A stretch of 64,000 nt of DNA from Candidatus Avisuccinivibrio stercorigallinarum (GCA_017694225.1 JADINH010000174.1:8807-72806), one strand, 5' to 3'; positions 1-64,000 are shown, counted from the first letter of the stretch. The notes: generated by a model not told the origin, from the sequence alone. Numbers and translations are program-made.

Positions 1-1
1 G

Positions 2-112
2 CTTTGTGCCGCCCTGCAGCGCTATCTCTTTACCCTGCCTAATCTCGCGCAGAGCCTTGCGGACTTTGCGGCCCAGAAACAAGCGGAAATCCGCCGCGAA
101 AAAGAGCTCTGA
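2..112 (+). CDS. 3' end of an unidentified CDS running in from upstream (possibly the EF-P arginine rhamnosyltransferase EarP; not verified)
   Basis: Frame 2 is open from the window edge to TGA at 110-112 (...LAQSLADFAAQKQAEIRREKEL*). It lies directly upstream of an Arg32-type efp on the same strand. The product guess rests on synteny only. Confidence 0.3.
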   Translation, partial: LCAALQRYLFTLPNLAQSLADFAAQKQAEIRREKEL

Positions 113-190
113 GCTGTTATAATATAGCGTTAACTAAAATTAAGGTACACGTCGCGTTGACGTGATGTATTTAAGTTAAGGTGAACATTA

Positions 191-754
191 ATGAAATTAG
201 CCCAAGAAATTCGTGCCGGTAATGTGATCATGGTAAACGGCAATCCTATGGTGGTGCAGAAGACTGAGTACAACAAGTCCGGCCGTAATGCTGCTGTGGT
301 TAAGATGAAGCTCAAGAGCCTGCTCTCTGAGGCCGGCACTGAGACCGTGTTCCGTGCAGACGATCGTCTTGACGATGTGATCTTAGAGCACAAGGACTGC
401 ACCTACTCTTATTTCAATGATCCGCTCTATGTATTCATGGACGAAGAGTTCAATCAGTATGACGTAGAGAAGGACAATTTAGGTGACGTTTTAAATTACC
501 TCGTTGACGGCATGGAAGATGTCTGCCAGGTTACCTTCTACAACGGCAAGGCCATTTCTGTAGAGCTGCCGATCACCATCGTGCGTGAGGTTGAGTACAC
601 CGAGCCTGCAGTGCGCGGCGACACCTCCGGCAAGGTTACCAAGCCTGCCCGTCTGGCCGGCACCGGCTTTGAGATTCAGGTTCCTGACTTCGTGAACATC
701 GGCGACCGCATCGAAATCGATACCCGCACCAACGAGTTCAAGAAGCGCGTCTAA
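191..754 (+). CDS. efp: Elongation factor P, Arg32 (EarP-rhamnosylated) subtype
   Basis: The 187-aa product aligns end to end with my recollection of Pseudomonas-type EF-P. The loop is [15 protein letters not shown], with Arg32 where E. coli has Lys34. [13 protein letters not shown] is also conserved. Confidence 0.95.
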
Positions 755-788
755 ACAGAATCTAATATCTAATCAAGATCATATTAAT

Positions 789-817
789 GGCCCCAGCACT
801 TTGCCGGGGCTTTTTTG
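789..817 (+). terminator. Rho-independent terminator after efp
   Basis: GGCCCCAGCACTTTGCCGGGGC hairpin followed by TTTTTT. Confidence 0.7.
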
Positions 818-837
818 TGTGCTCTGCCTTAAGCTCT

Positions 838-2589
838 TTAGTCTGCCAGAGCTGCGCGGGCAAATTGCCGGCTTACGCTGGAGTACACCAGTGCAAGGCG
901 CAGCCTGTCCGGGTATTGGCAGAGGGGCTCACTGTACTGCCTGCTCTTTAGCTGCTCCAGGGCCTGCTGCAAAGACTGGTTCAAATCTTCCTCCCGGTCA
1001 CTGCTGCTGCATCTAAATTCTAAAATCAGCGATTTTTGCAGGCTCCGGCTGTCTGCTCTAAGAGCCGGGCTCCCGCTGAGCTGATGTTCATTGACCCTGA
1101 CGCTAAAGCCGCAGCTTAGGATAAAGAAGCCTGTAAGGGCGGTAATTATGCTCTCCCCGGTGAGCTCTATAGGTTTGTAATCTACCGGCTGCAGCAGCTC
1201 TGTCAGCAGGCAGCAGATTTGATCGAGGTCTGCTGCCTGCACGGCTTTGATAAAACCCAGCTGGTAATAAGCAAAAGAGAAGCGCCATCCATTGTCCGAA
1301 AAAATTGCTCTGGCCATGAGTTTGGGCAGTGAGGCCGCTGCTTCTTTGTTGGGCATACACAAAGGAAAGATGCCGGTGCTGCTCTCTTGAGCCAGGCCGA
1401 TGCCGGCCTTAAAAGTTAAATAGCCGGTTTGGAATAACAGGACATAGACATTTATCCTGTCCAGGGTCGAGGGATCATTAAAGTCGCTCCTGCTCACGTC
1501 AAGAGCTTCGTTTGCCGTTAGTGCTCTAAGCGCAGTCAGCAGATTTTCTTTTAACAGCTTTTTGCGCATCAGCTCATTAAAATCACCCCAGGTCTCGTTC
1601 CAATAGGTAGTCAATGAGTATCGCGGATTGTTAAAAAAGGAGAGCACTGACCAGGTAGAAAGTACCGCTGACGCTGCATCTTCTGCAAAATAGAAGCCGC
1701 CGTACCACTGCGTCATTTCGGCTGCCAGCTTGTCTGTATCTGCAGTGCTGATCTGAGCCTTGGTTGTGTTATTTCTGACTGCGGCGGCATAGCGCAGGTG
1801 GGCTGCAAAGTGCGTTTTCAAGTCTTCTGTGCTATAGCCGCAGATGTCAGCAAACAGCGGATTTTGTGAAATGTCGCGGATAAAATTTCCTTCGCGGAAT
1901 AAAGGTGTGGCTCTGAAGCCCAACACTCCTGTGATAAAAATAAATCTGAATTTTTCTGAATAACTTTTTATTATGGCATAAAAATTCTGCATCACTGCAA
2001 GGAAGGCTTTAATCTCCTCCGTTGATCTGGCATAGATCAGCGGGGCATCGTATTCGTCTATTAACAGCACCAGGCTGCTATATTCTGCTTTTTGCAAAAA
2101 GTCTTTAATCATCCAGGTAAAATTATTTTTATATTCAGGTTTAATCTGAATGTTCAGCCTTTCTGCCAGCGCGCCAATCCTGAGCATTAAATCGTTTTCC
2201 CATTGATTGGCTGTGTGAATGGTATGGCAGGCGGAAAAATCCCAATGTACGACCTGACAGGCACCCGGCTTCTCCTGCCACTGTCCGTCGATGGCCAGGC
2301 CCTTAAAATAGGATGCGTGGCCGTCATAGGGCTGTGTGCCGTGCTCAAATAATTCCTGCAGGGTGTTTACCAAAGTAGACTTGCCAAAGCGGCGGGGGCG
2401 GGAGAGAAAATAGCAGCCGCCGGTGACGCTGGCCAAAGCAAAAACTTGGTCAGTTTTATCGACGTAAATCTTGTTGGTCATTCTCAGGAACGCAAAGCTT
2501 GCGCCTGTCGGCAGAGTATTTATTAAGTCAGTAAATTCTGTATCATCCGCCATGTCGATGCCTCTCGTGAGCTTTCCCGTCAGTTCCAT
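838..2589 (-). CDS. AAA-ATPase-like (PF09820-type) protein with a C-terminal PD-(D/E)XK-like (PDDEXK_9-type) region
   Basis: N-terminal signature YVDKTD...FLSRPRRFGKSTLVNTL. The central YWNETWG-type segment and the C-terminal ...RAD...LILEFR... block resemble the DUF1703 nuclease module. A better SD (GAGAGG) precedes the internal Met at 2553, so the true start may be there. Confidence 0.8.
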   Translation of the reverse strand: MELTGKLTRGIDMADDTEFTDLINTLPTGASFAFLRMTNKIYVDKTDQVFALASVTGGCYFLSRPRRFGKSTLVNTLQELFEHGTQPYDGHASYFKGLAIDGQWQEKPGACQVVHWDFSACHTIHTANQWENDLMLRIGALAERLNIQIKPEYKNNFTWMIKDFLQKAEYSSLVLLIDEYDAPLIYARSTEEIKAFLAVMQNFYAIIKSYSEKFRFIFITGVLGFRATPLFREGNFIRDISQNPLFADICGYSTEDLKTHFAAHLRYAAAVRNNTTKAQISTADTDKLAAEMTQWYGGFYFAEDAASAVLSTWSVLSFFNNPRYSLTTYWNETWGDFNELMRKKLLKENLLTALRALTANEALDVSRSDFNDPSTLDRINVYVLLFQTGYLTFKAGIGLAQESSTGIFPLCMPNKEAAASLPKLMARAIFSDNGWRFSFAYYQLGFIKAVQAADLDQICCLLTELLQPVDYKPIELTGESIITALTGFFILSCGFSVRVNEHQLSGSPALRADSRSLQKSLILEFRCSSSDREEDLNQSLQQALEQLKSRQYSEPLCQYPDRLRLALVYSSVSRQFARAALAD

Positions 2590-3107
2590 CTTACTATAAA
2601 TGTCTCTCTAAATGGACTGCACAGTGATGGGCGGCTGTGTGCCGCCTGAGGCCAGGTCAGCACTTATACCGCCCGCGCTCTGCGCACCGCACCACGGACA
2701 CTGCGGACAGTCCGGATTTTGGCAGCGGTAAAAAGTTCGCAACTGCAGATATGCCGCGCCTGGATCTAAAATTGAACAATCCTGCCGGGTTTTGTGCTAT
2801 GGACACCCTTCTGATGCGCTTAAAGCGCATAAATACCGCTTAAACCATAAGGTCTGCACCAAAACCTGATCTGCTTTTTCTCCCGTCAAACAAAACTAAG
2901 GGGCGCATTGTTAACTCAAATTTGTGCGGCCGCGGTTCACAACAAGCTCATTTTGGTTCGCGTATGTGAACTATCCGACGCTGCGGATAAGAATTGCAAG
3001 GGAGCTCAACAAATTGAAAGGAAGTCTGAGATTGTTGACAGATCATGCGCTGCAGGGTGTTAGATTGAAGCCATCAAGAAAGTTCAATTATTACGGGGTT
3101 CGCATAC

Positions 3108-3947
3108 ATGAACGACTTTTTTAACTACTTCGCACAGCCGGAAGATGACAGCAGCAACGCTTCGGCCAAAAGTCAGAAGCTGGTAAAGTCTGTCTCCCGT
3201 ACCATTGATTTGTTAATTCTGTTTGCAGATACCAGGCGCTATCTCACCCTGCAGGACATCTGCGACATGATGGATCTGCCCAAGTCCTCAGCCTTTGACC
3301 TGGTTAACACAATGGTGGCCAAGGGCATGCTGGAGATGAAGGACAAGAGCCGCAAAACCTACGGCCTGTCCCTGCTGGCCTTTAACATCGGCTCTGCAGC
3401 AGTGGCTGATCTTGGCGTGATAGATGTTGCCCGGCCTTATCTGCAGGCTTTAAACCGCGAGACAGGCGGCACGGTGTTCCTCGGTGTAGAGAACCGCGGC
3501 AAGATTTTGTACATCGACCGCGCTGAGGATCTGTCCTTAGTCAAAGCTGACGCCAAGGTGGGCTCCAGCCGCGATCTGCATTCCACTTCCCTGGGCAAAG
3601 CCATGCTCTATGCCTACACCGATGATCAGATTTTAAAGATCTTAGGCCCGGAGCCTTATCCGGCCAATACCCCGCTGACCAAGACCACCGCTCTGGCCGT
3701 GCTGCAGGATGCCCGCCAGTCCCGGGAGCGCGGTTATGCCATTGATGACCGCGAGGACGGCCCGTATATGTACTGCGTGGGCTCCGTGCTGCGCAATCAC
3801 CGCAATGAGCCGGTGGCTTCAATTTCGGTCTCCAGCCACATCAACATGCTCACCGATCAGAAGAAGAGTTTTGTCGCTGCCAAGGTCAAGGACGCCGCTC
3901 TGATGATTTCACGGCAGCTCGGGTTTCACGGTCAGGTGCTGTATTAA
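3108..3947 (+). CDS. IclR-family transcriptional regulator
   Basis: N-terminal wHTH (SRTIDLLILFADTRRYLTLQDICDMMDLPKSSAFDLVNTMV) and a C-terminal IclR effector-domain pattern. It sits at the head of a catabolic cluster. Confidence 0.85.
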   Translation: MNDFFNYFAQPEDDSSNASAKSQKLVKSVSRTIDLLILFADTRRYLTLQDICDMMDLPKSSAFDLVNTMVAKGMLEMKDKSRKTYGLSLLAFNIGSAAVADLGVIDVARPYLQALNRETGGTVFLGVENRGKILYIDRAEDLSLVKADAKVGSSRDLHSTSLGKAMLYAYTDDQILKILGPEPYPANTPLTKTTALAVLQDARQSRERGYAIDDREDGPYMYCVGSVLRNHRNEPVASISVSSHINMLTDQKKSFVAAKVKDAALMISRQLGFHGQVLY

Positions 3948-3998
3948 GCACAGAAAAGACAGGTTTTTAACTAATAGGCCAAAACTTAAGGAAAGGAG

Positions 3999-4502
3999 AT
4001 GTCTATGACAAATATAATGCGCAGCGTCGACACGGCAATCCATTGGATTGAGGATGTCGTCTCTGCATTTTCTCTTGCCGCGATTGTGGCGATCGCCGCG
4101 GCCAATACGGTCGACCGCTACATTTTCGCATCAGGCTTTTTGTGGGCCGATGAGGTCAATCAGGCTCTGCTCGTGGCCATGGCCATGTTCGGCAGCGCCA
4201 GAGCCTTCCGCACCGGCGGCCACATTGAGTTCTCAACGGTCAGCAACCTGCCCAAATCTCACGCCGTGCGCATGGGACTGCGTGCATTCATCCTCCTGCT
4301 GACCGTGATCTTTTTGGTGTTCCTGTTCATCATCTGTGCGCAGTACACCTCACGCGGCACGATTTTAAGCACCGTGCTTAAGGTTCCCAGAATGTATTAC
4401 TACGTATCCATGCCCATAGGCTTCGGCCTGTGCATCTATGAACTTGTGCGTATGGCCAAGCACAAGATTGTGGATGATCCGGTGCAGGACGGCAATCAAT
4501 AG
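3999..4502 (+). CDS. TRAP transporter small permease (DctQ-like)
   Basis: 167-aa protein with four hydrophobic segments, immediately upstream of a DctM-like large permease. Confidence 0.8.
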   Translation: MSMTNIMRSVDTAIHWIEDVVSAFSLAAIVAIAAANTVDRYIFASGFLWADEVNQALLVAMAMFGSARAFRTGGHIEFSTVSNLPKSHAVRMGLRAFILLLTVIFLVFLFIICAQYTSRGTILSTVLKVPRMYYYVSMPIGFGLCIYELVRMAKHKIVDDPVQDGNQ

Positions 4503-4513
4503 GAGGACGCAAC

Positions 4514-5824
4514 ATGGAAGTTATTATTGCACTGCTCATTGTACTGACCTTTGTGATCATTATTGCCGGTGTGCCTATTTTCGTCAGCCTGCTGCTGACC
4601 GGCGTACTGAGCCTTGCGGTGCTTTCCAGCAGCACCGGCACCCCGATGGCTACGGTGGCCGTCTCCCAGGCTATCTATAACGGCATGGGCAATCTGCCGC
4701 TTCTGGCCATCCCGTTCTTCATGCTTGCAGGCGAGATCATGAACCGCGGCGGCATTACTGAGAAGTTAATCCGCTTTGCCCTGCTGCTCATTGGCAGACT
4801 GCCCGGCAGCCTGGCCCACGCCAGCATCGTGTCCAGCATGTTCTTTGGCGGCATTACCGGTTCTGCACAGGCCAGCGCCTCCTGCATCGGCGGCATCTTA
4901 ATCCCGTCCATGAAGAAGGAAGGCTACTCGGTAAGAGAGGCTGCCGGTGTGATTTCAGCCTCTGCTGTGTGCGGTCCTATCATTCCGCCGAGCATCATCA
5001 TGGTGGTGTATGCCACTGCTGTGGGTGCTTCCGTGGGCTCCATGTTCATGGGCGGCATTATCCCGGGTCTGATGCTGGGCCTTGTGCTGATGTTTGTGGT
5101 GTTCCTGCGCAACCGCGTGCATGCCTTCCCGCGCAGAACTGACAAGCCGACCTCTCAGGAAGTCAAAAAGACTTTAATTGATGCAATTATTCCGCTGGGT
5201 ATGCCGGTGATTGTGGTGGGCGGCATCATGGGAGGTGTATGTACACCGACTGAGGCCGGCGCCATCTCCGTGGTCTACAGCTTAATCGTCAGCCTGTTTG
5301 TCATCCGCACACTGCAGATGAAGGATCTGTGGGGCATTCTGCTCAATGCCGTGAACAGCGCCGCTCCGCTGCTGCTCATCATCGCCTGCGCCAGAGTGTT
5401 CAGCTACGGCCTGACTGCCCTGCAGATGCCGGTGATGGTCAACGACCTGATCCTCTCCATTACCGAGAACAAGTGGGTGTTCCTGCTGCTGGTCAACATC
5501 CTGCTCCTTATCATGGGCATGTTCATGGACGGCGGTGCTGCCGTGATCATTCTCGCCCCGATCTTAGCCCCGGTGGCTATGGCCATGGATATCAGCCTGG
5601 TGCACTTCGGCCTCGTGATGTGCCTGAACCTGACCATGGGCTGCATTACCCCGCCGCTTGGCTACTGCCTCTTTATTACGGGCAAGATAGGCAAGATCTC
5701 CATTGAGGACACCGTGCGCGGCACCATCCCTTACCTCATCGGTGAAATGTTTGTGCTGCTGGCCATCACCTACATCCCGGCCCTGGTTACCTGGGTGCCT
5801 GAAATCCTGGGCTACAGAATTTAG
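4514..5824 (+). CDS. TRAP transporter large permease (DctM-like)
   Basis: 436-aa polytopic membrane protein with typical DctM segments (LAIPFFMLAGEIMNRGGIT, GGITGSAQA). Confidence 0.9.
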   Translation: MEVIIALLIVLTFVIIIAGVPIFVSLLLTGVLSLAVLSSSTGTPMATVAVSQAIYNGMGNLPLLAIPFFMLAGEIMNRGGITEKLIRFALLLIGRLPGSLAHASIVSSMFFGGITGSAQASASCIGGILIPSMKKEGYSVREAAGVISASAVCGPIIPPSIIMVVYATAVGASVGSMFMGGIIPGLMLGLVLMFVVFLRNRVHAFPRRTDKPTSQEVKKTLIDAIIPLGMPVIVVGGIMGGVCTPTEAGAISVVYSLIVSLFVIRTLQMKDLWGILLNAVNSAAPLLLIIACARVFSYGLTALQMPVMVNDLILSITENKWVFLLLVNILLLIMGMFMDGGAAVIILAPILAPVAMAMDISLVHFGLVMCLNLTMGCITPPLGYCLFITGKIGKISIEDTVRGTIPYLIGEMFVLLAITYIPALVTWVPEILGYRI

Positions 5825-5845
5825 TCTCAGGCGGAGGATGTGAAG

Positions 5846-6883
5846 ATGAGAAGAGTTGCATTAGTCGATTACGGCAAACTGGAGCTGCAGGACAACTGCA
5901 GCGCTGTGCAGGCCCTGCAGCCTGGCACCGTCAAGGTGGACGTCCATGCCTGCGCCATCTGCGGCAGTGATCTCGCCTTATACCGCGGCCAGCGCTCCTT
6001 AAAGGATGAGCGTTACTTCGGCCACGAGTTCTCCGGTGTGGTCACTGATGCCGGTGCGGGCGCGGGCGGCATTAAAAACGGCATGCGCGTGGGCAGTGAG
6101 TTAAGCCGCACCTGCGGCCGCTGCTGGAACTGCTTAAACGGCATGCAGAACTACTGCCGCAGCATGAACGATGCCCTGCTGCCGGGAGGTTTTTCAGAAG
6201 AGACCCTGGTGCTCAACACTGAGGATTACAGCTTCTTAAGCCCGATCCCCGATGAGCTTGACTTTGAAACTGCCGCGCTGCTTGAGCCCACCAACTGCGC
6301 TTACCGCATTGCCTCCAAGGCAGCGCTGGTGCCGGGCTCTTCGGTAGTGGTCTTCGGCCTCGGTGCCATGGGCCTTATCTCAGCCCTGATCTTAAAGAGC
6401 TTTGGGGCCGGCACCATCGTGGGCGTGGACAGAAGCAAAGAGCGCCTTGCCAAGGTGCAGTCCCTGGGCTTCATGGAAGTGGTGGACAGCAGTGATGACA
6501 AGTGGCTCGACAAGGTTCATGCCCTGACCTCACAGCACGGTGCCGATGTGGTGATTGAAGCCACCGGCGCGGTGCCGGTGCTCGGTTCTGCCTTTGAAGC
6601 GGTGCGTCCGGGCGGGCGCATTGTGGTGGGCTCGGTCTACCACGCTGATGCCGGCGCCTTAAAGCTCCTGCCCATCATGCGCAAGGAGATCACCATCGCC
6701 GGTGCCAAGGGCCCGTATCCGCAGCTGCTCTCTGACGGGACTTCAGCTCCGGTGCGGATTTTGACCAAACTGCAGCCTGAGCTTAAGGCTTTAGTTTCAG
6801 TTTATGACTACAAGGATGCACTGCAGGCCTTTGAGGATGCCCTCTCCGGCCGGGCTGTCAAAGCGGTGGTGCGTTTTAAGTAG
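5846..6883 (+). CDS. Zinc-dependent medium-chain alcohol/polyol dehydrogenase
   Basis: Catalytic-zinc motifs CAICGSD and GHEFSG; structural zinc cluster CGRCWNCLNGMQNYC; Rossmann motif GLGAMG. The ATG at 5846 follows GGAGG; the ORF track starts at GTG 5840. Confidence 0.85.
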   Translation: MRRVALVDYGKLELQDNCSAVQALQPGTVKVDVHACAICGSDLALYRGQRSLKDERYFGHEFSGVVTDAGAGAGGIKNGMRVGSELSRTCGRCWNCLNGMQNYCRSMNDALLPGGFSEETLVLNTEDYSFLSPIPDELDFETAALLEPTNCAYRIASKAALVPGSSVVVFGLGAMGLISALILKSFGAGTIVGVDRSKERLAKVQSLGFMEVVDSSDDKWLDKVHALTSQHGADVVIEATGAVPVLGSAFEAVRPGGRIVVGSVYHADAGALKLLPIMRKEITIAGAKGPYPQLLSDGTSAPVRILTKLQPELKALVSVYDYKDALQAFEDALSGRAVKAVVRFK

Positions 6884-6937
6884 CAGGTTTTTAACAGGTT
6901 TACAGATTTGTTTTGCAAAAACGTGGAGATTACTCTT

Positions 6938-7966
6938 ATGAAGAAGTTGATGACTGTTTTATGTGCTGGTATTGCCCTGGCCTGCCTGAGCGGCTGCTCT
7001 GACGATGAGAAAAACACTGCTGCAGGTTCTGCCGCCCAGCCTACCGTGGTGAAGTATTCAGTGGTGTTTGCCTCCAGCGGCACCCAGGCTGACGGCGCCA
7101 AGGCTTTGGGCGATCTCATTTCCCAGCATTCAAACGGCCGCCTGGAAATGCAGTTCTATCCTTCAGCACAGTTAGGCGACAAGGTTGCCACCTATGAGGG
7201 CCTGCAGAACGGCACCATCGAGATGACCGAATGCGCCGTGACCGATCTCTCCGCCTTCAATCCGATGTGGTCAGTGTTCTCGCTGCCTTATATCTGGGAA
7301 GACGGCGAGCAGGCAGTCAAGACCATGATGGATCCTGAGGTCTTTGCGATGTTAAGTGCCGATGCTGAGGCCAACGGCTTTAAGATTATTGCCTGGACTG
7401 ACCTTGGCAGCCGCAGCTTTGTGAACACCAAGCGCGCCATCAACACCCCGGCCGATCTGGACGGCCTGAAGATCCGCTGCATGGAAGATGCAGTGCTCGC
7501 TGAGGCCATCACCGCCATGGGCGCCATTGCCACTCCGCTGCCGTTCAGTGAGGTGTATACCGGCATGCAGCAGGGCACCATCGATGGCGCTGACTATCAG
7601 ATCCCGAATGTGCTGGCTGCTGCCTGGCAGGAAATCTGCCCGTATATGTCCCTGACCGAACACTTCACCATCCCTGACTTGGTGTTCGTCAGCAAGGTCT
7701 GGTTTGACGGCCTGAGCCCTGAAGATCAGAAAGCTCTGCTCGATGCCGGTGCTGCCTTCACTGAGAAGTGGAACAATGAGATTTGGCCCAACGCCATCGA
7801 CAAGTCCCGCGCCCAGCTGGAAAAGGACGGCATGCAGATAAACAGCGTGGACAAGACCCCGTTCATGGATGCAGTCAAGCCCGTGGTGGAGAACTTTATT
7901 GCCAACGCCACTGATGAGCAGAAGAAGCTCTATGAGCTGGTGCAGCAGGTAAAGCAGAAGTACTAA
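6938..7966 (+). CDS. TRAP transporter substrate-binding lipoprotein (DctP family)
   Basis: Lipobox LACLSGC after the signal peptide and a DctP-type fold pattern. The conserved carboxylate-binding Arg context LGSRSF is present. The ORF track opens at 6908; the ATG at 6938 is preceded by GGAGA. Confidence 0.85.
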   Translation: MKKLMTVLCAGIALACLSGCSDDEKNTAAGSAAQPTVVKYSVVFASSGTQADGAKALGDLISQHSNGRLEMQFYPSAQLGDKVATYEGLQNGTIEMTECAVTDLSAFNPMWSVFSLPYIWEDGEQAVKTMMDPEVFAMLSADAEANGFKIIAWTDLGSRSFVNTKRAINTPADLDGLKIRCMEDAVLAEAITAMGAIATPLPFSEVYTGMQQGTIDGADYQIPNVLAAAWQEICPYMSLTEHFTIPDLVFVSKVWFDGLSPEDQKALLDAGAAFTEKWNNEIWPNAIDKSRAQLEKDGMQINSVDKTPFMDAVKPVVENFIANATDEQKKLYELVQQVKQKY

Positions 7967-8083
7967 AGCTTAACCCTTAATTTAACCCTGGATTTTAACT
8001 GTTTTGTTCCTGCCTGCGGGCAGGCACAGGAAGACTTTACTTAAAAAGCGGCCGCAAGACCGGCCGCAGATTGGAGAAATATC

Positions 8084-8998
8084 ATGTACGACAAGAGAAT
8101 GTTTGGTGTTGTCATTCCGACGATCACCCCGATGAACGAAGATGGCACCGTGGACGTTGCCTCTTTGGAGCAGTACACCGAGTTCCTGGTAAATGCAGGC
8201 GTCAGCTGCCTTTACCCCAACGGCACCAACGGCGAGAGCCTGATGCTCACTGCAGCCGAGCGCAATCAGGTGGCTGAGGTGATGGCCAGGGTCAACAATC
8301 ACCGCCTGCCGCTGTTCATTCAGTGCGGCAGCATGACCACCGCCGAGACTGCAGCTCATGTGCGCCATGCTGTAGAAATCGGCGCTGACGGCGTGGGCGT
8401 CATGTCACCTGCCTTCTTCCCGATGGACGAGCAGGCTTTATTTGAGTACTACAAGGATGTGATTTCAGCCGCCCCCGCTGACTTCCCGGTTTATGTGTAC
8501 AACATTCCGGGCTGCACCACCAATGATGTCACCCCCAAGCTTTTAGGCCGTCTGCTTGAGACCTTCCCCAACGTGGCCGGCATCAAGTACAGCTGCCCGA
8601 ATTTAATGCGCGTTGAGGATTACTTAAACTGCGCCTCGCGCACTCCGGATCTGCTAATCGGCTGTGACAGCCTGTTCCTGCAGTGCCTGGTCACCGGCGG
8701 TGTCGGCACCGTAACCGGCCCGGGCGCAGTCTTCCACAAGGCCTTCAACCGCGTCTATGCCAAGTACAAGGCAGGCGATCTGGCCGGGGCTGAAAAGACC
8801 CAGCGCCAGATTGTAAAGCTTGACCGAGCCTTAGCCGGCATTCCGGGCATTCCGGCCTTAAAGACCATGTTAAAGCAGCGCGGCATCATCAAGACCGACG
8901 TCTGCCGCAAGCCGCTGCGCGCCCTGAGTGCAGATGAGTGCGCTGTAATTGCCAATGTTCTGGCAGCTTATGACGAGGAGGAGCAGAACAATGACTAA
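8084..8998 (+). CDS. DapA/NanA-family class I aldolase or dehydratase (Schiff-base lyase)
   Basis: Motifs GTNGES and YNIP; Schiff-base lysine context AGIKYS; C-terminal CRKPL as in N-acetylneuraminate lyase. Confidence 0.85.
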   Translation: MYDKRMFGVVIPTITPMNEDGTVDVASLEQYTEFLVNAGVSCLYPNGTNGESLMLTAAERNQVAEVMARVNNHRLPLFIQCGSMTTAETAAHVRHAVEIGADGVGVMSPAFFPMDEQALFEYYKDVISAAPADFPVYVYNIPGCTTNDVTPKLLGRLLETFPNVAGIKYSCPNLMRVEDYLNCASRTPDLLIGCDSLFLQCLVTGGVGTVTGPGAVFHKAFNRVYAKYKAGDLAGAEKTQRQIVKLDRALAGIPGIPALKTMLKQRGIIKTDVCRKPLRALSADECAVIANVLAAYDEEEQNND

Positions 8999-9941
8999 CG
9001 ATAAGAAGATCAGAATCGGCGTCATCGGCGTCGGTTATGTGTCCAAGAACAACTTCCTGCCGGTGCTGCCGCGCTTTGATGACGTGGAGTTTGTCGGTCT
9101 GATGTCCAAAGATATTGAGAACACCAGGCGCGCCCAGCGCCTGTGCGGTGCAGAGCATGCGGTCAGCACCTTGGGCGAGATGGTCGACTTGAACCTTGAC
9201 TGCGCCTTTGTGCTCACCCCCAAGGCCTGCCACGCCGAGCAGATTTCCTTCCTGCTTGAGCACGGCCTGGACGTCTACAGTGAAAAACCGATGGCCACCA
9301 CCCTTAAAGATGCCGCTCATATGGTGGAGCTTGCCGAAAAGACCGGACACAAGCTCATGATCGGCTTCAACCGCCGTTATGCTCCGGTGTGCCAGAAGGC
9401 CAAGGCAGTCTACAGCGAGAATCCGCCTGAGGTGATCATCGCCCAGAAGAACCGCCCGGCCACTGAGTACCGCGCCACCCTGGAGAACGCCATTCACATG
9501 GTTGATCTGATGCGCTATTACGGCGGTGAGGTCAAGGACGTCAAGGCTCTGTCCAAGTTCACCGATCCGTACTATGAGACCTTTACCACCGCCCAGCTGG
9601 AGTTTGAAAACGGGGCTTCAGGCATGCTGATTGCCGCGCGCTGCTCCGGGCAGTGGGAGGAGACCATTGAGCTGCACGGCTCCAACCGCTCAGCATTCAT
9701 CAAGATGCCTGACAGCGTCACCATCACCGACTCTGAAGAGCAGCACAAGACTGCCATGACCCCGCTGGCCATGGGCTGGGCCCGCTCTGAGGACAAGCTC
9801 GGCTTTTCCAATGCCATCCGCCACTTCCTTGACTGCGTGCGCGATAACAAGAAGCCGATGACCGATGCTGCTGATGCCTATAAGACTCACGAACTGCTCG
9901 ACCGCATTCTGCGCAGCGCCGGGCTTCCTGCAATGGATTAA
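8991..9941 (+). CDS. Gfo/Idh/MocA-family NAD(P) oxidoreductase
   Basis: Rossmann motif IRIGVIGVGYVS and the EKP motif (YSEKPMA). The ATG at 8991 overlaps the upstream stop (ATGACTAA), which suggests translational coupling. Confidence 0.85.
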   Translation: MTNDKKIRIGVIGVGYVSKNNFLPVLPRFDDVEFVGLMSKDIENTRRAQRLCGAEHAVSTLGEMVDLNLDCAFVLTPKACHAEQISFLLEHGLDVYSEKPMATTLKDAAHMVELAEKTGHKLMIGFNRRYAPVCQKAKAVYSENPPEVIIAQKNRPATEYRATLENAIHMVDLMRYYGGEVKDVKALSKFTDPYYETFTTAQLEFENGASGMLIAARCSGQWEETIELHGSNRSAFIKMPDSVTITDSEEQHKTAMTPLAMGWARSEDKLGFSNAIRHFLDCVRDNKKPMTDAADAYKTHELLDRILRSAGLPAMD

Positions 9942-9960
9942 GAGTAGAGGAGAGAGACTT

Positions 9961-10842
9961 ATGTTTAAGATAGCCGGCCACACCATGGGCACCCCTGAGT
10001 ACACCGTGTGTGAAGCCATTGAATTAATGAAGAAAATCGGCGCTGACGGCGTGGAGATTGTGGTGCAGGATGATTACCGCTCCGGCCTGCCCTGCGACTG
10101 CGATGAACAGACCTTAAAGGAAGTAAAGGACTGTGCAGACAGGAACGGCATTAAGATCATCTGCCTGACCCCTTACAATTCCTACTTCAATGCCCTGGAT
10201 GAAGAGCTGCGCCAAAAAGAGATCGCAGCCATCAAAAAGGTCATCGGCTACTGTGATTACTTTGGGGCCAAGTACATCCGCATCTACGGCGGCAATCAGG
10301 CTGCAGATGATCACGAGAAGATCCCCGAGCGCCGCGCCAAATTAATTGAATCCATGCGTGAGCTTGGCGATGCCGCACAGGAAAAGGGCGTGACTTTGGT
10401 GATTGAAAACCACTTCAACACCATGTCTGTGTCAGCCAGGGCCAGTGCAGAGCTCTGCCGTGACATCAACCATCCGGCCGTGCGCATTCTTTACGATCAG
10501 GCCAATCTGACCTTTACTGAGAATGAGAACTGGCAGGAGGCCATTGCCATTCAGCAGCAGTACGTGGCCTATATGCACGTCAAGGATCTGGTGTTCAAAA
10601 AAGGTGTGGCCTTTACCTCTTCAAATGTGGCGCACCCGGACGAGTCCGAGCGCAACGTCTATACCCGCATCGTCGGTGAGGGTGTAGTGCCCTGGCCTGA
10701 GATCCTCCGCAAGGTCAAGGAGCTGGGTTACGACGGCTGGCTCTCGCTTGAATACGAGCGCCGCTGGCACCCCGATGACATTCCTGATGCATCCATCGGC
10801 ATGAAGAAGAGCATCGATTATCTGCGCAGCATTAAACTTTAG
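9961..10842 (+). CDS. Xylose-isomerase-like TIM-barrel protein (sugar phosphate isomerase/epimerase family)
   Basis: Pattern of the AP_endonuc_2 / xylose isomerase-like family (VIENH, HVKD, LSLEYE). The likely start is MFKIAGHT at 9961. Confidence 0.8.
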   Translation: MFKIAGHTMGTPEYTVCEAIELMKKIGADGVEIVVQDDYRSGLPCDCDEQTLKEVKDCADRNGIKIICLTPYNSYFNALDEELRQKEIAAIKKVIGYCDYFGAKYIRIYGGNQAADDHEKIPERRAKLIESMRELGDAAQEKGVTLVIENHFNTMSVSARASAELCRDINHPAVRILYDQANLTFTENENWQEAIAIQQQYVAYMHVKDLVFKKGVAFTSSNVAHPDESERNVYTRIVGEGVVPWPEILRKVKELGYDGWLSLEYERRWHPDDIPDASIGMKKSIDYLRSIKL

Positions 10843-10856
10843 GTAAAGCCCGGGAG

Positions 10857-11849
10857 ATGGATATGCAAAACACTGAAAATTTAAAAATCGCGCTGCTTGG
10901 TGTCAGCCACTGGCACCTGCCGCTCTATCTCCCCGGGCTCCCTGAGGGCTCGGTGGTGGCGGTCAGCGATGACGATCCCAAGCTGGCCGCAGCCATTGCG
11001 GCCCCTTACGGCTGCCCGGTGTATACCGATTATCAGCAGATGCTGCGTGAGGCTCGGCCTGATTTTGTCTTTGCCTTTGCACCGCATTACCGCATGCACA
11101 AGCTCGCGGTGGATCTGATTGAGGCCGGACTGCCCTTTACCATTGAAAAGCCGGCCGGCCTGAACCGCGCTGAGGTGGAGGACATTTACAACCGCATTGA
11201 GCAGAAAAAGGGCTTTTGCGCCATTCCTTTCGTCTGGCGCTACAGCGATACGGTCAATGACTTAAAGCGCTGCTATCTGGACGGCAAGATTGTGCACATG
11301 TCCTATAAGTTCGTGGCAGGACCGCCTTCACGTTATCTGGCCACTTCACGCTGGATGCTCTCAAAGGAGACTGCAGGCGGCGGCTGCATGACCAATTTGG
11401 GCGTGCACTTTATCGACATGGCGCTCTACCTTACTGACAACAATAAGGCCGATACCCTGGCCTCCATCTATCAGTACGCAAGCGAGTATGACATCGAGAC
11501 TTATGCCTCGTCCATGCTGCGTCTGCCCGGCGGGGCTTCGCTGCTGCTGGAGACCGGTTATGCCTATCCGATGACCGAAAATGAAAAGCGTGAAAACCGC
11601 TGGACCATCGTCACCGAAAACGGCTATTACATCCTGGCTGACAACAAGCTGGAGATGCGCGTCTTTTATAAAGAGCCCAAACAGGTGTCCCTGAACACTG
11701 ACAGTGACCCCTACTATGAGATCTTTGCCCGCACCACTTTGCAGGACTTTGTCAGCGGCACCCGTCCGCGCGCTTCCTTAAAGGAAATGCTCGACACCCG
11801 CATCATCCTCGATGAGATGGATGCCAAAGCAGCTGCGGCTCAGGCTTAA
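10857..11849 (+). CDS. Gfo/Idh/MocA-family oxidoreductase (second copy)
   Basis: N-terminal Rossmann-like KIALLGVSHWH and the EKP motif (TIEKPAG). This is a divergent paralogue of 8991..9941. Confidence 0.8.
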   Translation: MDMQNTENLKIALLGVSHWHLPLYLPGLPEGSVVAVSDDDPKLAAAIAAPYGCPVYTDYQQMLREARPDFVFAFAPHYRMHKLAVDLIEAGLPFTIEKPAGLNRAEVEDIYNRIEQKKGFCAIPFVWRYSDTVNDLKRCYLDGKIVHMSYKFVAGPPSRYLATSRWMLSKETAGGGCMTNLGVHFIDMALYLTDNNKADTLASIYQYASEYDIETYASSMLRLPGGASLLLETGYAYPMTENEKRENRWTIVTENGYYILADNKLEMRVFYKEPKQVSLNTDSDPYYEIFARTTLQDFVSGTRPRASLKEMLDTRIILDEMDAKAAAAQA

Positions 11850-11865
11850 GGCAAGGGAGGTTTTT

Positions 11866-12642
11866 ATGAAACTTGGTGGTTTTGGTTTTGTAAAGGACTA
11901 CCCGCTTATCAAGGCCGCAGGCTTTGATTATGCAGAGCTTGATATGCCGCAGCTGGAGAGCATGAGCGCTGAGGACTTTGCGGCCTTTAAGGCAAAGACG
12001 CAGGAGCTCGGCCTGCCGCTGCCCACCGGCGCGCGCATTCTGCCCATTGTGGAGCCGACATTTTTCGTAGAGGGCTTTAAGCCTGAGAGCTTAAAGGATT
12101 ATCTTGAGCGCACCTGCAGCAGATCCGCAGAGCTTGGCATCAAAAAGGTGATCTTAGGCAACGGCAAAGCAAGAGCCCTGCCCACCCCTGAGAGCATCAA
12201 ATATGAGGGCGTCTTCATCGACTTCCTGCGCATGCTCGCAGACATTGCAGCAGATAACGGGCAGGAGCTGATTTTGGAGCCCTTAGGGCCCAAGTACTCC
12301 AACTACATCAACACCGTCCCGCAGGCGGTGGAGCTTATTAAGAAGGCAGGGCGGGACAATATCTTCACCATGGCAGATCTGCGCCACATGGTCTGGTCCA
12401 AGGAAGATTTATCTGACATCGGCACATACGTGGACTATATCCATCATGTGCATGTCGATTATCCGCTCTCCTTCCCGGAGCGCCGCTGGCCGGTGCCGGG
12501 CTGTGATTACGACTATGCGCCTTTTATTGCCGCCCTGAAGGCATCGGGCTATGACGGCACGCTGACCGTGGAGGCTGATGTGCCTGAGGACTGGAATACC
12601 GCCGGAGCTCAGGTCCGGGAGGTTTTAAAGGAGCTGTTTTAA
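11866..12642 (+). CDS. Xylose-isomerase-like TIM-barrel protein (second copy)
   Basis: About 258 aa with a TIM-barrel sugar isomerase/epimerase pattern (ILEPL, HVHVD, LTVEA). The ATG at 11866 is preceded by GGGAGG. Confidence 0.75.
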   Translation: MKLGGFGFVKDYPLIKAAGFDYAELDMPQLESMSAEDFAAFKAKTQELGLPLPTGARILPIVEPTFFVEGFKPESLKDYLERTCSRSAELGIKKVILGNGKARALPTPESIKYEGVFIDFLRMLADIAADNGQELILEPLGPKYSNYINTVPQAVELIKKAGRDNIFTMADLRHMVWSKEDLSDIGTYVDYIHHVHVDYPLSFPERRWPVPGCDYDYAPFIAALKASGYDGTLTVEADVPEDWNTAGAQVREVLKELF

Positions 12643-12774
12643 TCAGCCTGTAACAGTTTGGTACAGCCGCCCAAAATGCACAACGTGCAGCAGATGATCC
12701 CAAACGGGCGGTTGTATTAAGTTTTCTGAGGCGCTTTGTCCCCTTGGCGCCTTTCCTGCATCTATCCCATCCAG

Positions 12775-13802
12775 TCAGTAATACCGATAGTACTGCACCT
12801 TCTTTACCGGCAGCACGCTCTGTCCTGTCTGCTTCAGACAGGCGCGCGGATCGGCAAAAAAGCGCAGGATGTCCTCCGGGCTGAAAACATGCTGGGCGCT
12901 TAAATCTTGGTGGAGATTATTTTCAGCAAACTCATACCGCGGACAGCAGCGCATGAGCTGCGTCATTACCTCCTCCTTGCTGCACTCAAGGGCGCGGGCG
13001 CTGAGCTCAAGCTCTGCGCTGAAGTACTCCTGCACCTCAGATAAGGTAAAGCCGAGCACGCTCTGCCAGCATTTTTCCTGTGAGATCTGCAGCAGGCAGT
13101 CGGTGTCATCTCTGATAAAGAACTTATGCTGCGCAGCCGCATACTCAAGCAGGTACTTTTCGTAGATGTTGTTACCGGTAACAAGAATAAAACGGAAATG
13201 GGGATGGCATACCCGCATCATGCACAGGAACTGAGAGATGGTGCAGAAAATGGCTTTCTGCAGCTCCGGAATGCCCCTGGAGGCCTCAAGCGGAGCGCTG
13301 AGATTGTCAATGAGCAGCACCAGTGAACACTCCGGCACTGCAGAAAAGATGTCCTGCGCGAGATCTGCACTGTCAGGCGGGGTGTCTGCCCCATAAAACT
13401 CATCGTCAGTCTCGACCAGCCGGCCTTCTTGATCGCGCAGCTGCAGCTTTTGCAGCTGCGCCTCAAACATGAGCTCAAGGCCTGCTCAAACTCAGCTCCG
13501 CTTTCGGCCCTGGCAAAGCATGCAAAATCAATCAGCATCACCGGATAGCGCTTCGCGCTCCTGCCTGCCATCAGCTTTTCAAGCTTAAGCCCGGCAAAGG
13601 GTTCCAGGCCTTTGGTAAAAAAGGTCTTGATGGTGTCAAGCAGCAGGCTTTTGCCAAAGCCGTCTGGCCTGGCCAGCTGAAAGCCTTTGGAGGCATAGTA
13701 CAACAGCTCAAAGATAAGATCGGTCTTATCGACGTAGACGGCGCCTGATCGGCGCAGCTCTTCAAAGGAGCCCCGGCAGGATGATCGGGTGGTATCGTGC
13801 AT
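12775..13802 (-). pseudogene. Frameshifted paralogue of the short AAA-ATPase-like gene at 13813..14844
   Basis: Two overlapping minus-strand ORFs (13218..13892 and 12775..13470) together reproduce the neighbour's full architecture. The N part is FEELRRSGAVYVDKTD...ARPDGFGKSLL. The C part is SLVLLIDN...CCPRYEF...FFADP. The frames switch near 13470-13490 (...AEFEQAL / LELMFEAQL), consistent with a 1-nt indel. The ATG at 13802 is preceded by GGAGG. Confidence 0.7.
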
Positions 13803-13812
13803 GGCTGCCTCC

Positions 13813-14844
13813 CTAATAATCGCCGCTTCCCAGCACCTGTACCGGCGGCAGCTGTGCAGAGGCCCGGCTGAGGCTGCCTGCGTGGTCTGCAAAGAAGTTC
13901 AGCACATCCTGCGGCCGGTATTCAGGTGTCAGTTCTTCTGTATCTGCGTTTGTCAGCCATCTTCTGCTGTCTTGCTGAACATAGCGCGGGCAGCAGAGTC
14001 TGAGCTTGTCCATTACCGCGCTGCGGCTGCAGTTCAGGGCGCGGGCGGTATGCTCCAGCGGGGAAGCAAAGTATTCTGCAATTTCCTCCTCAGAGAAGCT
14101 CAGCAGCACATGGCCGTCACGACTGCACGTTAAATCCCATAGCACGCAGGTAGGGATGGAGTGGATAAAGTAATGGATGCTGTCTCCCACGAGATCCCGG
14201 AAGACCCGGGTGCCGGTCACGATCTCCAGCAGAAAGCAGGACTGATCCTTAAGGATGATAAAGAAGCCTTCGATCACACCAAAGATTCGCCGCTGCAGCT
14301 CTTCTGATCGGCCCTTTGCGGCATTGATGGGCGCATCGAAGTTGTCCACGAGCAGCACCAGCGAGTCGTATGGCAGCTTGTCTAACAAGAAGTCCAGAGC
14401 AAAATTTGGATACCTTGGGTCTTCCTCAAAGCAGCGGTTAACATCGATGCGGGCCCCATCTTGGCCGCGCAGCTCCAGCCTGGCAAGCTCATGCTGTATG
14501 TACTGATAGAAGCTGCTTCTAAACTCCTCAGCTGTTTCAAAGTTCGAAATCCGGGCAAGGTCGAGGTGCACCACCGGGGTGGGCTTTAAATCTTTGCGCA
14601 GCTCAATGCTGGAAATCTTAAGCCCGGCAAAAGGCTCCAGACCCTTGGTGAAAAAAGTCTTTAAGGTGCCCACGAACAGGCTTTTGCCAAAACCTTCGGG
14701 GCGGGCAATTTGATAGCCGCGAGCGGCGTGGTTGAGCAAGTCTGCAATCAGATCGGTCTTGTCGACGTAGACGGCGCCGGAGCGGCGCAGTTCTTCAAAG
14801 GAGTTGCAGTTATCTGAGAAAACAGGATTGAAATTGCTGCTCAT
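13813..14844 (-). CDS. Short AAA-ATPase-like (PF09820-type) protein lacking the C-terminal nuclease module
   Basis: FEELRRSGAVYVDKTD...ARPEGFGKSLFVGTL matches the N-terminal signature of the 583-aa protein at 838..2589. The protein ends after the ...VLNFFADH segment. Confidence 0.75.
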   Translation of the reverse strand: MSSNFNPVFSDNCNSFEELRRSGAVYVDKTDLIADLLNHAARGYQIARPEGFGKSLFVGTLKTFFTKGLEPFAGLKISSIELRKDLKPTPVVHLDLARISNFETAEEFRSSFYQYIQHELARLELRGQDGARIDVNRCFEEDPRYPNFALDFLLDKLPYDSLVLLVDNFDAPINAAKGRSEELQRRIFGVIEGFFIILKDQSCFLLEIVTGTRVFRDLVGDSIHYFIHSIPTCVLWDLTCSRDGHVLLSFSEEEIAEYFASPLEHTARALNCSRSAVMDKLRLCCPRYVQQDSRRWLTNADTEELTPEYRPQDVLNFFADHAGSLSRASAQLPPVQVLGSGDY

Positions 14845-14954
14845 AACAAAGTCCTCTAAATTTTTGGATTGAAGTTAATGAGCAGATTTTAAAGGATTTC
14901 CGGGCGGTGCGAAATGCTGATTTTCTTTGCGCAGCTGTCCGCCCGGGGCAATAG

Positions 14955-16325
14955 TTATTTGCCGATGCAGAAGGTCGAAAAGATGCGGCCTAAGATTTCA
15001 TCTGAGGTGATCTTCCCGGTAATGGCGGATAAATGCTCCGCAGCGATGGCAGCCTCGCGGGCGCAAAGCACCAGATCACCCTGGGCAAGCTGCCATTCAC
15101 AGCGCTCCACGGCATCAAGGCAGTCCTGCAGCGCCTGCAGATGACGGCGGCGCGCAGAGTACACCCCGGCGGTGGGCATGATGCCCAAAGCCTGCTGCAG
15201 CTCCTTTCTCAGGGCATCAAGGCCGTCTGCGCTCTTAACTGAGAGCGAAATCTGCGGCAGGGCGGCAAAGAGCTCGCTTTCCATCATGGCGTTAAAGCTT
15301 GGGTCTGCCTTAAGGTCGGCCTTGGATTTGAGCACCAGAAGCTTGAGGTCAGACCCAAGCTGCTCTTTAATCTGCTGCAGTGACTGCGCTGCGGCTTCAC
15401 CTGATGCGGTGCGATCGGCCATCAGGAGCACTAAGTCAGCCTTTTTAAGCTCGGTCAGCGCCCGCTTGATGCCGATGGCTTCAATCTCGTCGCCGGGGTT
15501 GTCGCGCAGGCCTGCAGTATCGGTGATCACCACCGGAATGCCGCCCACCTCAATATTGACCGAGAGCACATCACGGGTAGTGCCCGGGATATTAGTGACG
15601 ATGGCTTTGTCAGCCCCGGCCAGGGCGTTGAGCAGGCTGGATTTGCCGGCATTGGGCGCACCGGCCAGCACCAGGCGGGCGCCTTCATTTAACTTCACGC
15701 CCTGATTGGCGCTGTCAAAGGCGGCCTGGGCATCGGCCTTGATGGCGGCAAGATCTGCAGCGGCAGCACCGCTGTCAAAGAAGTCCTCATGCTCCTCGGG
15801 AAAATCCAGGCAGGCCTCAATGCGCACGCGGAAGTTGGTGAGCTTTTCGGTGATGGCATTAAGGCGCTCCTCAAAGCGGCCTTCAAGCGAGGACAGGGCA
15901 GCTTTGGCGGCACTCTCGGAGCCTGCTGAAATGAGATCTTCCACGGCTTCGGCGGCAGTGAGATCAAGCTTGCCGTTTAAGAAGGCGCGCTTGGTGAACT
16001 CGCCGGGCTCAGCCATGCGGATGCCGGGCAGCTTTAACAGGGCAGAGAGCACGCGCTGCGGTGCGATATTGCCGGCATGGCCCTGAAATTCCACCACGTC
16101 CTCACCGGTGTAGGAGTGCGGGGCCTTGAAATACAGCACTACGCCTTCATCGAGGGGCTCCTGGTTAAGGGCAAAGGTTTTGAAATAGGCAAAGCGGGGT
16201 TTGGGATCTTTAAGACCGGTTAAGGCCTCTAAAGCAGAGAGTGCCAGATCTCCTGACACTCTCACGATGGCCACGCCGCCGCGCCCCGGCGCGGTGGCGA
16301 TGGCGGCAATGGTATCTGCTGACAT
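14955..16325 (-). CDS. mnmE: tRNA uridine-5-carboxymethylaminomethyl modification GTPase MnmE
   Basis: G-domain motifs GAPNAGKSSLLN and DTAGLR; the C-terminal FCIGK tail typical of MnmE/TrmE. Position downstream of yidC is the usual synteny. Confidence 0.95.
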   Translation of the reverse strand: MSADTIAAIATAPGRGGVAIVRVSGDLALSALEALTGLKDPKPRFAYFKTFALNQEPLDEGVVLYFKAPHSYTGEDVVEFQGHAGNIAPQRVLSALLKLPGIRMAEPGEFTKRAFLNGKLDLTAAEAVEDLISAGSESAAKAALSSLEGRFEERLNAITEKLTNFRVRIEACLDFPEEHEDFFDSGAAAADLAAIKADAQAAFDSANQGVKLNEGARLVLAGAPNAGKSSLLNALAGADKAIVTNIPGTTRDVLSVNIEVGGIPVVITDTAGLRDNPGDEIEAIGIKRALTELKKADLVLLMADRTASGEAAAQSLQQIKEQLGSDLKLLVLKSKADLKADPSFNAMMESELFAALPQISLSVKSADGLDALRKELQQALGIMPTAGVYSARRRHLQALQDCLDAVERCEWQLAQGDLVLCAREAAIAAEHLSAITGKITSDEILGRIFSTFCIGK

Positions 16326-16330
16326 GTTAA

Positions 16331-17986
16331 TTAAGCTTTTTCAGTCTTCTCTGACTTCTTTGGCTGTCTTACCTGCAGGCCCTTCTTCTCCAATGATCTG
16401 AAGATCACAATCTGCTGCATGATGGTGAAGCAGTTGGATACCAGCCAGTACAGGGTCAGACCTGCCGGGAAGGTGCAGAACATGAAGGTGAACACAATCG
16501 GCATGGCCATGAAGACCTTGCGCTGAATCGGATCATTGATCGGGGTCGGTGACATCTTCTGGATGAAGAACATCGAAATACCGTACAGGATAGGGGTCAC
16601 GAAGTACGGATCGTGCACGGACAAGTCGGTGATCCAGAGGATGAACGGAGCATGGCGCAGCTCAGTTGATTCCATCAGCGTCCAGTACAGGGCGATGAAG
16701 ATAGGCATCTGAATGAGCAGCGGGAAGCAGCCGCCCAATGGATTGACCTTTTCGGTCTTGTACAGGCGCATGGTCTCCTGGCCGAGCTTCTGGCGGTCGT
16801 CCTTGTAACGCTCGCGGATCTCCTGCATCTTCGGGGTGAGCAGGCGCATCTTGGCCATGGAGGTGTACTGTGCCTTGGTTAAGGGGAAGAGCACCGAGCG
16901 CACCACTAAGGTCAGGATAATAATCGAGACGCCCCAGTTGCCCACGAAGCCGTGGATGAACTCCATGATCTTAAAGAGCGGAATGGAGATGAACCACAGC
17001 CAGCCGTAATCGACGGTGAGGTCAAGGTTCGGGGCCAGCACTTCCATCTGATCCTGATTCTTGGGACCAATCCACATCTGAGCCTTGAAGTCATGGCTTG
17101 AACCTGCCGGAATGGCCACGGCATTGGTGCGGATGCCGATGATGGCATCGCGGCCGTTCTCAGCTGAGTTGGAGTAAATCACATTCTGAGTGTTGTCGCC
17201 GATCCAGGCTGCCACGAAGTAATGCTGAATCATGGCCACCCAGCCGTCGGAGGTTGACACGTTGAGGTTCTGCTTCTCGTTGGCAAGATCAATCAAGTCT
17301 TCAAACTTGTTCTTCTCGTATCTTGAGTCATCAGAGGAGTAGGCAGAGCCGCGGTAGGCGCCGGCCACAAAGCCGAAGGCACCGGCATTGGACTGGGCCT
17401 GAATGTCGACGGTCTGCTTTAACTGGCCGTAGAAGGCCATGGAGAGCTCGCGCTCAGACTTGTTGTCCACTAAGTTTGAGACCTCAACCACATAGCTGCC
17501 GCGCTTTAAGGTGATGGTCTTGGTATAGGTGACGCCGCCGTCTTCGTAGGTCAGCACTGCACTGACGCTGTCCTGGCCGTCCTCAAGCGCATAGTTGTTC
17601 TGGGCGCTGGTATAGGCAGGGCGGGCCTTGGAGTCCGGGCCGTCACGGCCGGCCAGGCCGCTTTGTGCAATGTAAACGAAGTTGGGCTCATCCATGAGCA
17701 GGTGGAAAGGATCATCCTTGCCCTGCTCCTGCAGAACTTTGAGCAGCTTGGCATCGATAATATCGCCGCCGTTTAAGTCAATGGTGAGCTGCAGATTGTC
17801 GCTTGAGAGCGTAATCAGTTTGCCGATGGAACTTGCAGCCTGGGCATTGGTGTTCATCAGCTCAGCATTCTGGGCCTCAACCTCTGCTCTGCGTGCATCG
17901 ACTATCTGATCGTTTTCCCATGCCCAATATAAGAACAGGGACAGGATCAAAAAAAGAATAAAGAGTATGTTTCTTTGCTGTTCCAT
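16331..17986 (-). CDS. yidC: Membrane protein insertase YidC
   Basis: 551 aa with an N-terminal TM segment, a large periplasmic domain and a conserved C-terminal core (PLGGCFPLLIQMPIFIALY). Synteny is rnpA-yidD-yidC. Confidence 0.95.
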   Translation of the reverse strand: MEQQRNILFILFLILSLFLYWAWENDQIVDARRAEVEAQNAELMNTNAQAASSIGKLITLSSDNLQLTIDLNGGDIIDAKLLKVLQEQGKDDPFHLLMDEPNFVYIAQSGLAGRDGPDSKARPAYTSAQNNYALEDGQDSVSAVLTYEDGGVTYTKTITLKRGSYVVEVSNLVDNKSERELSMAFYGQLKQTVDIQAQSNAGAFGFVAGAYRGSAYSSDDSRYEKNKFEDLIDLANEKQNLNVSTSDGWVAMIQHYFVAAWIGDNTQNVIYSNSAENGRDAIIGIRTNAVAIPAGSSHDFKAQMWIGPKNQDQMEVLAPNLDLTVDYGWLWFISIPLFKIMEFIHGFVGNWGVSIIILTLVVRSVLFPLTKAQYTSMAKMRLLTPKMQEIRERYKDDRQKLGQETMRLYKTEKVNPLGGCFPLLIQMPIFIALYWTLMESTELRHAPFILWITDLSVHDPYFVTPILYGISMFFIQKMSPTPINDPIQRKVFMAMPIVFTFMFCTFPAGLTLYWLVSNCFTIMQQIVIFRSLEKKGLQVRQPKKSEKTEKA

Positions 17987-18011
17987 GGAAAGATTTTCCT
18001 TGGCAAAAAGA

Positions 18012-18257
18012 TTATTTCTTTGGCTTTTTGGGCACCGGATCTATGCCGCCCGGATTTAACGGGTGACAGCGGCAGATCCTCTTAGTGCCCAGGTAAATAC
18101 CTTTGGCAAGACCCCATTCCTGAATGGCTTCTAAGGTGTACTGTGAACAACTCGGGTAAAAACGGCAGTGCTGGCCCAGCAGAGGACTTAAAATCTTCTG
18201 ATAGGTTCTGATCATCAGGACTGCTGATTGTCCAAGCGGCGAGAGATGCTGTTCCAT
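18012..18257 (-). CDS. yidD: Membrane protein insertion efficiency factor YidD
   Basis: [25 protein letters not shown]...[13 protein letters not shown] matches YidD. The start is taken at MEQHLSPL (18257) rather than the longer ORF-track start at 18278. Confidence 0.9.
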
Positions 18258-18580
18258 AAGCGCGTTAAAGCTGCACAAAAATCTTTGTTACTTATCTCAC
18301 CTATCTTCGGCCGGGCGATGAACACCAGATCAGCTGCAGGTAGGGTATCCTGGTGTAATCTAAAAGTTTCGCGGACGAGGCGCTTGACGCGGTTGCGCCA
18401 GACAGCCCGTTTTAAAACTTTTTTAGGTACAACCAGTCCGAGCCGTGGCCTGTTTAAGCCGTTCTTTTTGGCAAGAACTACAATTCCAGGGGCACTGGCA
18501 CGGACAGGGTTTTTAAATACCGCATCAAATTCCTCGGATTTGAGCAGACGCCCTTCACGAGGAAAGGAAGTATTAGCCAT
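18215..18580 (-). CDS. rnpA: Ribonuclease P protein component
   Basis: 121-aa basic protein ([26 protein letters not shown]) immediately after rpmH. Its start overlaps the rpmH stop. Confidence 0.9.
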
Positions 18581-18716
18581 TAACAGTAGTTAAACGCTTG
18601 CGGCCCTTTGCACGGCGGCGGGCTAACACTTTGCGGCCGTCAGCAGTACGCATGCGGACACGGAAGCCGTGGGTGCGCTTGCGCTTTAATACGTTAGGCT
18701 GGAAAGTACGTTTCAT
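18573..18716 (-). CDS. rpmH: 50S ribosomal protein L34
   Basis: Hand translation of the minus strand gives [47 protein letters not shown]. It is below the ORF-track length cutoff. It sits in the classical position upstream of rnpA. Confidence 0.9.
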
Positions 18717-18790
18717 GATTTATATCCTCAGTAAAAACGTAGGTTTTAAAATATTTTTTTCGTTCTCTAGGTGGCTGAAATTCCGCTTTT

Positions 18791-18799
18791 TTATGCACA
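18791..18799 (+). promoter_or_regulatory. Consensus DnaA box (TTATNCACA) in the rpmH-dnaA intergenic region
   Basis: TTATGCACA at 18791-18799 fits the consensus exactly. A second 8/9 box, CTATTCACA, lies at 18928-18936, just upstream of the dnaA start. Confidence 0.5.
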
Positions 18800-18970
18800 G
18801 CACAAGGCCGCAGAGTTTTAGACACCGCTGTAAAGTGCTGTATTCTACTCTGTATTTCAAGCTGTGGTCAAGGTCTAAACTGTGATAAAATGCCTCACGT
18901 TTTTCTTAGGGCCAGTATTCCTCCCCTCTATTCACAACAAGAAGAATAAAGAGCGCAAACGGTTTCACAA

Positions 18971-20557
18971 ATGGACTTAATTCAGACCTGGAATGACGCC
19001 ATTCAAAGAGTGGCTGCTGCGACGCCTGACGAGCAGGATAAGCAGATCATGAACCTGTTTCCGACGCAGGTGTCTCTGACTATTGAGAACAACATGATCA
19101 TCTTCATGTGCAGTTCTGCTTTTATCTGCAGCCTTTTCAGCAAGTACACCAGTCAGTTCTATGCCGAAGTGTGCCACCTGCTGGGCAGACAGGATATGGG
19201 CTTTTCCGTGCAGATTGGCTCAGTGCAGTCTGCCCTGCCCAAGACCATGGCGCCGCAGCTGCAGCCTCAGGGTGCGGTGCAGCCGCAGCTGCAAGGCCAG
19301 CCGCTGCAGGGGGCTCCGGGCAGCCTGCAGCAGAACTACGGGGAGAATATGTACGGCACGCCGCGCGGTGAATATCAGGCGGCCACCCCGTCATTGATGG
19401 CCCGCCAGCCGCGCTATGACAATTATGCCCAGGGCCAGCAGGGCATGCAGGAGATGTATGAACAGCCGCAGGCTCCGGCCGTGCGTCTGCAGCGCCCCCG
19501 CTTTATGCGCAATGACGCCATCAATCCCAATAAGACCTTTGAAAATTACGTGACCGATCCGGACAACCGTCTGCTCTATGCCACTGCCGTTGCGGTGGCC
19601 ACCAATCCCGGAACCTCAAATTACAATCCATTTTATATTTACGGCGGCTCCGGTCTTGGCAAGACCCATCTGCTCTTTGCCATTGCCAACCGCATCCGCC
19701 AGAACCGCCCCGACTGTTCCATGGTCTACATCCGCGCTGAAGAATTTATCCGCCATTATGTGGAGTCCATGGCCAAGGGCCGTCAGACCTCATTTTCCGA
19801 TCAGTCCCTGCACTTTCAGGATCTCTATACCGAAAATGATGTCTTCATCGTGGACGATATTCAGAACTTTGCCAAGAGCCCCAAGACCCGCGACACCTTC
19901 TTTGAGATCATCGCCGAGTTCATCGACCGCCCCAACCGCCAGCTGATCCTGGCCTCGGATGTGGCTCCGGGCAACTTAAAGGATTTCTCCGCCCGCCTGA
20001 CCTCGCGGTTTGGCTCGGGCGTGTGCTGTGAGGTGTTCCCGCCGTCAGCTGAGACCCGCACCGCCATTGTGATCAACAAGTGCAAGGAAATCGGCCTGAC
20101 CCTGTCAGATGACATCGTCAACTATGTGGCCTCGCACATCCGCTCCAATGTGCGTGAAATTGAGGGCGCCTTAAAGACCCTCTTTACCCAGTATTCCATT
20201 CAGCACAGCCTGACCTACGATGAAGCCGTGCGCATTTTGTCAAATCTCGTTAACGCCTCCAATCAGGTGCTGTCCATGGACACCATCAAGGAGCGCGTGG
20301 CCCGTGAGTTTGAAATTCAGGTCTCCTCCATGGAAAGCGCTGAGCGCAAGAAGACCGTGTCGCTGGCCCGTTCCATGGCCATGGCCTTAATCCGCGAGCT
20401 GATCTCCACCGCCTCCTTAAAGGAGATCGGCAGGGCTTTCAACAAAGATCACAGCTCAGTGCATGAGGCCATTCAGCGCATTGAGAGCAAGATTAAGGAC
20501 GATCCTGAGCTCTCGGCGCGCTATCACCGCCTCAAGCTGTCACTGAAAAACGAGTAG
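18971..20557 (+). CDS. dnaA: Chromosomal replication initiator DnaA
   Basis: AAA+ motifs GGSGLGKTHLL and IVDDIQ; sensor/box VII region; C-terminal DNA-binding signature (FNKDHSSVHEAIQRIE). Domain II is an unusually long Q/P-rich linker. Confidence 0.95.
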   Translation: MDLIQTWNDAIQRVAAATPDEQDKQIMNLFPTQVSLTIENNMIIFMCSSAFICSLFSKYTSQFYAEVCHLLGRQDMGFSVQIGSVQSALPKTMAPQLQPQGAVQPQLQGQPLQGAPGSLQQNYGENMYGTPRGEYQAATPSLMARQPRYDNYAQGQQGMQEMYEQPQAPAVRLQRPRFMRNDAINPNKTFENYVTDPDNRLLYATAVAVATNPGTSNYNPFYIYGGSGLGKTHLLFAIANRIRQNRPDCSMVYIRAEEFIRHYVESMAKGRQTSFSDQSLHFQDLYTENDVFIVDDIQNFAKSPKTRDTFFEIIAEFIDRPNRQLILASDVAPGNLKDFSARLTSRFGSGVCCEVFPPSAETRTAIVINKCKEIGLTLSDDIVNYVASHIRSNVREIEGALKTLFTQYSIQHSLTYDEAVRILSNLVNASNQVLSMDTIKERVAREFEIQVSSMESAERKKTVSLARSMAMALIRELISTASLKEIGRAFNKDHSSVHEAIQRIESKIKDDPELSARYHRLKLSLKNE

Positions 20558-20685
20558 CAGCAGGGCCTGGGCAAAATTTCACTGAAGCCCGCGGCCTTCG
20601 TGGCATAATAGCTTTTGGGAAAATTAAAAATAAGGCAGTTGTTTAAGCAGAGCCTTAACCGGGCTCTATAAGGTAGGTGGCATCA

Positions 20686-21828
20686 ATGGAATTTTCTGCT
20701 CCTCTGGCATCGTTTTTAAAGCCGCTGGTCAACGTATGTGCGATCACCGGCGGACAGTCTTCTACTTCCACCACTGAGGATTTTGCTTCCAATGTGATGC
20801 TCACCGTCAAGGACGGTTATCTCACCATCCTTGGTACCAATTACAAGATTGAGCTGTCCTACACCGTGCCGGTGGCGGCCAATGTTGAAGGCCAGATGCT
20901 GGTCAACGCCGCCAAGCTGCGCGAGACTTTGTCCAAGATCCCGTCACAGCAGCTGGTCACCTTTATTTCCGATCGCAATGAGGAAGGCAATCTCACCATT
21001 GTCAGCGCCCAGACCCGTTTCCAGATCAGATGCCGGAACGGCCGTGACTTCCCGACCTTTGATCCCAATAACGAGGAAGTGGAGGAGGTGCTGTGCATCG
21101 CCCAGAATACTTTAAAGCGCATCCTGGAGAGCTCCATCTTCTGCGTCTCTGCCGAGGAGTTTCGTGAATATCTGCGCGGCGTGCGCTTTGAGGTGAAGGG
21201 AGATGATTTGACCTGCTTTACCTCAGACGGCCACCGCATGGCCATGATTGAAGCCAAGCTCGCTCAGCCCATCGAAGATGAATTTAAGGTTACGCTGCTG
21301 CGCAACTGCTCAGCCGAGCTCTTAAAGATCTTGGAATCCACAGATGAGACGATTGAGCTGTCTTTTTCGCGCAACAAGATCACCACCAATTGCAACGGCT
21401 TTAAGCTCACCTCAAAGCTGCTGATTTGCAATTACCCCAATGTGCGCGGCGTGCTGCCCAAGGAAATTGCATTGAGCATTGTGGTTGACCGTGCTCAGCT
21501 CAAAGAGGAGATCTCCAAGGTCGCCGTGCTCTCTTCAAAGCGCGTCAACGGCGTGACCCTGCTCTTTGAGCCTGAGATTTTGAGAATGCGTGCCGAAAAC
21601 AGCGAGCATGAGGTCGCCACCTCTGAGATGATGATTAATTACGACGGGCCTATTGTGGAGATCACCTTAAATGCCTCTTATCTGCAGGATGTGCTCGGTG
21701 CCATGAACTCACAGCAGGTGTCCTTCAACTTCAGCAAGCCTCTGGTTAATGCGCTGATTAAGCCTGAAGGCGAGCCTGAGAGCGAGAGCGTGCACACCCG
21801 CTACATCATCAGCCGCGTAGTGGTCTGA
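20686..21828 (+). CDS. dnaN: DNA polymerase III beta sliding clamp
   Basis: About 380 aa with a three-domain clamp pattern, between dnaA and recF. The ATG at 20686 is preceded by AAGGTAGG. Confidence 0.95.
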   Translation: MEFSAPLASFLKPLVNVCAITGGQSSTSTTEDFASNVMLTVKDGYLTILGTNYKIELSYTVPVAANVEGQMLVNAAKLRETLSKIPSQQLVTFISDRNEEGNLTIVSAQTRFQIRCRNGRDFPTFDPNNEEVEEVLCIAQNTLKRILESSIFCVSAEEFREYLRGVRFEVKGDDLTCFTSDGHRMAMIEAKLAQPIEDEFKVTLLRNCSAELLKILESTDETIELSFSRNKITTNCNGFKLTSKLLICNYPNVRGVLPKEIALSIVVDRAQLKEEISKVAVLSSKRVNGVTLLFEPEILRMRAENSEHEVATSEMMINYDGPIVEITLNASYLQDVLGAMNSQQVSFNFSKPLVNALIKPEGEPESESVHTRYIISRVVV

Positions 21829-21846
21829 TCCTCAGCAGCCGCAGCC

Positions 21847-22932
21847 ATGCTGATTGAAAGACTGCTTATAACCAATTTCCGCAATTTAAGCGCCCTGGAG
21901 TTAAAGCCCTGTGAGGGCTTTAACCTCATTACGGGCCCCAACGGCTCTGGCAAGACCTCTGTGCTTGAGGCCGTCTCTTATCTGGCGCAGGCGCGCTCCT
22001 TTCGCGGCAGCAGCTATCAGTACCTGATAAAGTCCGGCACCCCGCAGTTCTCGCTTTACGCAAGCGTCAGGCCGGATACTGAGCCGCAGATCCCGGTGGA
22101 CATCGGCATCAGCCGCGGCAGGCTCAATTCCTCCTATGTGATTAAGGTCAATGGGGCGGTGATCTCCAGGCTCTCAGATTTGGCCTCTTACACCTGTGTG
22201 CAGGTGATTCACCCGCAGGGCATTGAACTGATTACCGGTGGGCCTGAGGAGCGCCGGCATTTTATGGACTGGGGCGTGTTCTATACCGTGCCGCACTTTT
22301 CCCGGCTGTACTCTGATTACATGCGCGCCTTAAAGCAGCGCAATGGTTTAATCCGCCTCGACGCCCCGGACAGTGAGTTTGCAGTCTGGGATGCCCAGCT
22401 TGCCAAATTGTCTCTTGAGATAACTCAGTTAAGGCGCAAATATGTGGCCGATCTCAAGGCGGTTTTAGAGCCCATTGTGGCTGATTTTCTGCCGCAGTTT
22501 ACCTTCGATTTTAACCTCTCTGCAGGCTTCGATGAGGGGGCTGATCTCTCTGCCCAAATGGCCCAAAACCTTGAAAAAGAAAGGGTTTTAGGCTATACTT
22601 CCATAGGTTGTCACCGTGCTGATCTGAAGGTAAAAAGTAATTCAATTTCAGCTGGTGCCACCTTGTCACGGGGACAGTTAAAACTCCTGGTGTGTGCCAT
22701 GCGAATGTCACAGTCACTGCTGCTCAAACAGCAGACTGAACGAAGCTGCATTTTCTTGATTGATGATTTAAACGCAGAGCTCGATAAGCGTTCGCAGCAT
22801 CTACTGCTCACCCATTTAGCTCGCTGCCGCAATCAAGTCTTTATCACTAATATCACGCCGGAGCTGCAGCTCCCTGCAGACAGTAACAAGATTTGTATTG
22901 AATTAGAGGACGGCCGCATTGTGTCGTCCTGA
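21847..22932 (+). CDS. recF: DNA replication and repair protein RecF
   Basis: Walker A motif GPNGSGKTS, SMC-like signature LSRGQLKL and Walker B motif FLIDDL. Synteny is dnaN-recF-gyrB. Confidence 0.95.
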   Translation: MLIERLLITNFRNLSALELKPCEGFNLITGPNGSGKTSVLEAVSYLAQARSFRGSSYQYLIKSGTPQFSLYASVRPDTEPQIPVDIGISRGRLNSSYVIKVNGAVISRLSDLASYTCVQVIHPQGIELITGGPEERRHFMDWGVFYTVPHFSRLYSDYMRALKQRNGLIRLDAPDSEFAVWDAQLAKLSLEITQLRRKYVADLKAVLEPIVADFLPQFTFDFNLSAGFDEGADLSAQMAQNLEKERVLGYTSIGCHRADLKVKSNSISAGATLSRGQLKLLVCAMRMSQSLLLKQQTERSCIFLIDDLNAELDKRSQHLLLTHLARCRNQVFITNITPELQLPADSNKICIELEDGRIVSS

Positions 22933-22947
22933 TTTTTGAGGTTAACA

Positions 22948-25368
22948 ATGCCAGCATCAGACACTTACGGGACTTCCAGCATTAAGGTGCTGCATGGTCT
23001 TGAAGCAGTACGCAAGCGCCCGGGTATGTATATCGGCGACACAGATGACGGCTCAGGCCTGCACCACATGGTATTTGAGGCCGTGGACAACTCCATTGAC
23101 GAGGCCCTGGCTGGTTTCTGTACTGAAATCAGCGTCACCCTGTACGCAGACGGTTCTGTTGGCGTTAAGGACAACGGCCGCGGCATTCCGGTTGACATGC
23201 ACCCTGAGGAGAAGAAGAGCGCGGCTGAAGTGGTGATGACCGTGCTGCATGCAGGCGGCAAGTTTGATACCAATTCCTATACCGTGTCAGGCGGTCTGCA
23301 CGGCGTGGGCATCTCGGTGGTTAACGCTCTTTCTGACAAGCTGGTGCTGACCATCTGGCGTCAGGGCCATGTCTGGCAGCAGACTTACTTAAACGGCGGC
23401 CATCCGGTGGAGCCGCTTAAGATAATCGGCGATTCCGATCTTACCGGCACTGAGGTGCGCTTCCTGCCCTCCCCGGAGATCTTCTCAGTCACCACTTTTG
23501 ATTACAAGTATCTGGAAAAGCGCCTGCGTGAGCTCTCCTTCCTCAACTCCGGCCTGAAGATTACGCTCTCTGACGAGCGTGACGGCAACAGCCACACCTT
23601 CCATCACGAAGGCGGCATGCTGGAGTTCGTGAAGTTCTTAAACAAGGGCAAGAATGCGCTCAATCAGAAGATCTTCCACGCCTCCAAGGTTTGTGAAGGC
23701 CACATTCAGGTTGAAGTGGCCATGCAGTGGACTGATGCCTACAACGAGAGCATTTTCTGCTTTACCAATAACGTGCCCCAGAAAGACGGCGGCACGCACT
23801 TGGCAGGCTTCAGACGCGCGCTGACCTCCACCTTTACAAGCTTCATGGACAAGCAGGGCTATGCCAAGAAGTACAAGGTCACCACCTCTGGCGATGATGC
23901 CCGTGAAGGCCTTACTGCAGTCATTTCCGTGAAGATGCCGGATCCTAAATTCTCCTCCCAGACCAAGGACAAACTGGTCTCACAGGAGGCATCCACGGCA
24001 GTAAGCCAGGTGCTCTCTGAAAAGCTCAATGAGTTCCTGGAGGAAAACCCGTCAGATGCCGAGAGCATTTGCATGAAGATCATTCAGTCAGCGAGGGTGC
24101 GTGAATCCGTGCGCAAGGCCCGTGACCTGTCGCGCAAGAACGGCCGCCTTGATGTGAACTCACTGCCTGACAAGCTTGCCACCTGCCGCGAGAAGAACCC
24201 TGCTTTGTGCGAGCTCTTCATCGTCGAGGGTGATTCTGCAGGCGGCTCAGCCAAGGGCGGACGTGACAGCAAGTTCCAGGCCATCCTGCCGCTCCGGGGC
24301 AAGATCCTCAATGTTGAGAAGGCCCGCTTTGACCGCATGATTCAGTCACAGCAGGTGGGCACCTTAATTACAGCCCTGGGCTGCGGCATCGGCAAGGACG
24401 AGTACGATCCGGACAAGTTCCGTTACCACAAGGTCATCATCATGACTGATGCTGACGTGGACGGTGCGCACATCCGCATCCTGCTGCTCACCTTCTTCTA
24501 CCGCCAGATGCCAGAGATCATCGAGCGCGGTTATGTCTATATCGCACAGCCGCCGCTTTACCTCTATCAGAAGGGCAAGCAGAAGGTCTACGTGCAGAGC
24601 GACAAGGAAGCCCTGCAGTACCGCACCAACCTGGCTCTGGACAACGCTGCTGTGTACATCAACGAGCAGTCAGCCCCGATCCACGGTGAGCCGCTGGAGA
24701 AGCTCTTTAACGATTACAACAAGGTCATCTCAGCCATGACGCATCTGACCAAGAATCTGCCTGAGGATATCGTGGTCAGCCTGATGTACTATCCGCTCAT
24801 TGATGCCTCAGAGGCTCACGATGAGCACAAGGTCAGGGAGTGGGCTGAGGGCTTTGCCAAGATCCTGCCGGCCATGCCGACCGAGGGCGTGTCCTATTAT
24901 GCACGTACTAAGTTCGATGCTGTGGAGCAGAAGTACTATCCTGTGATCGTGCACCACATTCACGGCCTGGACTATCAGTATGAGCTCACACCGGCCTTCT
25001 TTGCCTCCAGCGATTACTCGCTGCTGCGCCACATGAATGAGAAGGTGGGCGATCTGCTTGGCAAGGGCTCCTTTGTGCGCTCCGGCAATAAGACCACTCC
25101 GGTAAGCAATTTCCATGAGGCCTACAATACCCTCATGAAGCAGGGCTTTGCCGGTGTGACCATTCAGCGCTACAAGGGCCTGGGCGAAATGTCAGCTGAG
25201 CAGCTCTCTGACACCACCATGAACCCTGACACCCGCACCTTGCTCAAGGTCAGCATTGCAGATGCCATTGAGGCCGATCGTCTGCTCTCCGATCTCATGG
25301 GTGAGGAAGTGGAAGTGCGCCGCACCTTTATTTCCGAGAACGCCGAGAAGGCCACACTCGATATCTAA
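22948..25368 (+). CDS. gyrB: DNA gyrase subunit B
   Basis: SSIKVLHGLEAVRKRPGMYIGD, GHKL ATPase motifs, Toprim EGDSAGG and the PLRGKILNVE motif. About 806 aa from the ATG at 22948. Confidence 0.97.
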   Translation: MPASDTYGTSSIKVLHGLEAVRKRPGMYIGDTDDGSGLHHMVFEAVDNSIDEALAGFCTEISVTLYADGSVGVKDNGRGIPVDMHPEEKKSAAEVVMTVLHAGGKFDTNSYTVSGGLHGVGISVVNALSDKLVLTIWRQGHVWQQTYLNGGHPVEPLKIIGDSDLTGTEVRFLPSPEIFSVTTFDYKYLEKRLRELSFLNSGLKITLSDERDGNSHTFHHEGGMLEFVKFLNKGKNALNQKIFHASKVCEGHIQVEVAMQWTDAYNESIFCFTNNVPQKDGGTHLAGFRRALTSTFTSFMDKQGYAKKYKVTTSGDDAREGLTAVISVKMPDPKFSSQTKDKLVSQEASTAVSQVLSEKLNEFLEENPSDAESICMKIIQSARVRESVRKARDLSRKNGRLDVNSLPDKLATCREKNPALCELFIVEGDSAGGSAKGGRDSKFQAILPLRGKILNVEKARFDRMIQSQQVGTLITALGCGIGKDEYDPDKFRYHKVIIMTDADVDGAHIRILLLTFFYRQMPEIIERGYVYIAQPPLYLYQKGKQKVYVQSDKEALQYRTNLALDNAAVYINEQSAPIHGEPLEKLFNDYNKVISAMTHLTKNLPEDIVVSLMYYPLIDASEAHDEHKVREWAEGFAKILPAMPTEGVSYYARTKFDAVEQKYYPVIVHHIHGLDYQYELTPAFFASSDYSLLRHMNEKVGDLLGKGSFVRSGNKTTPVSNFHEAYNTLMKQGFAGVTIQRYKGLGEMSAEQLSDTTMNPDTRTLLKVSIADAIEADRLLSDLMGEEVEVRRTFISENAEKATLDI

Positions 25369-25376
25369 TCTCACAC

Positions 25377-25405
25377 CCGCCGCCGTTCAGCTCTGCTGGC
25401 GGCGG
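25377..25405 (+). terminator. Hairpin after gyrB (terminator-like, no U-tract)
   Basis: CCGCCGCC-N13-GGCGGCGG starts 9 nt after the gyrB stop. It is not followed by a T run. Confidence 0.4.
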
Positions 25406-26452
25406 TATCCCGCCAAATTCAGAATCAGCTCCTCTCTTAACCAGCACACAGTATGCTGTATACTCGATAGGGAGCAGTCTGCCTGCAAATTTTTGCACTA
25501 CATCTTTTTCTGAAGGTTTAAGTAAAAGTTTCCACGCCTGCGCCCAGGCAGGGAGCAGTGTATGGCAGCGGTAGCAGCAGCGATGTCCTTACTGCAATTG
25601 GCACGACGTGCCCGCAAGCTCTGCGCAACTGGTCATCAATTGAATTGAAGGCACACGGCAGCAGATATTCAAGAGGCTGCTGCATTTTAATGTACGTTTT
25701 GTGTTGGTCTGTTGACTGGGCGAGGGCTTTTATTCCCATCATTAGACTGGCTGAGCTGCTTTAGCCGCTATTCAGAAAACCAGCTTGTGTTGAGCCCGGG
25801 GGCGATGTAACTTCGTAAAAGTATGCAGCTGTGCAAAGGCTGATTACTTAGGTAGGTCTGCTCTGCTTAAAAGTACGCGGCATCGTTGTCTGTAATACCG
25901 CCGATAGTAATTTCAATTTTGCTTTGTCAGATTTTTTCGTGCGCATCGGCACTGCTCTATTGACTGGCGCGCAGAGCGCAGATTTTTCAATCCACGATCA
26001 TTACGGCGTCATCCACGCGGTGCATCGATCTTCTGAAAGTTAAAATTTCAATACCACTCCACTCTTTGGATCAATCTCTCATTCGCAGAACAAGCCCAGG
26101 CTGAAAAACTGCACTACGATGTCGGTAATGCTGCAGTGAATTATCCATTTGCCGTTCCAATGTTCAATCATTTAATATGGCTGTCAGTTAATCCAATCTG
26201 AAGCCGCCAAGTCTGTAATGCAGGTCTGAACTTAAATCTTTAAAGCTGCTGAATTTCGTTTAGGCGAAAATTTACAAGTGCTCATATTTTCAGGATTAAG
26301 GAATCAATTTACGGAATCAGCAAATACTATCTGAACAATAACACATCTCAAGATTAACAAAATCTGCAGCCAATCCTTTGTCTGCAAAAGCAGCAGTGGG
26401 AAGTTCAACTCTCCTAATCATCTGGAAGTAAGAGACTGCTGGCTTGAGGTGC

Positions 26453-26480
26453 AGCATCATCTGTGATGCTTTTTATTTTT
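26453..26480 (+). terminator. Terminator-like hairpin plus T-tract inside the region with no credible ORF
   Basis: AGCATCA-tctg-TGATGCT followed by TTTTTATTTTT. No ORF lies upstream, so if it is functional it ends a non-coding transcript. Confidence 0.45.
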
Positions 26481-26661
26481 CAGTCTGATTTCCTTCATCA
26501 TCTGATCTAAGAATTTTCGATTCTTAGTTATGCTCTGATAGTGCATATTGCAAAGATTGATGACATTTGATTAAGACTTTTTCTTTTTCCTCATTTCCTA
26601 AAATCTAACAATCGGCTAAGAGCATATCAATGTTGTCATTATTCACTTTACCGGCGGATAT

Positions 26662-27727
26662 TGATCTACGTGGATCAATCTTGCCTGCATTTTTAATTTC
26701 TTTTTGGTTGGTTTAATTTGTCTGGAGATTTGAAGTTGTCGTCGTTCCTAGATGAGATGACCTTTTCTTATCTCGCATTTCTAAGTTACGAGGAGATTTT
26801 TAAAAACTTGATCTACGTGGATTATCTGAAAAAATCATCTATTGATTTTAGAAATGATGACGGATCTTTCAAAGATTTCTCCTCTATGATTTTTCATGAA
26901 TACGGATCTAAATCTTATAGAGAAACCATTGAAAAGTTGATTCTGATCTACGTGGATCAAAATAAAGTTAGGTCTATATTATAATGCTCACAATCTTCTG
27001 ATATCTCTGTTATATCGCTCTGAATTTACTCCATGGTTTGTATCTTATTTTATAAGTTTCAAACATTGTGATTGCGGTTGAGATGGTGAGTATGTAGCGG
27101 AAGTTGATCTACGTGGATCATTTGTGACAACGAGTTGTGAGTTGATTATCTATCTCTTAATTGATTCCCACTTTGGAACTGTCATCGATTGAGAAGGGAG
27201 ATATTTAGCATTCATTGATCCACGTGGATCATTCGATTTGTAGGATACATGCATCAAACTAACTAAATGTCATTTGTTATCAACTTAACTTAATTCAGTT
27301 CTGCTATGATCCACGTGGATCATGTGATGATGTAAAACAATTTAAGTATATTGCCTTGGCATCAAGGAGTTGATAATTTGGTGTATCTAAGGAAGACTTT
27401 CTGATACCTGGTTATCAAGTTCAAGTTGGCGATGTGCACTCATGACAAGTTCTAATGTTTCTTGGTCATTTGATCCACGTGGATCGGGACTTAGATGTAG
27501 AAGTTTAACATTGTGTGTATGCATGGATACTATTGATCTACGTGGATCATTGTGTTTTAAACTGCTGTTTACACTCAATAATTGATGCAAAACCGAGGCA
27601 TCTGCTTAGGTGGGATGATGCAATGGTATGTGTGTGCAGATGTAATAGATATCAGGCTTTATACCGGTATGCACAGTGGTCGATGACCTTGTGACATTAT
27701 TTGTGGTGTATTGATCCACGTGGATCA
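26662..27727. repeat. Array of nine dispersed copies of the 16-bp palindrome TGATC(C/T)ACGTGGATCA
   Basis: Copies start at 26662, 26809, 26944, 27105, 27216, 27307, 27471, 27534 and 27712. Four are the perfect palindrome TGATCCACGTGGATCA or end in G instead of A (27471). Five carry T at position 6, always on the plus strand. The copy at 26809 ends GGATTA. Spacings are 63-178 bp and the intervening sequence is unique. Confidence 0.9.
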
Positions 27728-27751
27728 CTTCGCCTTTGATGACAGCTGCAG

Positions 27752-27783
27752 GCAAAAAAGAGGGAGACCCGAGGGTCTCCCTT
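27752..27783 (-). terminator. Rho-independent terminator after glyS
   Basis: On the minus strand, a GGGAGACCC-tcg-GGTCTCCC hairpin is followed by TCTTTTTTG. Confidence 0.7.
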
Positions 27784-27801
27784 TGAGCTGACAGTATGCT
27801 A

Positions 27802-29868
27802 TTAGTAGAGTACAGAGATGTCAGCAGTATTGGACAGAATGGCTGCCAGCTTGGTCAGGATCAACAGACGGTTGTTCTTGAGCTTGGCATCCTCTGCGTT
27901 AACCATGACCTTCTCAAAGAAGTTGTCCACGTCAGCACGCAGCTCAGCCAACTTGGAGAGGGCTGCATCGTATGCACCTTCAGAGTAGCAGCGGTCAATC
28001 TCAGGCTTGAGAGCCGTGATGTGGCTGACCAGGTTCTTCTCAGCATCCTCAACCAGCAGTGTGGTATCGACATCACCGCTGACTGCCTCAGCCTTGGAGA
28101 GGATGTTGTTCACGCGCTTGTAGGCGGAAGCCAGATCCTCAGCTTCAGGCAGAGTCTTGAAGGACTGTACAGCCTTGACGCGCTTGTCAAAGTCGAGCAG
28201 TGAAACCGGCTTTACCGAGAGCACGGCCTGGAAGATCTCAGCGCCGATGCCCTGATCCTGATAGTAGGCCTTTAAGCGGTTGAACACGTAGTCAGCAACG
28301 TTGGCCGGGGTGTTAGGTGCAGTGACCTTGTCACCGAGCACAGCAGCGGTCTTGGCAATTGCATCGACCAGGCTGAACTCAAGCTTGTTCTCCAGCACGA
28401 TGCGGATCAGACCGATGGCAGCGCGGCGCAGACCATACGGATCTTTATCACCCTTAGGGAGCTGATTGATGCCAAAGATGCCAACTAAGGTCACGAGCTT
28501 TTCAGATAAGGATACAGCCATCGGCACCGGCTCAGTCGGGATGCGCTCACCAGCAAAGCGCGGCAGGTACTGCTCAAAGATGGCTTTGGAGACCGCAGGA
28601 TCTTCACCATCGAGCTCAGCGTAGTGCATGCCCATGATGCCCTGGGTGTCTGTAAACTCAGTCACCAGAGTGGTGGCCAGGTCGCACTTGGCAAGATAAG
28701 CGGCACGGCGGCACAGAGCTTCATTGGCCTTTAAGAAGGGAGCCAGCCAGGCTGCAGTCTCAGCCACTACTTCACTGCGGTAAGCAATAGTGCCGATGTC
28801 CTTCTGATAGACGATGTTCTCAAGGCGCTCGTGATAGTACTCAAGCTTGTGCTTTCTGTCGGTGTTGAAGAAGAACTCAGCATCAGACAGACGCGGTCTT
28901 ACCACACGCTCATTGCCGGCAATCAGAGTGGACGGATCAGCAGGGTTGATGTTGGAGACGAAAGCGAACTTAGGCAGCAGCTTGCCGTCATCAGAGTAAA
29001 TCGGGAAGTACTTCTGATCGCCCTTCATGGTGTACACCAGAGCTTCAGAAGGAACCTTCAGGAAGCGCTCCTCGAAGGAGGCTAAGAACACGTGCGGGTT
29101 CTCAACTAAGGAAGTGACTTCCTCAAGCAGTGCATCATCAAGATCAGCCTTGCCGTTGACGGAGGCTGCGAGCTCCTGCACCTGCTCCTTGATGGAGGCC
29201 TTGCGCTCTTCGTAATCAGCGATCACAGCGCCTTCGTTGCGCAGCTGATCGAGATAGGTGTCAGCACTCTGAATTTCTAAAGTCTGCTTGCCTAAGAAGC
29301 GGTGGCCGCGGATGGTCTTCGAGGACTCAACGCCGAGCACAGAGCCGGGGATCAATTCAGAACCATAGAGCATGCACAGAGTGTGTACCGGACGGACGAA
29401 CTCATCGTGCTTGTCACCCCAGTGCATCAGCTTAGGAATAGGCAGAGAAGCCAGGGCCTGCTTAAACATGTCAGGGATTAAGGCCACAGCCTCAGTGCCC
29501 TTCTTCTCGGTCTTGATGTAGAGCCACTCGCCTTTGTCAGTCTTTAAGGTCTGAGCCTCTGCCACCGTGATGCCGTGGCTCCTGGCCCAGCCTTCAGCAG
29601 CTTTGGTCGGAGTGCCGTCAGCGTTGAAAGCAGCCTTGACGGCAGGGCCCTTGATCTCCAGCACCTTGTCTTCCTGCTTTTCAGCAAGAGCCTTAACGAT
29701 TAAGGCCAGGCGGCGCGGAGTGGCGTACCAGGAGATGCTCTCATAGGCTAAGCCTTCTTTTTTAAGCAGAGCAGCGAAGTTGTCATTTAAAGCCTGGGCT
29801 AATTTGCGCAGAGCTTTGGGAGGCAGCTCTTCAGTGCCTAATTCGAGTAAGAGATTGTTAGTTGCCAT
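27802..29868 (-). CDS. glyS: Glycine--tRNA ligase beta subunit
   Basis: MATNNLLLELGTEELPPKAL matches the GlyS N-terminus. About 688 aa. The start lies 2 nt after the glyQ stop. Confidence 0.95.
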   Translation of the reverse strand: MATNNLLLELGTEELPPKALRKLAQALNDNFAALLKKEGLAYESISWYATPRRLALIVKALAEKQEDKVLEIKGPAVKAAFNADGTPTKAAEGWARSHGITVAEAQTLKTDKGEWLYIKTEKKGTEAVALIPDMFKQALASLPIPKLMHWGDKHDEFVRPVHTLCMLYGSELIPGSVLGVESSKTIRGHRFLGKQTLEIQSADTYLDQLRNEGAVIADYEERKASIKEQVQELAASVNGKADLDDALLEEVTSLVENPHVFLASFEERFLKVPSEALVYTMKGDQKYFPIYSDDGKLLPKFAFVSNINPADPSTLIAGNERVVRPRLSDAEFFFNTDRKHKLEYYHERLENIVYQKDIGTIAYRSEVVAETAAWLAPFLKANEALCRRAAYLAKCDLATTLVTEFTDTQGIMGMHYAELDGEDPAVSKAIFEQYLPRFAGERIPTEPVPMAVSLSEKLVTLVGIFGINQLPKGDKDPYGLRRAAIGLIRIVLENKLEFSLVDAIAKTAAVLGDKVTAPNTPANVADYVFNRLKAYYQDQGIGAEIFQAVLSVKPVSLLDFDKRVKAVQSFKTLPEAEDLASAYKRVNNILSKAEAVSGDVDTTLLVEDAEKNLVSHITALKPEIDRCYSEGAYDAALSKLAELRADVDNFFEKVMVNAEDAKLKNNRLLILTKLAAILSNTADISVLY

Positions 29869-29870
29869 GA

Positions 29871-30794
29871 TTACTTTGCCTCCTTGCCGTTCTTGCACAT
29901 CGGGAAGCCTAAGCTCTCGCGTGACTTGTAATAAGCCTCAGCCACTGCACGGGATAAAGTGCGGATGCGCAGAATGAAGCGCTGTCTCTCGGTCACGGAG
30001 ATAGCGTGACGGGCATCGAGCAGGTTGAAGCAGTGGGCTGCCTTGAGCACACGCTCGTAGGCCGGGAACGGAAGGGGAGTCTCCAGATTGAGCAGAGCGG
30101 TGCTCTCCTTCTCCATCTGATCGAACATCTTGAATAAGAAGTCAGTGTCGGCGTACTCAAAGTTGTAAGCAGACTGCTCAACTTCGTTCTGATGGAACAC
30201 GTCGCCGTAGGTCACGGTGCCGGTCTTGGTATTGGCCCACACTAAATCGTACACTGAGTTTTTGCCCTGAATGTACATGGCCAGACGCTCAAGGCCGTAG
30301 GTCAGCTCGCCGGTTACCGGGAAGCAGGGCAGTCCGCCTACCTGCTGGAAGTAAGTGAACTGAGAAACTTCCATGCCGTTGAGCCAGACTTCCCAGCCAA
30401 GGCCCCAGGCGCCGAGGGTCGGGTTTTCCCAGTTGTCCTCTACAAAGCGAATGTCGTTGACGGTGGGGTCAAAACCTAATTCTTTTAAGGAGCCCAGATA
30501 CAGATCCTGAATGTTGTCAGGGGAGGGCTTTAAGATCACCTGGAACTGATAGTAGTGCTGCAGGCGGTTGGGGTTCTCACCGTAACGGCCGTCTGTCGGT
30601 CTGCGGGACGGCTGCACATAGGCGCAGCAGAAAGGCTCAGGGCCTAAGGAACGCAGAAAGGTGTTCGGATGAGAGGTGCCGGCGCCAACTTCTAAATCAA
30701 ACGGCTGGGAGATCATGCAGCCTTGTCTCATCCAATAATCTTGTAAAGTAAAAATCAGACCTTGAAAGGTCTGAAGATCGTAGGTGTTAGACAT
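29871..30794 (-). CDS. glyQ: Glycine--tRNA ligase alpha subunit
   Basis: Near-identical blocks to my recollection of E. coli GlyQ ([68 protein letters not shown]). Confidence 0.95.
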
Positions 30795-30896
30795 ATTGAA
30801 TAAATCCAAAAACGGATAACAAAAAATTGGGGATATTTTAGCAGAAACTAAGGCCTCAGAGCCTGATAAATTCAGGCTTTTAGGCGCATTACGCCA

Positions 30897-31124
30897 TTAA
30901 GTTTCCTTGCGCAGCACAAAGCGTGCCGGATGGTCATCATCGGGCTTGGCAAGCAGAGTGTGGCCCAGGAATTTGCAGTAAGCCGGAACGTCGCGCAGCG
31001 ATACCGGATCGTCAGAGAAGAGTTCAATCTCGTCGCCGCGTTCTATCTTGCGCATTTTTGCCTTGACCAGCATCAGCGGTTCAGGGCAGGAAAGTCCGCG
31101 GGCATCAATGGTAAATACAGTCAT
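30897..31124 (-). CDS. TusA/SirA-family sulfurtransferase-like protein
   Basis: 75 aa with the DARGLSCPEPLM active-site Cys motif characteristic of TusA-like proteins. Confidence 0.8.
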   Translation of the reverse strand: MTVFTIDARGLSCPEPLMLVKAKMRKIERGDEIELFSDDPVSLRDVPAYCKFLGHTLLAKPDDDHPARFVLRKET

Positions 31125-31478
31125 GCAGTTACAGCGGCAAAGCCGCGCTTTCTCCTCAACTTTAATTAAAATAAAAGCTAAATTGTTACCGGTAACCTTA
31201 GCCGGATTTTATTTATGATTTAGTGTCGGAAGGCATCGGCTGCCATTTGCTCAAATTTTAACAAAGCAGGAAATTATCCGAAAGTATGCCGTGTTAATAG
31301 CTGATTTTATTGATAAAATCATTTTGATGTTATTTAGCAGAATCATAGAAATATATGCCGGAATTTTTCGCAAATGCTGTGTAATGTTGTAAAATGTTTT
31401 TAACATAGATAAGGGGTATTGCGTGTCAATCCTTCTAAGAGAGAAGTTTACTTTTGTTTTTAATAAGGATGTTTTCGT

Positions 31479-31787
31479 ATGTTAACTAAGCATTTACCAA
31501 AACCCTCAAAATTGGCTTCTTTTAATGATCCGAAGACAGATGCAGAGTGGGAAGAATATTTTGCATACAGAAAAAAGTACGACATGCCTATGTCGGAAGA
31601 AGAACAACTCGCTCTCGCAACCAAATTGCTAGATATTGACCCAAAAAATCCAGAGTTTGGTATCTTAGCACGCAAGTTGCCGATGGATCCTGCTTCAGCA
31701 ATGTCTTATAAAAAACTCTTTGGTCTTAAAGCAGTCTCAGACGTAAATTTATATGACGCAAAGTTAGCCTTTCCTGATGAGTTTTAA
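31479..31787 (+). CDS. Hypothetical protein (102 aa), AT-rich
   Basis: Clean ORF in visibly AT-rich DNA, tightly followed by a second ORF and a strong terminator. I recognise no family. Confidence 0.5.
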   Translation: MLTKHLPKPSKLASFNDPKTDAEWEEYFAYRKKYDMPMSEEEQLALATKLLDIDPKNPEFGILARKLPMDPASAMSYKKLFGLKAVSDVNLYDAKLAFPDEF

Positions 31788-31805
31788 TCAAAAGCCAATA
31801 TTGTA

Positions 31806-32351
31806 TTGTCTATAATGGGTATTGAGATGGATGTTGATATTTCTGATTTTAGTTTAGACGAAAGTTGTAATAAGGAGCTTGATGAATATTTCAAAACACT
31901 TCAGTTGGCTAAATCGACAAGTCACGTCTTTAAAAAAGCATTGCAGAATACTGATTTGTTTTTGAATTTTGCAGAATCAAGGCAGAATTATAGAAATATT
32001 ATTATAAATGTACGTAATACCTATAACATTAAATCAATTTTATTGTGCGAATTTGCCTGTCTTGAGATTGAACTGATGACTATCGATAAAAGTAATAATC
32101 AGGCAATAAAAGTGGAATTGGACTCAATAAATGCAGGCTTAACCCGTATTAAGGATGTACTTGATTCTTACGGCAATATTGAGGATCCAAATAAATATGT
32201 AAACTTCCTGCTGGAAGCAGATATTTCTTCGAAAGGTTCTTGCGAAAAAAATACAGGCCTGCCTGTTGATCAGAAGCTTAGAGCTATTAAGTCTCAAATT
32301 TCTTCTTTAAATAATGCACAAACAGCAGAAAACTTTGATGAGATCAAATAA
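31806..32351 (+). CDS. Hypothetical protein (about 180 aa), AT-rich, predicted helical
   Basis: ORF 19 nt downstream of the previous one, with the same atypical composition. No recognisable motif. The start could be the ATG at 31815. Confidence 0.5.
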   Translation: MSIMGIEMDVDISDFSLDESCNKELDEYFKTLQLAKSTSHVFKKALQNTDLFLNFAESRQNYRNIIINVRNTYNIKSILLCEFACLEIELMTIDKSNNQAIKVELDSINAGLTRIKDVLDSYGNIEDPNKYVNFLLEADISSKGSCEKNTGLPVDQKLRAIKSQISSLNNAQTAENFDEIK

Positions 32352-32434
32352 AGGTTTTCTCATTTATTGAACTATATTGCTGAAAATTTCACAGGCCGTC
32401 AGCTCTAACATTAAGCACCTCACGACCAACTGCC

Positions 32435-32470
32435 GCCCAAGCTGAAAACCGCATTAGCTTGGGCTTTTTG
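32435..32470 (+). terminator. Rho-independent terminator after the two-gene AT-rich cassette
   Basis: GCCCAAGCT-N12-AGCTTGGGC followed by TTTTT. Confidence 0.7.
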
Positions 32471-32607
32471 TTGCTATTATACCCTTCATAGGCCGATTTA
32501 CATAAATTCACGAAAATATGAAATAATCATTTATTAATTCCTTTAAAATATAGGGCAACCATAGTATAATAATTTTAACGGAATTTACGATGATTTTTGG
32601 AGGTTTT

Positions 32608-33501
32608 ATGGCAGTTCCTGAAGAAGTAAGAAATGTTCAAAGGCCTGTAAATACCGTAGTTATCAACACGGGCAAGGACGGCCCGTATCGGTACGCGGTA
32701 CGCGCGCGGACAGGTGTCAAATACTTAGGAGCTAACAGAAACCCTCAGCCTATCAACGGAAAAATCATCGGTCACATCATCAACCTCACCTACGTTCCAA
32801 AGGTTTTAGAAACCGTGGACTGCGATCCGCCTCACAAATCCTATGGCATGGCTAAACTTGCCCAAATGTATTCCCAAGATCTTTTGCAGGATTTGCTGGA
32901 GATCATGCCTGCCCATGAGGCCTATAAGCTCATGGCAACAGCCATGGTCAGAGTTGTGAGCCCTTATACTGCCTTCAGCAGGGTCAGTCAACGTTACAGA
33001 GATTCATTTGTATCGGAGTTCATGCCTAACGCGGCACTAAGCGGTTCCACCTTAACAAAGTTTGTCCGTGCTCTTGGCTGCAATGAAAAGATGAGAATGA
33101 GCTTTTATCAAAAGCGCTATGAAGCAGTTTCTGAGGATCACCATATCGCTATTGATGGCACACTCAGGCAGGACAGCAGCATAGTGAATGACTTGAGCCG
33201 TTTCTCTTATAAAGGCCGGGTTAAAGGTGTTAAGGACGTATCGATCCTCTATGCTTATGACATCGAGCTCATGGAGCCGATTTGCTCTCAGGTCTTTCCT
33301 GGAAATCATATTGATGCGGCTTCCTTTGGCGCTTTTATTGAGACCAATAAAATCGACCGTGGCATAATCATTGCTGATAAAGGCTTCCCCTTTAGAGCCG
33401 CAGAAGATAAGTTCAAGGCCCGCCCGCAATTGCATTATATGCTGCCAATGAAGCGCAATGACAGGCGCATCAAAGCTTACGAGCTGACGCTGTATGACGG
33501 C
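32608..33501 (+). pseudogene. N-terminal part of an IS4/IS1634-like DDE transposase gene, interrupted by an IS21-family insertion
   Basis: The ORF reads ...KAYELTLYDG and then runs into the IS21 end at 33502. Removing 33502-38101 joins it in frame to 38102 (...LYDG|ILSNVEGVHYKK...). The ATG at 32608 is preceded by GGAGG. Confidence 0.8.
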
Positions 33502-33797
33502 TGTGGGGTAGATCTAATTTCAGACAACTTTTGACATAGCCAAAAGGTCGTTAAAACATAAAAACCGACAGCCATTTCGCCCCCTGCTCTCCATAACCAC
33601 CTCTGAAGCCTCAAAATTTAATTAAAAGTTATCAAATTTACTGTTGAGATGATACAAGACAGCTCTTGCAATGATTTGAAATGAGCGCTATCTTTTCTGC
33701 AATCTTGATAGAAATAGACAAGAGAAATTTTGGTTAAATTATTTAAAAGCAGCTTGATGATTTTTTACCTTTCTCAAGCTGCGAAAAATAAATCACT

Positions 33798-34433
33798 ATG
33801 CGAAAAACTATATCACGCGGGCAGTTTTTGCTCCACTCCAAACAAGGCAGCACTGGCGCCTTAGAAATCGACTGCCAATTTACAGGCAGACGCAGCTCAT
33901 TACTTCCTGATGCAGCACTGTCAGCTCATGGCAGCTATACCCGCACCATGCCCCCAAGCTTTTTTACAGACGGCAGGGAGATTCACCTGCATCTGCCGCG
34001 CTTCCGCTATAAAGATGCGCACGGGGCCCGCAGGACACTGTCCTGCCGGCCGTACTTCCTGCAGGAGTATGCGCATCACCCGATGCCGGTTCTGATAGTG
34101 CTGTATATCTTAAAGCTGTGCAAGGATGCCAAAAGTGCTGTTGAGGGTATGGCCCGTGGCATGGATGAACGCAAAGCCTTTGCTGTTGGTATGCTGCACA
34201 GCAGCCGCCGCTTAATCGTGCGCACCGGTCTCTCCTTTGCCGCACGCCGCTCTCAGCTCGCAACAGTGCGGCGTTTTCTGCTCGACTTCTTTGGCAGCAG
34301 CTTTAACTGCCGTAAGTTCGCTGCTGATATCTCCGGCCAGAAAAGGCGGAAGTTACTCTCAGCCAATCCGTCGCTGGAGGCCATCAGTAAGCTGTTTCAG
34401 GCTGGGCATGAGTCCTGCGCACACCGTCTGTGA
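33798..34433 (+). CDS. Hypothetical Arg-rich protein inside the IS21 element, upstream of istA (coding status uncertain)
   Basis: 211-aa ORF. The segment HGSYTRT...LPRFRYKDAHGARRTLSCRPYFLQEY loosely recalls zinc-ribbon accessory domains seen next to transposases, but it lacks the cysteines. Overlapping alternative-frame ORFs weaken the call. Confidence 0.3.
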   Translation: MRKTISRGQFLLHSKQGSTGALEIDCQFTGRRSSLLPDAALSAHGSYTRTMPPSFFTDGREIHLHLPRFRYKDAHGARRTLSCRPYFLQEYAHHPMPVLIVLYILKLCKDAKSAVEGMARGMDERKAFAVGMLHSSRRLIVRTGLSFAARRSQLATVRRFLLDFFGSSFNCRKFAADISGQKRRKLLSANPSLEAISKLFQAGHESCAHRL

Positions 34434-34604
34434 GGCACATAATATCTAATTCCATATAGTTTTACGGAGGTTGAGTTAGTGTGAGATAACGTGTCAAAAA
34501 CTCCCGCAAAAATCGAACACAGACTTTAGGGCCGGCGGGGGCCTGAGGCTCCATACAATGCGTGCCGTACCGATTTTGGTGCGTATTATTTACAAGGAGC
34601 CAAC

Positions 34605-36353
34605 ATGGCTATTGACATTCAAACTACGCGGCGCACGCTTATAGCTTTGGCGAAAAATCCTGAGCAGAGTGTTCGTGCGCTCGCAGAAAAGGTGGGCATA
34701 GGCAAGGACAAAGTCTACGAGCTCAAAGATAAACTAGAAAAGAGCAAGCTTACGGAAGAGCAGATTGCCAGCATGCCTGACGAGGAGCTGTCAAAGCGTT
34801 TTAATAGCAAACAAGACCGCAAGCCCTGGGTTTACATGGACTTTATCGAGGTCTTTCACTTCTCCAACAAAAATAAAGAGCATAAGCCCGGAAGCAATGC
34901 CGCGATCTTGGACGCCTGGCGGAAGCTGTACCTGCAGGGCATCTTTGGATTTACGCAGGATGTCAATCCGGCATTCCCTGGCCAGCTGCCGGACGGGTGC
35001 ATGCCCTTTGCGACCTTTCTCAGGAAATACCGCGAGTGGGAGAAGCTCCATGGTGTTAAGCCCGTTAAGGCCGCTTCGGCAGAGACCGGTCCGATCGCTT
35101 CCGATATTACGGAGGTACTGCCAGGCAGTCAGATGCAGATTGATGCCAGCGGTGATCCGGTTTACTGGAAAACACCGTCAGGCAGGATCATCAAGTCTGT
35201 GTTATTTGTGGCAGTACTGGCTTTCTCAGGATTGGTCTTTGCCTGGCTCGGCCCAGATCACTCGGTGCGCACCTGGTGCAGGTTCATCATTGCTGCAGTG
35301 AAGCATTTCGGCGGCAGAGTTGACAGCATAAAAAGCGACAATGAGGCCGCACTGACCTGGCGCAGAAAAATCACCGCAGTCGACGGCACCAGGCTGTGGT
35401 CTATTACCGTTAACCCCACGGTGCTTTATATTAACAGGCGTCTGGGGATGGAGAGCTTTTTATGCGACAGTTACAGTGCGACTGAAAAGGCCTTAAATGA
35501 AAGGGCTGTGGGCTCAATGCAGCGGTTTAAAGGCGTCGTGCTGGGGCACAGCATGGATGACCTGCCTGTAGCCGTCAGCTATGATGCTGTCAATGAGATG
35601 CTGCAGCTCGATGTGGCGGAGTTTAACAGCCGCCCGGTTAAAGACCGCAAGAGCTCCAGACAAGCCTTTTTTGAGGCCTTTGAGCGCCAGCACCTGAAGC
35701 CTGTTACTGTCGGTGAAATCCGCATCCCGGACAAGGTGGATGACAAACACTCAGTCAGCGCATCTGGGTATATCAGGGTCAAAGGCAACAACTACTACGT
35801 CGGTGAAAAATATGCTGCCTGTTCCGTACTGGTGCTGTTTTTCCCTGATAACAAAATTGAAATCCTGCAGCCCTCGGATTACACCAAGCTCAAAGAGTAC
35901 GACCTCGATACCAGGCCGTATCCGCGCGTGCGCAATATCAAACACCCGGAGGACTACACCAGCAGCGAGCGTTTCGTCTCCCGCTCGCTTGATGACCTCC
36001 TGGAGGACTGCCGCAGACGCATGCCTGACATCGCCGATGAAGTGGAGCAGGTACTGCGCAAATTCTTTAACCACAGCCGCCTGCCGGATGCAGGAAAGAA
36101 ACAAACTGGAAACCGCCTGCTCAAGCTGTGCGGCAAGTTCTACAACTCCGCACCAACACAGCTCAAACAAGGACTGGACTGCATTCTGCATGCAGGCCGG
36201 TTTGACAACGTGACCATTATATCCGTGCTTGAGGATTTCATATCCGTGTCGACCGTCACTGCGCCCAGAACCTCAACAGCTAAAGAAATACAAATTATTA
36301 AAAATAATTCTGAATTTGGCCTTAATGCCATGGATAAGGAAGATAACAGATGA
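34605..36353 (+). CDS. istA: IS21-family transposase IstA
   Basis: 582 aa with an N-terminal HTH (SVRALAEKVGIGKDKVYELK), a DDE integrase core (QMQIDASG..., IKSDNEAAL) and 3' overlap with istB (ATGA). Confidence 0.9.
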   Translation: MAIDIQTTRRTLIALAKNPEQSVRALAEKVGIGKDKVYELKDKLEKSKLTEEQIASMPDEELSKRFNSKQDRKPWVYMDFIEVFHFSNKNKEHKPGSNAAILDAWRKLYLQGIFGFTQDVNPAFPGQLPDGCMPFATFLRKYREWEKLHGVKPVKAASAETGPIASDITEVLPGSQMQIDASGDPVYWKTPSGRIIKSVLFVAVLAFSGLVFAWLGPDHSVRTWCRFIIAAVKHFGGRVDSIKSDNEAALTWRRKITAVDGTRLWSITVNPTVLYINRRLGMESFLCDSYSATEKALNERAVGSMQRFKGVVLGHSMDDLPVAVSYDAVNEMLQLDVAEFNSRPVKDRKSSRQAFFEAFERQHLKPVTVGEIRIPDKVDDKHSVSASGYIRVKGNNYYVGEKYAACSVLVLFFPDNKIEILQPSDYTKLKEYDLDTRPYPRVRNIKHPEDYTSSERFVSRSLDDLLEDCRRRMPDIADEVEQVLRKFFNHSRLPDAGKKQTGNRLLKLCGKFYNSAPTQLKQGLDCILHAGRFDNVTIISVLEDFISVSTVTAPRTSTAKEIQIIKNNSEFGLNAMDKEDNR

Positions 36354-37141
36354 TTACCAAGGATTTAAATGAAATCACCCGGGAAGACGTGGTGAACCTC
36401 TGCCAGGAAACCCCGCTGAGCCGTGCAATATGCGCCAGCTTTGTTGCACAGAGCAGCGATGACAGGTTCCCCCTGCTCCACTTCAACGCACAGTTCTACG
36501 TAGTGATGCATGATTACCTGGACAAGCTTGCTGTGCGCCGTATTCAGCGCGGCAAAGACAAGGCAGGCATGCCCAAAGTCACCATGCACGAAATCAGCCA
36601 GGAGCCGGCGCACAGGAATCAATTTGAGCAGATCACAAACTGGATTAACAGCGCCTCCATTGAAGAACAGCGCGATGTGTTCTGCATTGGCGAAACCGGC
36701 GTAGGCAAAACAAATTTTGCCATGAATATTCTGAATGAACTGATTAAGCGCGGCTTCAAAGTGCACTACTATGACTACTGCCTGCTCATATACTCACTCA
36801 GGTGCCTGCTCGGCACCGAGGGCTACAACCAAAAGCTCGACGAGTTTTCAAAGCATAAGGCAGTTCTGCTCGATGACTTCTTGTTCCGCCCGGTATTACC
36901 GGGCGAGGTTGAGATTTTGAAAGATATCATCGACCGCTGCCACAGCAATGGCTGCTCAATAATTATTACCACTCAGGTTGCTGAGAAGGACTGGAAGGCC
37001 CATCTGGGCAGCGGCCTGGCCGTGGATGCCTGCATTGACCGCCTGTGCAACGGGCCGTTCATCGTCAAGTTCGCGGGCAAGTCCTACCGCAGCCGTGAGG
37101 CTGAGCATATGGACATCAACAATCAGCAGGAGGAGGCCTGA
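36350..37141 (+). CDS. istB: IS21-family helper ATPase IstB
   Basis: Walker A motif GETGVGKTNFA and Walker B motif VLLDDF. The size (263 aa) and position after istA fit IstB. Confidence 0.9.
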   Translation: MITKDLNEITREDVVNLCQETPLSRAICASFVAQSSDDRFPLLHFNAQFYVVMHDYLDKLAVRRIQRGKDKAGMPKVTMHEISQEPAHRNQFEQITNWINSASIEEQRDVFCIGETGVGKTNFAMNILNELIKRGFKVHYYDYCLLIYSLRCLLGTEGYNQKLDEFSKHKAVLLDDFLFRPVLPGEVEILKDIIDRCHSNGCSIIITTQVAEKDWKAHLGSGLAVDACIDRLCNGPFIVKFAGKSYRSREAEHMDINNQQEEA

Positions 37142-37143
37142 CA

Positions 37144-37899
37144 ATGAAGGAGCAAAAAATGGAACAAAAGCAGAATTTGGCAAATAGCGAAGAGCAGGCT
37201 GACGGTATCATGTATCAAGATGATACGATGATACATGATACCAAATCGGGCTTGGAAGAGCCTGCTGCCCAGCGCAGTGCCAATGTTACCTTTGAAGAGG
37301 CTGCACAGGTCATTGAGGAGCTGGAGAGCGAGCAGGCCGAAGTTAATCCACGCACAATGAGGGCACGTCTCGGCCGCGGCTCATATACGCACCTGAGAGA
37401 TTTATATAAACTGTATAACGAAAAAAAGCTCAAAGAAGCTGAGGCTTTTACTGCACTCAATGTCGATGCCAAAGACATGGAGATGCGGGCCAAAGAACTG
37501 GTGAGCCTGGCGGTGCAAAGCAATTACCGCATCGTCAACGAAGAGCGTGAGTTCAACCGCACTCAACTTAAAAACTGCCAGGCGCGATATGACGCTCTGG
37601 TGCAGGGATACAAGAAGGAGATTGAACAGCTTAAGGCTGATAAAACCGACCTGAGCGAGGATCTGAAAAAGGCCCGCAATGAAGTGGAATCTACGGCACT
37701 GAAGCTGGCCAATAAAACAACGGAGCACATAAATCTGCAGAAGGAGAATGCTGCGCTGAAAGCCACAAAAACTGAACAGGCTGAGCGGATCGCCGAGCTC
37801 AAGAGCCAGATTGAAACGCTGACCAAAGCAGTCAATCAGCTGAGCAAGAAGCAGGAAAAGGAAGAGGGAATGAAGAAGGAGGATAAACCTAAAGCATAG
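37144..37899 (+). CDS. KfrA-N-like DNA-binding / coiled-coil protein encoded as a third gene of the IS21 element
   Basis: VTFEEAAQVIEELESEQAEVNPRTMRARLGRGSYTHLRDLYKLY resembles the KfrA N-terminal DNA-binding domain. It is followed by about 150 aa of heptad-like E/K/L/Q-rich sequence. The start is 3 nt after the istB stop. Confidence 0.6.
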   Translation: MKEQKMEQKQNLANSEEQADGIMYQDDTMIHDTKSGLEEPAAQRSANVTFEEAAQVIEELESEQAEVNPRTMRARLGRGSYTHLRDLYKLYNEKKLKEAEAFTALNVDAKDMEMRAKELVSLAVQSNYRIVNEEREFNRTQLKNCQARYDALVQGYKKEIEQLKADKTDLSEDLKKARNEVESTALKLANKTTEHINLQKENAALKATKTEQAERIAELKSQIETLTKAVNQLSKKQEKEEGMKKEDKPKA

Positions 37900-38101
37900 A
37901 GTTAAATGCAAAGAGGCGGGGTTCTGAACAGGAGCTCCGCTTCCGATCCTGCCCACCGCAAGAACAGCGATCACAAAGATCCAGAAGCAGCAAAGAGCTG
38001 CCCTCATCAACTGTCTGTTTTTATGTAAAGCCCGTCAAATTCAAGTTGTCGGTTTTTATGTTTTAAAGTGTCTGGTTTTATGTTTACCTGACAATGACGG
38101 C

Positions 38102-38950
38102 ATACTGTCTAATGTGGAAGGCGTGCACTACAAGAAAGTTCAAGTCAGCGACAAAGTCTTTCTTTATGCCTTTCGCGATACCGCCGCGGCCGCCAAAGAA
38201 GAAAAAAGTTTCATGGCCAGAGCCCGCGTTAATGGATCATATGATCCGCAGGAATATGAAAGGAAAAGGCCTTTGTTTGGGACGATATTTTTTGAATCTG
38301 ACCAAGATATCAGCCCAAACACTGCTTATGAATGCTATGACAGCCGCTGGGCAATAGAAGTTTTATTTCGTCAATATAAACAGGACGTTGAGCTGACAAC
38401 GACCGGGGTTCAAAGTGACTTCAGCCTTATCGGCCAGGAGTTTATAAATTTTATTTCTGTCATCATTACAGGGCGCATTATAAGAGCTTTTAAGAAGGCA
38501 GGGCTCTTGGACAAACACACATACGGGAACCTGCGTGAGGCGCTTAATCAAGCACGGCGAAGGACTGAAGCGGCCAAAGACGTAATGCCCAAAACTAGAG
38601 ATATGTATTGGGAATACACCACATCCGAAGCCTTTACATTCATGGAAATGCTGGGGATTTGTGAGCCCTTGGTTCATCCTGAGCCCAAAAAGCGCGGCAG
38701 GCCAAGGAAAAAGCCAGTTGAAGCAACTGAGCAGACGGCACCTAAAAGGCCGCGCGGCAGACCGAGAAAAGAACAGGCTGAAGGCACGGAAACAGCAAAG
38801 AGACCGAGGGGCAGGCCTAGGATTCACCCTAAGCAGGAAGCTGATACGCCAAAGCGGCCGCGGGGGAGACCGAGGATACATCCAAAGCCCGACCCTGATA
38901 TGCCAAAGCGGCCACGTGGCCGCCCGCGCAAGGCACGCAATGTGACATAA
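38102..38950 (+). pseudogene. C-terminal part of the interrupted IS4/IS1634-like transposase, ending in five AT-hook repeats
   Basis: YDSRWAIEVLFRQYK is the IS4-type Y(2)R(3)E(6)K motif. The tail contains five (K)RPRGRPR(K/I) units. Confidence 0.8.
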
Positions 38951-39315
38951 TATGGTCAAAGGTAAGACCGCCCAAAGATTGAGCGGTCTTGTATAGTACA
39001 ATAATTGCGAAAACCTTTAATCAAATTAGGCTATGAAGCTAGAAGAGAAAATCTAGTTTTCGCTAGGAAATTGTATATGGATCTGCAGCATGAGGCTATT
39101 GCTGTTATGATCATAAACTACCCAAATCATGCATTAGTTAAAAAATACCTGAAAAAGAAAGGTAATCTTAAAAAGCAGGAAGAAATCAAAGCAAGGAAAG
39201 CGGCAGCACCGGCTCCAGCGCAGTAAGGTGCATTACTATTCCTGAAGCCGGGAGCAATCTGTTTGTCTTTTTGCATACTTCAGAAATTAGCTCTCAACGG
39301 CCTCTTTCTGAGGCC

Positions 39316-39343
39316 TTGCCAAAATTAAAAGTCCTGATATAAT
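39316..39343 (+). promoter_or_regulatory. Sigma70-type promoter for tRNA-Thr
   Basis: TTGCCA, 16-nt spacer, TATAAT. The -10 element ends 15 nt before the tRNA 5' end. Confidence 0.5.
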
Positions 39344-39358
39344 TAAGCGGTCTTTTTT

Positions 39359-39434
39359 GCTGGTTTAGCTCAGTTGGTAGAGCACCTGTTTTGTAAACAG
39401 GGGGTCGTGAGTTCGAGACTTACAACCAGCACCA
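39359..39434 (+). tRNA. tRNA-Thr (anticodon TGT)
   Basis: Folded by hand as a 76-nt cloverleaf: acceptor GCTGGTT/AACCAGC, D arm GCTC-AGTTGGTA-GAGC, anticodon arm CCTGT-TTTGTAA-ACAGG, T arm GTGAG-TTCGAGA-CTTAC, and an encoded CCA. Confidence 0.95.
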
Positions 39435-39749
39435 CCCATCTTCCCCTCAACGCTGCAATTGACCATCAAAAGTCGTTTTAGTTTGGCTGCCACGTTTGTT
39501 TCTGTCCGGTGTCGGTTCTGGGTCTGTATTCGATTTTATTTGCAAAACAGCGCCCAAAAGTGAGCAGAATTCTCGATTTGGCCCGCAAATTTGGCGGAAA
39601 TTAGTTATACCAGCACAACTGAAGGTTTATAATATAGCTGTTGTGCAAATGAGAATAATTTAAGCACAACGGTACTTACGCCGGCTTAAATGTACGGTTT
39701 GAGTTTTTCAGAAGTATTTAGGGATATGGTTAAGGAGACGAAGCAAATT

Positions 39750-40796
39750 ATGAAGAAGAATCTGATTGCTTTATCCGTTGCTGCAGCTCTGTCATGCTTT
39801 GCAGCTGCTTCATTCGCTGCTGTTCCTGGCACTGCCACTATCGGTGTGCGCGGCGGCTGGGCTCACGCCAACATGGACGACGGCACCTACTATGATGAAG
39901 ACGACAAGAGCGGCTTTGGCTACGGTATTTATGCTGACTACAACTTCACCTCATGGCTGGGTGTGGAGCTTGGCTATACCGCTTTAGACGGTTTCTCTTA
40001 TGAGGGCAAGACCCCCAATCAGCACTCCTCCAATGATGTTGGTGTTCACGGCCCTGAGCTGGCCATCCGCCTGGCTCTGCCTTTAACTGCCGACGGCTCT
40101 GATATCTTCCTGCGCGCAGGCGGCATGTATGCCTTTGGCAGCGTTGATCACGGCGACAATGATGACGGCCTGGTTCCGTTTGTTGGTGCTGGTCTGCAGT
40201 GGGCCTTCACCCGCAACTTCGGTGCCCGCATCGGCTATGACTACTACTTCAATGCCATTGACGGCGAGGACGAGCTGCGCGGTGCTGAGTCTGATTTCGG
40301 CTTAGCTTATATCGGCCTGCAGTACACCTTCGGCGGCGAGCCTGCTCCGGAGCCTGCCCCTGCTGAGCCTGTATATCAGACCATCAATGAGACCTTTGCC
40401 TTAGACGCCGGCACTCTGTTCCCGTTTGACGGCTCCAACCTCTCTGAGGAAGGCGTACAGACCGTTGACGGCGTGGTAGATCAGGTTGCTGCCAAGAACG
40501 TGCAGAACGCTTCCTACACCGTAACCGGCCACACTGACCGCTTAGGTGCTGAAGCTTACAATCAGAAGCTCTCTGAGGCACGTGCTCAGGCTGTTGCCAA
40601 TGAGCTGGCCGCCAAGGGCGTTCCGGCAGGTTCCATGACCGTTCAGGGCATGGGCGAGACCTCTCCGGTTACCGGCTCTGAGTGCGACGGCTTAACCGGC
40701 AATGCTCTGGTTAAGTGCTATGCTCCGGACAGACGTGTTGAGATCTCCGTGACCGGCGACGTGCTCACCGAGACCGAGGTTCCGGCTGCTGAATAA
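39750..40796 (+). CDS. OmpA-family outer membrane protein
   Basis: Signal peptide MKKNLIALSVAAALSCFAAASFA, an N-terminal beta-barrel with aromatic-rich strands, an AP-rich hinge (EPAPEPAPAEP) and a C-terminal OmpA domain (GHTDRLGAEAYNQKLSEARAQAV). Confidence 0.9.
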   Translation: MKKNLIALSVAAALSCFAAASFAAVPGTATIGVRGGWAHANMDDGTYYDEDDKSGFGYGIYADYNFTSWLGVELGYTALDGFSYEGKTPNQHSSNDVGVHGPELAIRLALPLTADGSDIFLRAGGMYAFGSVDHGDNDDGLVPFVGAGLQWAFTRNFGARIGYDYYFNAIDGEDELRGAESDFGLAYIGLQYTFGGEPAPEPAPAEPVYQTINETFALDAGTLFPFDGSNLSEEGVQTVDGVVDQVAAKNVQNASYTVTGHTDRLGAEAYNQKLSEARAQAVANELAAKGVPAGSMTVQGMGETSPVTGSECDGLTGNALVKCYAPDRRVEISVTGDVLTETEVPAAE

Positions 40797-40831
40797 GCAA
40801 GAAGCTGACTTAAGCTGAACAAGTCACAAAG

Positions 40832-40855
40832 GCCCGGCATAATGCCGGGCTTTTC
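40832..40855 (+). terminator. Rho-independent terminator after the ompA-like gene
   Basis: GCCCGGCAT-a-ATGCCGGGC followed by TTTT. Confidence 0.75.
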
Positions 40856-41019
40856 GATCCTTAACCGGGAACTTTGCCGGCTGCCGCTGCAGATCCCTCA
40901 ATCCTGAGAAGAATAGGCAAAAGAGCGGTTTAGTTTGCATCTTCAGGCAACAGGCCTTCAAACCTAAGATAGAACCATCAGCTGAGAGCTGTCAGAGGTT
41001 TTAATTGGAGGTTTTTAAG

Positions 41020-42003
41020 ATGTTAAAGCAAAACAAATTTGTTCTGGCTGCAGCCGTAAGCCTGGCTGCCGGATCTGCACAGGCAGCGGACTACCGCGAC
41101 AACCCCTTTACTCTGGTCTATGACGGCGCCATCACCGAGAATGTCGCAGGCCGCGTCAACATTAAGCCCGTGACCTACGAACTGCACGGTCTGACCATTT
41201 CCGCCAACGTCTATCTGCCGGCCAATTACGATCCCAAGGGCCATTATGCTGCAGTGGCCGTGGCACATCCCAACGGCGGCACCAAGGAGCAGGTGGCAGG
41301 CCTTTATGCCCAGCGCCTGGCCGATCACGGCTACATTACCATTGCCGCTGATGCCTCCTATCAGGGGCAGAGCGCCGGTCTGCCGCGCAATACCGACAAG
41401 CCTGCCAACCGCATTGAAGACATCCGCGGCATGGCCGATTATCTGCAGACCTTCCCGGGAGTTGATCCCGAGCGCATCGGCCTGATGGGCATCTGCGGAG
41501 GCGGCGGCTATTCACTGGCAGCAGCGCAGACTGACAAGCGCTTTAAGGCAGTGGCTGTGCTCAGCATGTTCGACAGCGGCCGCGTCAGACGCCAGGGTTA
41601 TCAGGACAGCGACAGTCCGGAGGTAATTGCCCAGCGCATGCAGACCGCCTCAGAGGCCAGAGCTGCTGAAGCCCGCGGGGAAGAGCCGAAGTACCTCGGT
41701 GACATGAGCGGCATTACCCCGGAGCAGGCCGACAAGATGCCCTTTGATCTCTACCGCGAGGGCTATTACTACTATCTGGTGAACTATGCCCACCCGGGTT
41801 CAACCTTCAGGTACACCGCATCAAGCCTGCTTGATCTGATGGAGTTTGATGCCATTGCCCACATGGAGCTTATCAATCAGCCGCTGCTTATCATGGCAGG
41901 TGAAAAGGCTGACTCACGCTACATGTCAGAGGATGCCTTTGCCCGTGCAACCGGCACCCAGGACAAGGAGCTCTTTATTATTCCGGGCGCCACCCACATT
42001 TAG
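41020..42003 (+). CDS. Secreted alpha/beta hydrolase (dienelactone-hydrolase-like), ending at an in-frame TAG
   Basis: Signal peptide ...AAGSAQA|AD, nucleophile elbow GICGGG and catalytic His in GATHI. The frame continues protein-like for 23 more codons after the TAG at 42001. Confidence 0.8.
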   Translation: MLKQNKFVLAAAVSLAAGSAQAADYRDNPFTLVYDGAITENVAGRVNIKPVTYELHGLTISANVYLPANYDPKGHYAAVAVAHPNGGTKEQVAGLYAQRLADHGYITIAADASYQGQSAGLPRNTDKPANRIEDIRGMADYLQTFPGVDPERIGLMGICGGGGYSLAAAQTDKRFKAVAVLSMFDSGRVRRQGYQDSDSPEVIAQRMQTASEARAAEARGEEPKYLGDMSGITPEQADKMPFDLYREGYYYYLVNYAHPGSTFRYTASSLLDLMEFDAIAHMELINQPLLIMAGEKADSRYMSEDAFARATGTQDKELFIIPGATHI

Positions 42004-42205
42004 ACCTATTACGTGCCGGAGTACGTGAACAAGGTTGAGGCCAAGGCTTCAGCTTTCTTTGATAAGCATCTGTAAACAGAGCTGGCGTTACGGGTAACAG
42101 TCGAAGCAAAAAAGCTCTATAACCACATTAAGACCTGCCGGGTTCTGGTCGGTAGGCCTTTTCTTTTTCAGCTTTGCAAAGAGCGTGTTCTTTTATTCAG
42201 CGCAG

Positions 42206-43381
42206 TTACTGCTTGTTCTCAGTGCTGTCCTCTGCAGGATCATCACTGCTGCCTGACAGGCTGGCCTCGTCGATGATCTGCTGATAATAGGACAGGGAAG
42301 CTTCATCAGGATCTTCCAGGGCTGACTTGAAGATATGTTCAATCTGATCCTTGACGGCAGAGCGCACGATAAAGACCAGCTTGCTTACCTTTTCATTGTC
42401 AGGCCACTCATCGAGCTCGGTTAAAGGATAGAGTGAGCCCTGCACGCCGTGAATGATGACCGGCTTGTCCTGACCCTTTAAATCCAATATGCCCTTGATG
42501 CGCAGAATGCTGTCACCGTACTGCTGCTGCACCAGGGAAATAGCCGCCAGCAGAGCCAGAGGCTCAAGCGGCTCAGTCAGCACCATGGAGAAGCTCTCAA
42601 TATTGGAGTGGGCGATGATCTTGGGCTTGGCCAGGCCAATGCTCTCACTTTCATTAACCTGCACCGGACGCAGCGGAGAGGCCAGGGACTTGTCGTTAAA
42701 GGACAGCCAGGATTTGACCATGTCCATGTTGTGGTGCTCGTTTTCATTGTAAGGGCCGATTTCATTCATGATCGCAGGGGAAATGCGGCCGTTTAACACC
42801 GGATGAATGGGCGCGGAGTGATTGATGCGGCGGGCGGCCTCTGAGATGGCCTCAATTTCAGCGGCATCCACTAGATCGGTCTTGGAAATGAGGATGATGT
42901 CGGCCAGGGCGATCTGCTTTACCGCCTCATACTGGGTTTTAAGCTGCTCGCGCACATGCTGCGCATCAAGGATGGTGACAGTGCCGTTGTAACGGAAATG
43001 ATCAATCAAATACTCATCGCCGCCTAAGGTGGCAATCACGCCGGCCGGATCGGCAAGGCCGGTGGTTTCAATTAAAACGCGCTTGAAGGCAGGCATATCA
43101 CCGCGCTGTGCTTTGACAAAGTTGGTGGCCAGGGCGTCAACCAGTTCACCCTGCAGGGTGCAGCAGATGCAGCCCGAGCCGAGCAGCACCACGGTGTCGT
43201 CCACCGCCTGAACGAGCTCATGATCAAGGCCCACATCACCAAATTCGTTGATGAGCACTAAGGTGTCCTTAAACACAGGAGTATTGACCCAGTGATTGAG
43301 CAGAGTGGTTTTGCCGCTGCCCAAAAAGCCGGTGATGATGTTGACCGGAATAAGATCTGCAGGTGCCTGAATATCTGACAT
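42206..43381 (-). CDS. CobW/G3E-family GTPase (putative metallochaperone)
   Basis: P-loop GFLGSGKTTLLN, metal-binding GCICCTL (CxCC) and a CobW C-terminal domain pattern. The ATG at 43381 is preceded by GGAGG. Confidence 0.85.
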   Translation of the reverse strand: MSDIQAPADLIPVNIITGFLGSGKTTLLNHWVNTPVFKDTLVLINEFGDVGLDHELVQAVDDTVVLLGSGCICCTLQGELVDALATNFVKAQRGDMPAFKRVLIETTGLADPAGVIATLGGDEYLIDHFRYNGTVTILDAQHVREQLKTQYEAVKQIALADIILISKTDLVDAAEIEAISEAARRINHSAPIHPVLNGRISPAIMNEIGPYNENEHHNMDMVKSWLSFNDKSLASPLRPVQVNESESIGLAKPKIIAHSNIESFSMVLTEPLEPLALLAAISLVQQQYGDSILRIKGILDLKGQDKPVIIHGVQGSLYPLTELDEWPDNEKVSKLVFIVRSAVKDQIEHIFKSALEDPDEASLSYYQQIIDEASLSGSSDDPAEDSTENKQ

Positions 43382-43475
43382 GACTATACCTCCTTTTACA
43401 GGGCCTCTATTGTACTTTAAGCGGCCCTGATGATCGCAGGAGGCGGGCAAAAATAAGCGTAAGCTAACTTAAAGC

Positions 43476-44453
43476 TTAGCGGCCGTCGTTCAGCAGAAAG
43501 TTAAGCACCCGGGTCATGACCGGATTTCGGTACTCGTCAGCCTCATTTAAGATGTCGTGATAGGCACCGGCCACGCGCACGAACTTTGGTTTAATCACAT
43601 CATGCTGGTGGCTTTCCATAAAGCTCTGGCAGTGGGCGGCTGAGACCACCTTGTCGCAGGCGGCAGCTGCGCAGAACACCGGCATGGTGAACTCAAAATG
43701 GCTGTTATAAAGCTCAATCTGCTTGAGCAGGGACTGTCTGACAAAGCAGTAGCTCGGGCCTGCCAGCGCCAGCTCCGGATGCTGCGCATAATAGTCGTGA
43801 TAGCGCTCGTAGCGCAGGCGGCTGTGGCTGTGGATATTCTCCTCAAAGGGCAGGCGCTTGTACTCTGAGCCATGGGGCGTGTACATGGTCTTAAGCCCGG
43901 GCATTGAGCCCATAAAGCCTACAAAGGCACGCAGAATGGGAGCCGGCAGATTATAGGCAGGCCAGAGGTACGGAGCCATTAAGGCCAGGCGCTGCGGCTT
44001 GTGTCTGCCGTGGGCGGCGAGATCGGTTGATATCAGGCCGCCCATGGAAAAGCCCATCTGCACAAAGTCCGTGACCCCAAGGGCGTCGAGCATCAGCTCG
44101 ATGTCCTTGCGGTAGAGATTGAAATCCTCGATGTGGCATTTGTGGCTGCCGGGGATCACCGGCGAGGACATGCCCTGTCCGCGCACGAAGAGCACTAAAA
44201 TGCGCAGCGGCAGATCTTTAAGGCTGTAGATAAGCTCGGCGTACTTGTGCTCAATCTCAGCCCGGCCGGGGATGATCATCAGGGTTTTAAGAGCCCTGCC
44301 GTCTTTGGGCATAAACTCCAGGGCGCTTAAGAAATTGCTTTCATCGCGCTTTATCTGAAGAAAATTAAGGCTCTGATAAAAGTCCTCTATTTCTGCGTAA
44401 TGGTCTTTATAGAAAGCCTCGTCAGTCAGAGCGATATTAAATTTTGCTGTCAT
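43476..44453 (-). CDS. Alpha/beta hydrolase (lysophospholipase-like)
   Basis: Nucleophile elbow GFSMGG and a C-terminal YHDILNE (catalytic His context). 325 aa. Confidence 0.75.
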   Translation of the reverse strand: MTAKFNIALTDEAFYKDHYAEIEDFYQSLNFLQIKRDESNFLSALEFMPKDGRALKTLMIIPGRAEIEHKYAELIYSLKDLPLRILVLFVRGQGMSSPVIPGSHKCHIEDFNLYRKDIELMLDALGVTDFVQMGFSMGGLISTDLAAHGRHKPQRLALMAPYLWPAYNLPAPILRAFVGFMGSMPGLKTMYTPHGSEYKRLPFEENIHSHSRLRYERYHDYYAQHPELALAGPSYCFVRQSLLKQIELYNSHFEFTMPVFCAAAACDKVVSAAHCQSFMESHQHDVIKPKFVRVAGAYHDILNEADEYRNPVMTRVLNFLLNDGR

Positions 44454-44509
44454 GTTTACCTCCTGCGTGCGCGCAAAGGCAGTGCAGGCAGGAGGATAAA
44501 GCCTGCGCC

Positions 44510-46726
44510 TTAACGCTGACGGAAAATCTTCTGCACGTTCGGAACGGCCTTAATGCGGCGCATTACCGCTGCTAAATGCAGTCTGTCGCGGACCGTGACT
44601 GTCAGCCGGATGATATAAGTGTTCTCATCCTTGATTTCAGAGTTGATGCTCTCAATGCGGGAGCCGGCCAAATCAACGGCATTGGAGATCTCAGAGAGTA
44701 TGCCCTGGCGGTTCTCCAGCTCAATGCGCAGTCCGGTCTGGAAATCCATATTGGCAGTTACAGCCTGATCCCATTCTACATTTAAGAACTTTTCAGGATT
44801 TTTATCCTGATCACGAATGTTGAGACAATTGTAGTTATGGATCACCAGTCCCTTGCCCGGAGTGATATGGGCAATGATGTGATCGCCCGGGATGGGCTGG
44901 CAGCACTGGGCAAAGCTGAAGGGCAGACCGCCGGTTCCGGTGATGGGCAGACCCTTTTCATCATCATGCTGTTCATCGCCCTGCAGACGCTTGGCCACGA
45001 TCACGGTCAGGATGTTGCCAAGAGCAATGTCGGCAAACAGGGCATTTAAATCCGGCTCTTTGAACTCCTTTAAGATCTGATCGATGCGCTCTGGCGGCAC
45101 CTGATCAAGACGCACGCCCTTGAGCGAGTTCTGCAGCAGGCGGCGGCCGATGAGCACGCATTCCTGAGAGCGCAGGCTCTTTAAGTACTGGCGGATCTTG
45201 GAGCGGGCCTTGGGGGTCACCGCAGATGACAGCCACATGGCAGAGGGCTGGGCATTGGGTGAGGTGATGATCTCAACAGTCTGGCCGGAGGAGAGCTGGC
45301 GGGAGAGCGGGAACATGCGGTGGTTGACGCGCGCGCCGATGCAGTGCTGGCCGATATCCGAGTGCACCGCGTAGGCAAAGTCCACCGGGGTGGCACCGGC
45401 CGGCAGATCGTAAATCTTGCCCTCAGGGGTGAAGACGTAAATGGCATCCGGGAAGAGATCGGTCTTTACACCCTCAATAAATTCGGTTGATGAAGAAGCG
45501 CTCTGCTGCAGATCGATGATGTTCTTGATCCAGCGCTGGGCGTTCTTCTGGGCGGCGGTGGAGGTGGGCTCGGAGCCCTTTTCCTTATAAGACCAGTGGG
45601 CAGCCACGCCGCGGGCTGACATCTGATCCATGAACTCAGTTCTGATCTGCACTTCAACCGGCACGCCGTGCGGACCGACCAGCGAAGTGTGCAGGGACTG
45701 ATAGCCGTTGATTTTGGGGATGGCTATATAGTCTTTAAACAGGCCGGGACGGGGCTTGAAGAGATTGTGCATCTGGCCGAGCACGCGGTAACAGGTGTCC
45801 ACGTCCTTGACCACAATGCGAAAGCCGTACACGTCCATGATCTCGCGGAACTGCAGTTCTTTGTTCACCATCTTCTTGTAGATGGAGTAAATGCGCTTTT
45901 CGCGGCCTAATACCCGGGCCTCAATCTTAACTTCCTGCAGACGGCGCTTTATGGCCTCCAAAATGGTGTTGACCACTTCCTTGCGGTTGTTGCGGGCCTT
46001 GGTGACCGCGGCCTTGAGCACGCGGTAGCGCATCGGGTAGAGTGCAGCAAGTCCCAGCTCCTCAAGCTCCACCTTAATGTCGGAGATGCCCAGGCGGTTG
46101 GCTATCGGGGCAAAGATATCCAGGGTCTCACGGGCAATGCGCTTTCTCTTGTCAGGGCGCAGGTTGCCCAGGGTGCGCATATTGTGGGTGCGGTCGGCGA
46201 GCTTGATTAAGATGACGCGGATGTCGCGCGTCATGGCCATGATCATCTTTCTGAAGTTTTCAGCCTGGGCTTCGCGGTAGTCATGGAAGCGCAGCTTGTC
46301 GAGCTTGGTGACGCCGTTGACCAGTTCCATCACGGTATCGCCAAAATCGCGTTTGATGTCCTCTTCAGTGACAAAGGTGTCTTCCACCGTATCGTGCAGC
46401 AGGGCCGCCTCAATGCTCTCGGTATCAAGATGCATCTGTGCAATGATGACGGCCACCGCCACCGGGTGGATGATATAAGGCTCGCCGGAGGCTCTTTTCT
46501 GACCGTCATGGGCGCGGTCAGCTAAATGAAAGGCCTTGTCGATAAGCGGTATTTTGTCCGGATCAAGGTAAGAGCAGCACAGTTCGCGCAGCGGCAGATA
46601 AACACTGAAATTAGGTGATTTCTGCACAGCTTCAGGCGGGACAGGATAGCTGCGCACCTCAGGCTCAGTGGGGCCGATGTGCGGGGCGCCTGCCGGTTTG
46701 TTTGCGAGCATGCTGTCCTCAGCCAT
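44510..46726 (-). CDS. spoT: Bifunctional (p)ppGpp synthetase/hydrolase SpoT
   Basis: HD hydrolase motif (IIHPVAV...LLHDTVEDT), a RelA/SpoT synthetase domain and TGS and ACT-like C-terminal domains. It lies immediately downstream of rpoZ. Confidence 0.9.
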   Translation of the reverse strand: MAEDSMLANKPAGAPHIGPTEPEVRSYPVPPEAVQKSPNFSVYLPLRELCCSYLDPDKIPLIDKAFHLADRAHDGQKRASGEPYIIHPVAVAVIIAQMHLDTESIEAALLHDTVEDTFVTEEDIKRDFGDTVMELVNGVTKLDKLRFHDYREAQAENFRKMIMAMTRDIRVILIKLADRTHNMRTLGNLRPDKRKRIARETLDIFAPIANRLGISDIKVELEELGLAALYPMRYRVLKAAVTKARNNRKEVVNTILEAIKRRLQEVKIEARVLGREKRIYSIYKKMVNKELQFREIMDVYGFRIVVKDVDTCYRVLGQMHNLFKPRPGLFKDYIAIPKINGYQSLHTSLVGPHGVPVEVQIRTEFMDQMSARGVAAHWSYKEKGSEPTSTAAQKNAQRWIKNIIDLQQSASSSTEFIEGVKTDLFPDAIYVFTPEGKIYDLPAGATPVDFAYAVHSDIGQHCIGARVNHRMFPLSRQLSSGQTVEIITSPNAQPSAMWLSSAVTPKARSKIRQYLKSLRSQECVLIGRRLLQNSLKGVRLDQVPPERIDQILKEFKEPDLNALFADIALGNILTVIVAKRLQGDEQHDDEKGLPITGTGGLPFSFAQCCQPIPGDHIIAHITPGKGLVIHNYNCLNIRDQDKNPEKFLNVEWDQAVTANMDFQTGLRIELENRQGILSEISNAVDLAGSRIESINSEIKDENTYIIRLTVTVRDRLHLAAVMRRIKAVPNVQKIFRQR

Positions 46727-46735
46727 AACTGTCCC

Positions 46736-47020
46736 TTAGTCGAAGATCTCGACGCCGTCGATCGGAGCAAATTCATTGTCAGCCGGAGTGGATCTGCTGT
46801 CATTCATGTCCTTGTGCTCCTGCTTGTCGAGGAATTCCTCGGTGATTAAGCCGTCTTCGATCTCACGCAGTGCGATCACGGTGGGCTTGTCATTCTCTTC
46901 GTCAACCAAAGGCTTGCTGCCGTTTACTGAAATCTGACGGGCACGGCGTGCTGCGATCAGCACCAGGTCAAAGCGATTGCCAATTTTTGCGACTGCGTCC
47001 TCAACAGTGACTCTAGCCAT
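46736..47020 (-). CDS. rpoZ: DNA-directed RNA polymerase omega subunit
   Basis: [30 protein letters not shown] is the canonical RpoZ N-terminus. Confidence 0.95.
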
Positions 47021-47289
47021 GTAAATAAAACCTCAAAGATATTAGAAAAAAGTAGCGTGGATTTTACTACAAAAAATGCTTGTCTTATGCCTGATTGTAA
47101 AACAGATTGGGCTTTTCTGAGCAGAAAGACCGAAAAAAGAGCGCTCTTTGTGCACTGCGGCACAAAAGATGCGGGCAGACGGGCGGCAGATCCGGCAAAT
47201 ACGGGTAAAATATGAGCCAAAAGCGCGGTCGTGCACAAAATTAAGATCCGCTGATGCAGGGCCTGGCGGTTTGGGTTTAACATTATCAC

Positions 47290-48423
47290 ATGAAAAAAAT
47301 TCAGGAAATTAAAGAGGCTTCGCTTTCACTGCCTGATGTGCGTTACGGCATCGACAAACAGCTGCGGCTGATTTACGCCGGCACCGCTTTGATGGGCCTG
47401 TTCAATCTGCTTACCCTGGCCCTGCTCGACGTCGAGGTGCTCACTTACTTTTACGCCGTCTATATCGTGTTCTTTGCCCTGGCTGCCAAAGCTGCCCGGG
47501 TCACGAATTTTGCCCGCATCTACAGCCTGTCGCTCTTCATGATCATCTTGCAGGCCTTGATGAGCACGCGCTTTTTGGGTGATGCCTGCGCCATTCCGGT
47601 CTATCTGCTCTCGATGCTGCTTGTGAGCAATTACGTGCATGCCACTGCCCACAGCCGGGCTTTCCGGGTGCTCTTTATCGGGGCGGTTACGGTGGCCGGC
47701 CTGATTGCCTATCTCATTATTGATGACTTTATAGATTTCTTTGTCCGGCCGCATCTGTGCATCACGAAGAGTGCCAGGATCTTCTTTACCATTCTGAATG
47801 CCTCCTGCAGCTTTGCGCTGTTCATCTTCATCTGCAGCGTGTTCGCGCTGTCATTCCAACAGCAGCTGCGGCTCTTAAACCAGCGCAACTCCAATTTAAA
47901 GAATGCGGCCAGCACCGACAGCCTGACCGGGCTGTTAAACCGCACCGGCTTTTACTCACGCTGCGAGCGCATGCTGCCGGAGCTGCGCAAAAGCGGCAGC
48001 CTGCCCTGCGTGGCCATGCTCGATATCGACTACTTCAAGAGCATCAATGACGGTTACGGACATGAGGGCGGCGATCTGGTGCTGCGCCGCTTAAGCGCGG
48101 TGCTGCGCACCTTTTCTACCGACTTTATCCTGATTGCGCGCTGGGGCGGTGAGGAATTTTTACTGCTGCTGCTGCCGGGCGATCTTACAAAGGCCGGAGC
48201 GCTGCTGGAAGAGCTGCGCGCGGAGATAGAAAAGCAGGAAATCAGCTTCTATCACCACACCTTAAAGTTCACCATCAGCGCGGGCATCGCCAAGGTGCAC
48301 GCCGATGAAACTCTGACTGAAGCCGTCCGCCGGGCTGATTTGGGGCTTTATCAGGCCAAGGAAAACGGGCGCAATCAGGTGCGCACGGTAAGCGCAAAGG
48401 GCAGCGGCCGTGCCGGGAGTTAA
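47290..48423 (+). CDS. Membrane-anchored diguanylate cyclase (GGDEF domain, GGEEF active site)
   Basis: About 190 aa of multiple hydrophobic segments, followed by DSLTGLLNR...DIDYFKSINDGYGH...RWGGEEFLLLL. Confidence 0.85.
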   Translation: MKKIQEIKEASLSLPDVRYGIDKQLRLIYAGTALMGLFNLLTLALLDVEVLTYFYAVYIVFFALAAKAARVTNFARIYSLSLFMIILQALMSTRFLGDACAIPVYLLSMLLVSNYVHATAHSRAFRVLFIGAVTVAGLIAYLIIDDFIDFFVRPHLCITKSARIFFTILNASCSFALFIFICSVFALSFQQQLRLLNQRNSNLKNAASTDSLTGLLNRTGFYSRCERMLPELRKSGSLPCVAMLDIDYFKSINDGYGHEGGDLVLRRLSAVLRTFSTDFILIARWGGEEFLLLLLPGDLTKAGALLEELRAEIEKQEISFYHHTLKFTISAGIAKVHADETLTEAVRRADLGLYQAKENGRNQVRTVSAKGSGRAGS

Positions 48424-49591
48424 GGCTGTAACAGAGCAGATCTACTGTGCAGACTGCCTTGAGGTGCTGCCAACGCTCAAGGAGCAGTCGGTTGATCTTA
48501 TCTGTCTTGACCCTCCATTTTTTACTCAGAAGATACAGCAGCTTAGTAAAAACGAGCGCTGGTATGAGTTCAGCGACATCTGGGCCTCGCGCGGGCAGTA
48601 CCTTGACTATCTGCGGGTCAGGCTGGAGCTGATGCGTCCGCTGCTCAAGCAAAGCGGCAGCATCTTTTTGCACTGCAGCAGCAGCGCCTCGGCGCATATC
48701 AAGCTCCTTATGGATCAGATTTTTGGGGAGGAGAACTTTAGAAGCGAGATCATCTGGACTTACCGGCGCTGGTCCAATGCTGCCCGGGGACTTTTGCCTG
48801 CCCATCAGACCATTTTCTTTTACTCAAAGAATGCTGCTGACTTTAAATTCAATCCGATCTACTGTGCTTATTCACCGGCTACCAACCTTGATCAAATTCA
48901 GCAGCAGCGTGAGCGCGTGAATGGCCGGGCGGTCTACAAAAAGGACGCGGACGGGCAGGTGGTGCAGGCGTCCGAAAAGAAGGGCGTGCCGCTGTCTGAT
49001 GTCTGGGAGATCCCCTTCCTCAATCCCAGGGCCAAAGAGCGCACCGGCTATCCGACGCAGAAGCCGGTGGAACTGTTAGAGCGCATCATCAGGCTGTCCA
49101 CTGACGAAGGGGATGTGGTGCTCGATCCTTTTATGGGCAGCGGCACCACCCTGGTTGGTGCCAGGCTGCTGCAGCGCAGCTGCATCGGGATAGACCAGAG
49201 CGCAGCGGCCTGCGAGCTTGCAAGGCAGCGGCTGGCCGCGCCCTTTAAGAGCAGTTCTGCGCTGCTGCAAAAAGGCAGCGGGGCGTTTTGCACTAAATCT
49301 GAGGAAGTGCTCTCACAGCTCCGGGGGCTTAAGTGCGATGTCGTGCAGCGCAACAAGGGCATTGATGCCTTTTTGCGGCAGCACTATCAGGGCAGACCGG
49401 TGCCGGTTAAAGTGCAGAGCCCGGAAGAAACCGCAGATGAGGCGCTTTTGTTCCTGCAGCAGGCGGCGGCTAAACGCTCCTGCCTCAAGGCCGTGCTGAT
49501 CGTGCGGGAGCTGCCTGCCCAGCCGGTGCCGGAGCACATCCTGCTGATCCCAAGTACTGCACTGCAGCTTGGGCAGCAGCTTGGGCAGTAA
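48410..49591 (+). CDS. Beta-class N6A/N4C DNA methyltransferase (PF01555-like) with a roughly 110-aa C-terminal extension
   Basis: Motif IV DLICLDPPF precedes motif I VLDPFMGSGTT, and YPTQKP is conserved. The start overlaps the GGDEF gene end by 14 nt. No restriction endonuclease gene is adjacent. Confidence 0.85.
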   Translation: MPGVKAVTEQIYCADCLEVLPTLKEQSVDLICLDPPFFTQKIQQLSKNERWYEFSDIWASRGQYLDYLRVRLELMRPLLKQSGSIFLHCSSSASAHIKLLMDQIFGEENFRSEIIWTYRRWSNAARGLLPAHQTIFFYSKNAADFKFNPIYCAYSPATNLDQIQQQRERVNGRAVYKKDADGQVVQASEKKGVPLSDVWEIPFLNPRAKERTGYPTQKPVELLERIIRLSTDEGDVVLDPFMGSGTTLVGARLLQRSCIGIDQSAAACELARQRLAAPFKSSSALLQKGSGAFCTKSEEVLSQLRGLKCDVVQRNKGIDAFLRQHYQGRPVPVKVQSPEETADEALLFLQQAAAKRSCLKAVLIVRELPAQPVPEHILLIPSTALQLGQQLGQ

Positions 49592-49712
49592 TGCCAAGGG
49601 AGCGCTTTGCCTGCAGTTGCCGGGGATCGCGAAGGCAGGCGGGTGGTGAGTGAAGTGTTATCGTTATCATGCTGGTAAAATAAAGACCTGCCGGCATTTT
49701 GGAGTTTTGTGT

Positions 49713-50156
49713 ATGTTGTCGCTCAAAGATTTCTTAATTTATCCTGCCTCTGTCACTGTTGAGGACGGCGTTTTCTGCCTCAGGGTTAAAACTACATCCC
49801 CCAATGTGGGCATTAACGCTGAAGGCGCCACCTTGGAGGAAGCTGCAGCAGAAGCCAAAGATGTAATTTTGTCTATGACAATGGTCTGTATTTCTGATAA
49901 AGAACCGGCACCCGCTGCTGCCGGCTTTGCAGGCGGTGATCTGGCGCTGCAGATGACGCCTGACTTTGCGCTGAAATGTATGCTGCAAAACGCCATGCTG
50001 GAGCGCGGGATCAGCGCAGCTGAGCTTGCACGTCTGCTTGGCAGTGAGAGCACAGAGCAGGCACGTGAGCTGCTGAATTTTGAGCATGCCACAGCGCTGG
50101 ACCGCCTTTACCCTGCCTTCGCAGCTGTCGGCCGTCCTTTGCAGGTGAGCTGCTGA
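49713..50156 (+). CDS. HicB-family antitoxin-like protein (no hicA partner)
   Basis: The architecture parallels my recollection of E. coli HicB: an N-terminal HicB fold (GATLEEAAAEAKDVI) plus a C-terminal HTH (ISAAELARLLGSESTEQARELLNFEHATALDRL). The ATG at 49713 is preceded by TTGGAG. Confidence 0.7.
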   Translation: MLSLKDFLIYPASVTVEDGVFCLRVKTTSPNVGINAEGATLEEAAAEAKDVILSMTMVCISDKEPAPAAAGFAGGDLALQMTPDFALKCMLQNAMLERGISAAELARLLGSESTEQARELLNFEHATALDRLYPAFAAVGRPLQVSC

Positions 50157-50326
50157 GGGCTGCGGCACTGCCCTTAATCCGGGTGAGTGAGGTACAGCAA
50201 GCCGCCCACCAGAACAGCCTCAGTACAAAGAATAATAATGTAAGCTGCCATGTTTTTGCCTGCTTAAATGCTCAAGGCATTCTTTCTAAAATTTAGTTGA
50301 TGCTGTTTTAAGCCCTGTGCAGAACC

Positions 50327-50350
50327 AAAAAAGCCCGGCCGAAGCCGGGC
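50327..50350 (-). terminator. Rho-independent terminator after gmk
   Basis: On the minus strand, GCCCGGC-ttcg-GCCGGGC is followed by TTTTTT. Confidence 0.65.
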
Positions 50351-50373
50351 TTGTGGTCTTGGGACAAAATTCT

Positions 50374-51033
50374 TTAAGCCTCAGTGCTGCTTTCAGGATC
50401 TATGTACCCTGCAAGCAGGTTCTCAAAGAGCTCATGCCTGGCTTCTTCCTGCTTTTCGAGCAGGCAGCGGCGGGCCAGGATGATGCCGCGCAGCTGTACC
50501 AGCGCATTGTCGTATTTATCGTTTACTACCACGTAGTCGTATTCACGGTAATGGGAGATTTCGCGTTTTGCAAGTTCCATGCGCTGATCAATCACTTCAG
50601 GGGTGTCGCGCTGGCGCTTTTCCAGGCGGTGTCTTAACTCTTCAAGTGAAGGCGGCACAATGAAGATGGACACGCAGCCTGGCATCTGAGCTCTGATATT
50701 GCGTGCACCCTGCCAGTCGATGTCCAGCAGCACATCGCGGCCTTCATCGAGCCACTGCTGCACCACCTCGCGGGAGGTGCCGTAATAGCGGTCAAATACC
50801 TGGGCGTACTCCAGGAAGGCGCCGCGCTCGATCAGTGCTTTGAACTCTTCTTCATTCACAAAGAAATAGCTCTGGCCGTCAACCTCTCCCGGGCGCATAT
50901 CGCGGGTGGTGTGGGAGATGGACAGGCGCAGCTTGTCATCGAGGTTAAAGCGCTCAAGCAGGCCGGCAATTAAGGATGATTTGCCGCCGCCGCTTGGTGC
51001 TGAAAGTATGTAAAGAGTGCCTTTTGCTGACAT
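50374..51033 (-). CDS. gmk: Guanylate kinase
   Basis: P-loop SAPSGGGKSSLI and typical Gmk blocks (SHTTRDMRPGEVDGQSYFF, YGTS). Confidence 0.95.
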   Translation of the reverse strand: MSAKGTLYILSAPSGGGKSSLIAGLLERFNLDDKLRLSISHTTRDMRPGEVDGQSYFFVNEEEFKALIERGAFLEYAQVFDRYYGTSREVVQQWLDEGRDVLLDIDWQGARNIRAQMPGCVSIFIVPPSLEELRHRLEKRQRDTPEVIDQRMELAKREISHYREYDYVVVNDKYDNALVQLRGIILARRCLLEKQEEARHELFENLLAGYIDPESSTEA

Positions 51034-51074
51034 GTTTTTTCCTGTTGTATTCTCTTGTCTCTCTATCTTACTGC

Positions 51075-51689
51075 TTAACGGCCCAAAGTGGTAAACCAGC
51101 TCTTTAACACCGCCCGGGTTTCATCAAGGCCGATTTTGCGCAGGGCCGAGAATGGAATCACGGTAAAGGTGCCGCCAAATTCGCTGAGCTGCATTTTCAC
51201 TTCATCTGCAGCCTGGCGTCTGACATTGGGGCCCAATTTGTCGGCCTTGGTAAGCAGGATCAGGGCAGGCAGATTGGCGCCGATTGACCAGTCAAGGATC
51301 AGGCGGTCATGATCTTTTAAGGGATGGCGGATGTCCATGGTCACCACAATGCCGCGCAGGGCCTGGCGCTTTTGCAGATATTCAGACAGTGACTTCTGCC
51401 AGGCGCGCTTCATGCTCTCGGGCACGGCAGCATAGCCGTAGCCGGGCAGATCAACTAATGAGCAGCCGGGAGCGACCTCAAATAAATTAATCAGGCGGGT
51501 GCGGCCCGGGGTGCGCGAGGTCTTGGCCAGATGGTTTTGATCGCAGATGGCATTTAAAGCCGAGCTCTTGCCGGAGTTGGAGCGGCCGGCAAAGGCAATT
51601 TCGGTGCCCTCATCCTTTGGCAGATGATTAAGATCAGGTGCTGAAGTAATAAAGCGGGTTTTGCGAAAATCCAGGATGATGTCGGTCAT
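51075..51689 (-). CDS. engB: Ribosome-biogenesis GTPase EngB/YihA
   Basis: EIAFAGRSNSGKSSALN (G1), DLPGYGYA (G3) and TKADK (G4). The start is taken at MTDIILDF, preceded by GAGAGGG. Confidence 0.9.
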   Translation of the reverse strand: MTDIILDFRKTRFITSAPDLNHLPKDEGTEIAFAGRSNSGKSSALNAICDQNHLAKTSRTPGRTRLINLFEVAPGCSLVDLPGYGYAAVPESMKRAWQKSLSEYLQKRQALRGIVVTMDIRHPLKDHDRLILDWSIGANLPALILLTKADKLGPNVRRQAADEVKMQLSEFGGTFTVIPFSALRKIGLDETRAVLKSWFTTLGR

Positions 51690-51736
51690 GTCATGCCCTC
51701 TCAAGCTGCGCGTTTTTCTGATAAAGTCCGCGTATT

Positions 51737-52366
51737 TTACTTTTCGTTGAAGACTGAAGCAAGAATATCGTCAGGATCGATTTCCTCGTGCTCGGAAAGC
51801 TCACCCACCGGAATAAACTCAGTGTCATCCATGGTGTATTCAAGGTAAAACACATTGCCGCTGCCGGTCTTAAAGGTGATGCGCGAGGCCTGCGGGTTGT
51901 CGAGGGCCATATTGATGCTCACCTGCACCTCATGGGGCAGGGCCAGCATCTTGGGCTGGCTTTGTTCAATGCGCGAATGCAGGTTGGCACTGACCTTTGA
52001 GGTGAAGTTGCCTAGGATTTGATTCATGAGCTCGCCCAGGCTGTTGGCCACTTCATCTGAGGCGTAGTTTTTGGTCAGCTCCTGCTCGGGCAGGCCCATG
52101 GTGGTCATGTAGCCGGTGTAGATTTCCATGGCGGCTTCCTTGGAGAAGTTAATCACCACCATGCCCGAGAAGGAGCCGGTAAACAGCACAAAGGTGCCGA
52201 TATCCGGGCGCAGGGTGGTGCGGGTGATGCGCTGCACCATCGGGGCATATTTAATCTCACAGCCGGTGGCGGTGGACATCACAAAGCTGACGCTGTCGCA
52301 CAGGGTGATCAGGATGTCGTTGGGCTTGATGGTCTCTGAGTTCTTATCTGCAATAATCTCTGACAT
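51737..52366 (-). CDS. Hypothetical protein, possibly CheC/CheX-like fold (DUF3334-like)
   Basis: 209 aa. The segment GTFVLFTGSFSGMVVINFSKEAA...ANSLGELMNQILGNF resembles the CheX/CheC-like pattern. The family assignment is from memory only. Confidence 0.5.
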   Translation of the reverse strand: MSEIIADKNSETIKPNDILITLCDSVSFVMSTATGCEIKYAPMVQRITRTTLRPDIGTFVLFTGSFSGMVVINFSKEAAMEIYTGYMTTMGLPEQELTKNYASDEVANSLGELMNQILGNFTSKVSANLHSRIEQSQPKMLALPHEVQVSINMALDNPQASRITFKTGSGNVFYLEYTMDDTEFIPVGELSEHEEIDPDDILASVFNEK

Positions 52367-52477
52367 GGCTTCTCCTAACCGATTTTTCTGTTTTTCTGCA
52401 TTATAGCCAAGCCTGAAATTTTGGTACGTGAACTAAGGCGAAAAAGCGCAAAGATCCGGGCCTGCAGGCGGTTAATT

Positions 52478-52883
52478 TTGATTGTTCTTGTGCTGCGCAT
52501 TGGCGGTGAAGAGGCAGAATTAGTTGTTCTTGAGCTGCGCGCGGGCGGTGAGGGCCGGATTTGATTTTTCTTAAGGTGCGCACGGGCGGTGAAGGGGCAG
52601 AATTGATTTTTCTTAAGGTGCGCGCGGGCAGTGAGAGAGGCAGAATTGATTGTTCTTAAGGTGCGCGCGGGCAGTGAAAGAGGCAGAATTGATTGTTCTT
52701 AAGCTGCGCGCGGGCGTTGAAGAGCAGAATTGATTGTTCTTAAGCTGCGCGCGGGCGGTGAAGAGGCAGAATTGATTGTTCTTGTGCTGCGCATCGGCGG
52801 TGAAGAGGCAGATTTGATTGTTCTTGGGCTGCGCACGGGCAGTTAAGGTGCAGCACTGATTGTTCTTATCTTGCGCGCGGCAG
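52478..52883. repeat. Tandem array of about 9.5 copies of a 41-43 bp unit
   Basis: Units start at 52478, 52520, 52561, 52603, 52646, 52689, 52730, 52772, 52814 and 52857. The consensus is TTGATTGTTCTTAAGGTGCGCGCGGGCGGTGAAGAGGCAGAA. Units are head to tail with no spacers. Confidence 0.9.
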
Positions 52884-52978
52884 ATCCTGCCGTGGTTTTT
52901 GGGGGGCTTTTTAAGGAAAAAAGAGCAGGCAGTGAGCCCACTGCCTGCCTTAAGAGACAAAGGAATTTGTTTTGCCTG

Positions 52979-54424
52979 TCAGCGGTTGAGGTTTAACTCC
53001 TTGATCTTGCGGGTCAGGGTATTGCGGCCCCAGCCTAAGAGCTTTGCCGACTCCTGCTTGTGATTGCCGGTAAACTCCAGCGCAGCTTCCAGCATGACGC
53101 GCTCAAACTCGGGACCTGCCTCAGAGAGAATATCCTGCTCACCGGCACGCAGACGGCCGTCCACCCAGTTGCGCAGCTGATCCTGCCAGGAGGTGGGTTC
53201 TTTGACATTGCCGGCAATGGAGGTGGAGGTCACCACGCTCTGCTGTGTGCGGCTGCTGTTTAAGAAGTCCGCAGGCAGATCGGACAGCTGAATGTCGCGC
53301 CCGGTCACCATGATGGTGAGGTATTTGCACAGGTTCTTAAGCTGTCTGACATTGCCCGGCCACTGCTGACGGCACAGGAACACCAGCACCTCAGAGGTGA
53401 GCTTCTTGGGCTCCTGATTGTTCTCCAGGGCGGCCTGGGTTAAGAAGTGCTTGGCCAGCATCGGAATGTCATTGTTGCGGTCGCGCAGCGGCGGCATATT
53501 GATGTGAATGACATTCAGGCGGTAGAGCAGATCGGCAATGAAGTGGTTTGTGGCCACGCTGCGCTCTAGATCCTCAGAGGAGGAGGCAATGATGCGCAGC
53601 TTGCAGCTGACTGGTTTGGTGCTGCCCACCGGCAGATAGGAGCAGTTCTGCAAAATCTGCAGCAGGCGGATCTGCGCGTCTATCGGCATCTGGCAGATCT
53701 CATTGATAAAGAGCGTGCCGCCTTCAGCGCGCTGTACTGCTGAGTTTTTGCGGCTCTCGGCATCACTCTCGCGCCCAAACAGTTCATACTCAATCATGTC
53801 CTGGGGCATAGAGGACATATTCACTGAGACAAAGGGCTTGTCCTTGCGCTCAGAGTGATTGTGCATGGCCAGGGCCACAAGCTCGCGGCCGGTGCCGGGC
53901 TCACCCTGAATGAGCACCGGAACGTCTGCCTTGGAGACGCGGCCGATTAACTTGAATACTTCCTGCATGGCCGGGGACTTGCCGATGATCTCAGCTTCAT
54001 CGCCCATCGGGATCACCTGATCCTTGACTGGATCCTGGGTCTTCTTCTTGAGCTGGTTGAAGCGGTGCACGGCAGCGCGGCGCACCACGGCAATGGCCTG
54101 CTCAATGTCAAAGGGCTTGGGCAGATATTCAAAAGTGCCGTGCTCATAGCTTTCAATCGCGGCGGTGAGATCAGAGTGTGCCGTGATGATGATAAAGGGA
54201 ATGGTGTCGTCGACAGCGTGCACCTTTTGAATTAAGGACAAACCGTCTATGCCCGGCATCTTAATATCGGAAATGATCACATCCGGGACTTCAGTCTTTA
54301 AAGCCTCCAGGGCTTTTTCGCCGTCTTCAAACAGGCGGTGTGTGATGGAATTGACGTCCAGCGCTTTGTCAAACACAAAGCGGATGCTGTCATCATCATC
54401 AATGACCCAAATTATCGGATCCAT
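52979..54424 (-). CDS. glnG: NtrC-family response regulator with a degenerate AAA+ core
   Basis: The receiver domain (DDDDS...SDIKMPGIDG), central domain and C-terminal Fis-type HTH are collinear with my recollection of E. coli NtrC, and the gene is downstream of glnL. However, Walker A is GEPGTGRE, Walker B is LFINE and the GAFTGA loop is absent. Confidence 0.85.
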   Translation of the reverse strand: MDPIIWVIDDDDSIRFVFDKALDVNSITHRLFEDGEKALEALKTEVPDVIISDIKMPGIDGLSLIQKVHAVDDTIPFIIITAHSDLTAAIESYEHGTFEYLPKPFDIEQAIAVVRRAAVHRFNQLKKKTQDPVKDQVIPMGDEAEIIGKSPAMQEVFKLIGRVSKADVPVLIQGEPGTGRELVALAMHNHSERKDKPFVSVNMSSMPQDMIEYELFGRESDAESRKNSAVQRAEGGTLFINEICQMPIDAQIRLLQILQNCSYLPVGSTKPVSCKLRIIASSSEDLERSVATNHFIADLLYRLNVIHINMPPLRDRNNDIPMLAKHFLTQAALENNQEPKKLTSEVLVFLCRQQWPGNVRQLKNLCKYLTIMVTGRDIQLSDLPADFLNSSRTQQSVVTSTSIAGNVKEPTSWQDQLRNWVDGRLRAGEQDILSEAGPEFERVMLEAALEFTGNHKQESAKLLGWGRNTLTRKIKELNLNR

Positions 54425-54463
54425 ACTTTAACAACCCTCGTGTCTTATGCTTGATGTCTGCTC

Positions 54464-55549
54464 TTACGCCAAGTTGTCTTTGCGCAAGGGCAGGACAATT
54501 TTAAAAACCGTGCGGCCTTTTTCACTGTCGCATTCAATGATGCCGCTGTGCCGCTCCACAATGCTCTGCGCAATCGAAAGTCCCAGGCCCGTGCCGTCGG
54601 GACGGGAGGTCACCATCGGATAGAACAGGGTCTCACGGATGTTCTCCGGAATGCCCGGGCCGTTGTCGGTGATGGAGACAATCAGGGCAGAGGGGTATTT
54701 AATGCCGTTGATCACGCGAGAGCCCAGCTGTGCCCGCGTCTGAATTACTATCTGCGGATGCGGCGTTTTGGCCTCAGTCAGCGCATGAATGGCATTGGAT
54801 ACCACGTTCAAAACCGCTTGCTGCATGGCGTCGATGTCGAGCATCAGCTCCGGCAGCGAGGGGTCATAATCTTTAACAAAACGGATGTGTGAGCCCTGCG
54901 AGAGCTCCATGTTTTCCAGCGACAGCACCTTTTCAATCACGTAGTGGATATTGCACAGCGTGAGCGGATTGGGCCGCTGCGGGCCTAAGAGCTTGTCCAC
55001 CAGGTTCTTTAAGCGGTCGGACTGCTCAATTATCACCTGGGTGTAGTCAGTAAGGTGCGGATATTTGCCGTAACTCATCTCCAAAAGCTGCGCTGCGCCG
55101 CGGATGCCGCCCAAGGGGTTTTTAATCTCGTGGGCAAGCGAGCGGATTAAATCGCGGGCTGCCAAATGCTGGGTGCGGCGGGCTAATTCCTGATCCATCT
55201 TCTGCTGATAGTCGATGGCCTTGAACTCGGCAATCAGGCCGCGGCCTTTGCCCGAGTAATGGGAGATGGAAATATCCGTCTTGATGGCCTGATGGGGCTC
55301 AGGGATGATCCAGATGTCAGAGGCGGTAAAGCCCTGGGCACGGGGCTTTAATGAATGCTGAATGTTTTCAAACAGGCCCTTCTGGCCCTTGTCGAGCAGA
55401 TCGGTGAGCTTTAATAAGCAGAGCTTGGAGCGTGACATATTGAACAGCTGCTCAGCTGCTGAATTTGCATAAACAATTTTCAAATTGTGATCTGTGAGCA
55501 GTACTGCGGTTGCTAAGCTCTCTAAAATAGCCTTGGACTCTGCCTGCAT
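54464..55549 (-). CDS. glnL: Nitrogen regulation sensor histidine kinase NtrB
   Basis: N-terminal PAS domain, H-box LAHEIKNPLGGIRGAAQLL and N/G boxes (NAIHAL, DNGPGIP, GTGLGLS). Confidence 0.9.
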   Translation of the reverse strand: MQAESKAILESLATAVLLTDHNLKIVYANSAAEQLFNMSRSKLCLLKLTDLLDKGQKGLFENIQHSLKPRAQGFTASDIWIIPEPHQAIKTDISISHYSGKGRGLIAEFKAIDYQQKMDQELARRTQHLAARDLIRSLAHEIKNPLGGIRGAAQLLEMSYGKYPHLTDYTQVIIEQSDRLKNLVDKLLGPQRPNPLTLCNIHYVIEKVLSLENMELSQGSHIRFVKDYDPSLPELMLDIDAMQQAVLNVVSNAIHALTEAKTPHPQIVIQTRAQLGSRVINGIKYPSALIVSITDNGPGIPENIRETLFYPMVTSRPDGTGLGLSIAQSIVERHSGIIECDSEKGRTVFKIVLPLRKDNLA

Positions 55550-56061
55550 GAAATGCCTCTCTAAAAAAATGCATGGTCAATATTAGTGCAGTGATGCAGC
55601 AAATATGCAAAATGCACTGAAATATATAATTCTCCCTAATTTGGTGCAATACAGAATCATAATTTTTGTATGTCACTGCTAAGACAAAAAGGCAGGATGC
55701 AGGCAGGGTTACGCCCGGGCAGTCAGCGGCTGAAGTAATTGCAGTGCATTGTGCTAAATAAAAAAGCAGCAGGAGTGCCGGGGTGCCCTGCCTCAGTTTG
55801 GTTCAGCGCCGTGAGAGTTTTTGCAGGTGCGGCACTAAAAAAGCACAGCAAAGTGCAGATTTTGGGCGCACCACTTTAGTGCCTTAAAGAGCGCTGAAAA
55901 TGCGGCATTTTCGCCAAAAACCTCAGCTTTGGCACGTTTTGTGGCACAGCGGGCGGCAGCTTTCGCAGCGATCTTTGGGCCGCTTCAGGCAAAAGATCCA
56001 TGTTCCAGGTGCAGACTTTAAAGCCTTAAAGGGTAAAAATCGGGCAGGGCTTGAGAGGGAC

Positions 56062-56091
56062 AGAAAAAATTCGGGCACCCCGCGGGGTGCC
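56062..56091 (-). terminator. Rho-independent terminator after typA
   Basis: On the minus strand, the perfect hairpin GGGCACCCCGCGGGGTGCCC is followed by GAATTTTTT. Confidence 0.75.
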
Positions 56092-56131
56092 CTGATAGCT
56101 GCAAATTTGCACTGCAGCTGATTTTTGGTGC

Positions 56132-57967
56132 TTATTCCTTCTTGCCGCCGGCAGCACGGAAGGCGCGCACGCGGTCCATCTCAGAGAGGTTCTTTTTGCG
56201 CAAGCGGATGCTCTTTGGTGTTACCTCCACCAGCTCGTCTTCGTTGATGAACTCCAGGGCCTGCTCTAAGGTCATGTGCACAGCCGGGGTCAGGATGATG
56301 TTGTCATCAGAGCCTGCGGCACGCACATTGGTGAGCTTCTTGGTTTTCAGCGGGTTTACGGTCAAATCATTGGTGCGCACGTGCAGACCGATGATCTGGC
56401 CCTCATAGACGTCCTCGCCGGCATCGACGAACAGACGGCCGCGCTCCTGCAGGAACCACAGGGCGTAAGGCACGGTCTTGCCGGTGTCGTTTGAAATGAG
56501 CACGCCGTTCTGGCGCTCACCGATGGAGCCGCCGACGAACTCGTCGTAGCTGTCAAAGGTGTGGTACATCAGGCCGGTGCCTGAGGTCAGGGTCAGGTAC
56601 AGGGACTGGAAGCCGATTAAGCCGCGTGACGGAATGCGGTAATCAAGGCGCACGCGGCCCTTGCCGTCCGGGGTCATGTTCTTGAGCTCACCCTTGCGGC
56701 GGCCGAGCTCTTCCATCACTGAGCCCTGATTTTCCTCCTGCAGATCAAGGGTCAGCACTTCATAGGGCTCTAAGGTCCTGCCGTTTTCATCCTTGTGAAG
56801 AATTACCTCCGGACGGGAAACGCCCAGCTCATAGCCCTCACGGCGCATCTGCTCAATTAACACGGACAGGTGCAGCTCACCGCGGCCGGAGACGCGGAAG
56901 CGGTCAGGCTCATCGGTGTTCTCCACGCGCAGGGCCACGTTGTGCACCAGCTCTTCGCGCAGGCGCTCCTCGATATTGCGGGAGGTCACGAACTTGCCCT
57001 CACGGCCGGCAAAGGGTGAGGTGTTGACGCAGAAGTTCATGGAGACGGTAGGCTCGTCCACGGACAGGGCCGGCAGGGCCTCGACCTTGGAAGGAGCGCA
57101 GACGGTATCGGAGATCTTAAGCTCACCAAGGCCGGTTAAGGCGATGATGTCGCCTGCCTCAGCCTCTTCAACCTCAGAGCGGTGCAGGCCTAAATAGCCG
57201 AGCACCTGGCCGATTTTGCCCTGGCGGACCTTGCCGTCAGCACCGATGATGGAGACGGTCTGATTGGGCTTGGCCGTGCCGCGGGTCACGCGGCCCACGC
57301 CGATGACGCCCACGTAGGAGGTGTAATCAAGTGAGGAGATCTGCATCTGGAACGGACCGTCCAGATCGGCCTCAGGCGGGGAGACGCGCTCGATAATGGT
57401 GTTAAACAAGGGCTCCATGTTATCGCCGTGATCGTCCGGATCAAGGCTGGCCCAGCCAGCTAAGGCAGAGGCATAGACAATCGGGAAGTCAAGCTGCTCA
57501 TCGGTGGCGCCTAAGTTGTCAAACAGGTCAAACACCTGATCGATTACCCAGTCCGGGCGGGCGCCTTCACGGTCGCACTTGTTGATCACCACAATGGGCT
57601 TTAAGCCGCGGGCAAAAGCCTTCTGGGTGACGAAGCGGGTCTGCGGCATCGGGCCGTCCACGGCGTCAACGAGCAGCAGTACAGAATCAACCATGCTCAT
57701 CACGCGCTCCACCTCGCCGCCGAAGTCTGCGTGGCCCGGGGTGTCTACGATGTTGATGCGGTAGCCGTTCCAGTTGATGGCGGTGTTTTTGGACAGAATG
57801 GTAATGCCGCGCTCTTTTTCAATGGCGTTGGAGTCCATGACGCGCTCCTGCCCGAGCTCGCTTCTGTCCAAAGTGCCGGACTGGCGCAGCAGCTTGTCCA
57901 CTAAGGTAGTTTTGCCGTGATCAACATGCGCAATGATGGCAATGTTGCGGATCTTCTGTACATCCAT
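56132..57967 (-). CDS. typA: Translational GTPase TypA/BipA
   Basis: [19 protein letters not shown] and [14 protein letters not shown]. 611 aa, collinear with BipA. Confidence 0.95.
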
Positions 57968-58248
57968 CTTCTTAGAAACCTGTAAAACTCAAAAAACTGT
58001 AAAATGAGAAAGAATAGAATTAAATGCCAAAAATCTGGGCGCTATTGTACTCTAAAACCGGACAGATCTCGCATTTTGTGAGCGCTGGCGCAAAATTTTG
58101 GGCTGATGCACGCTTTTAGCTGCACCCGGCATGCGCACCGCTCCGGCCGGACTGATTAAGCGCGTGGCTTGGGTAAACGGGCTGGAGCGCCTGCAGGCCT
58201 TGTTAACAATGTTAAGAACATGTTATTTCAGAAATAGGAATGGCTTTC

Positions 58249-58461
58249 ATGGGCAAGACAATCATTAATATCTGTATTGATGCAGATGTGAAGCGGCAGT
58301 TTCAGGCTTTGTGTGCTGAAGCAGGCCTGAGCATGACAGCGGGGTTTAGTCTCCTGGCGCGCAAGTGCGTGGAGGAGAAGCGCATCCCCTTTGAAGACGG
58401 CGGCGGGGTGCCGAACAATGAAACTATTGCACCGAAGGAAGATGCAGAGAATGAAGGCTAA
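58249..58461 (+). CDS. RelB/DinJ-family antitoxin-like protein (no toxin partner)
   Basis: INICIDADVKRQFQALCAEAGLSMTAGFSLLARKCVEEKRIPF fits the DinJ/RelB ribbon-helix-helix pattern. An AGGA sequence lies 9 nt before the ATG at 58249. Confidence 0.65.
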   Translation: MGKTIINICIDADVKRQFQALCAEAGLSMTAGFSLLARKCVEEKRIPFEDGGGVPNNETIAPKEDAENEG

Positions 58462-58647
58462 TCCGCTTTCTGAGGACGAATAAACAAAGGCTGCAGCAGG
58501 GTGTGTGGGCAGGGGGAGGTGCTGCCTGAAAAAATAGTGCAGATTCCGATTTTTATGCGCCAAATTGTGACGTTGCGCACCTTTTTTTGCTAAAATTCAG
58601 GGCAACTGTGACTTATTTTTGTGCAAATGCACTTTTAGGAGATTTAT

Positions 58648-60057
58648 ATGACCGTTGCTGAAGTGATGGAGCTCATTGCAAAGGAGAACGTGCGCTTTGC
58701 AGATCTGCGTTTTACCGATACCAAGGGCAAAGAGCAGCATGTATCTATTCCAGCAAAGATGGTAAATGAAGACTTCTTCACTGAAGGCAAAATGTTTGAC
58801 GGCTCCTCCATGGCCGGCTGGAAGGGCATCGACAAGTCAGACATGGTGCTGATGCCTGATGTAGAAACAGTGCATCTCGATCCTTTCTATGATGTGCCGA
58901 CCATCATAGTGCGCTGCGACGTGCTCGACGCCGCCACCATGAGCGGCTATGACCGCGATCCGCGTTCCGTGGCCAAGCGCGCTGAGGATTATCTGCGCTC
59001 CACCGGCCTGGGTGACGAGTGCATCGTCGGCCCGGAGCCTGAGTTCTTTATTTTTGATGACGTGCGCTGGGATGTCGGCATGGGCGGCAGCGCTTATCAG
59101 GTCGATGCCTATGAGGCCGCCTGGAACTCCAAGACTGAATATGAAGACGGCAATTTGGGCCACCGCACCAGCGTCAAGGGCGGTTATTTCCCGGTGCCGC
59201 CGGTTGATCCCTCACAGGACATCCGCTCTGAAATGTGCATGGTGATGGAGGATATGGGCCTTGTCATCGAAGCCCACCATCACGAGGTTGCCACCTGCGG
59301 CCAGAACGAAATCGCCTGCCGCTGCAACACCCTCACCAAGAAGGCTGACGAGGTCATGATCTACAAGTATGTAGTGCAGAACGTAGCCGACAAGTGGGGC
59401 AAGTCCGTGACCTTTATGCCCAAGCCCATCATGGGTGACAACGGCTCTGGCATGCACTGCCACTTCTCCTTCGTCAAGGACGGCCAGAACACCTTTGCCG
59501 GCAATATGTACGGCGGCCTGTCACAGGACGCTTTATGGTTCATCGGCGGCATCATCAAGCATGCCAAGGCCTTAAATGCCTTCACCAATCCGTCCACCAA
59601 CTCCTACAAGCGCCTGGTGCCGGGCTTTGAAGCTCCGGTGATGCTGGCCTACTCAGCTGCCAACCGCTCAGCTTCGATCCGCATTCCGCACACCATGAAC
59701 CCGAAGAATGCACACCTTGAGGTGCGCTTCCCTGACTGTATGGCAAATCCATACCTTGCTTTTGCGGCCATGCTGATGGCCGGCATCGACGGCATCTTAA
59801 ACCGCATCAATCCGGGCGATCCGATGGACAAGAACCTCTACGACCTGCCCCCTGAGGAGGCCAAGGCCATTCCGCAGGTCTGCAGCTCACTTGAAGAGGC
59901 CTTAAACGCCCTGGTGGAAGATCACGAGTTCTTAACTGAAGGCGGCGTCTTCACCGAGGATATGATCAAGGCTTACATCGAGATCAAGCGCGCTGAGGTT
60001 TCACGCCTGAACTGCGCTCCGCACCCGGTGGAATTTGAGATGTACTACAGCCTCTAA
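58648..60057 (+). CDS. glnA: Glutamine synthetase type I
   Basis: 469 aa with canonical GSI blocks ([18 protein letters not shown]) and the adenylylation-site context [10 protein letters not shown]. Confidence 0.97.
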
Positions 60058-60079
60058 GCATTTAGGACATTCCTCCGGG

Positions 60080-60120
60080 GCCCTGCTTTGGTACAATCTG
60101 AAGCAGGGCTTTTCTTTTTC
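60080..60120 (+). terminator. Rho-independent terminator after glnA
   Basis: GCCCTGCTT-N12-AAGCAGGGC followed by TTTTCTTTTT. Confidence 0.7.
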
Positions 60121-60122
60121 AG

Positions 60123-61079
60123 GTGGTTAACGTGGCAAAAGGCAGAAGCGCACTTGGCGAACTTTGTGATTACTTCATTTCGCGTGTCAAACGGGATGAA
60201 CTCTTTTTGGAAGCGGCGGCGCTGTCCTTTACCACCATTCTGGCCCTGATTCCGGCGCTGACCGTGGTGGTCTCCATTTTCACCATGGTGCCGGCCTTTG
60301 AGCCGCTGCGCGAACAGCTGCTCAATTTTGCGGGCCAAAACTTCATGCCGGTCTTCACTGAGGCCGTCAACGAATACATCGGCAAGTTCGTCTCCCATGC
60401 AGGCTCCATGACCGTCACCGGCAGCATCATGCTGATCGTGGTCTCGCTGCTTTTGGTGCGCGCGGTGGACAAGACCATCAACCGCATCTGGCGCGGCGGC
60501 AGGCGCCGCGCGGCCATGACCGTGGCCATCTACTGGACCATGCTCACCATGGGCCCGCTGGTGGCGGCAGCCCTGATGTGGCTGACCTCACGCATCATCA
60601 CCCTGACCTTATTTGAAGTGGATTTGAACTTTGCGCAGCAGAGCCTGTACTTTGTGATGCCGGTGGTGATCGAATGGGGCATGGTGACCGTGCTCTTTAT
60701 GGCCGTGCCGATAGCTCAGGTCAAGCTGCGCGACGCGCTGCTCGGTGCCCTGCTTGTTACCTTTTTATTTGAGGCGGCCAAGCGCATTTTTGCGGCCTTC
60801 ATTTTGAACTTCTCTGACTATCAGGCCATTTACGGCGCGCTGGCGGCGCTGCCGGTGCTGATGATTTGGATCAACATCAACTGGTTTATTGTGCTCTTAG
60901 GCGCTGAGTTTACTGCCTGCCTTGGCACCGTGCGCCAGGGCACGGCGGATGTGCCGCTGCTCTTTGTCAAATTTGCCGAGCTTACCGGTTCGACCTTTGG
61001 CAACGACCACTTAAAGAAGGTGCAGCCCAAGATCAGGATCAAGGTCAGCCGCAAAACCCAGCCTGAGCCTGAGCGCTGA
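60123..61079 (+). CDS. YihY/BrkB-family inner membrane protein
   Basis: The six-TM pattern, with LSFTTILALIPALTVV and ...WININWFIVLLGAEF, is typical of the YihY (Rbn-like) family. The GTG start is uncertain. Confidence 0.8.
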   Translation: MVNVAKGRSALGELCDYFISRVKRDELFLEAAALSFTTILALIPALTVVVSIFTMVPAFEPLREQLLNFAGQNFMPVFTEAVNEYIGKFVSHAGSMTVTGSIMLIVVSLLLVRAVDKTINRIWRGGRRRAAMTVAIYWTMLTMGPLVAAALMWLTSRIITLTLFEVDLNFAQQSLYFVMPVVIEWGMVTVLFMAVPIAQVKLRDALLGALLVTFLFEAAKRIFAAFILNFSDYQAIYGALAALPVLMIWININWFIVLLGAEFTACLGTVRQGTADVPLLFVKFAELTGSTFGNDHLKKVQPKIRIKVSRKTQPEPER

Positions 61080-61287
61080 TCTGACTGCGCTGCGGCGGTC
61101 CCGGGCTTTCTTGTAAGTGAGAAAAATTAATCAAAAACTTTAATTTTGTGCGCTGCGGCTAAGCATGGGCTAATTCTTCAGACTTAGAATGGAACCATGC
61201 AGAACGGCAGAGTGCTCTGCCGGATTTAAAGGAAATCAGGGGCCTGAAGCTGCCCCGGACTGAAAAGAATAAAAGAGGAATGAAGTT

Positions 61288-61674
61288 ATGAAGAAGTTAT
61301 ACATCACCGCAGCTGCCGCCGCTTTATTTTCCGCTGCTGCTTTAGCCGCCCCGCAGGGTTTTAACGGCGGCCAGGGCGTGGCCGGCGGCCCCCAGGGCTT
61401 TAACAATGCAGCTCCCAATACCGTAGCTGCCGTGAAGAGCCAGGCCTACGATGATCAGATTGTGACCCTGCAGGGCCGCCTGACCAAGCATCTGCAGAAG
61501 GACCACTATGAATTTACCGATCTGCAGGGCAACACCATTGAAGTCGAGCTCGATGATGATCAGGACTGGAGCAATATCGCCAAGGATCAGTTAATCGAGA
61601 TCGTCGGTGAAGTCGACAAGGATCTGCTGAGCATCAGCATCGACGTCAAGCGCGCCGTCCCGGTGCAGCAGTAA
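61288..61674 (+). CDS. YgiW/YdeI-family periplasmic OB-fold (BOF) stress protein
   Basis: A signal peptide followed by VTLQGRLTKHLQKDHYEFTDLQGNTIEVELDDD...EIVGEVDKD, the characteristic BOF pattern. Confidence 0.8.
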   Translation: MKKLYITAAAAALFSAAALAAPQGFNGGQGVAGGPQGFNNAAPNTVAAVKSQAYDDQIVTLQGRLTKHLQKDHYEFTDLQGNTIEVELDDDQDWSNIAKDQLIEIVGEVDKDLLSISIDVKRAVPVQQ

Positions 61675-61739
61675 AGCAGTAAGCATTACATAGAAACCAA
61701 GCCTCTGAAAAGTTCCTGCAGCTCCCGCTGCGGGGCTTT

Positions 61740-62657
61740 TTATTTTGGTGCTTTCACCGAGAGCTTTAATTTCGGGACATAGAACTCTTCAATGCGGCTT
61801 TTTAAATAGGCAAAGGGCTCGGACATGGCGATGCTGTCCTTCCAGATGAGGTTCATGGTGGCATCCGGGAAATCGAGATTGCTGTCATCAAGGAAGGTGA
61901 GCTTGCCGTAAAAGTCATGCTCGGTGAGGATCAAAATCTCCGGCACCACTGCAAAGCCCACGCCGGAGGCGACAAGCGACAGGGCGTAATAGAAATTGTC
62001 CACTTCCCAGTTGAGCGGGGAGAGCGTGATGCCCTTGTGGTTGGCGCTTAAATTCGAGCAGATCACGATCTGCCGGTAGTGGGCCAGCTCATCGCGGGTG
62101 ATTCCTCTGCTGCCGCACAGAGGGTGATTTTTGCTGATGATGACGCGGTTGACCACGGTGCCTAAGGTGAGACAGGCATAGGGGAGGGTCTGGCTGTGAT
62201 TGAAGAACAGCGCCGCGTCGAGCGGGTAATCCTGCATGAACTCTTTGACATCAAAGGAGGAAATCGGCGACAGGCGCAGCTGCAGCGCCGGATAGCGCCC
62301 GGCAAAGTCGCGCAGGATTTCAAAGAGCTCCTGATTGTAGATGGAAAAATCAATGCCAAAATGCAGTGACGGTCTTTCGATGCCCATGAGAGAGCGGGCG
62401 CGCTCGGCAAAGAGCAGATTGTCATCGTAGAGCTTCTGCATCTGCGGCAGCAGCAGTCTGCCCCTTTCAGTGAGCCTGATCTTGTGGCCGCGCTCAAAGA
62501 GCTTGTAGCCCAAATCAGTCTCCAGATCGTCAATGCGTTTTGATACTGCCGATTGTGCGCAGCCCATGCTGCGGGCTGCCTGAGAAAAGGAGCCGGTGCG
62601 GGCGGCGAGCAGCACTGCCTGCAGTGTACTGTATTGTATGGCCTGCCCGTCGTCCAT
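61740..62657 (-). CDS. LysR-family transcriptional regulator
   Basis: N-terminal HTH LQAVLLAARTGSFSQAARSMGCAQSAVSKRIDDLE and a LysR substrate-binding domain. It is transcribed in the same direction as, and lies just downstream of, an MFS gene. Confidence 0.9.
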   Translation of the reverse strand: MDDGQAIQYSTLQAVLLAARTGSFSQAARSMGCAQSAVSKRIDDLETDLGYKLFERGHKIRLTERGRLLLPQMQKLYDDNLLFAERARSLMGIERPSLHFGIDFSIYNQELFEILRDFAGRYPALQLRLSPISSFDVKEFMQDYPLDAALFFNHSQTLPYACLTLGTVVNRVIISKNHPLCGSRGITRDELAHYRQIVICSNLSANHKGITLSPLNWEVDNFYYALSLVASGVGFAVVPEILILTEHDFYGKLTFLDDSNLDFPDATMNLIWKDSIAMSEPFAYLKSRIEEFYVPKLKLSVKAPK

Positions 62658-62681
62658 GATGCACCAGCCTCCGTGGAGATG

Positions 62682-63851
62682 TTATGCCTGATGGCTGAAA
62701 ACCTTTGGTGTGGCGCAAATGAGCACGGTAAGCGCCAGCACCGCCAATCCCAAGGTAAAGAAAGCCCCGTTCAAGGTCAAGTGCTCAGCCAGATATCCAA
62801 TCAAAGCCGGGCCCACGATCAGCGCGCCGTAGCCGCAGGTGGAGACCGCGGAGATGGCGGCTAAGACCGGCATGCTCTTTTGCTTTCCGGCAAGGCTGAT
62901 GCAGATGGGCATCACGTTGGCAAGGGACAGGCCCAGAACCAGGAAGCACACATAGAGCAGCAGCAGATGGTCGATGAAGAACACCGCAATCAGGCTTAAG
63001 GCGCACAGCAGCACGCTCACGCTTAAGACTTTGTAGGTCTTGAAGCGGCCGATTAAGTAGGCGCCGGCAAAGCGCGAGGCTGCCATGGCGGTGACCAGCA
63101 CCACATAGCCTGAGCTGGCAAAGTTCAGCGGGATGTCGGTCTTTTGCAGCAGGAACAGCGCAGACCAGTCCAGCATGCCGCCTTCGACCATGTAAATCAG
63201 GCTTGAGACCAGCGCGAACATCAGCACCGCGCCCTTGGGGATGACCAGGGCTGAGCTTTTCTTCTGGCCCTTGAAGTCAGCGGGGCTGAACTTGATGGTG
63301 CCAAGCGTGCTTAACACGGTCAGACTTAACAGTGCGCAGGGCACAAACAAGGCTGCAATAAAGCCTAAGTTAAGCCCCAGCAGCACCACGGCGGTGATCA
63401 GGGCGCCAATCTCACCTACAGAATAGCAGCCGTGCATCGAGGGCAGCAGGATCAGCCTGAGTTTATCCTCAAGGTATGAGGCATAAATATTGCCGCCCAC
63501 CTCCAGGATGCCCAGGGCAAAACCAAAGCTGAAAATGGCGATGGCCGCCTGGCTGTAGTCATTGATCAGGATGCAGCTGAGCAGTGCTGCATTGATGGTA
63601 ACTGCGGCTGCTGCAAAGATCCACTTCATCGGGATGTAACGCAAAAACAGCGAAATGCAGATCATGCCGATAATGGAACCGCTGCCCATGAGCAGGATCA
63701 AATGGGACAATTCCAAATGCGAAAGATTAAGCTCTGCCTTAACATACGGCACCAGAGGCGCCCAGGCTGCGACAGCGAAGCCTGCCAGCGCGAACAAGGC
63801 GCGGGCTGAAAAGATTGTTCCGGCAGGGCGTTTTGTGTCGTGTATAAACAT
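62682..63851 (-). CDS. MFS-type transporter
   Basis: 389 aa with about 12 hydrophobic segments and a two-halves organisation. Confidence 0.85.
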   Translation of the reverse strand: MFIHDTKRPAGTIFSARALFALAGFAVAAWAPLVPYVKAELNLSHLELSHLILLMGSGSIIGMICISLFLRYIPMKWIFAAAAVTINAALLSCILINDYSQAAIAIFSFGFALGILEVGGNIYASYLEDKLRLILLPSMHGCYSVGEIGALITAVVLLGLNLGFIAALFVPCALLSLTVLSTLGTIKFSPADFKGQKKSSALVIPKGAVLMFALVSSLIYMVEGGMLDWSALFLLQKTDIPLNFASSGYVVLVTAMAASRFAGAYLIGRFKTYKVLSVSVLLCALSLIAVFFIDHLLLLYVCFLVLGLSLANVMPICISLAGKQKSMPVLAAISAVSTCGYGALIVGPALIGYLAEHLTLNGAFFTLGLAVLALTVLICATPKVFSHQA

Positions 63852-63917
63852 ACGAACCTCCGTCCTGTTGTGTTTCTGTTTTTATTATCCATCATTTGAG
63901 AGGGCTTACAAAGTTAG

Positions 63918-63941
63918 GATCCATCTCAAAAAAGATGGATC
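63918..63941. terminator. Perfect 9-bp-stem hairpin upstream of the MFS gene (terminator or operator; function unclear)
   Basis: GATCCATCT-caaaaa-AGATGGATC. On the minus strand it directly follows a possible stop at 63944-63946 of an ORF entering from beyond the window edge. Confidence 0.3.
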
Positions 63942-64000
63942 GTTTAAGCAGCAGCCGGAACAGAGGGAACTGCCGGAACGTCAGAGGAAGCTGGAGCTGC

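What the first reader, a model, noticed from the sequence alone, without database searches (positions are those of the whole stretch)
26662..27727. Nine copies of a GATC-bearing, parS-like 16-bp palindrome next to dnaA-dnaN-recF-gyrB
TGATC(C/T)ACGTGGATCA occurs nine times in 1.07 kb, at 26662, 26809, 26944, 27105, 27216, 27307, 27471, 27534 and 27712. Spacings are irregular (63-178 bp), the intervening DNA is unique and AT-rich, and there is no credible ORF.

- Eight of the nine copies carry two GATC sites exactly 10 bp apart, one helical turn.
- The central CACGTG core and the outer TG/CA match the canonical chromosomal parS TGTTTCACGTGAAACA at 12/16 positions.
- Each half (TGATCCACG) matches the DnaA box TTATCCACA at 7/9 positions.
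- The C-to-T variant at position 6 is always on the same strand (5 of 9 copies), so the array has polarity.
- I did not notice this 16-mer anywhere else in the 64 kb.

Three candidate roles, none established:
1. A centromere-like loading array for a ParB-family protein with shifted specificity, possibly sensitive to Dam methylation.
2. The true oriC, or a datA-like DnaA / SeqA titration locus.
3. An iteron field left by an integrated replicon.
Basis: partly seen in the sequence, partly recalled or inferred. Interest (0 to 1): 0.85.

Follow-up and report, generated by a model that had tools for sequence, protein, structure and literature searches.

The report
Chromosomal parS centromere array, GATC variant
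The nine palindromes are this gut bacterium's chromosome-partition (parS) sites, but with one normally invariant base swapped in each half, which turns every site into a pair of Dam-methylation (GATC) sites and implies that the protein that reads them has changed too.

Summary
In detail: nine copies of TGATC(C/T)ACGTGGATCA lie at 26662-27727, against 0.02 expected by chance, and there are none elsewhere in the 64 kb.

They sit in a 2.4-kb non-coding gap between the convergent gyrB and glyS genes of a Succinivibrionaceae chromosome.

In 13 related genomes the same gap holds 3-26 copies of the canonical gammaproteobacterial parS, TGTTCCACGTGGAACA. Only the window and its closest relative (L013) carry the GATC form.

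The two forms differ only at positions 3 and 14:
- Position 3 is T in 97 of 98 canonical sites and A in 15 of 15 variant sites.
- On a GlyS tree the variant clade is nested inside canonical lineages, so the variant is derived.

The array is therefore the chromosome's centromere, with a lineage-specific change at a position where a symmetric substitution abolished binding by a canonical ParB in published assays. A co-adapted ParB is inferred.

I could not recover this lineage's ParB. The family does encode ParAB.

The oriC, datA-like and iteron readings are not supported. Coupling to Dam or SeqA is possible but untested.

Verdict: a new variant of a known kind.

The parts
26662..27727 (.). Array of nine variant parS sites (consensus T-TGATCYACGTGGATCA-T), spaced 63-178 bp apart in AT-rich, non-coding DNA.
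   Evidence: composition.
26662..26677 (.). Site 1, TGATCTACGTGGATCA.
26809..26824 (.). Site 2, TGATCTACGTGGATTA. Position 15 is degenerate, so it carries only one GATC.
26944..26959 (.). Site 3, TGATCTACGTGGATCA.
27105..27120 (.). Site 4, TGATCTACGTGGATCA.
27216..27231 (.). Site 5, the perfect palindrome TGATCCACGTGGATCA.
27307..27322 (.). Site 6, perfect palindrome.
27471..27486 (.). Site 7, TGATCCACGTGGATCG.
27534..27549 (.). Site 8, TGATCTACGTGGATCA.
27712..27727 (.). Site 9, perfect palindrome, 74 bp past the glyS stop. It is the positional orthologue of the first canonical parS, which lies 41-121 bp past glyS in eight relatives.
25369..27801 (.). A 2.4-kb non-coding gap between the convergent gyrB and glyS genes. 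The left 1.3 kb (25369-26661) has no sites, no ORF with a family match and no RNA family match.
27761..27782 (-). Intrinsic-terminator-like hairpin of glyS, directly before site 9.
22948..25368 (+). gyrB, the last gene of dnaA-dnaN-recF-gyrB. It is transcribed towards the array.
27802..29868 (-). glyS, transcribed towards the array from the other side.

Best explanation
The array is the parS centromere of this Succinivibrionaceae chromosome.

**Proposed mechanism.**
- ParB dimers recognise each 16-bp palindrome through their helix-turn-helix domains.
- They close as CTP-bound clamps and slide onto the neighbouring DNA.
- Nine loading sites within 1.07 kb, in a gap that lies beyond the transcription terminator of glyS and the 3' end of gyrB, build one dense partition complex next to dnaA-dnaN-recF-gyrB.
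- ParA, and possibly a condensin, then acts on that complex.

**What is special here.** In the clade formed by the window and its closest relative, every site has changed from the family's TGTTCCACGTGGAACA to TGATCCACGTGGATCA (T3 to A, A14 to T). The cognate ParB must therefore have shifted or relaxed its base specificity at that position.

**How the array turns over.** Arrays of this kind grow and renew themselves by tandem duplication of a unit that carries one site. That would let a new site type replace the old one throughout the array.

**Shown versus inferred.**
- Shown: sequence identity to parS, positional orthology, the complete and derived switch, and the presence of ParAB in the family.
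- Inferred: ParB binding, the changed specificity of ParB, and the replacement route.
For: **1. The same gap in relatives holds canonical parS.** The gap after glyS, facing gyrB, holds 3-26 copies of TGTTCCACGTGGAACA in L002, L003, L006-L012, L015 and L020. That sequence is the perfect parS2/parS3 of P. aeruginosa (PMC4368675).

**2. The first site is in a conserved position.** In eight relatives it lies 41-121 bp past the glyS stop and terminator. Window site 9 lies 74 bp past it.

**3. The switch is complete.**
- 98 canonical-lineage sites from 15 genomes: position 3 is T in 97 of 98, and position 14 is A in 98 of 98.
- 15 variant-lineage sites: A in 15 of 15 and T in 15 of 15.
- All other positions have the same consensus.

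**4. The variant is derived.** On a GlyS neighbour-joining tree the window and L013 are sisters. The canonical L002 is the next branch, and the whole group is nested among canonical lineages.

**5. Only the motif is conserved.** Spacers show no blastn or tblastn similarity to any relative. That is the expected signature of selection on protein-binding sites.

**6. The arrays turn over by tandem duplication.**
- L009: 123 bp x 30 copies.
- L010: 74 bp x 4.3 copies at 99% identity.
- L020: 34 bp x 6.7 copies.
- L002: 582-bp units that each carry a decaying copy of the glyS 3' end, a terminator and a parS.

**7. The family encodes ParA and ParB.** They lie in the usual mnmG-rsmG-parA-parB-atp block. 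Members of two of these ParB clusters (those of P0306 and P0428) are named [Succinivibrionaceae bacterium].

**8. Positions 3/14 matter for canonical ParB.** For canonical parS and its ParB, all symmetric double substitutions except at positions 1/16 and 5/12 reduced binding to background (PMC5450999).
Against: - The ParB of this lineage was not recovered, so co-variation of protein and site is not shown. No parA or parB lies in the 64-kb window or in the extra 10 kb examined on each side.
- In two family members parAB follows EarP-EF-P-mnmG-rsmG. In the window, EF-P is followed by unrelated genes. The par genes are therefore elsewhere, or conceivably lost or replaced.
- oriC was not located, so 'origin-proximal' rests only on closeness to dnaA.
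- One unrelated soil contig (L169) has canonical, hybrid and variant sites side by side. Some ParBs may therefore tolerate A at position 3 without any specificity change.
Confidence: 0.8

Rival explanations
1. A Dam/SeqA element. The paired GATC sites, 10 bp apart, would act mainly as a sequestration or titration array for SeqA, or as a datA-like sink for DnaA, and not as a centromere.
For: - Eight of nine sites carry two GATC sites one helical turn apart. From general knowledge, that is the geometry SeqA prefers on hemimethylated DNA.
- A family member has 12 GATC in 250 bp upstream of mnmG, the hallmark of a Dam-controlled origin. Dam and SeqA are therefore plausible in this family.
Against: - The orthologous arrays in 13 relatives have no GATC in the motif, so the ancestral and conserved function is not GATC-based.
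- Conservation covers all 16 bp, including the CACGTG core, not only the GATC.
- DnaA boxes are at background density in the gap: 3 weak matches in 2.4 kb.
- dam and seqA were not found in the window.
Confidence: 0.05
2. A parS array now read by a foreign or paralogous ParB. The lineage would have replaced its chromosomal ParABS with a horizontally acquired system of different specificity, and the sites at the favoured location followed.
For: - The parAB block is not at its family-typical place next to EF-P in the window genome.
- Closely related 16-bp palindromes with distinct ParB specificities are known on Burkholderiales replicons (PMC5450999).
Against: - Only one base per half-site differs from the family's own parS, which is more economical as in-place co-evolution.
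- No plasmid or phage genes adjoin the array.
- A scan of viral contigs found only single, chance-level matches.
Confidence: 0.08
3. The chromosomal replication origin (oriC).
For: The region is AT-rich and non-coding, lies next to dnaA-dnaN-recF-gyrB and is GATC-rich.
Against: - There is no DnaA-box cluster.
- Almost all the GATC sites lie inside the palindrome.
- Relatives have the array without GATC.
- The family's origin-like GATC cluster lies upstream of mnmG in L262.
Confidence: 0.02
4. Iterons or a partition site left by an integrated plasmid or prophage.
For: A repeated 16-22-bp motif in low-GC DNA, with IS elements 5-10 kb away.
Against: - The sites are palindromic, not directly oriented.
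- There is no rep, par or integrase gene in the gap.
- The position is conserved across a family.
- No arrays were found in viral contigs.
Confidence: 0.02

Closest known systems
Chromosomal parS of Gammaproteobacteria (TGTTCCACGTGGAACA; P. aeruginosa parS2/parS3, PMC4368675)
   Same: - A 16-bp palindrome with a CACGTG core, identical at 14 of 16 positions.
- Clustered near dnaA.
- Positional orthologue of arrays with exactly this sequence in related Succinivibrionaceae.
   Different: - Positions 3 and 14 are swapped (T to A, A to T) in all 15 sites of the clade.
- Nine sites lie in 1.07 kb of non-coding DNA, whereas nine of the ten P. aeruginosa sites are predicted to lie inside coding sequences.
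- ParB binding has not been shown here.
Bsr-family centromeres of Burkholderiales replicons (PMC5450999)
   Same: Closely related 16-bp palindromes with a central CG, each read by its own ParB with narrow specificity. The authors propose that tolerated symmetric changes can become fixed and create a new parS.
   Different: Those systems separate co-resident replicons, so avoiding incompatibility is the driver. Here the change is on what appears to be the single main chromosome, at a position that was not tolerated in the canonical parSc1.
Noc-NBS of Firmicutes (PMC7383237)
   Same: A ParB-family protein whose 16-bp palindromic target differs from parS at one or two positions per half-site, brought about by a few specificity-switching residues in the DNA-binding domain.
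   Different: - Noc arose by gene duplication and has a different function, nucleoid occlusion.
- The changed bases are other positions: G1 and A6 in that paper's numbering, against T2 here.
Tandem plasmid centromeres such as F sopC (general knowledge)
   Same: Many copies of a ParB-family binding site in one short array. Relatives L009, L010 and L020 are true tandem arrays.
   Different: The element is chromosomal. In the window the spacers are irregular and have diverged.
Dam-dependent binding of RctB to GATC-bearing iterons of Vibrio cholerae chromosome 2, and SeqA binding to paired hemimethylated GATC (general knowledge; context in PMC6212839)
   Same: Replicon-maintenance sites that contain GATC, so methylation state can gate protein binding once per cell cycle.
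   Different: No methylation or binding data exist here. GATC is a by-product of a single base change in each parS half-site.

Membership tests
Chromosomal parS (ParABS centromere) | A 16-bp palindrome matching TGTTNCACGTGNAACA. | tested here: not met
   14 of 16 positions match. The two mismatches (3 and 14) are positions that are T in 97 of 98 sites and A in 98 of 98 sites in related genomes. Symmetric change there abolished binding by a canonical ParB (PMC5450999). The array therefore works like parS and descends from parS, but it is not a canonical-sequence member.
Chromosomal parS (ParABS centromere) | Orthology with, or descent from, bona fide parS sites. | tested here: met
   Same gap, and same position of the first site after the glyS terminator, as canonical parS arrays in 13 relatives. 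The variant clade is nested among canonical clades.
Chromosomal parS (ParABS centromere) | Origin-proximal location. | tested here: inconclusive
   The array lies 1.3 kb downstream of dnaA-dnaN-recF-gyrB. oriC is not recognisable in the window or in the extra 10 kb examined on each side.
Chromosomal parS (ParABS centromere) | A cognate ParB (ParB_N CTPase plus HTH) and ParA encoded in the genome. | tested here: inconclusive
   None in 64 kb plus about 20 kb. The family does have ParAB.
Chromosomal parS (ParABS centromere) | ParB nucleation and spreading at the sites. | not testable with these tools
   Needs ChIP-seq, EMSA or BLI.
oriC / datA-type DnaA-SeqA locus | A cluster of DnaA boxes (TTATNCACA). 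| tested here: not met
   Three one-mismatch matches in 2.4 kb, which is background density. None of the nine sites is a DnaA box.
oriC / datA-type DnaA-SeqA locus | A GATC cluster conserved in relatives. | tested here: not met
   The GATC sites are confined to the variant motif. Orthologous arrays in relatives lack them. L262 has a separate cluster of 12 GATC in 250 bp upstream of mnmG.
Plasmid iterons | Directly oriented 17-22-bp repeats next to a rep gene. | tested here: not met
   The sites are palindromes, and no rep or other gene lies in the gap.

The most novel reading that the evidence does not exclude
A methylation-gated centromere.

Each variant half-site contains GATC at positions 2-5. 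Dam would therefore place N6-methyl groups in the major groove exactly where the ParB recognition helix reads the site. This lineage's ParB may distinguish fully methylated, hemimethylated and unmethylated parS, or compete with SeqA for the hemimethylated pair 10 bp apart.

If so, ParB loading and origin-region segregation would be reset once per replication round, coupling partition directly to passage of the fork.

Nothing here excludes this. It needs Dam in this genome, methylation at the sites, and binding assays.
Probability: 0.15. Interest if true: 0.85.

Novelty: new variant of a known kind. Interest (0 to 1): 0.58.

Why it matters
Chromosomal parS is one of the most conserved protein-binding sequences in bacteria, and its ParB is highly specific.

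Here a natural lineage has rewritten every copy at a position that canonical ParB does not tolerate. A sister species about 80% identical in GlyS still uses the canonical site. That pairing is a ready-made natural experiment on how a DNA-binding protein and a multi-copy target change specificity together without losing an important function.

The related arrays, from 3 to about 30 copies and some 99% identical tandem units, also show directly how parS clusters are born and renewed. A recent review lists that as an open question (PMC7333895).

The new site is also a double Dam site. This gives a concrete, testable link between DNA methylation and chromosome partition.

Tried and rejected
**1. 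Hunt for this lineage's ParB. Not recovered.**
- Pfam scans of all ORFs of at least 150 aa in the window found no ParA or ParB.
- Six-frame motif scans of all loci found none.
- Ten-kb extensions of both window ends found none.
- A generic gamma-ParB search listed only Shewanella and Alteromonadales.
- The representative search gave 150 unlabelled proteins.
- Two cluster look-ups gave almost no names.
- A shared C-terminal signature then led to the Succinivibrionaceae ParB clade and its loci.
- None of those is from the window's lineage: EF-P is only 74-76% identical.

**2. Metagenome and viral scans for the 16-mer.** More than 120 hits and 42 hits respectively, almost all single and at chance level, with no arrays.

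**3. Literature.** The variant 14-mer does not occur in the searched papers. Nothing has been published on ParB in Succinivibrionaceae.

**4. RNA families.** Rfam found nothing in the gap. The single hit was a eukaryotic snoRNA model at E = 0.03, below its threshold.

**5. Small ORFs of the gap.** No Pfam match. ORFs of relatives have no match in the gap.

**6. DnaA-box and GATC-cluster scans for oriC in the window.** Negative.

**7. The PF01555 methyltransferase at 48410-49591.** It scores far below any curated family cut-off, so its specificity is unknown and it cannot be called a Dam equivalent.

**8. Strand polarity of the position-6 T variant.** Not significant (P about 0.06), and explained by copy ancestry.

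Full report
**1. The observation**

Seven match TGATCYACGTGGATCA exactly. Site 26809 ends in ...GGATTA and site 27471 ends in ...GGATCG.
- Shuffles of the window give 0.02 matches at up to 2 mismatches.
- No further site within 3 mismatches occurs in the 64 kb.
- Eight sites have two GATC sites 10 bp apart.
- The sites lie in the right-hand 1.1 kb of a 2.4-kb gap (25369-27801). The gap has no ORF with a family match and no RNA family match. GC falls to 29-39% against about 54% outside.
- The gap lies between gyrB, the end of dnaA-dnaN-recF-gyrB on the + strand, and glyS-glyQ on the - strand. Both neighbours are transcribed towards it. A terminator-like hairpin of glyS lies at 27761-27782.

**2. 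The organism**

- GlyS retrieves Succinivibrionaceae. It is 83% identical to an unnamed MAG (L013), 80% to Candidatus Anaerobiospirillum merdipullorum (L002), and 63-72% to Succinatimonas, Succinivibrio and other Anaerobiospirillum MAGs.
- An ENA metagenome contig (L001) is the same strain, with 1 mismatch in 14,688 bases.

**3. The decisive comparison**

- I searched all fetched loci for near-matches to the motif. The stretch just downstream of glyS, facing gyrB where the contig reaches it, holds arrays of TGTTCCACGTGGAACA in L002, L003, L006-L012, L015 and L020, with 3 to 26 copies.
- That sequence is the perfect parS2/parS3 of Pseudomonas aeruginosa (PMC4368675).
- In eight relatives the first site lies 41-121 bp beyond the glyS stop. 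Window site 9 lies 74 bp beyond it, with the same stop-terminator-site layout.
- Only the window (with L001) and L013 carry TGATCCACGTGGATCA. L013 has six such sites.
- Pooled counts make the switch clean:
  - In 98 sites from 15 canonical-type genomes, position 3 is T in 97 and position 14 is A in 98.
  - In the 15 sites of the two variant genomes, position 3 is A in 15 and position 14 is T in 15.
  - Every other position keeps the same consensus.
- On a neighbour-joining tree of GlyS, the window and L013 are sisters. The canonical L002 is the next branch, and the group is nested among canonical lineages. The GATC form is therefore derived and recent.
- Spacer DNA has no detectable similarity to any relative. 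Only the 16-mer is under constraint.

**4. What it is**

This is the chromosome's parS cluster: a centromere-like loading site for ParB.

- ParABS biology is taken from the literature. ParB nucleates at parS, spreads as a CTP-dependent clamp, and the complex is moved by ParA. Sites are usually near the origin and number from 1 to about 23 (PMC7333895).
- The family has the proteins. A clade of ParB sequences with a shared C-terminal signature lies in mnmG-rsmG-parA-parB-atp blocks. Members of the clusters of P0306 and P0428 are named [Succinivibrionaceae bacterium].
- Their recognition helix is the ordinary GKSR(S/A)(Q/S)V(T/S)NL(L/I)RL.

**5. What is unusual**

- *The changed position.* For canonical parS and its ParB in Burkholderia cenocepacia, every symmetric double substitution except at positions 1/16 and 5/12 dropped binding to background (PMC5450999). 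All ten natural P. aeruginosa sites keep T3. The base changed here is 'thymine 2' in the numbering of the ParB-parS crystal-structure paper, which showed that a few residues in the DNA-binding domain set specificity (PMC7383237). A complete 3/14 swap therefore implies a ParB with altered or relaxed specificity. That step is inference, because I could not obtain this lineage's ParB (section 8).
- *The dynamics of the arrays.*
  - L009 is a 123-bp unit repeated 30 times.
  - L010 is a 74-bp unit repeated 4.3 times at 99% identity.
  - L020 is a 34-bp unit repeated 6.7 times.
  - In L002 each 582-bp unit carries a decaying copy of the glyS 3' end, its terminator and a parS.
  - The window's array looks like an older product. 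Spacing is irregular, and 73% identity over 48 nt survives between two neighbouring units.
  - Birth and death by tandem duplication offers a route by which one mutated site can replace the whole array.
- *The GATC sites.* The change turns GTTC into GATC in both halves, giving two Dam sites one helical turn apart.

**6. Dam, SeqA and the origin**

- GATC is not avoided in the window: 369 sites, observed/expected 1.01.
- A family member (L262) has 12 GATC in 250 bp immediately upstream of mnmG, against a mean of 1.3 (P about 2e-8 per window). Several sit in GATCTnTTnnnnn-like units, as in E. coli-type origins. Dam control of replication is therefore plausible in the family. I found neither dam nor seqA.
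- In the window there is no comparable cluster outside the array.
- DnaA boxes are at background density in the gap.
- The rpmH-dnaA spacer has one perfect TTATGCACA and no GATC.
- So oriC is not in the window, and the array is not an origin or a datA-like sink.
- Whether methylation or SeqA modulates this centromere is open. I give it as the novel reading at 15%.

**7. A rearrangement nearby**

- In L262 the order is PqiCBA-EarP-EF-P-(GATC-rich region)-mnmG-rsmG-parA-parB-atp. In L250 it is EarP-EF-P-HD-mnmG-rsmG-parA-parB.
- The window genome has PqiCBA-NrdGD-EarP-EF-P (L082). After EF-P (191-754) come about 14 kb of PF09820 ATPase-like genes and a TRAP-transporter and sugar-catabolism cluster, and then mnmE-yidC-rnpA-rpmH-dnaA.
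- The origin-parAB block is therefore somewhere else in this genome. That is compatible with an origin-region rearrangement in this lineage. I cannot say whether it relates to the parS change.

**8. What failed**

- The metagenome scan for the 16-mer was swamped by single chance matches.
- One unrelated soil contig (L169) has canonical, hybrid and variant sites within 75 bp. This warns that A at position 3 may be tolerated by some ParBs.

**9. Verdict**

The second and third are not supported.
- The feature is a known kind of element (chromosomal parS) in a new sequence variant with an interesting evolutionary setting.
- Confidence that it is the parS centromere: about 0.8.
- Interest: 0.58.

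Noticed in passing
L262 5941-6190 (NCBI GCA_045541945.1, contig JAZQKC010000080.1): Twelve GATC sites in 250 bp directly upstream of mnmG, against a mean of 1.3 per 250 bp. Several are in GATCTnTT-like units. It looks like an E. coli/Vibrio-type, Dam-controlled oriC in a Succinivibrionaceae MAG. No DnaA box within one mismatch of TTATCCACA was found there.
   Followed up: partly
window 755-14950, compared with L262 and L250: In two family members EF-P is followed by mnmG-rsmG-parA-parB-atp. In the window, EF-P is followed by about 14 kb of PF09820 'AAA-ATPase_like' genes (838-2589, and fragments at 12775-14844) that bracket an IclR regulator, a TRAP transporter and a sugar-catabolism cluster, and then by mnmE. 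This suggests an insertion or rearrangement at the origin region.
   Followed up: partly
window 32590-38950: An IS21-type element (rve transposase 34605-36353, IstB ATPase 36350-37141) lies between ORFs that match the N-terminal part (32590-33534) and the C-terminal part (38114-38950) of an IS1634-family transposase, below the model's cut-off, as if inserted into that gene. Short-read ENA contigs of the same strain end at about window 32490.
   Followed up: partly
window 48410-50156: A beta-class N6/N4 DNA methyltransferase (PF01555, 393 aa) is followed by a 168-aa ORF with no family match. Its specificity is unknown, and its best curated model (PRK11524) scores far below the cut-off. It could be relevant if it targets GATC.
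   Followed up: partly
L002 3646-5470: The parS array of Candidatus Anaerobiospirillum merdipullorum consists of three further 582-bp units. Each holds a degenerating copy of the last ~400 bp of glyS, a terminator remnant and TGTTCCACGTGGAAC(G/A).
   Followed up: yes
L009 8295-11995: About 30 tandem copies of a 123-bp unit, 26 of them with a parS within one mismatch of the consensus. One copy (10383) is the half-switched hybrid TGATCCACGTGGAACA. This is an unusually large chromosomal parS array.
   Followed up: partly
L169 1710-1798 (JGI contig Ga0187784_10070026, 60% GC): An intergenic trio of TGATCCACGTGGAACA, TGATCCACGTGGATCA and TGTTCCACGTGGAACA within 90 bp in an unrelated environmental bacterium. 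It is a possible natural case of a ParB that accepts both T and A at position 3.
   Followed up: no
window 25369-26661: 1.3 kb between the gyrB stop and the first site. It has no ORF, no family match, no similarity to relatives, a terminator-like hairpin at 26453-26470 (+), and GC that declines from 50% to 36%. Its content is unexplained.
   Followed up: partly
window 18594-18970: The rpmH-dnaA spacer has one perfect TTATGCACA (18791), one one-mismatch box (18928) and no GATC at all. This is unlike the GATC-rich dnaA promoter region of E. coli.
   Followed up: no
L004 and L005 (Anaerobiospirillum MAGs), L021, L022, L025: These family members have no parS near glyS. In L004 the glyS-gyrB gap is only about 230 bp. 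The location of the centromere is therefore not fixed across the whole family.
   Followed up: no
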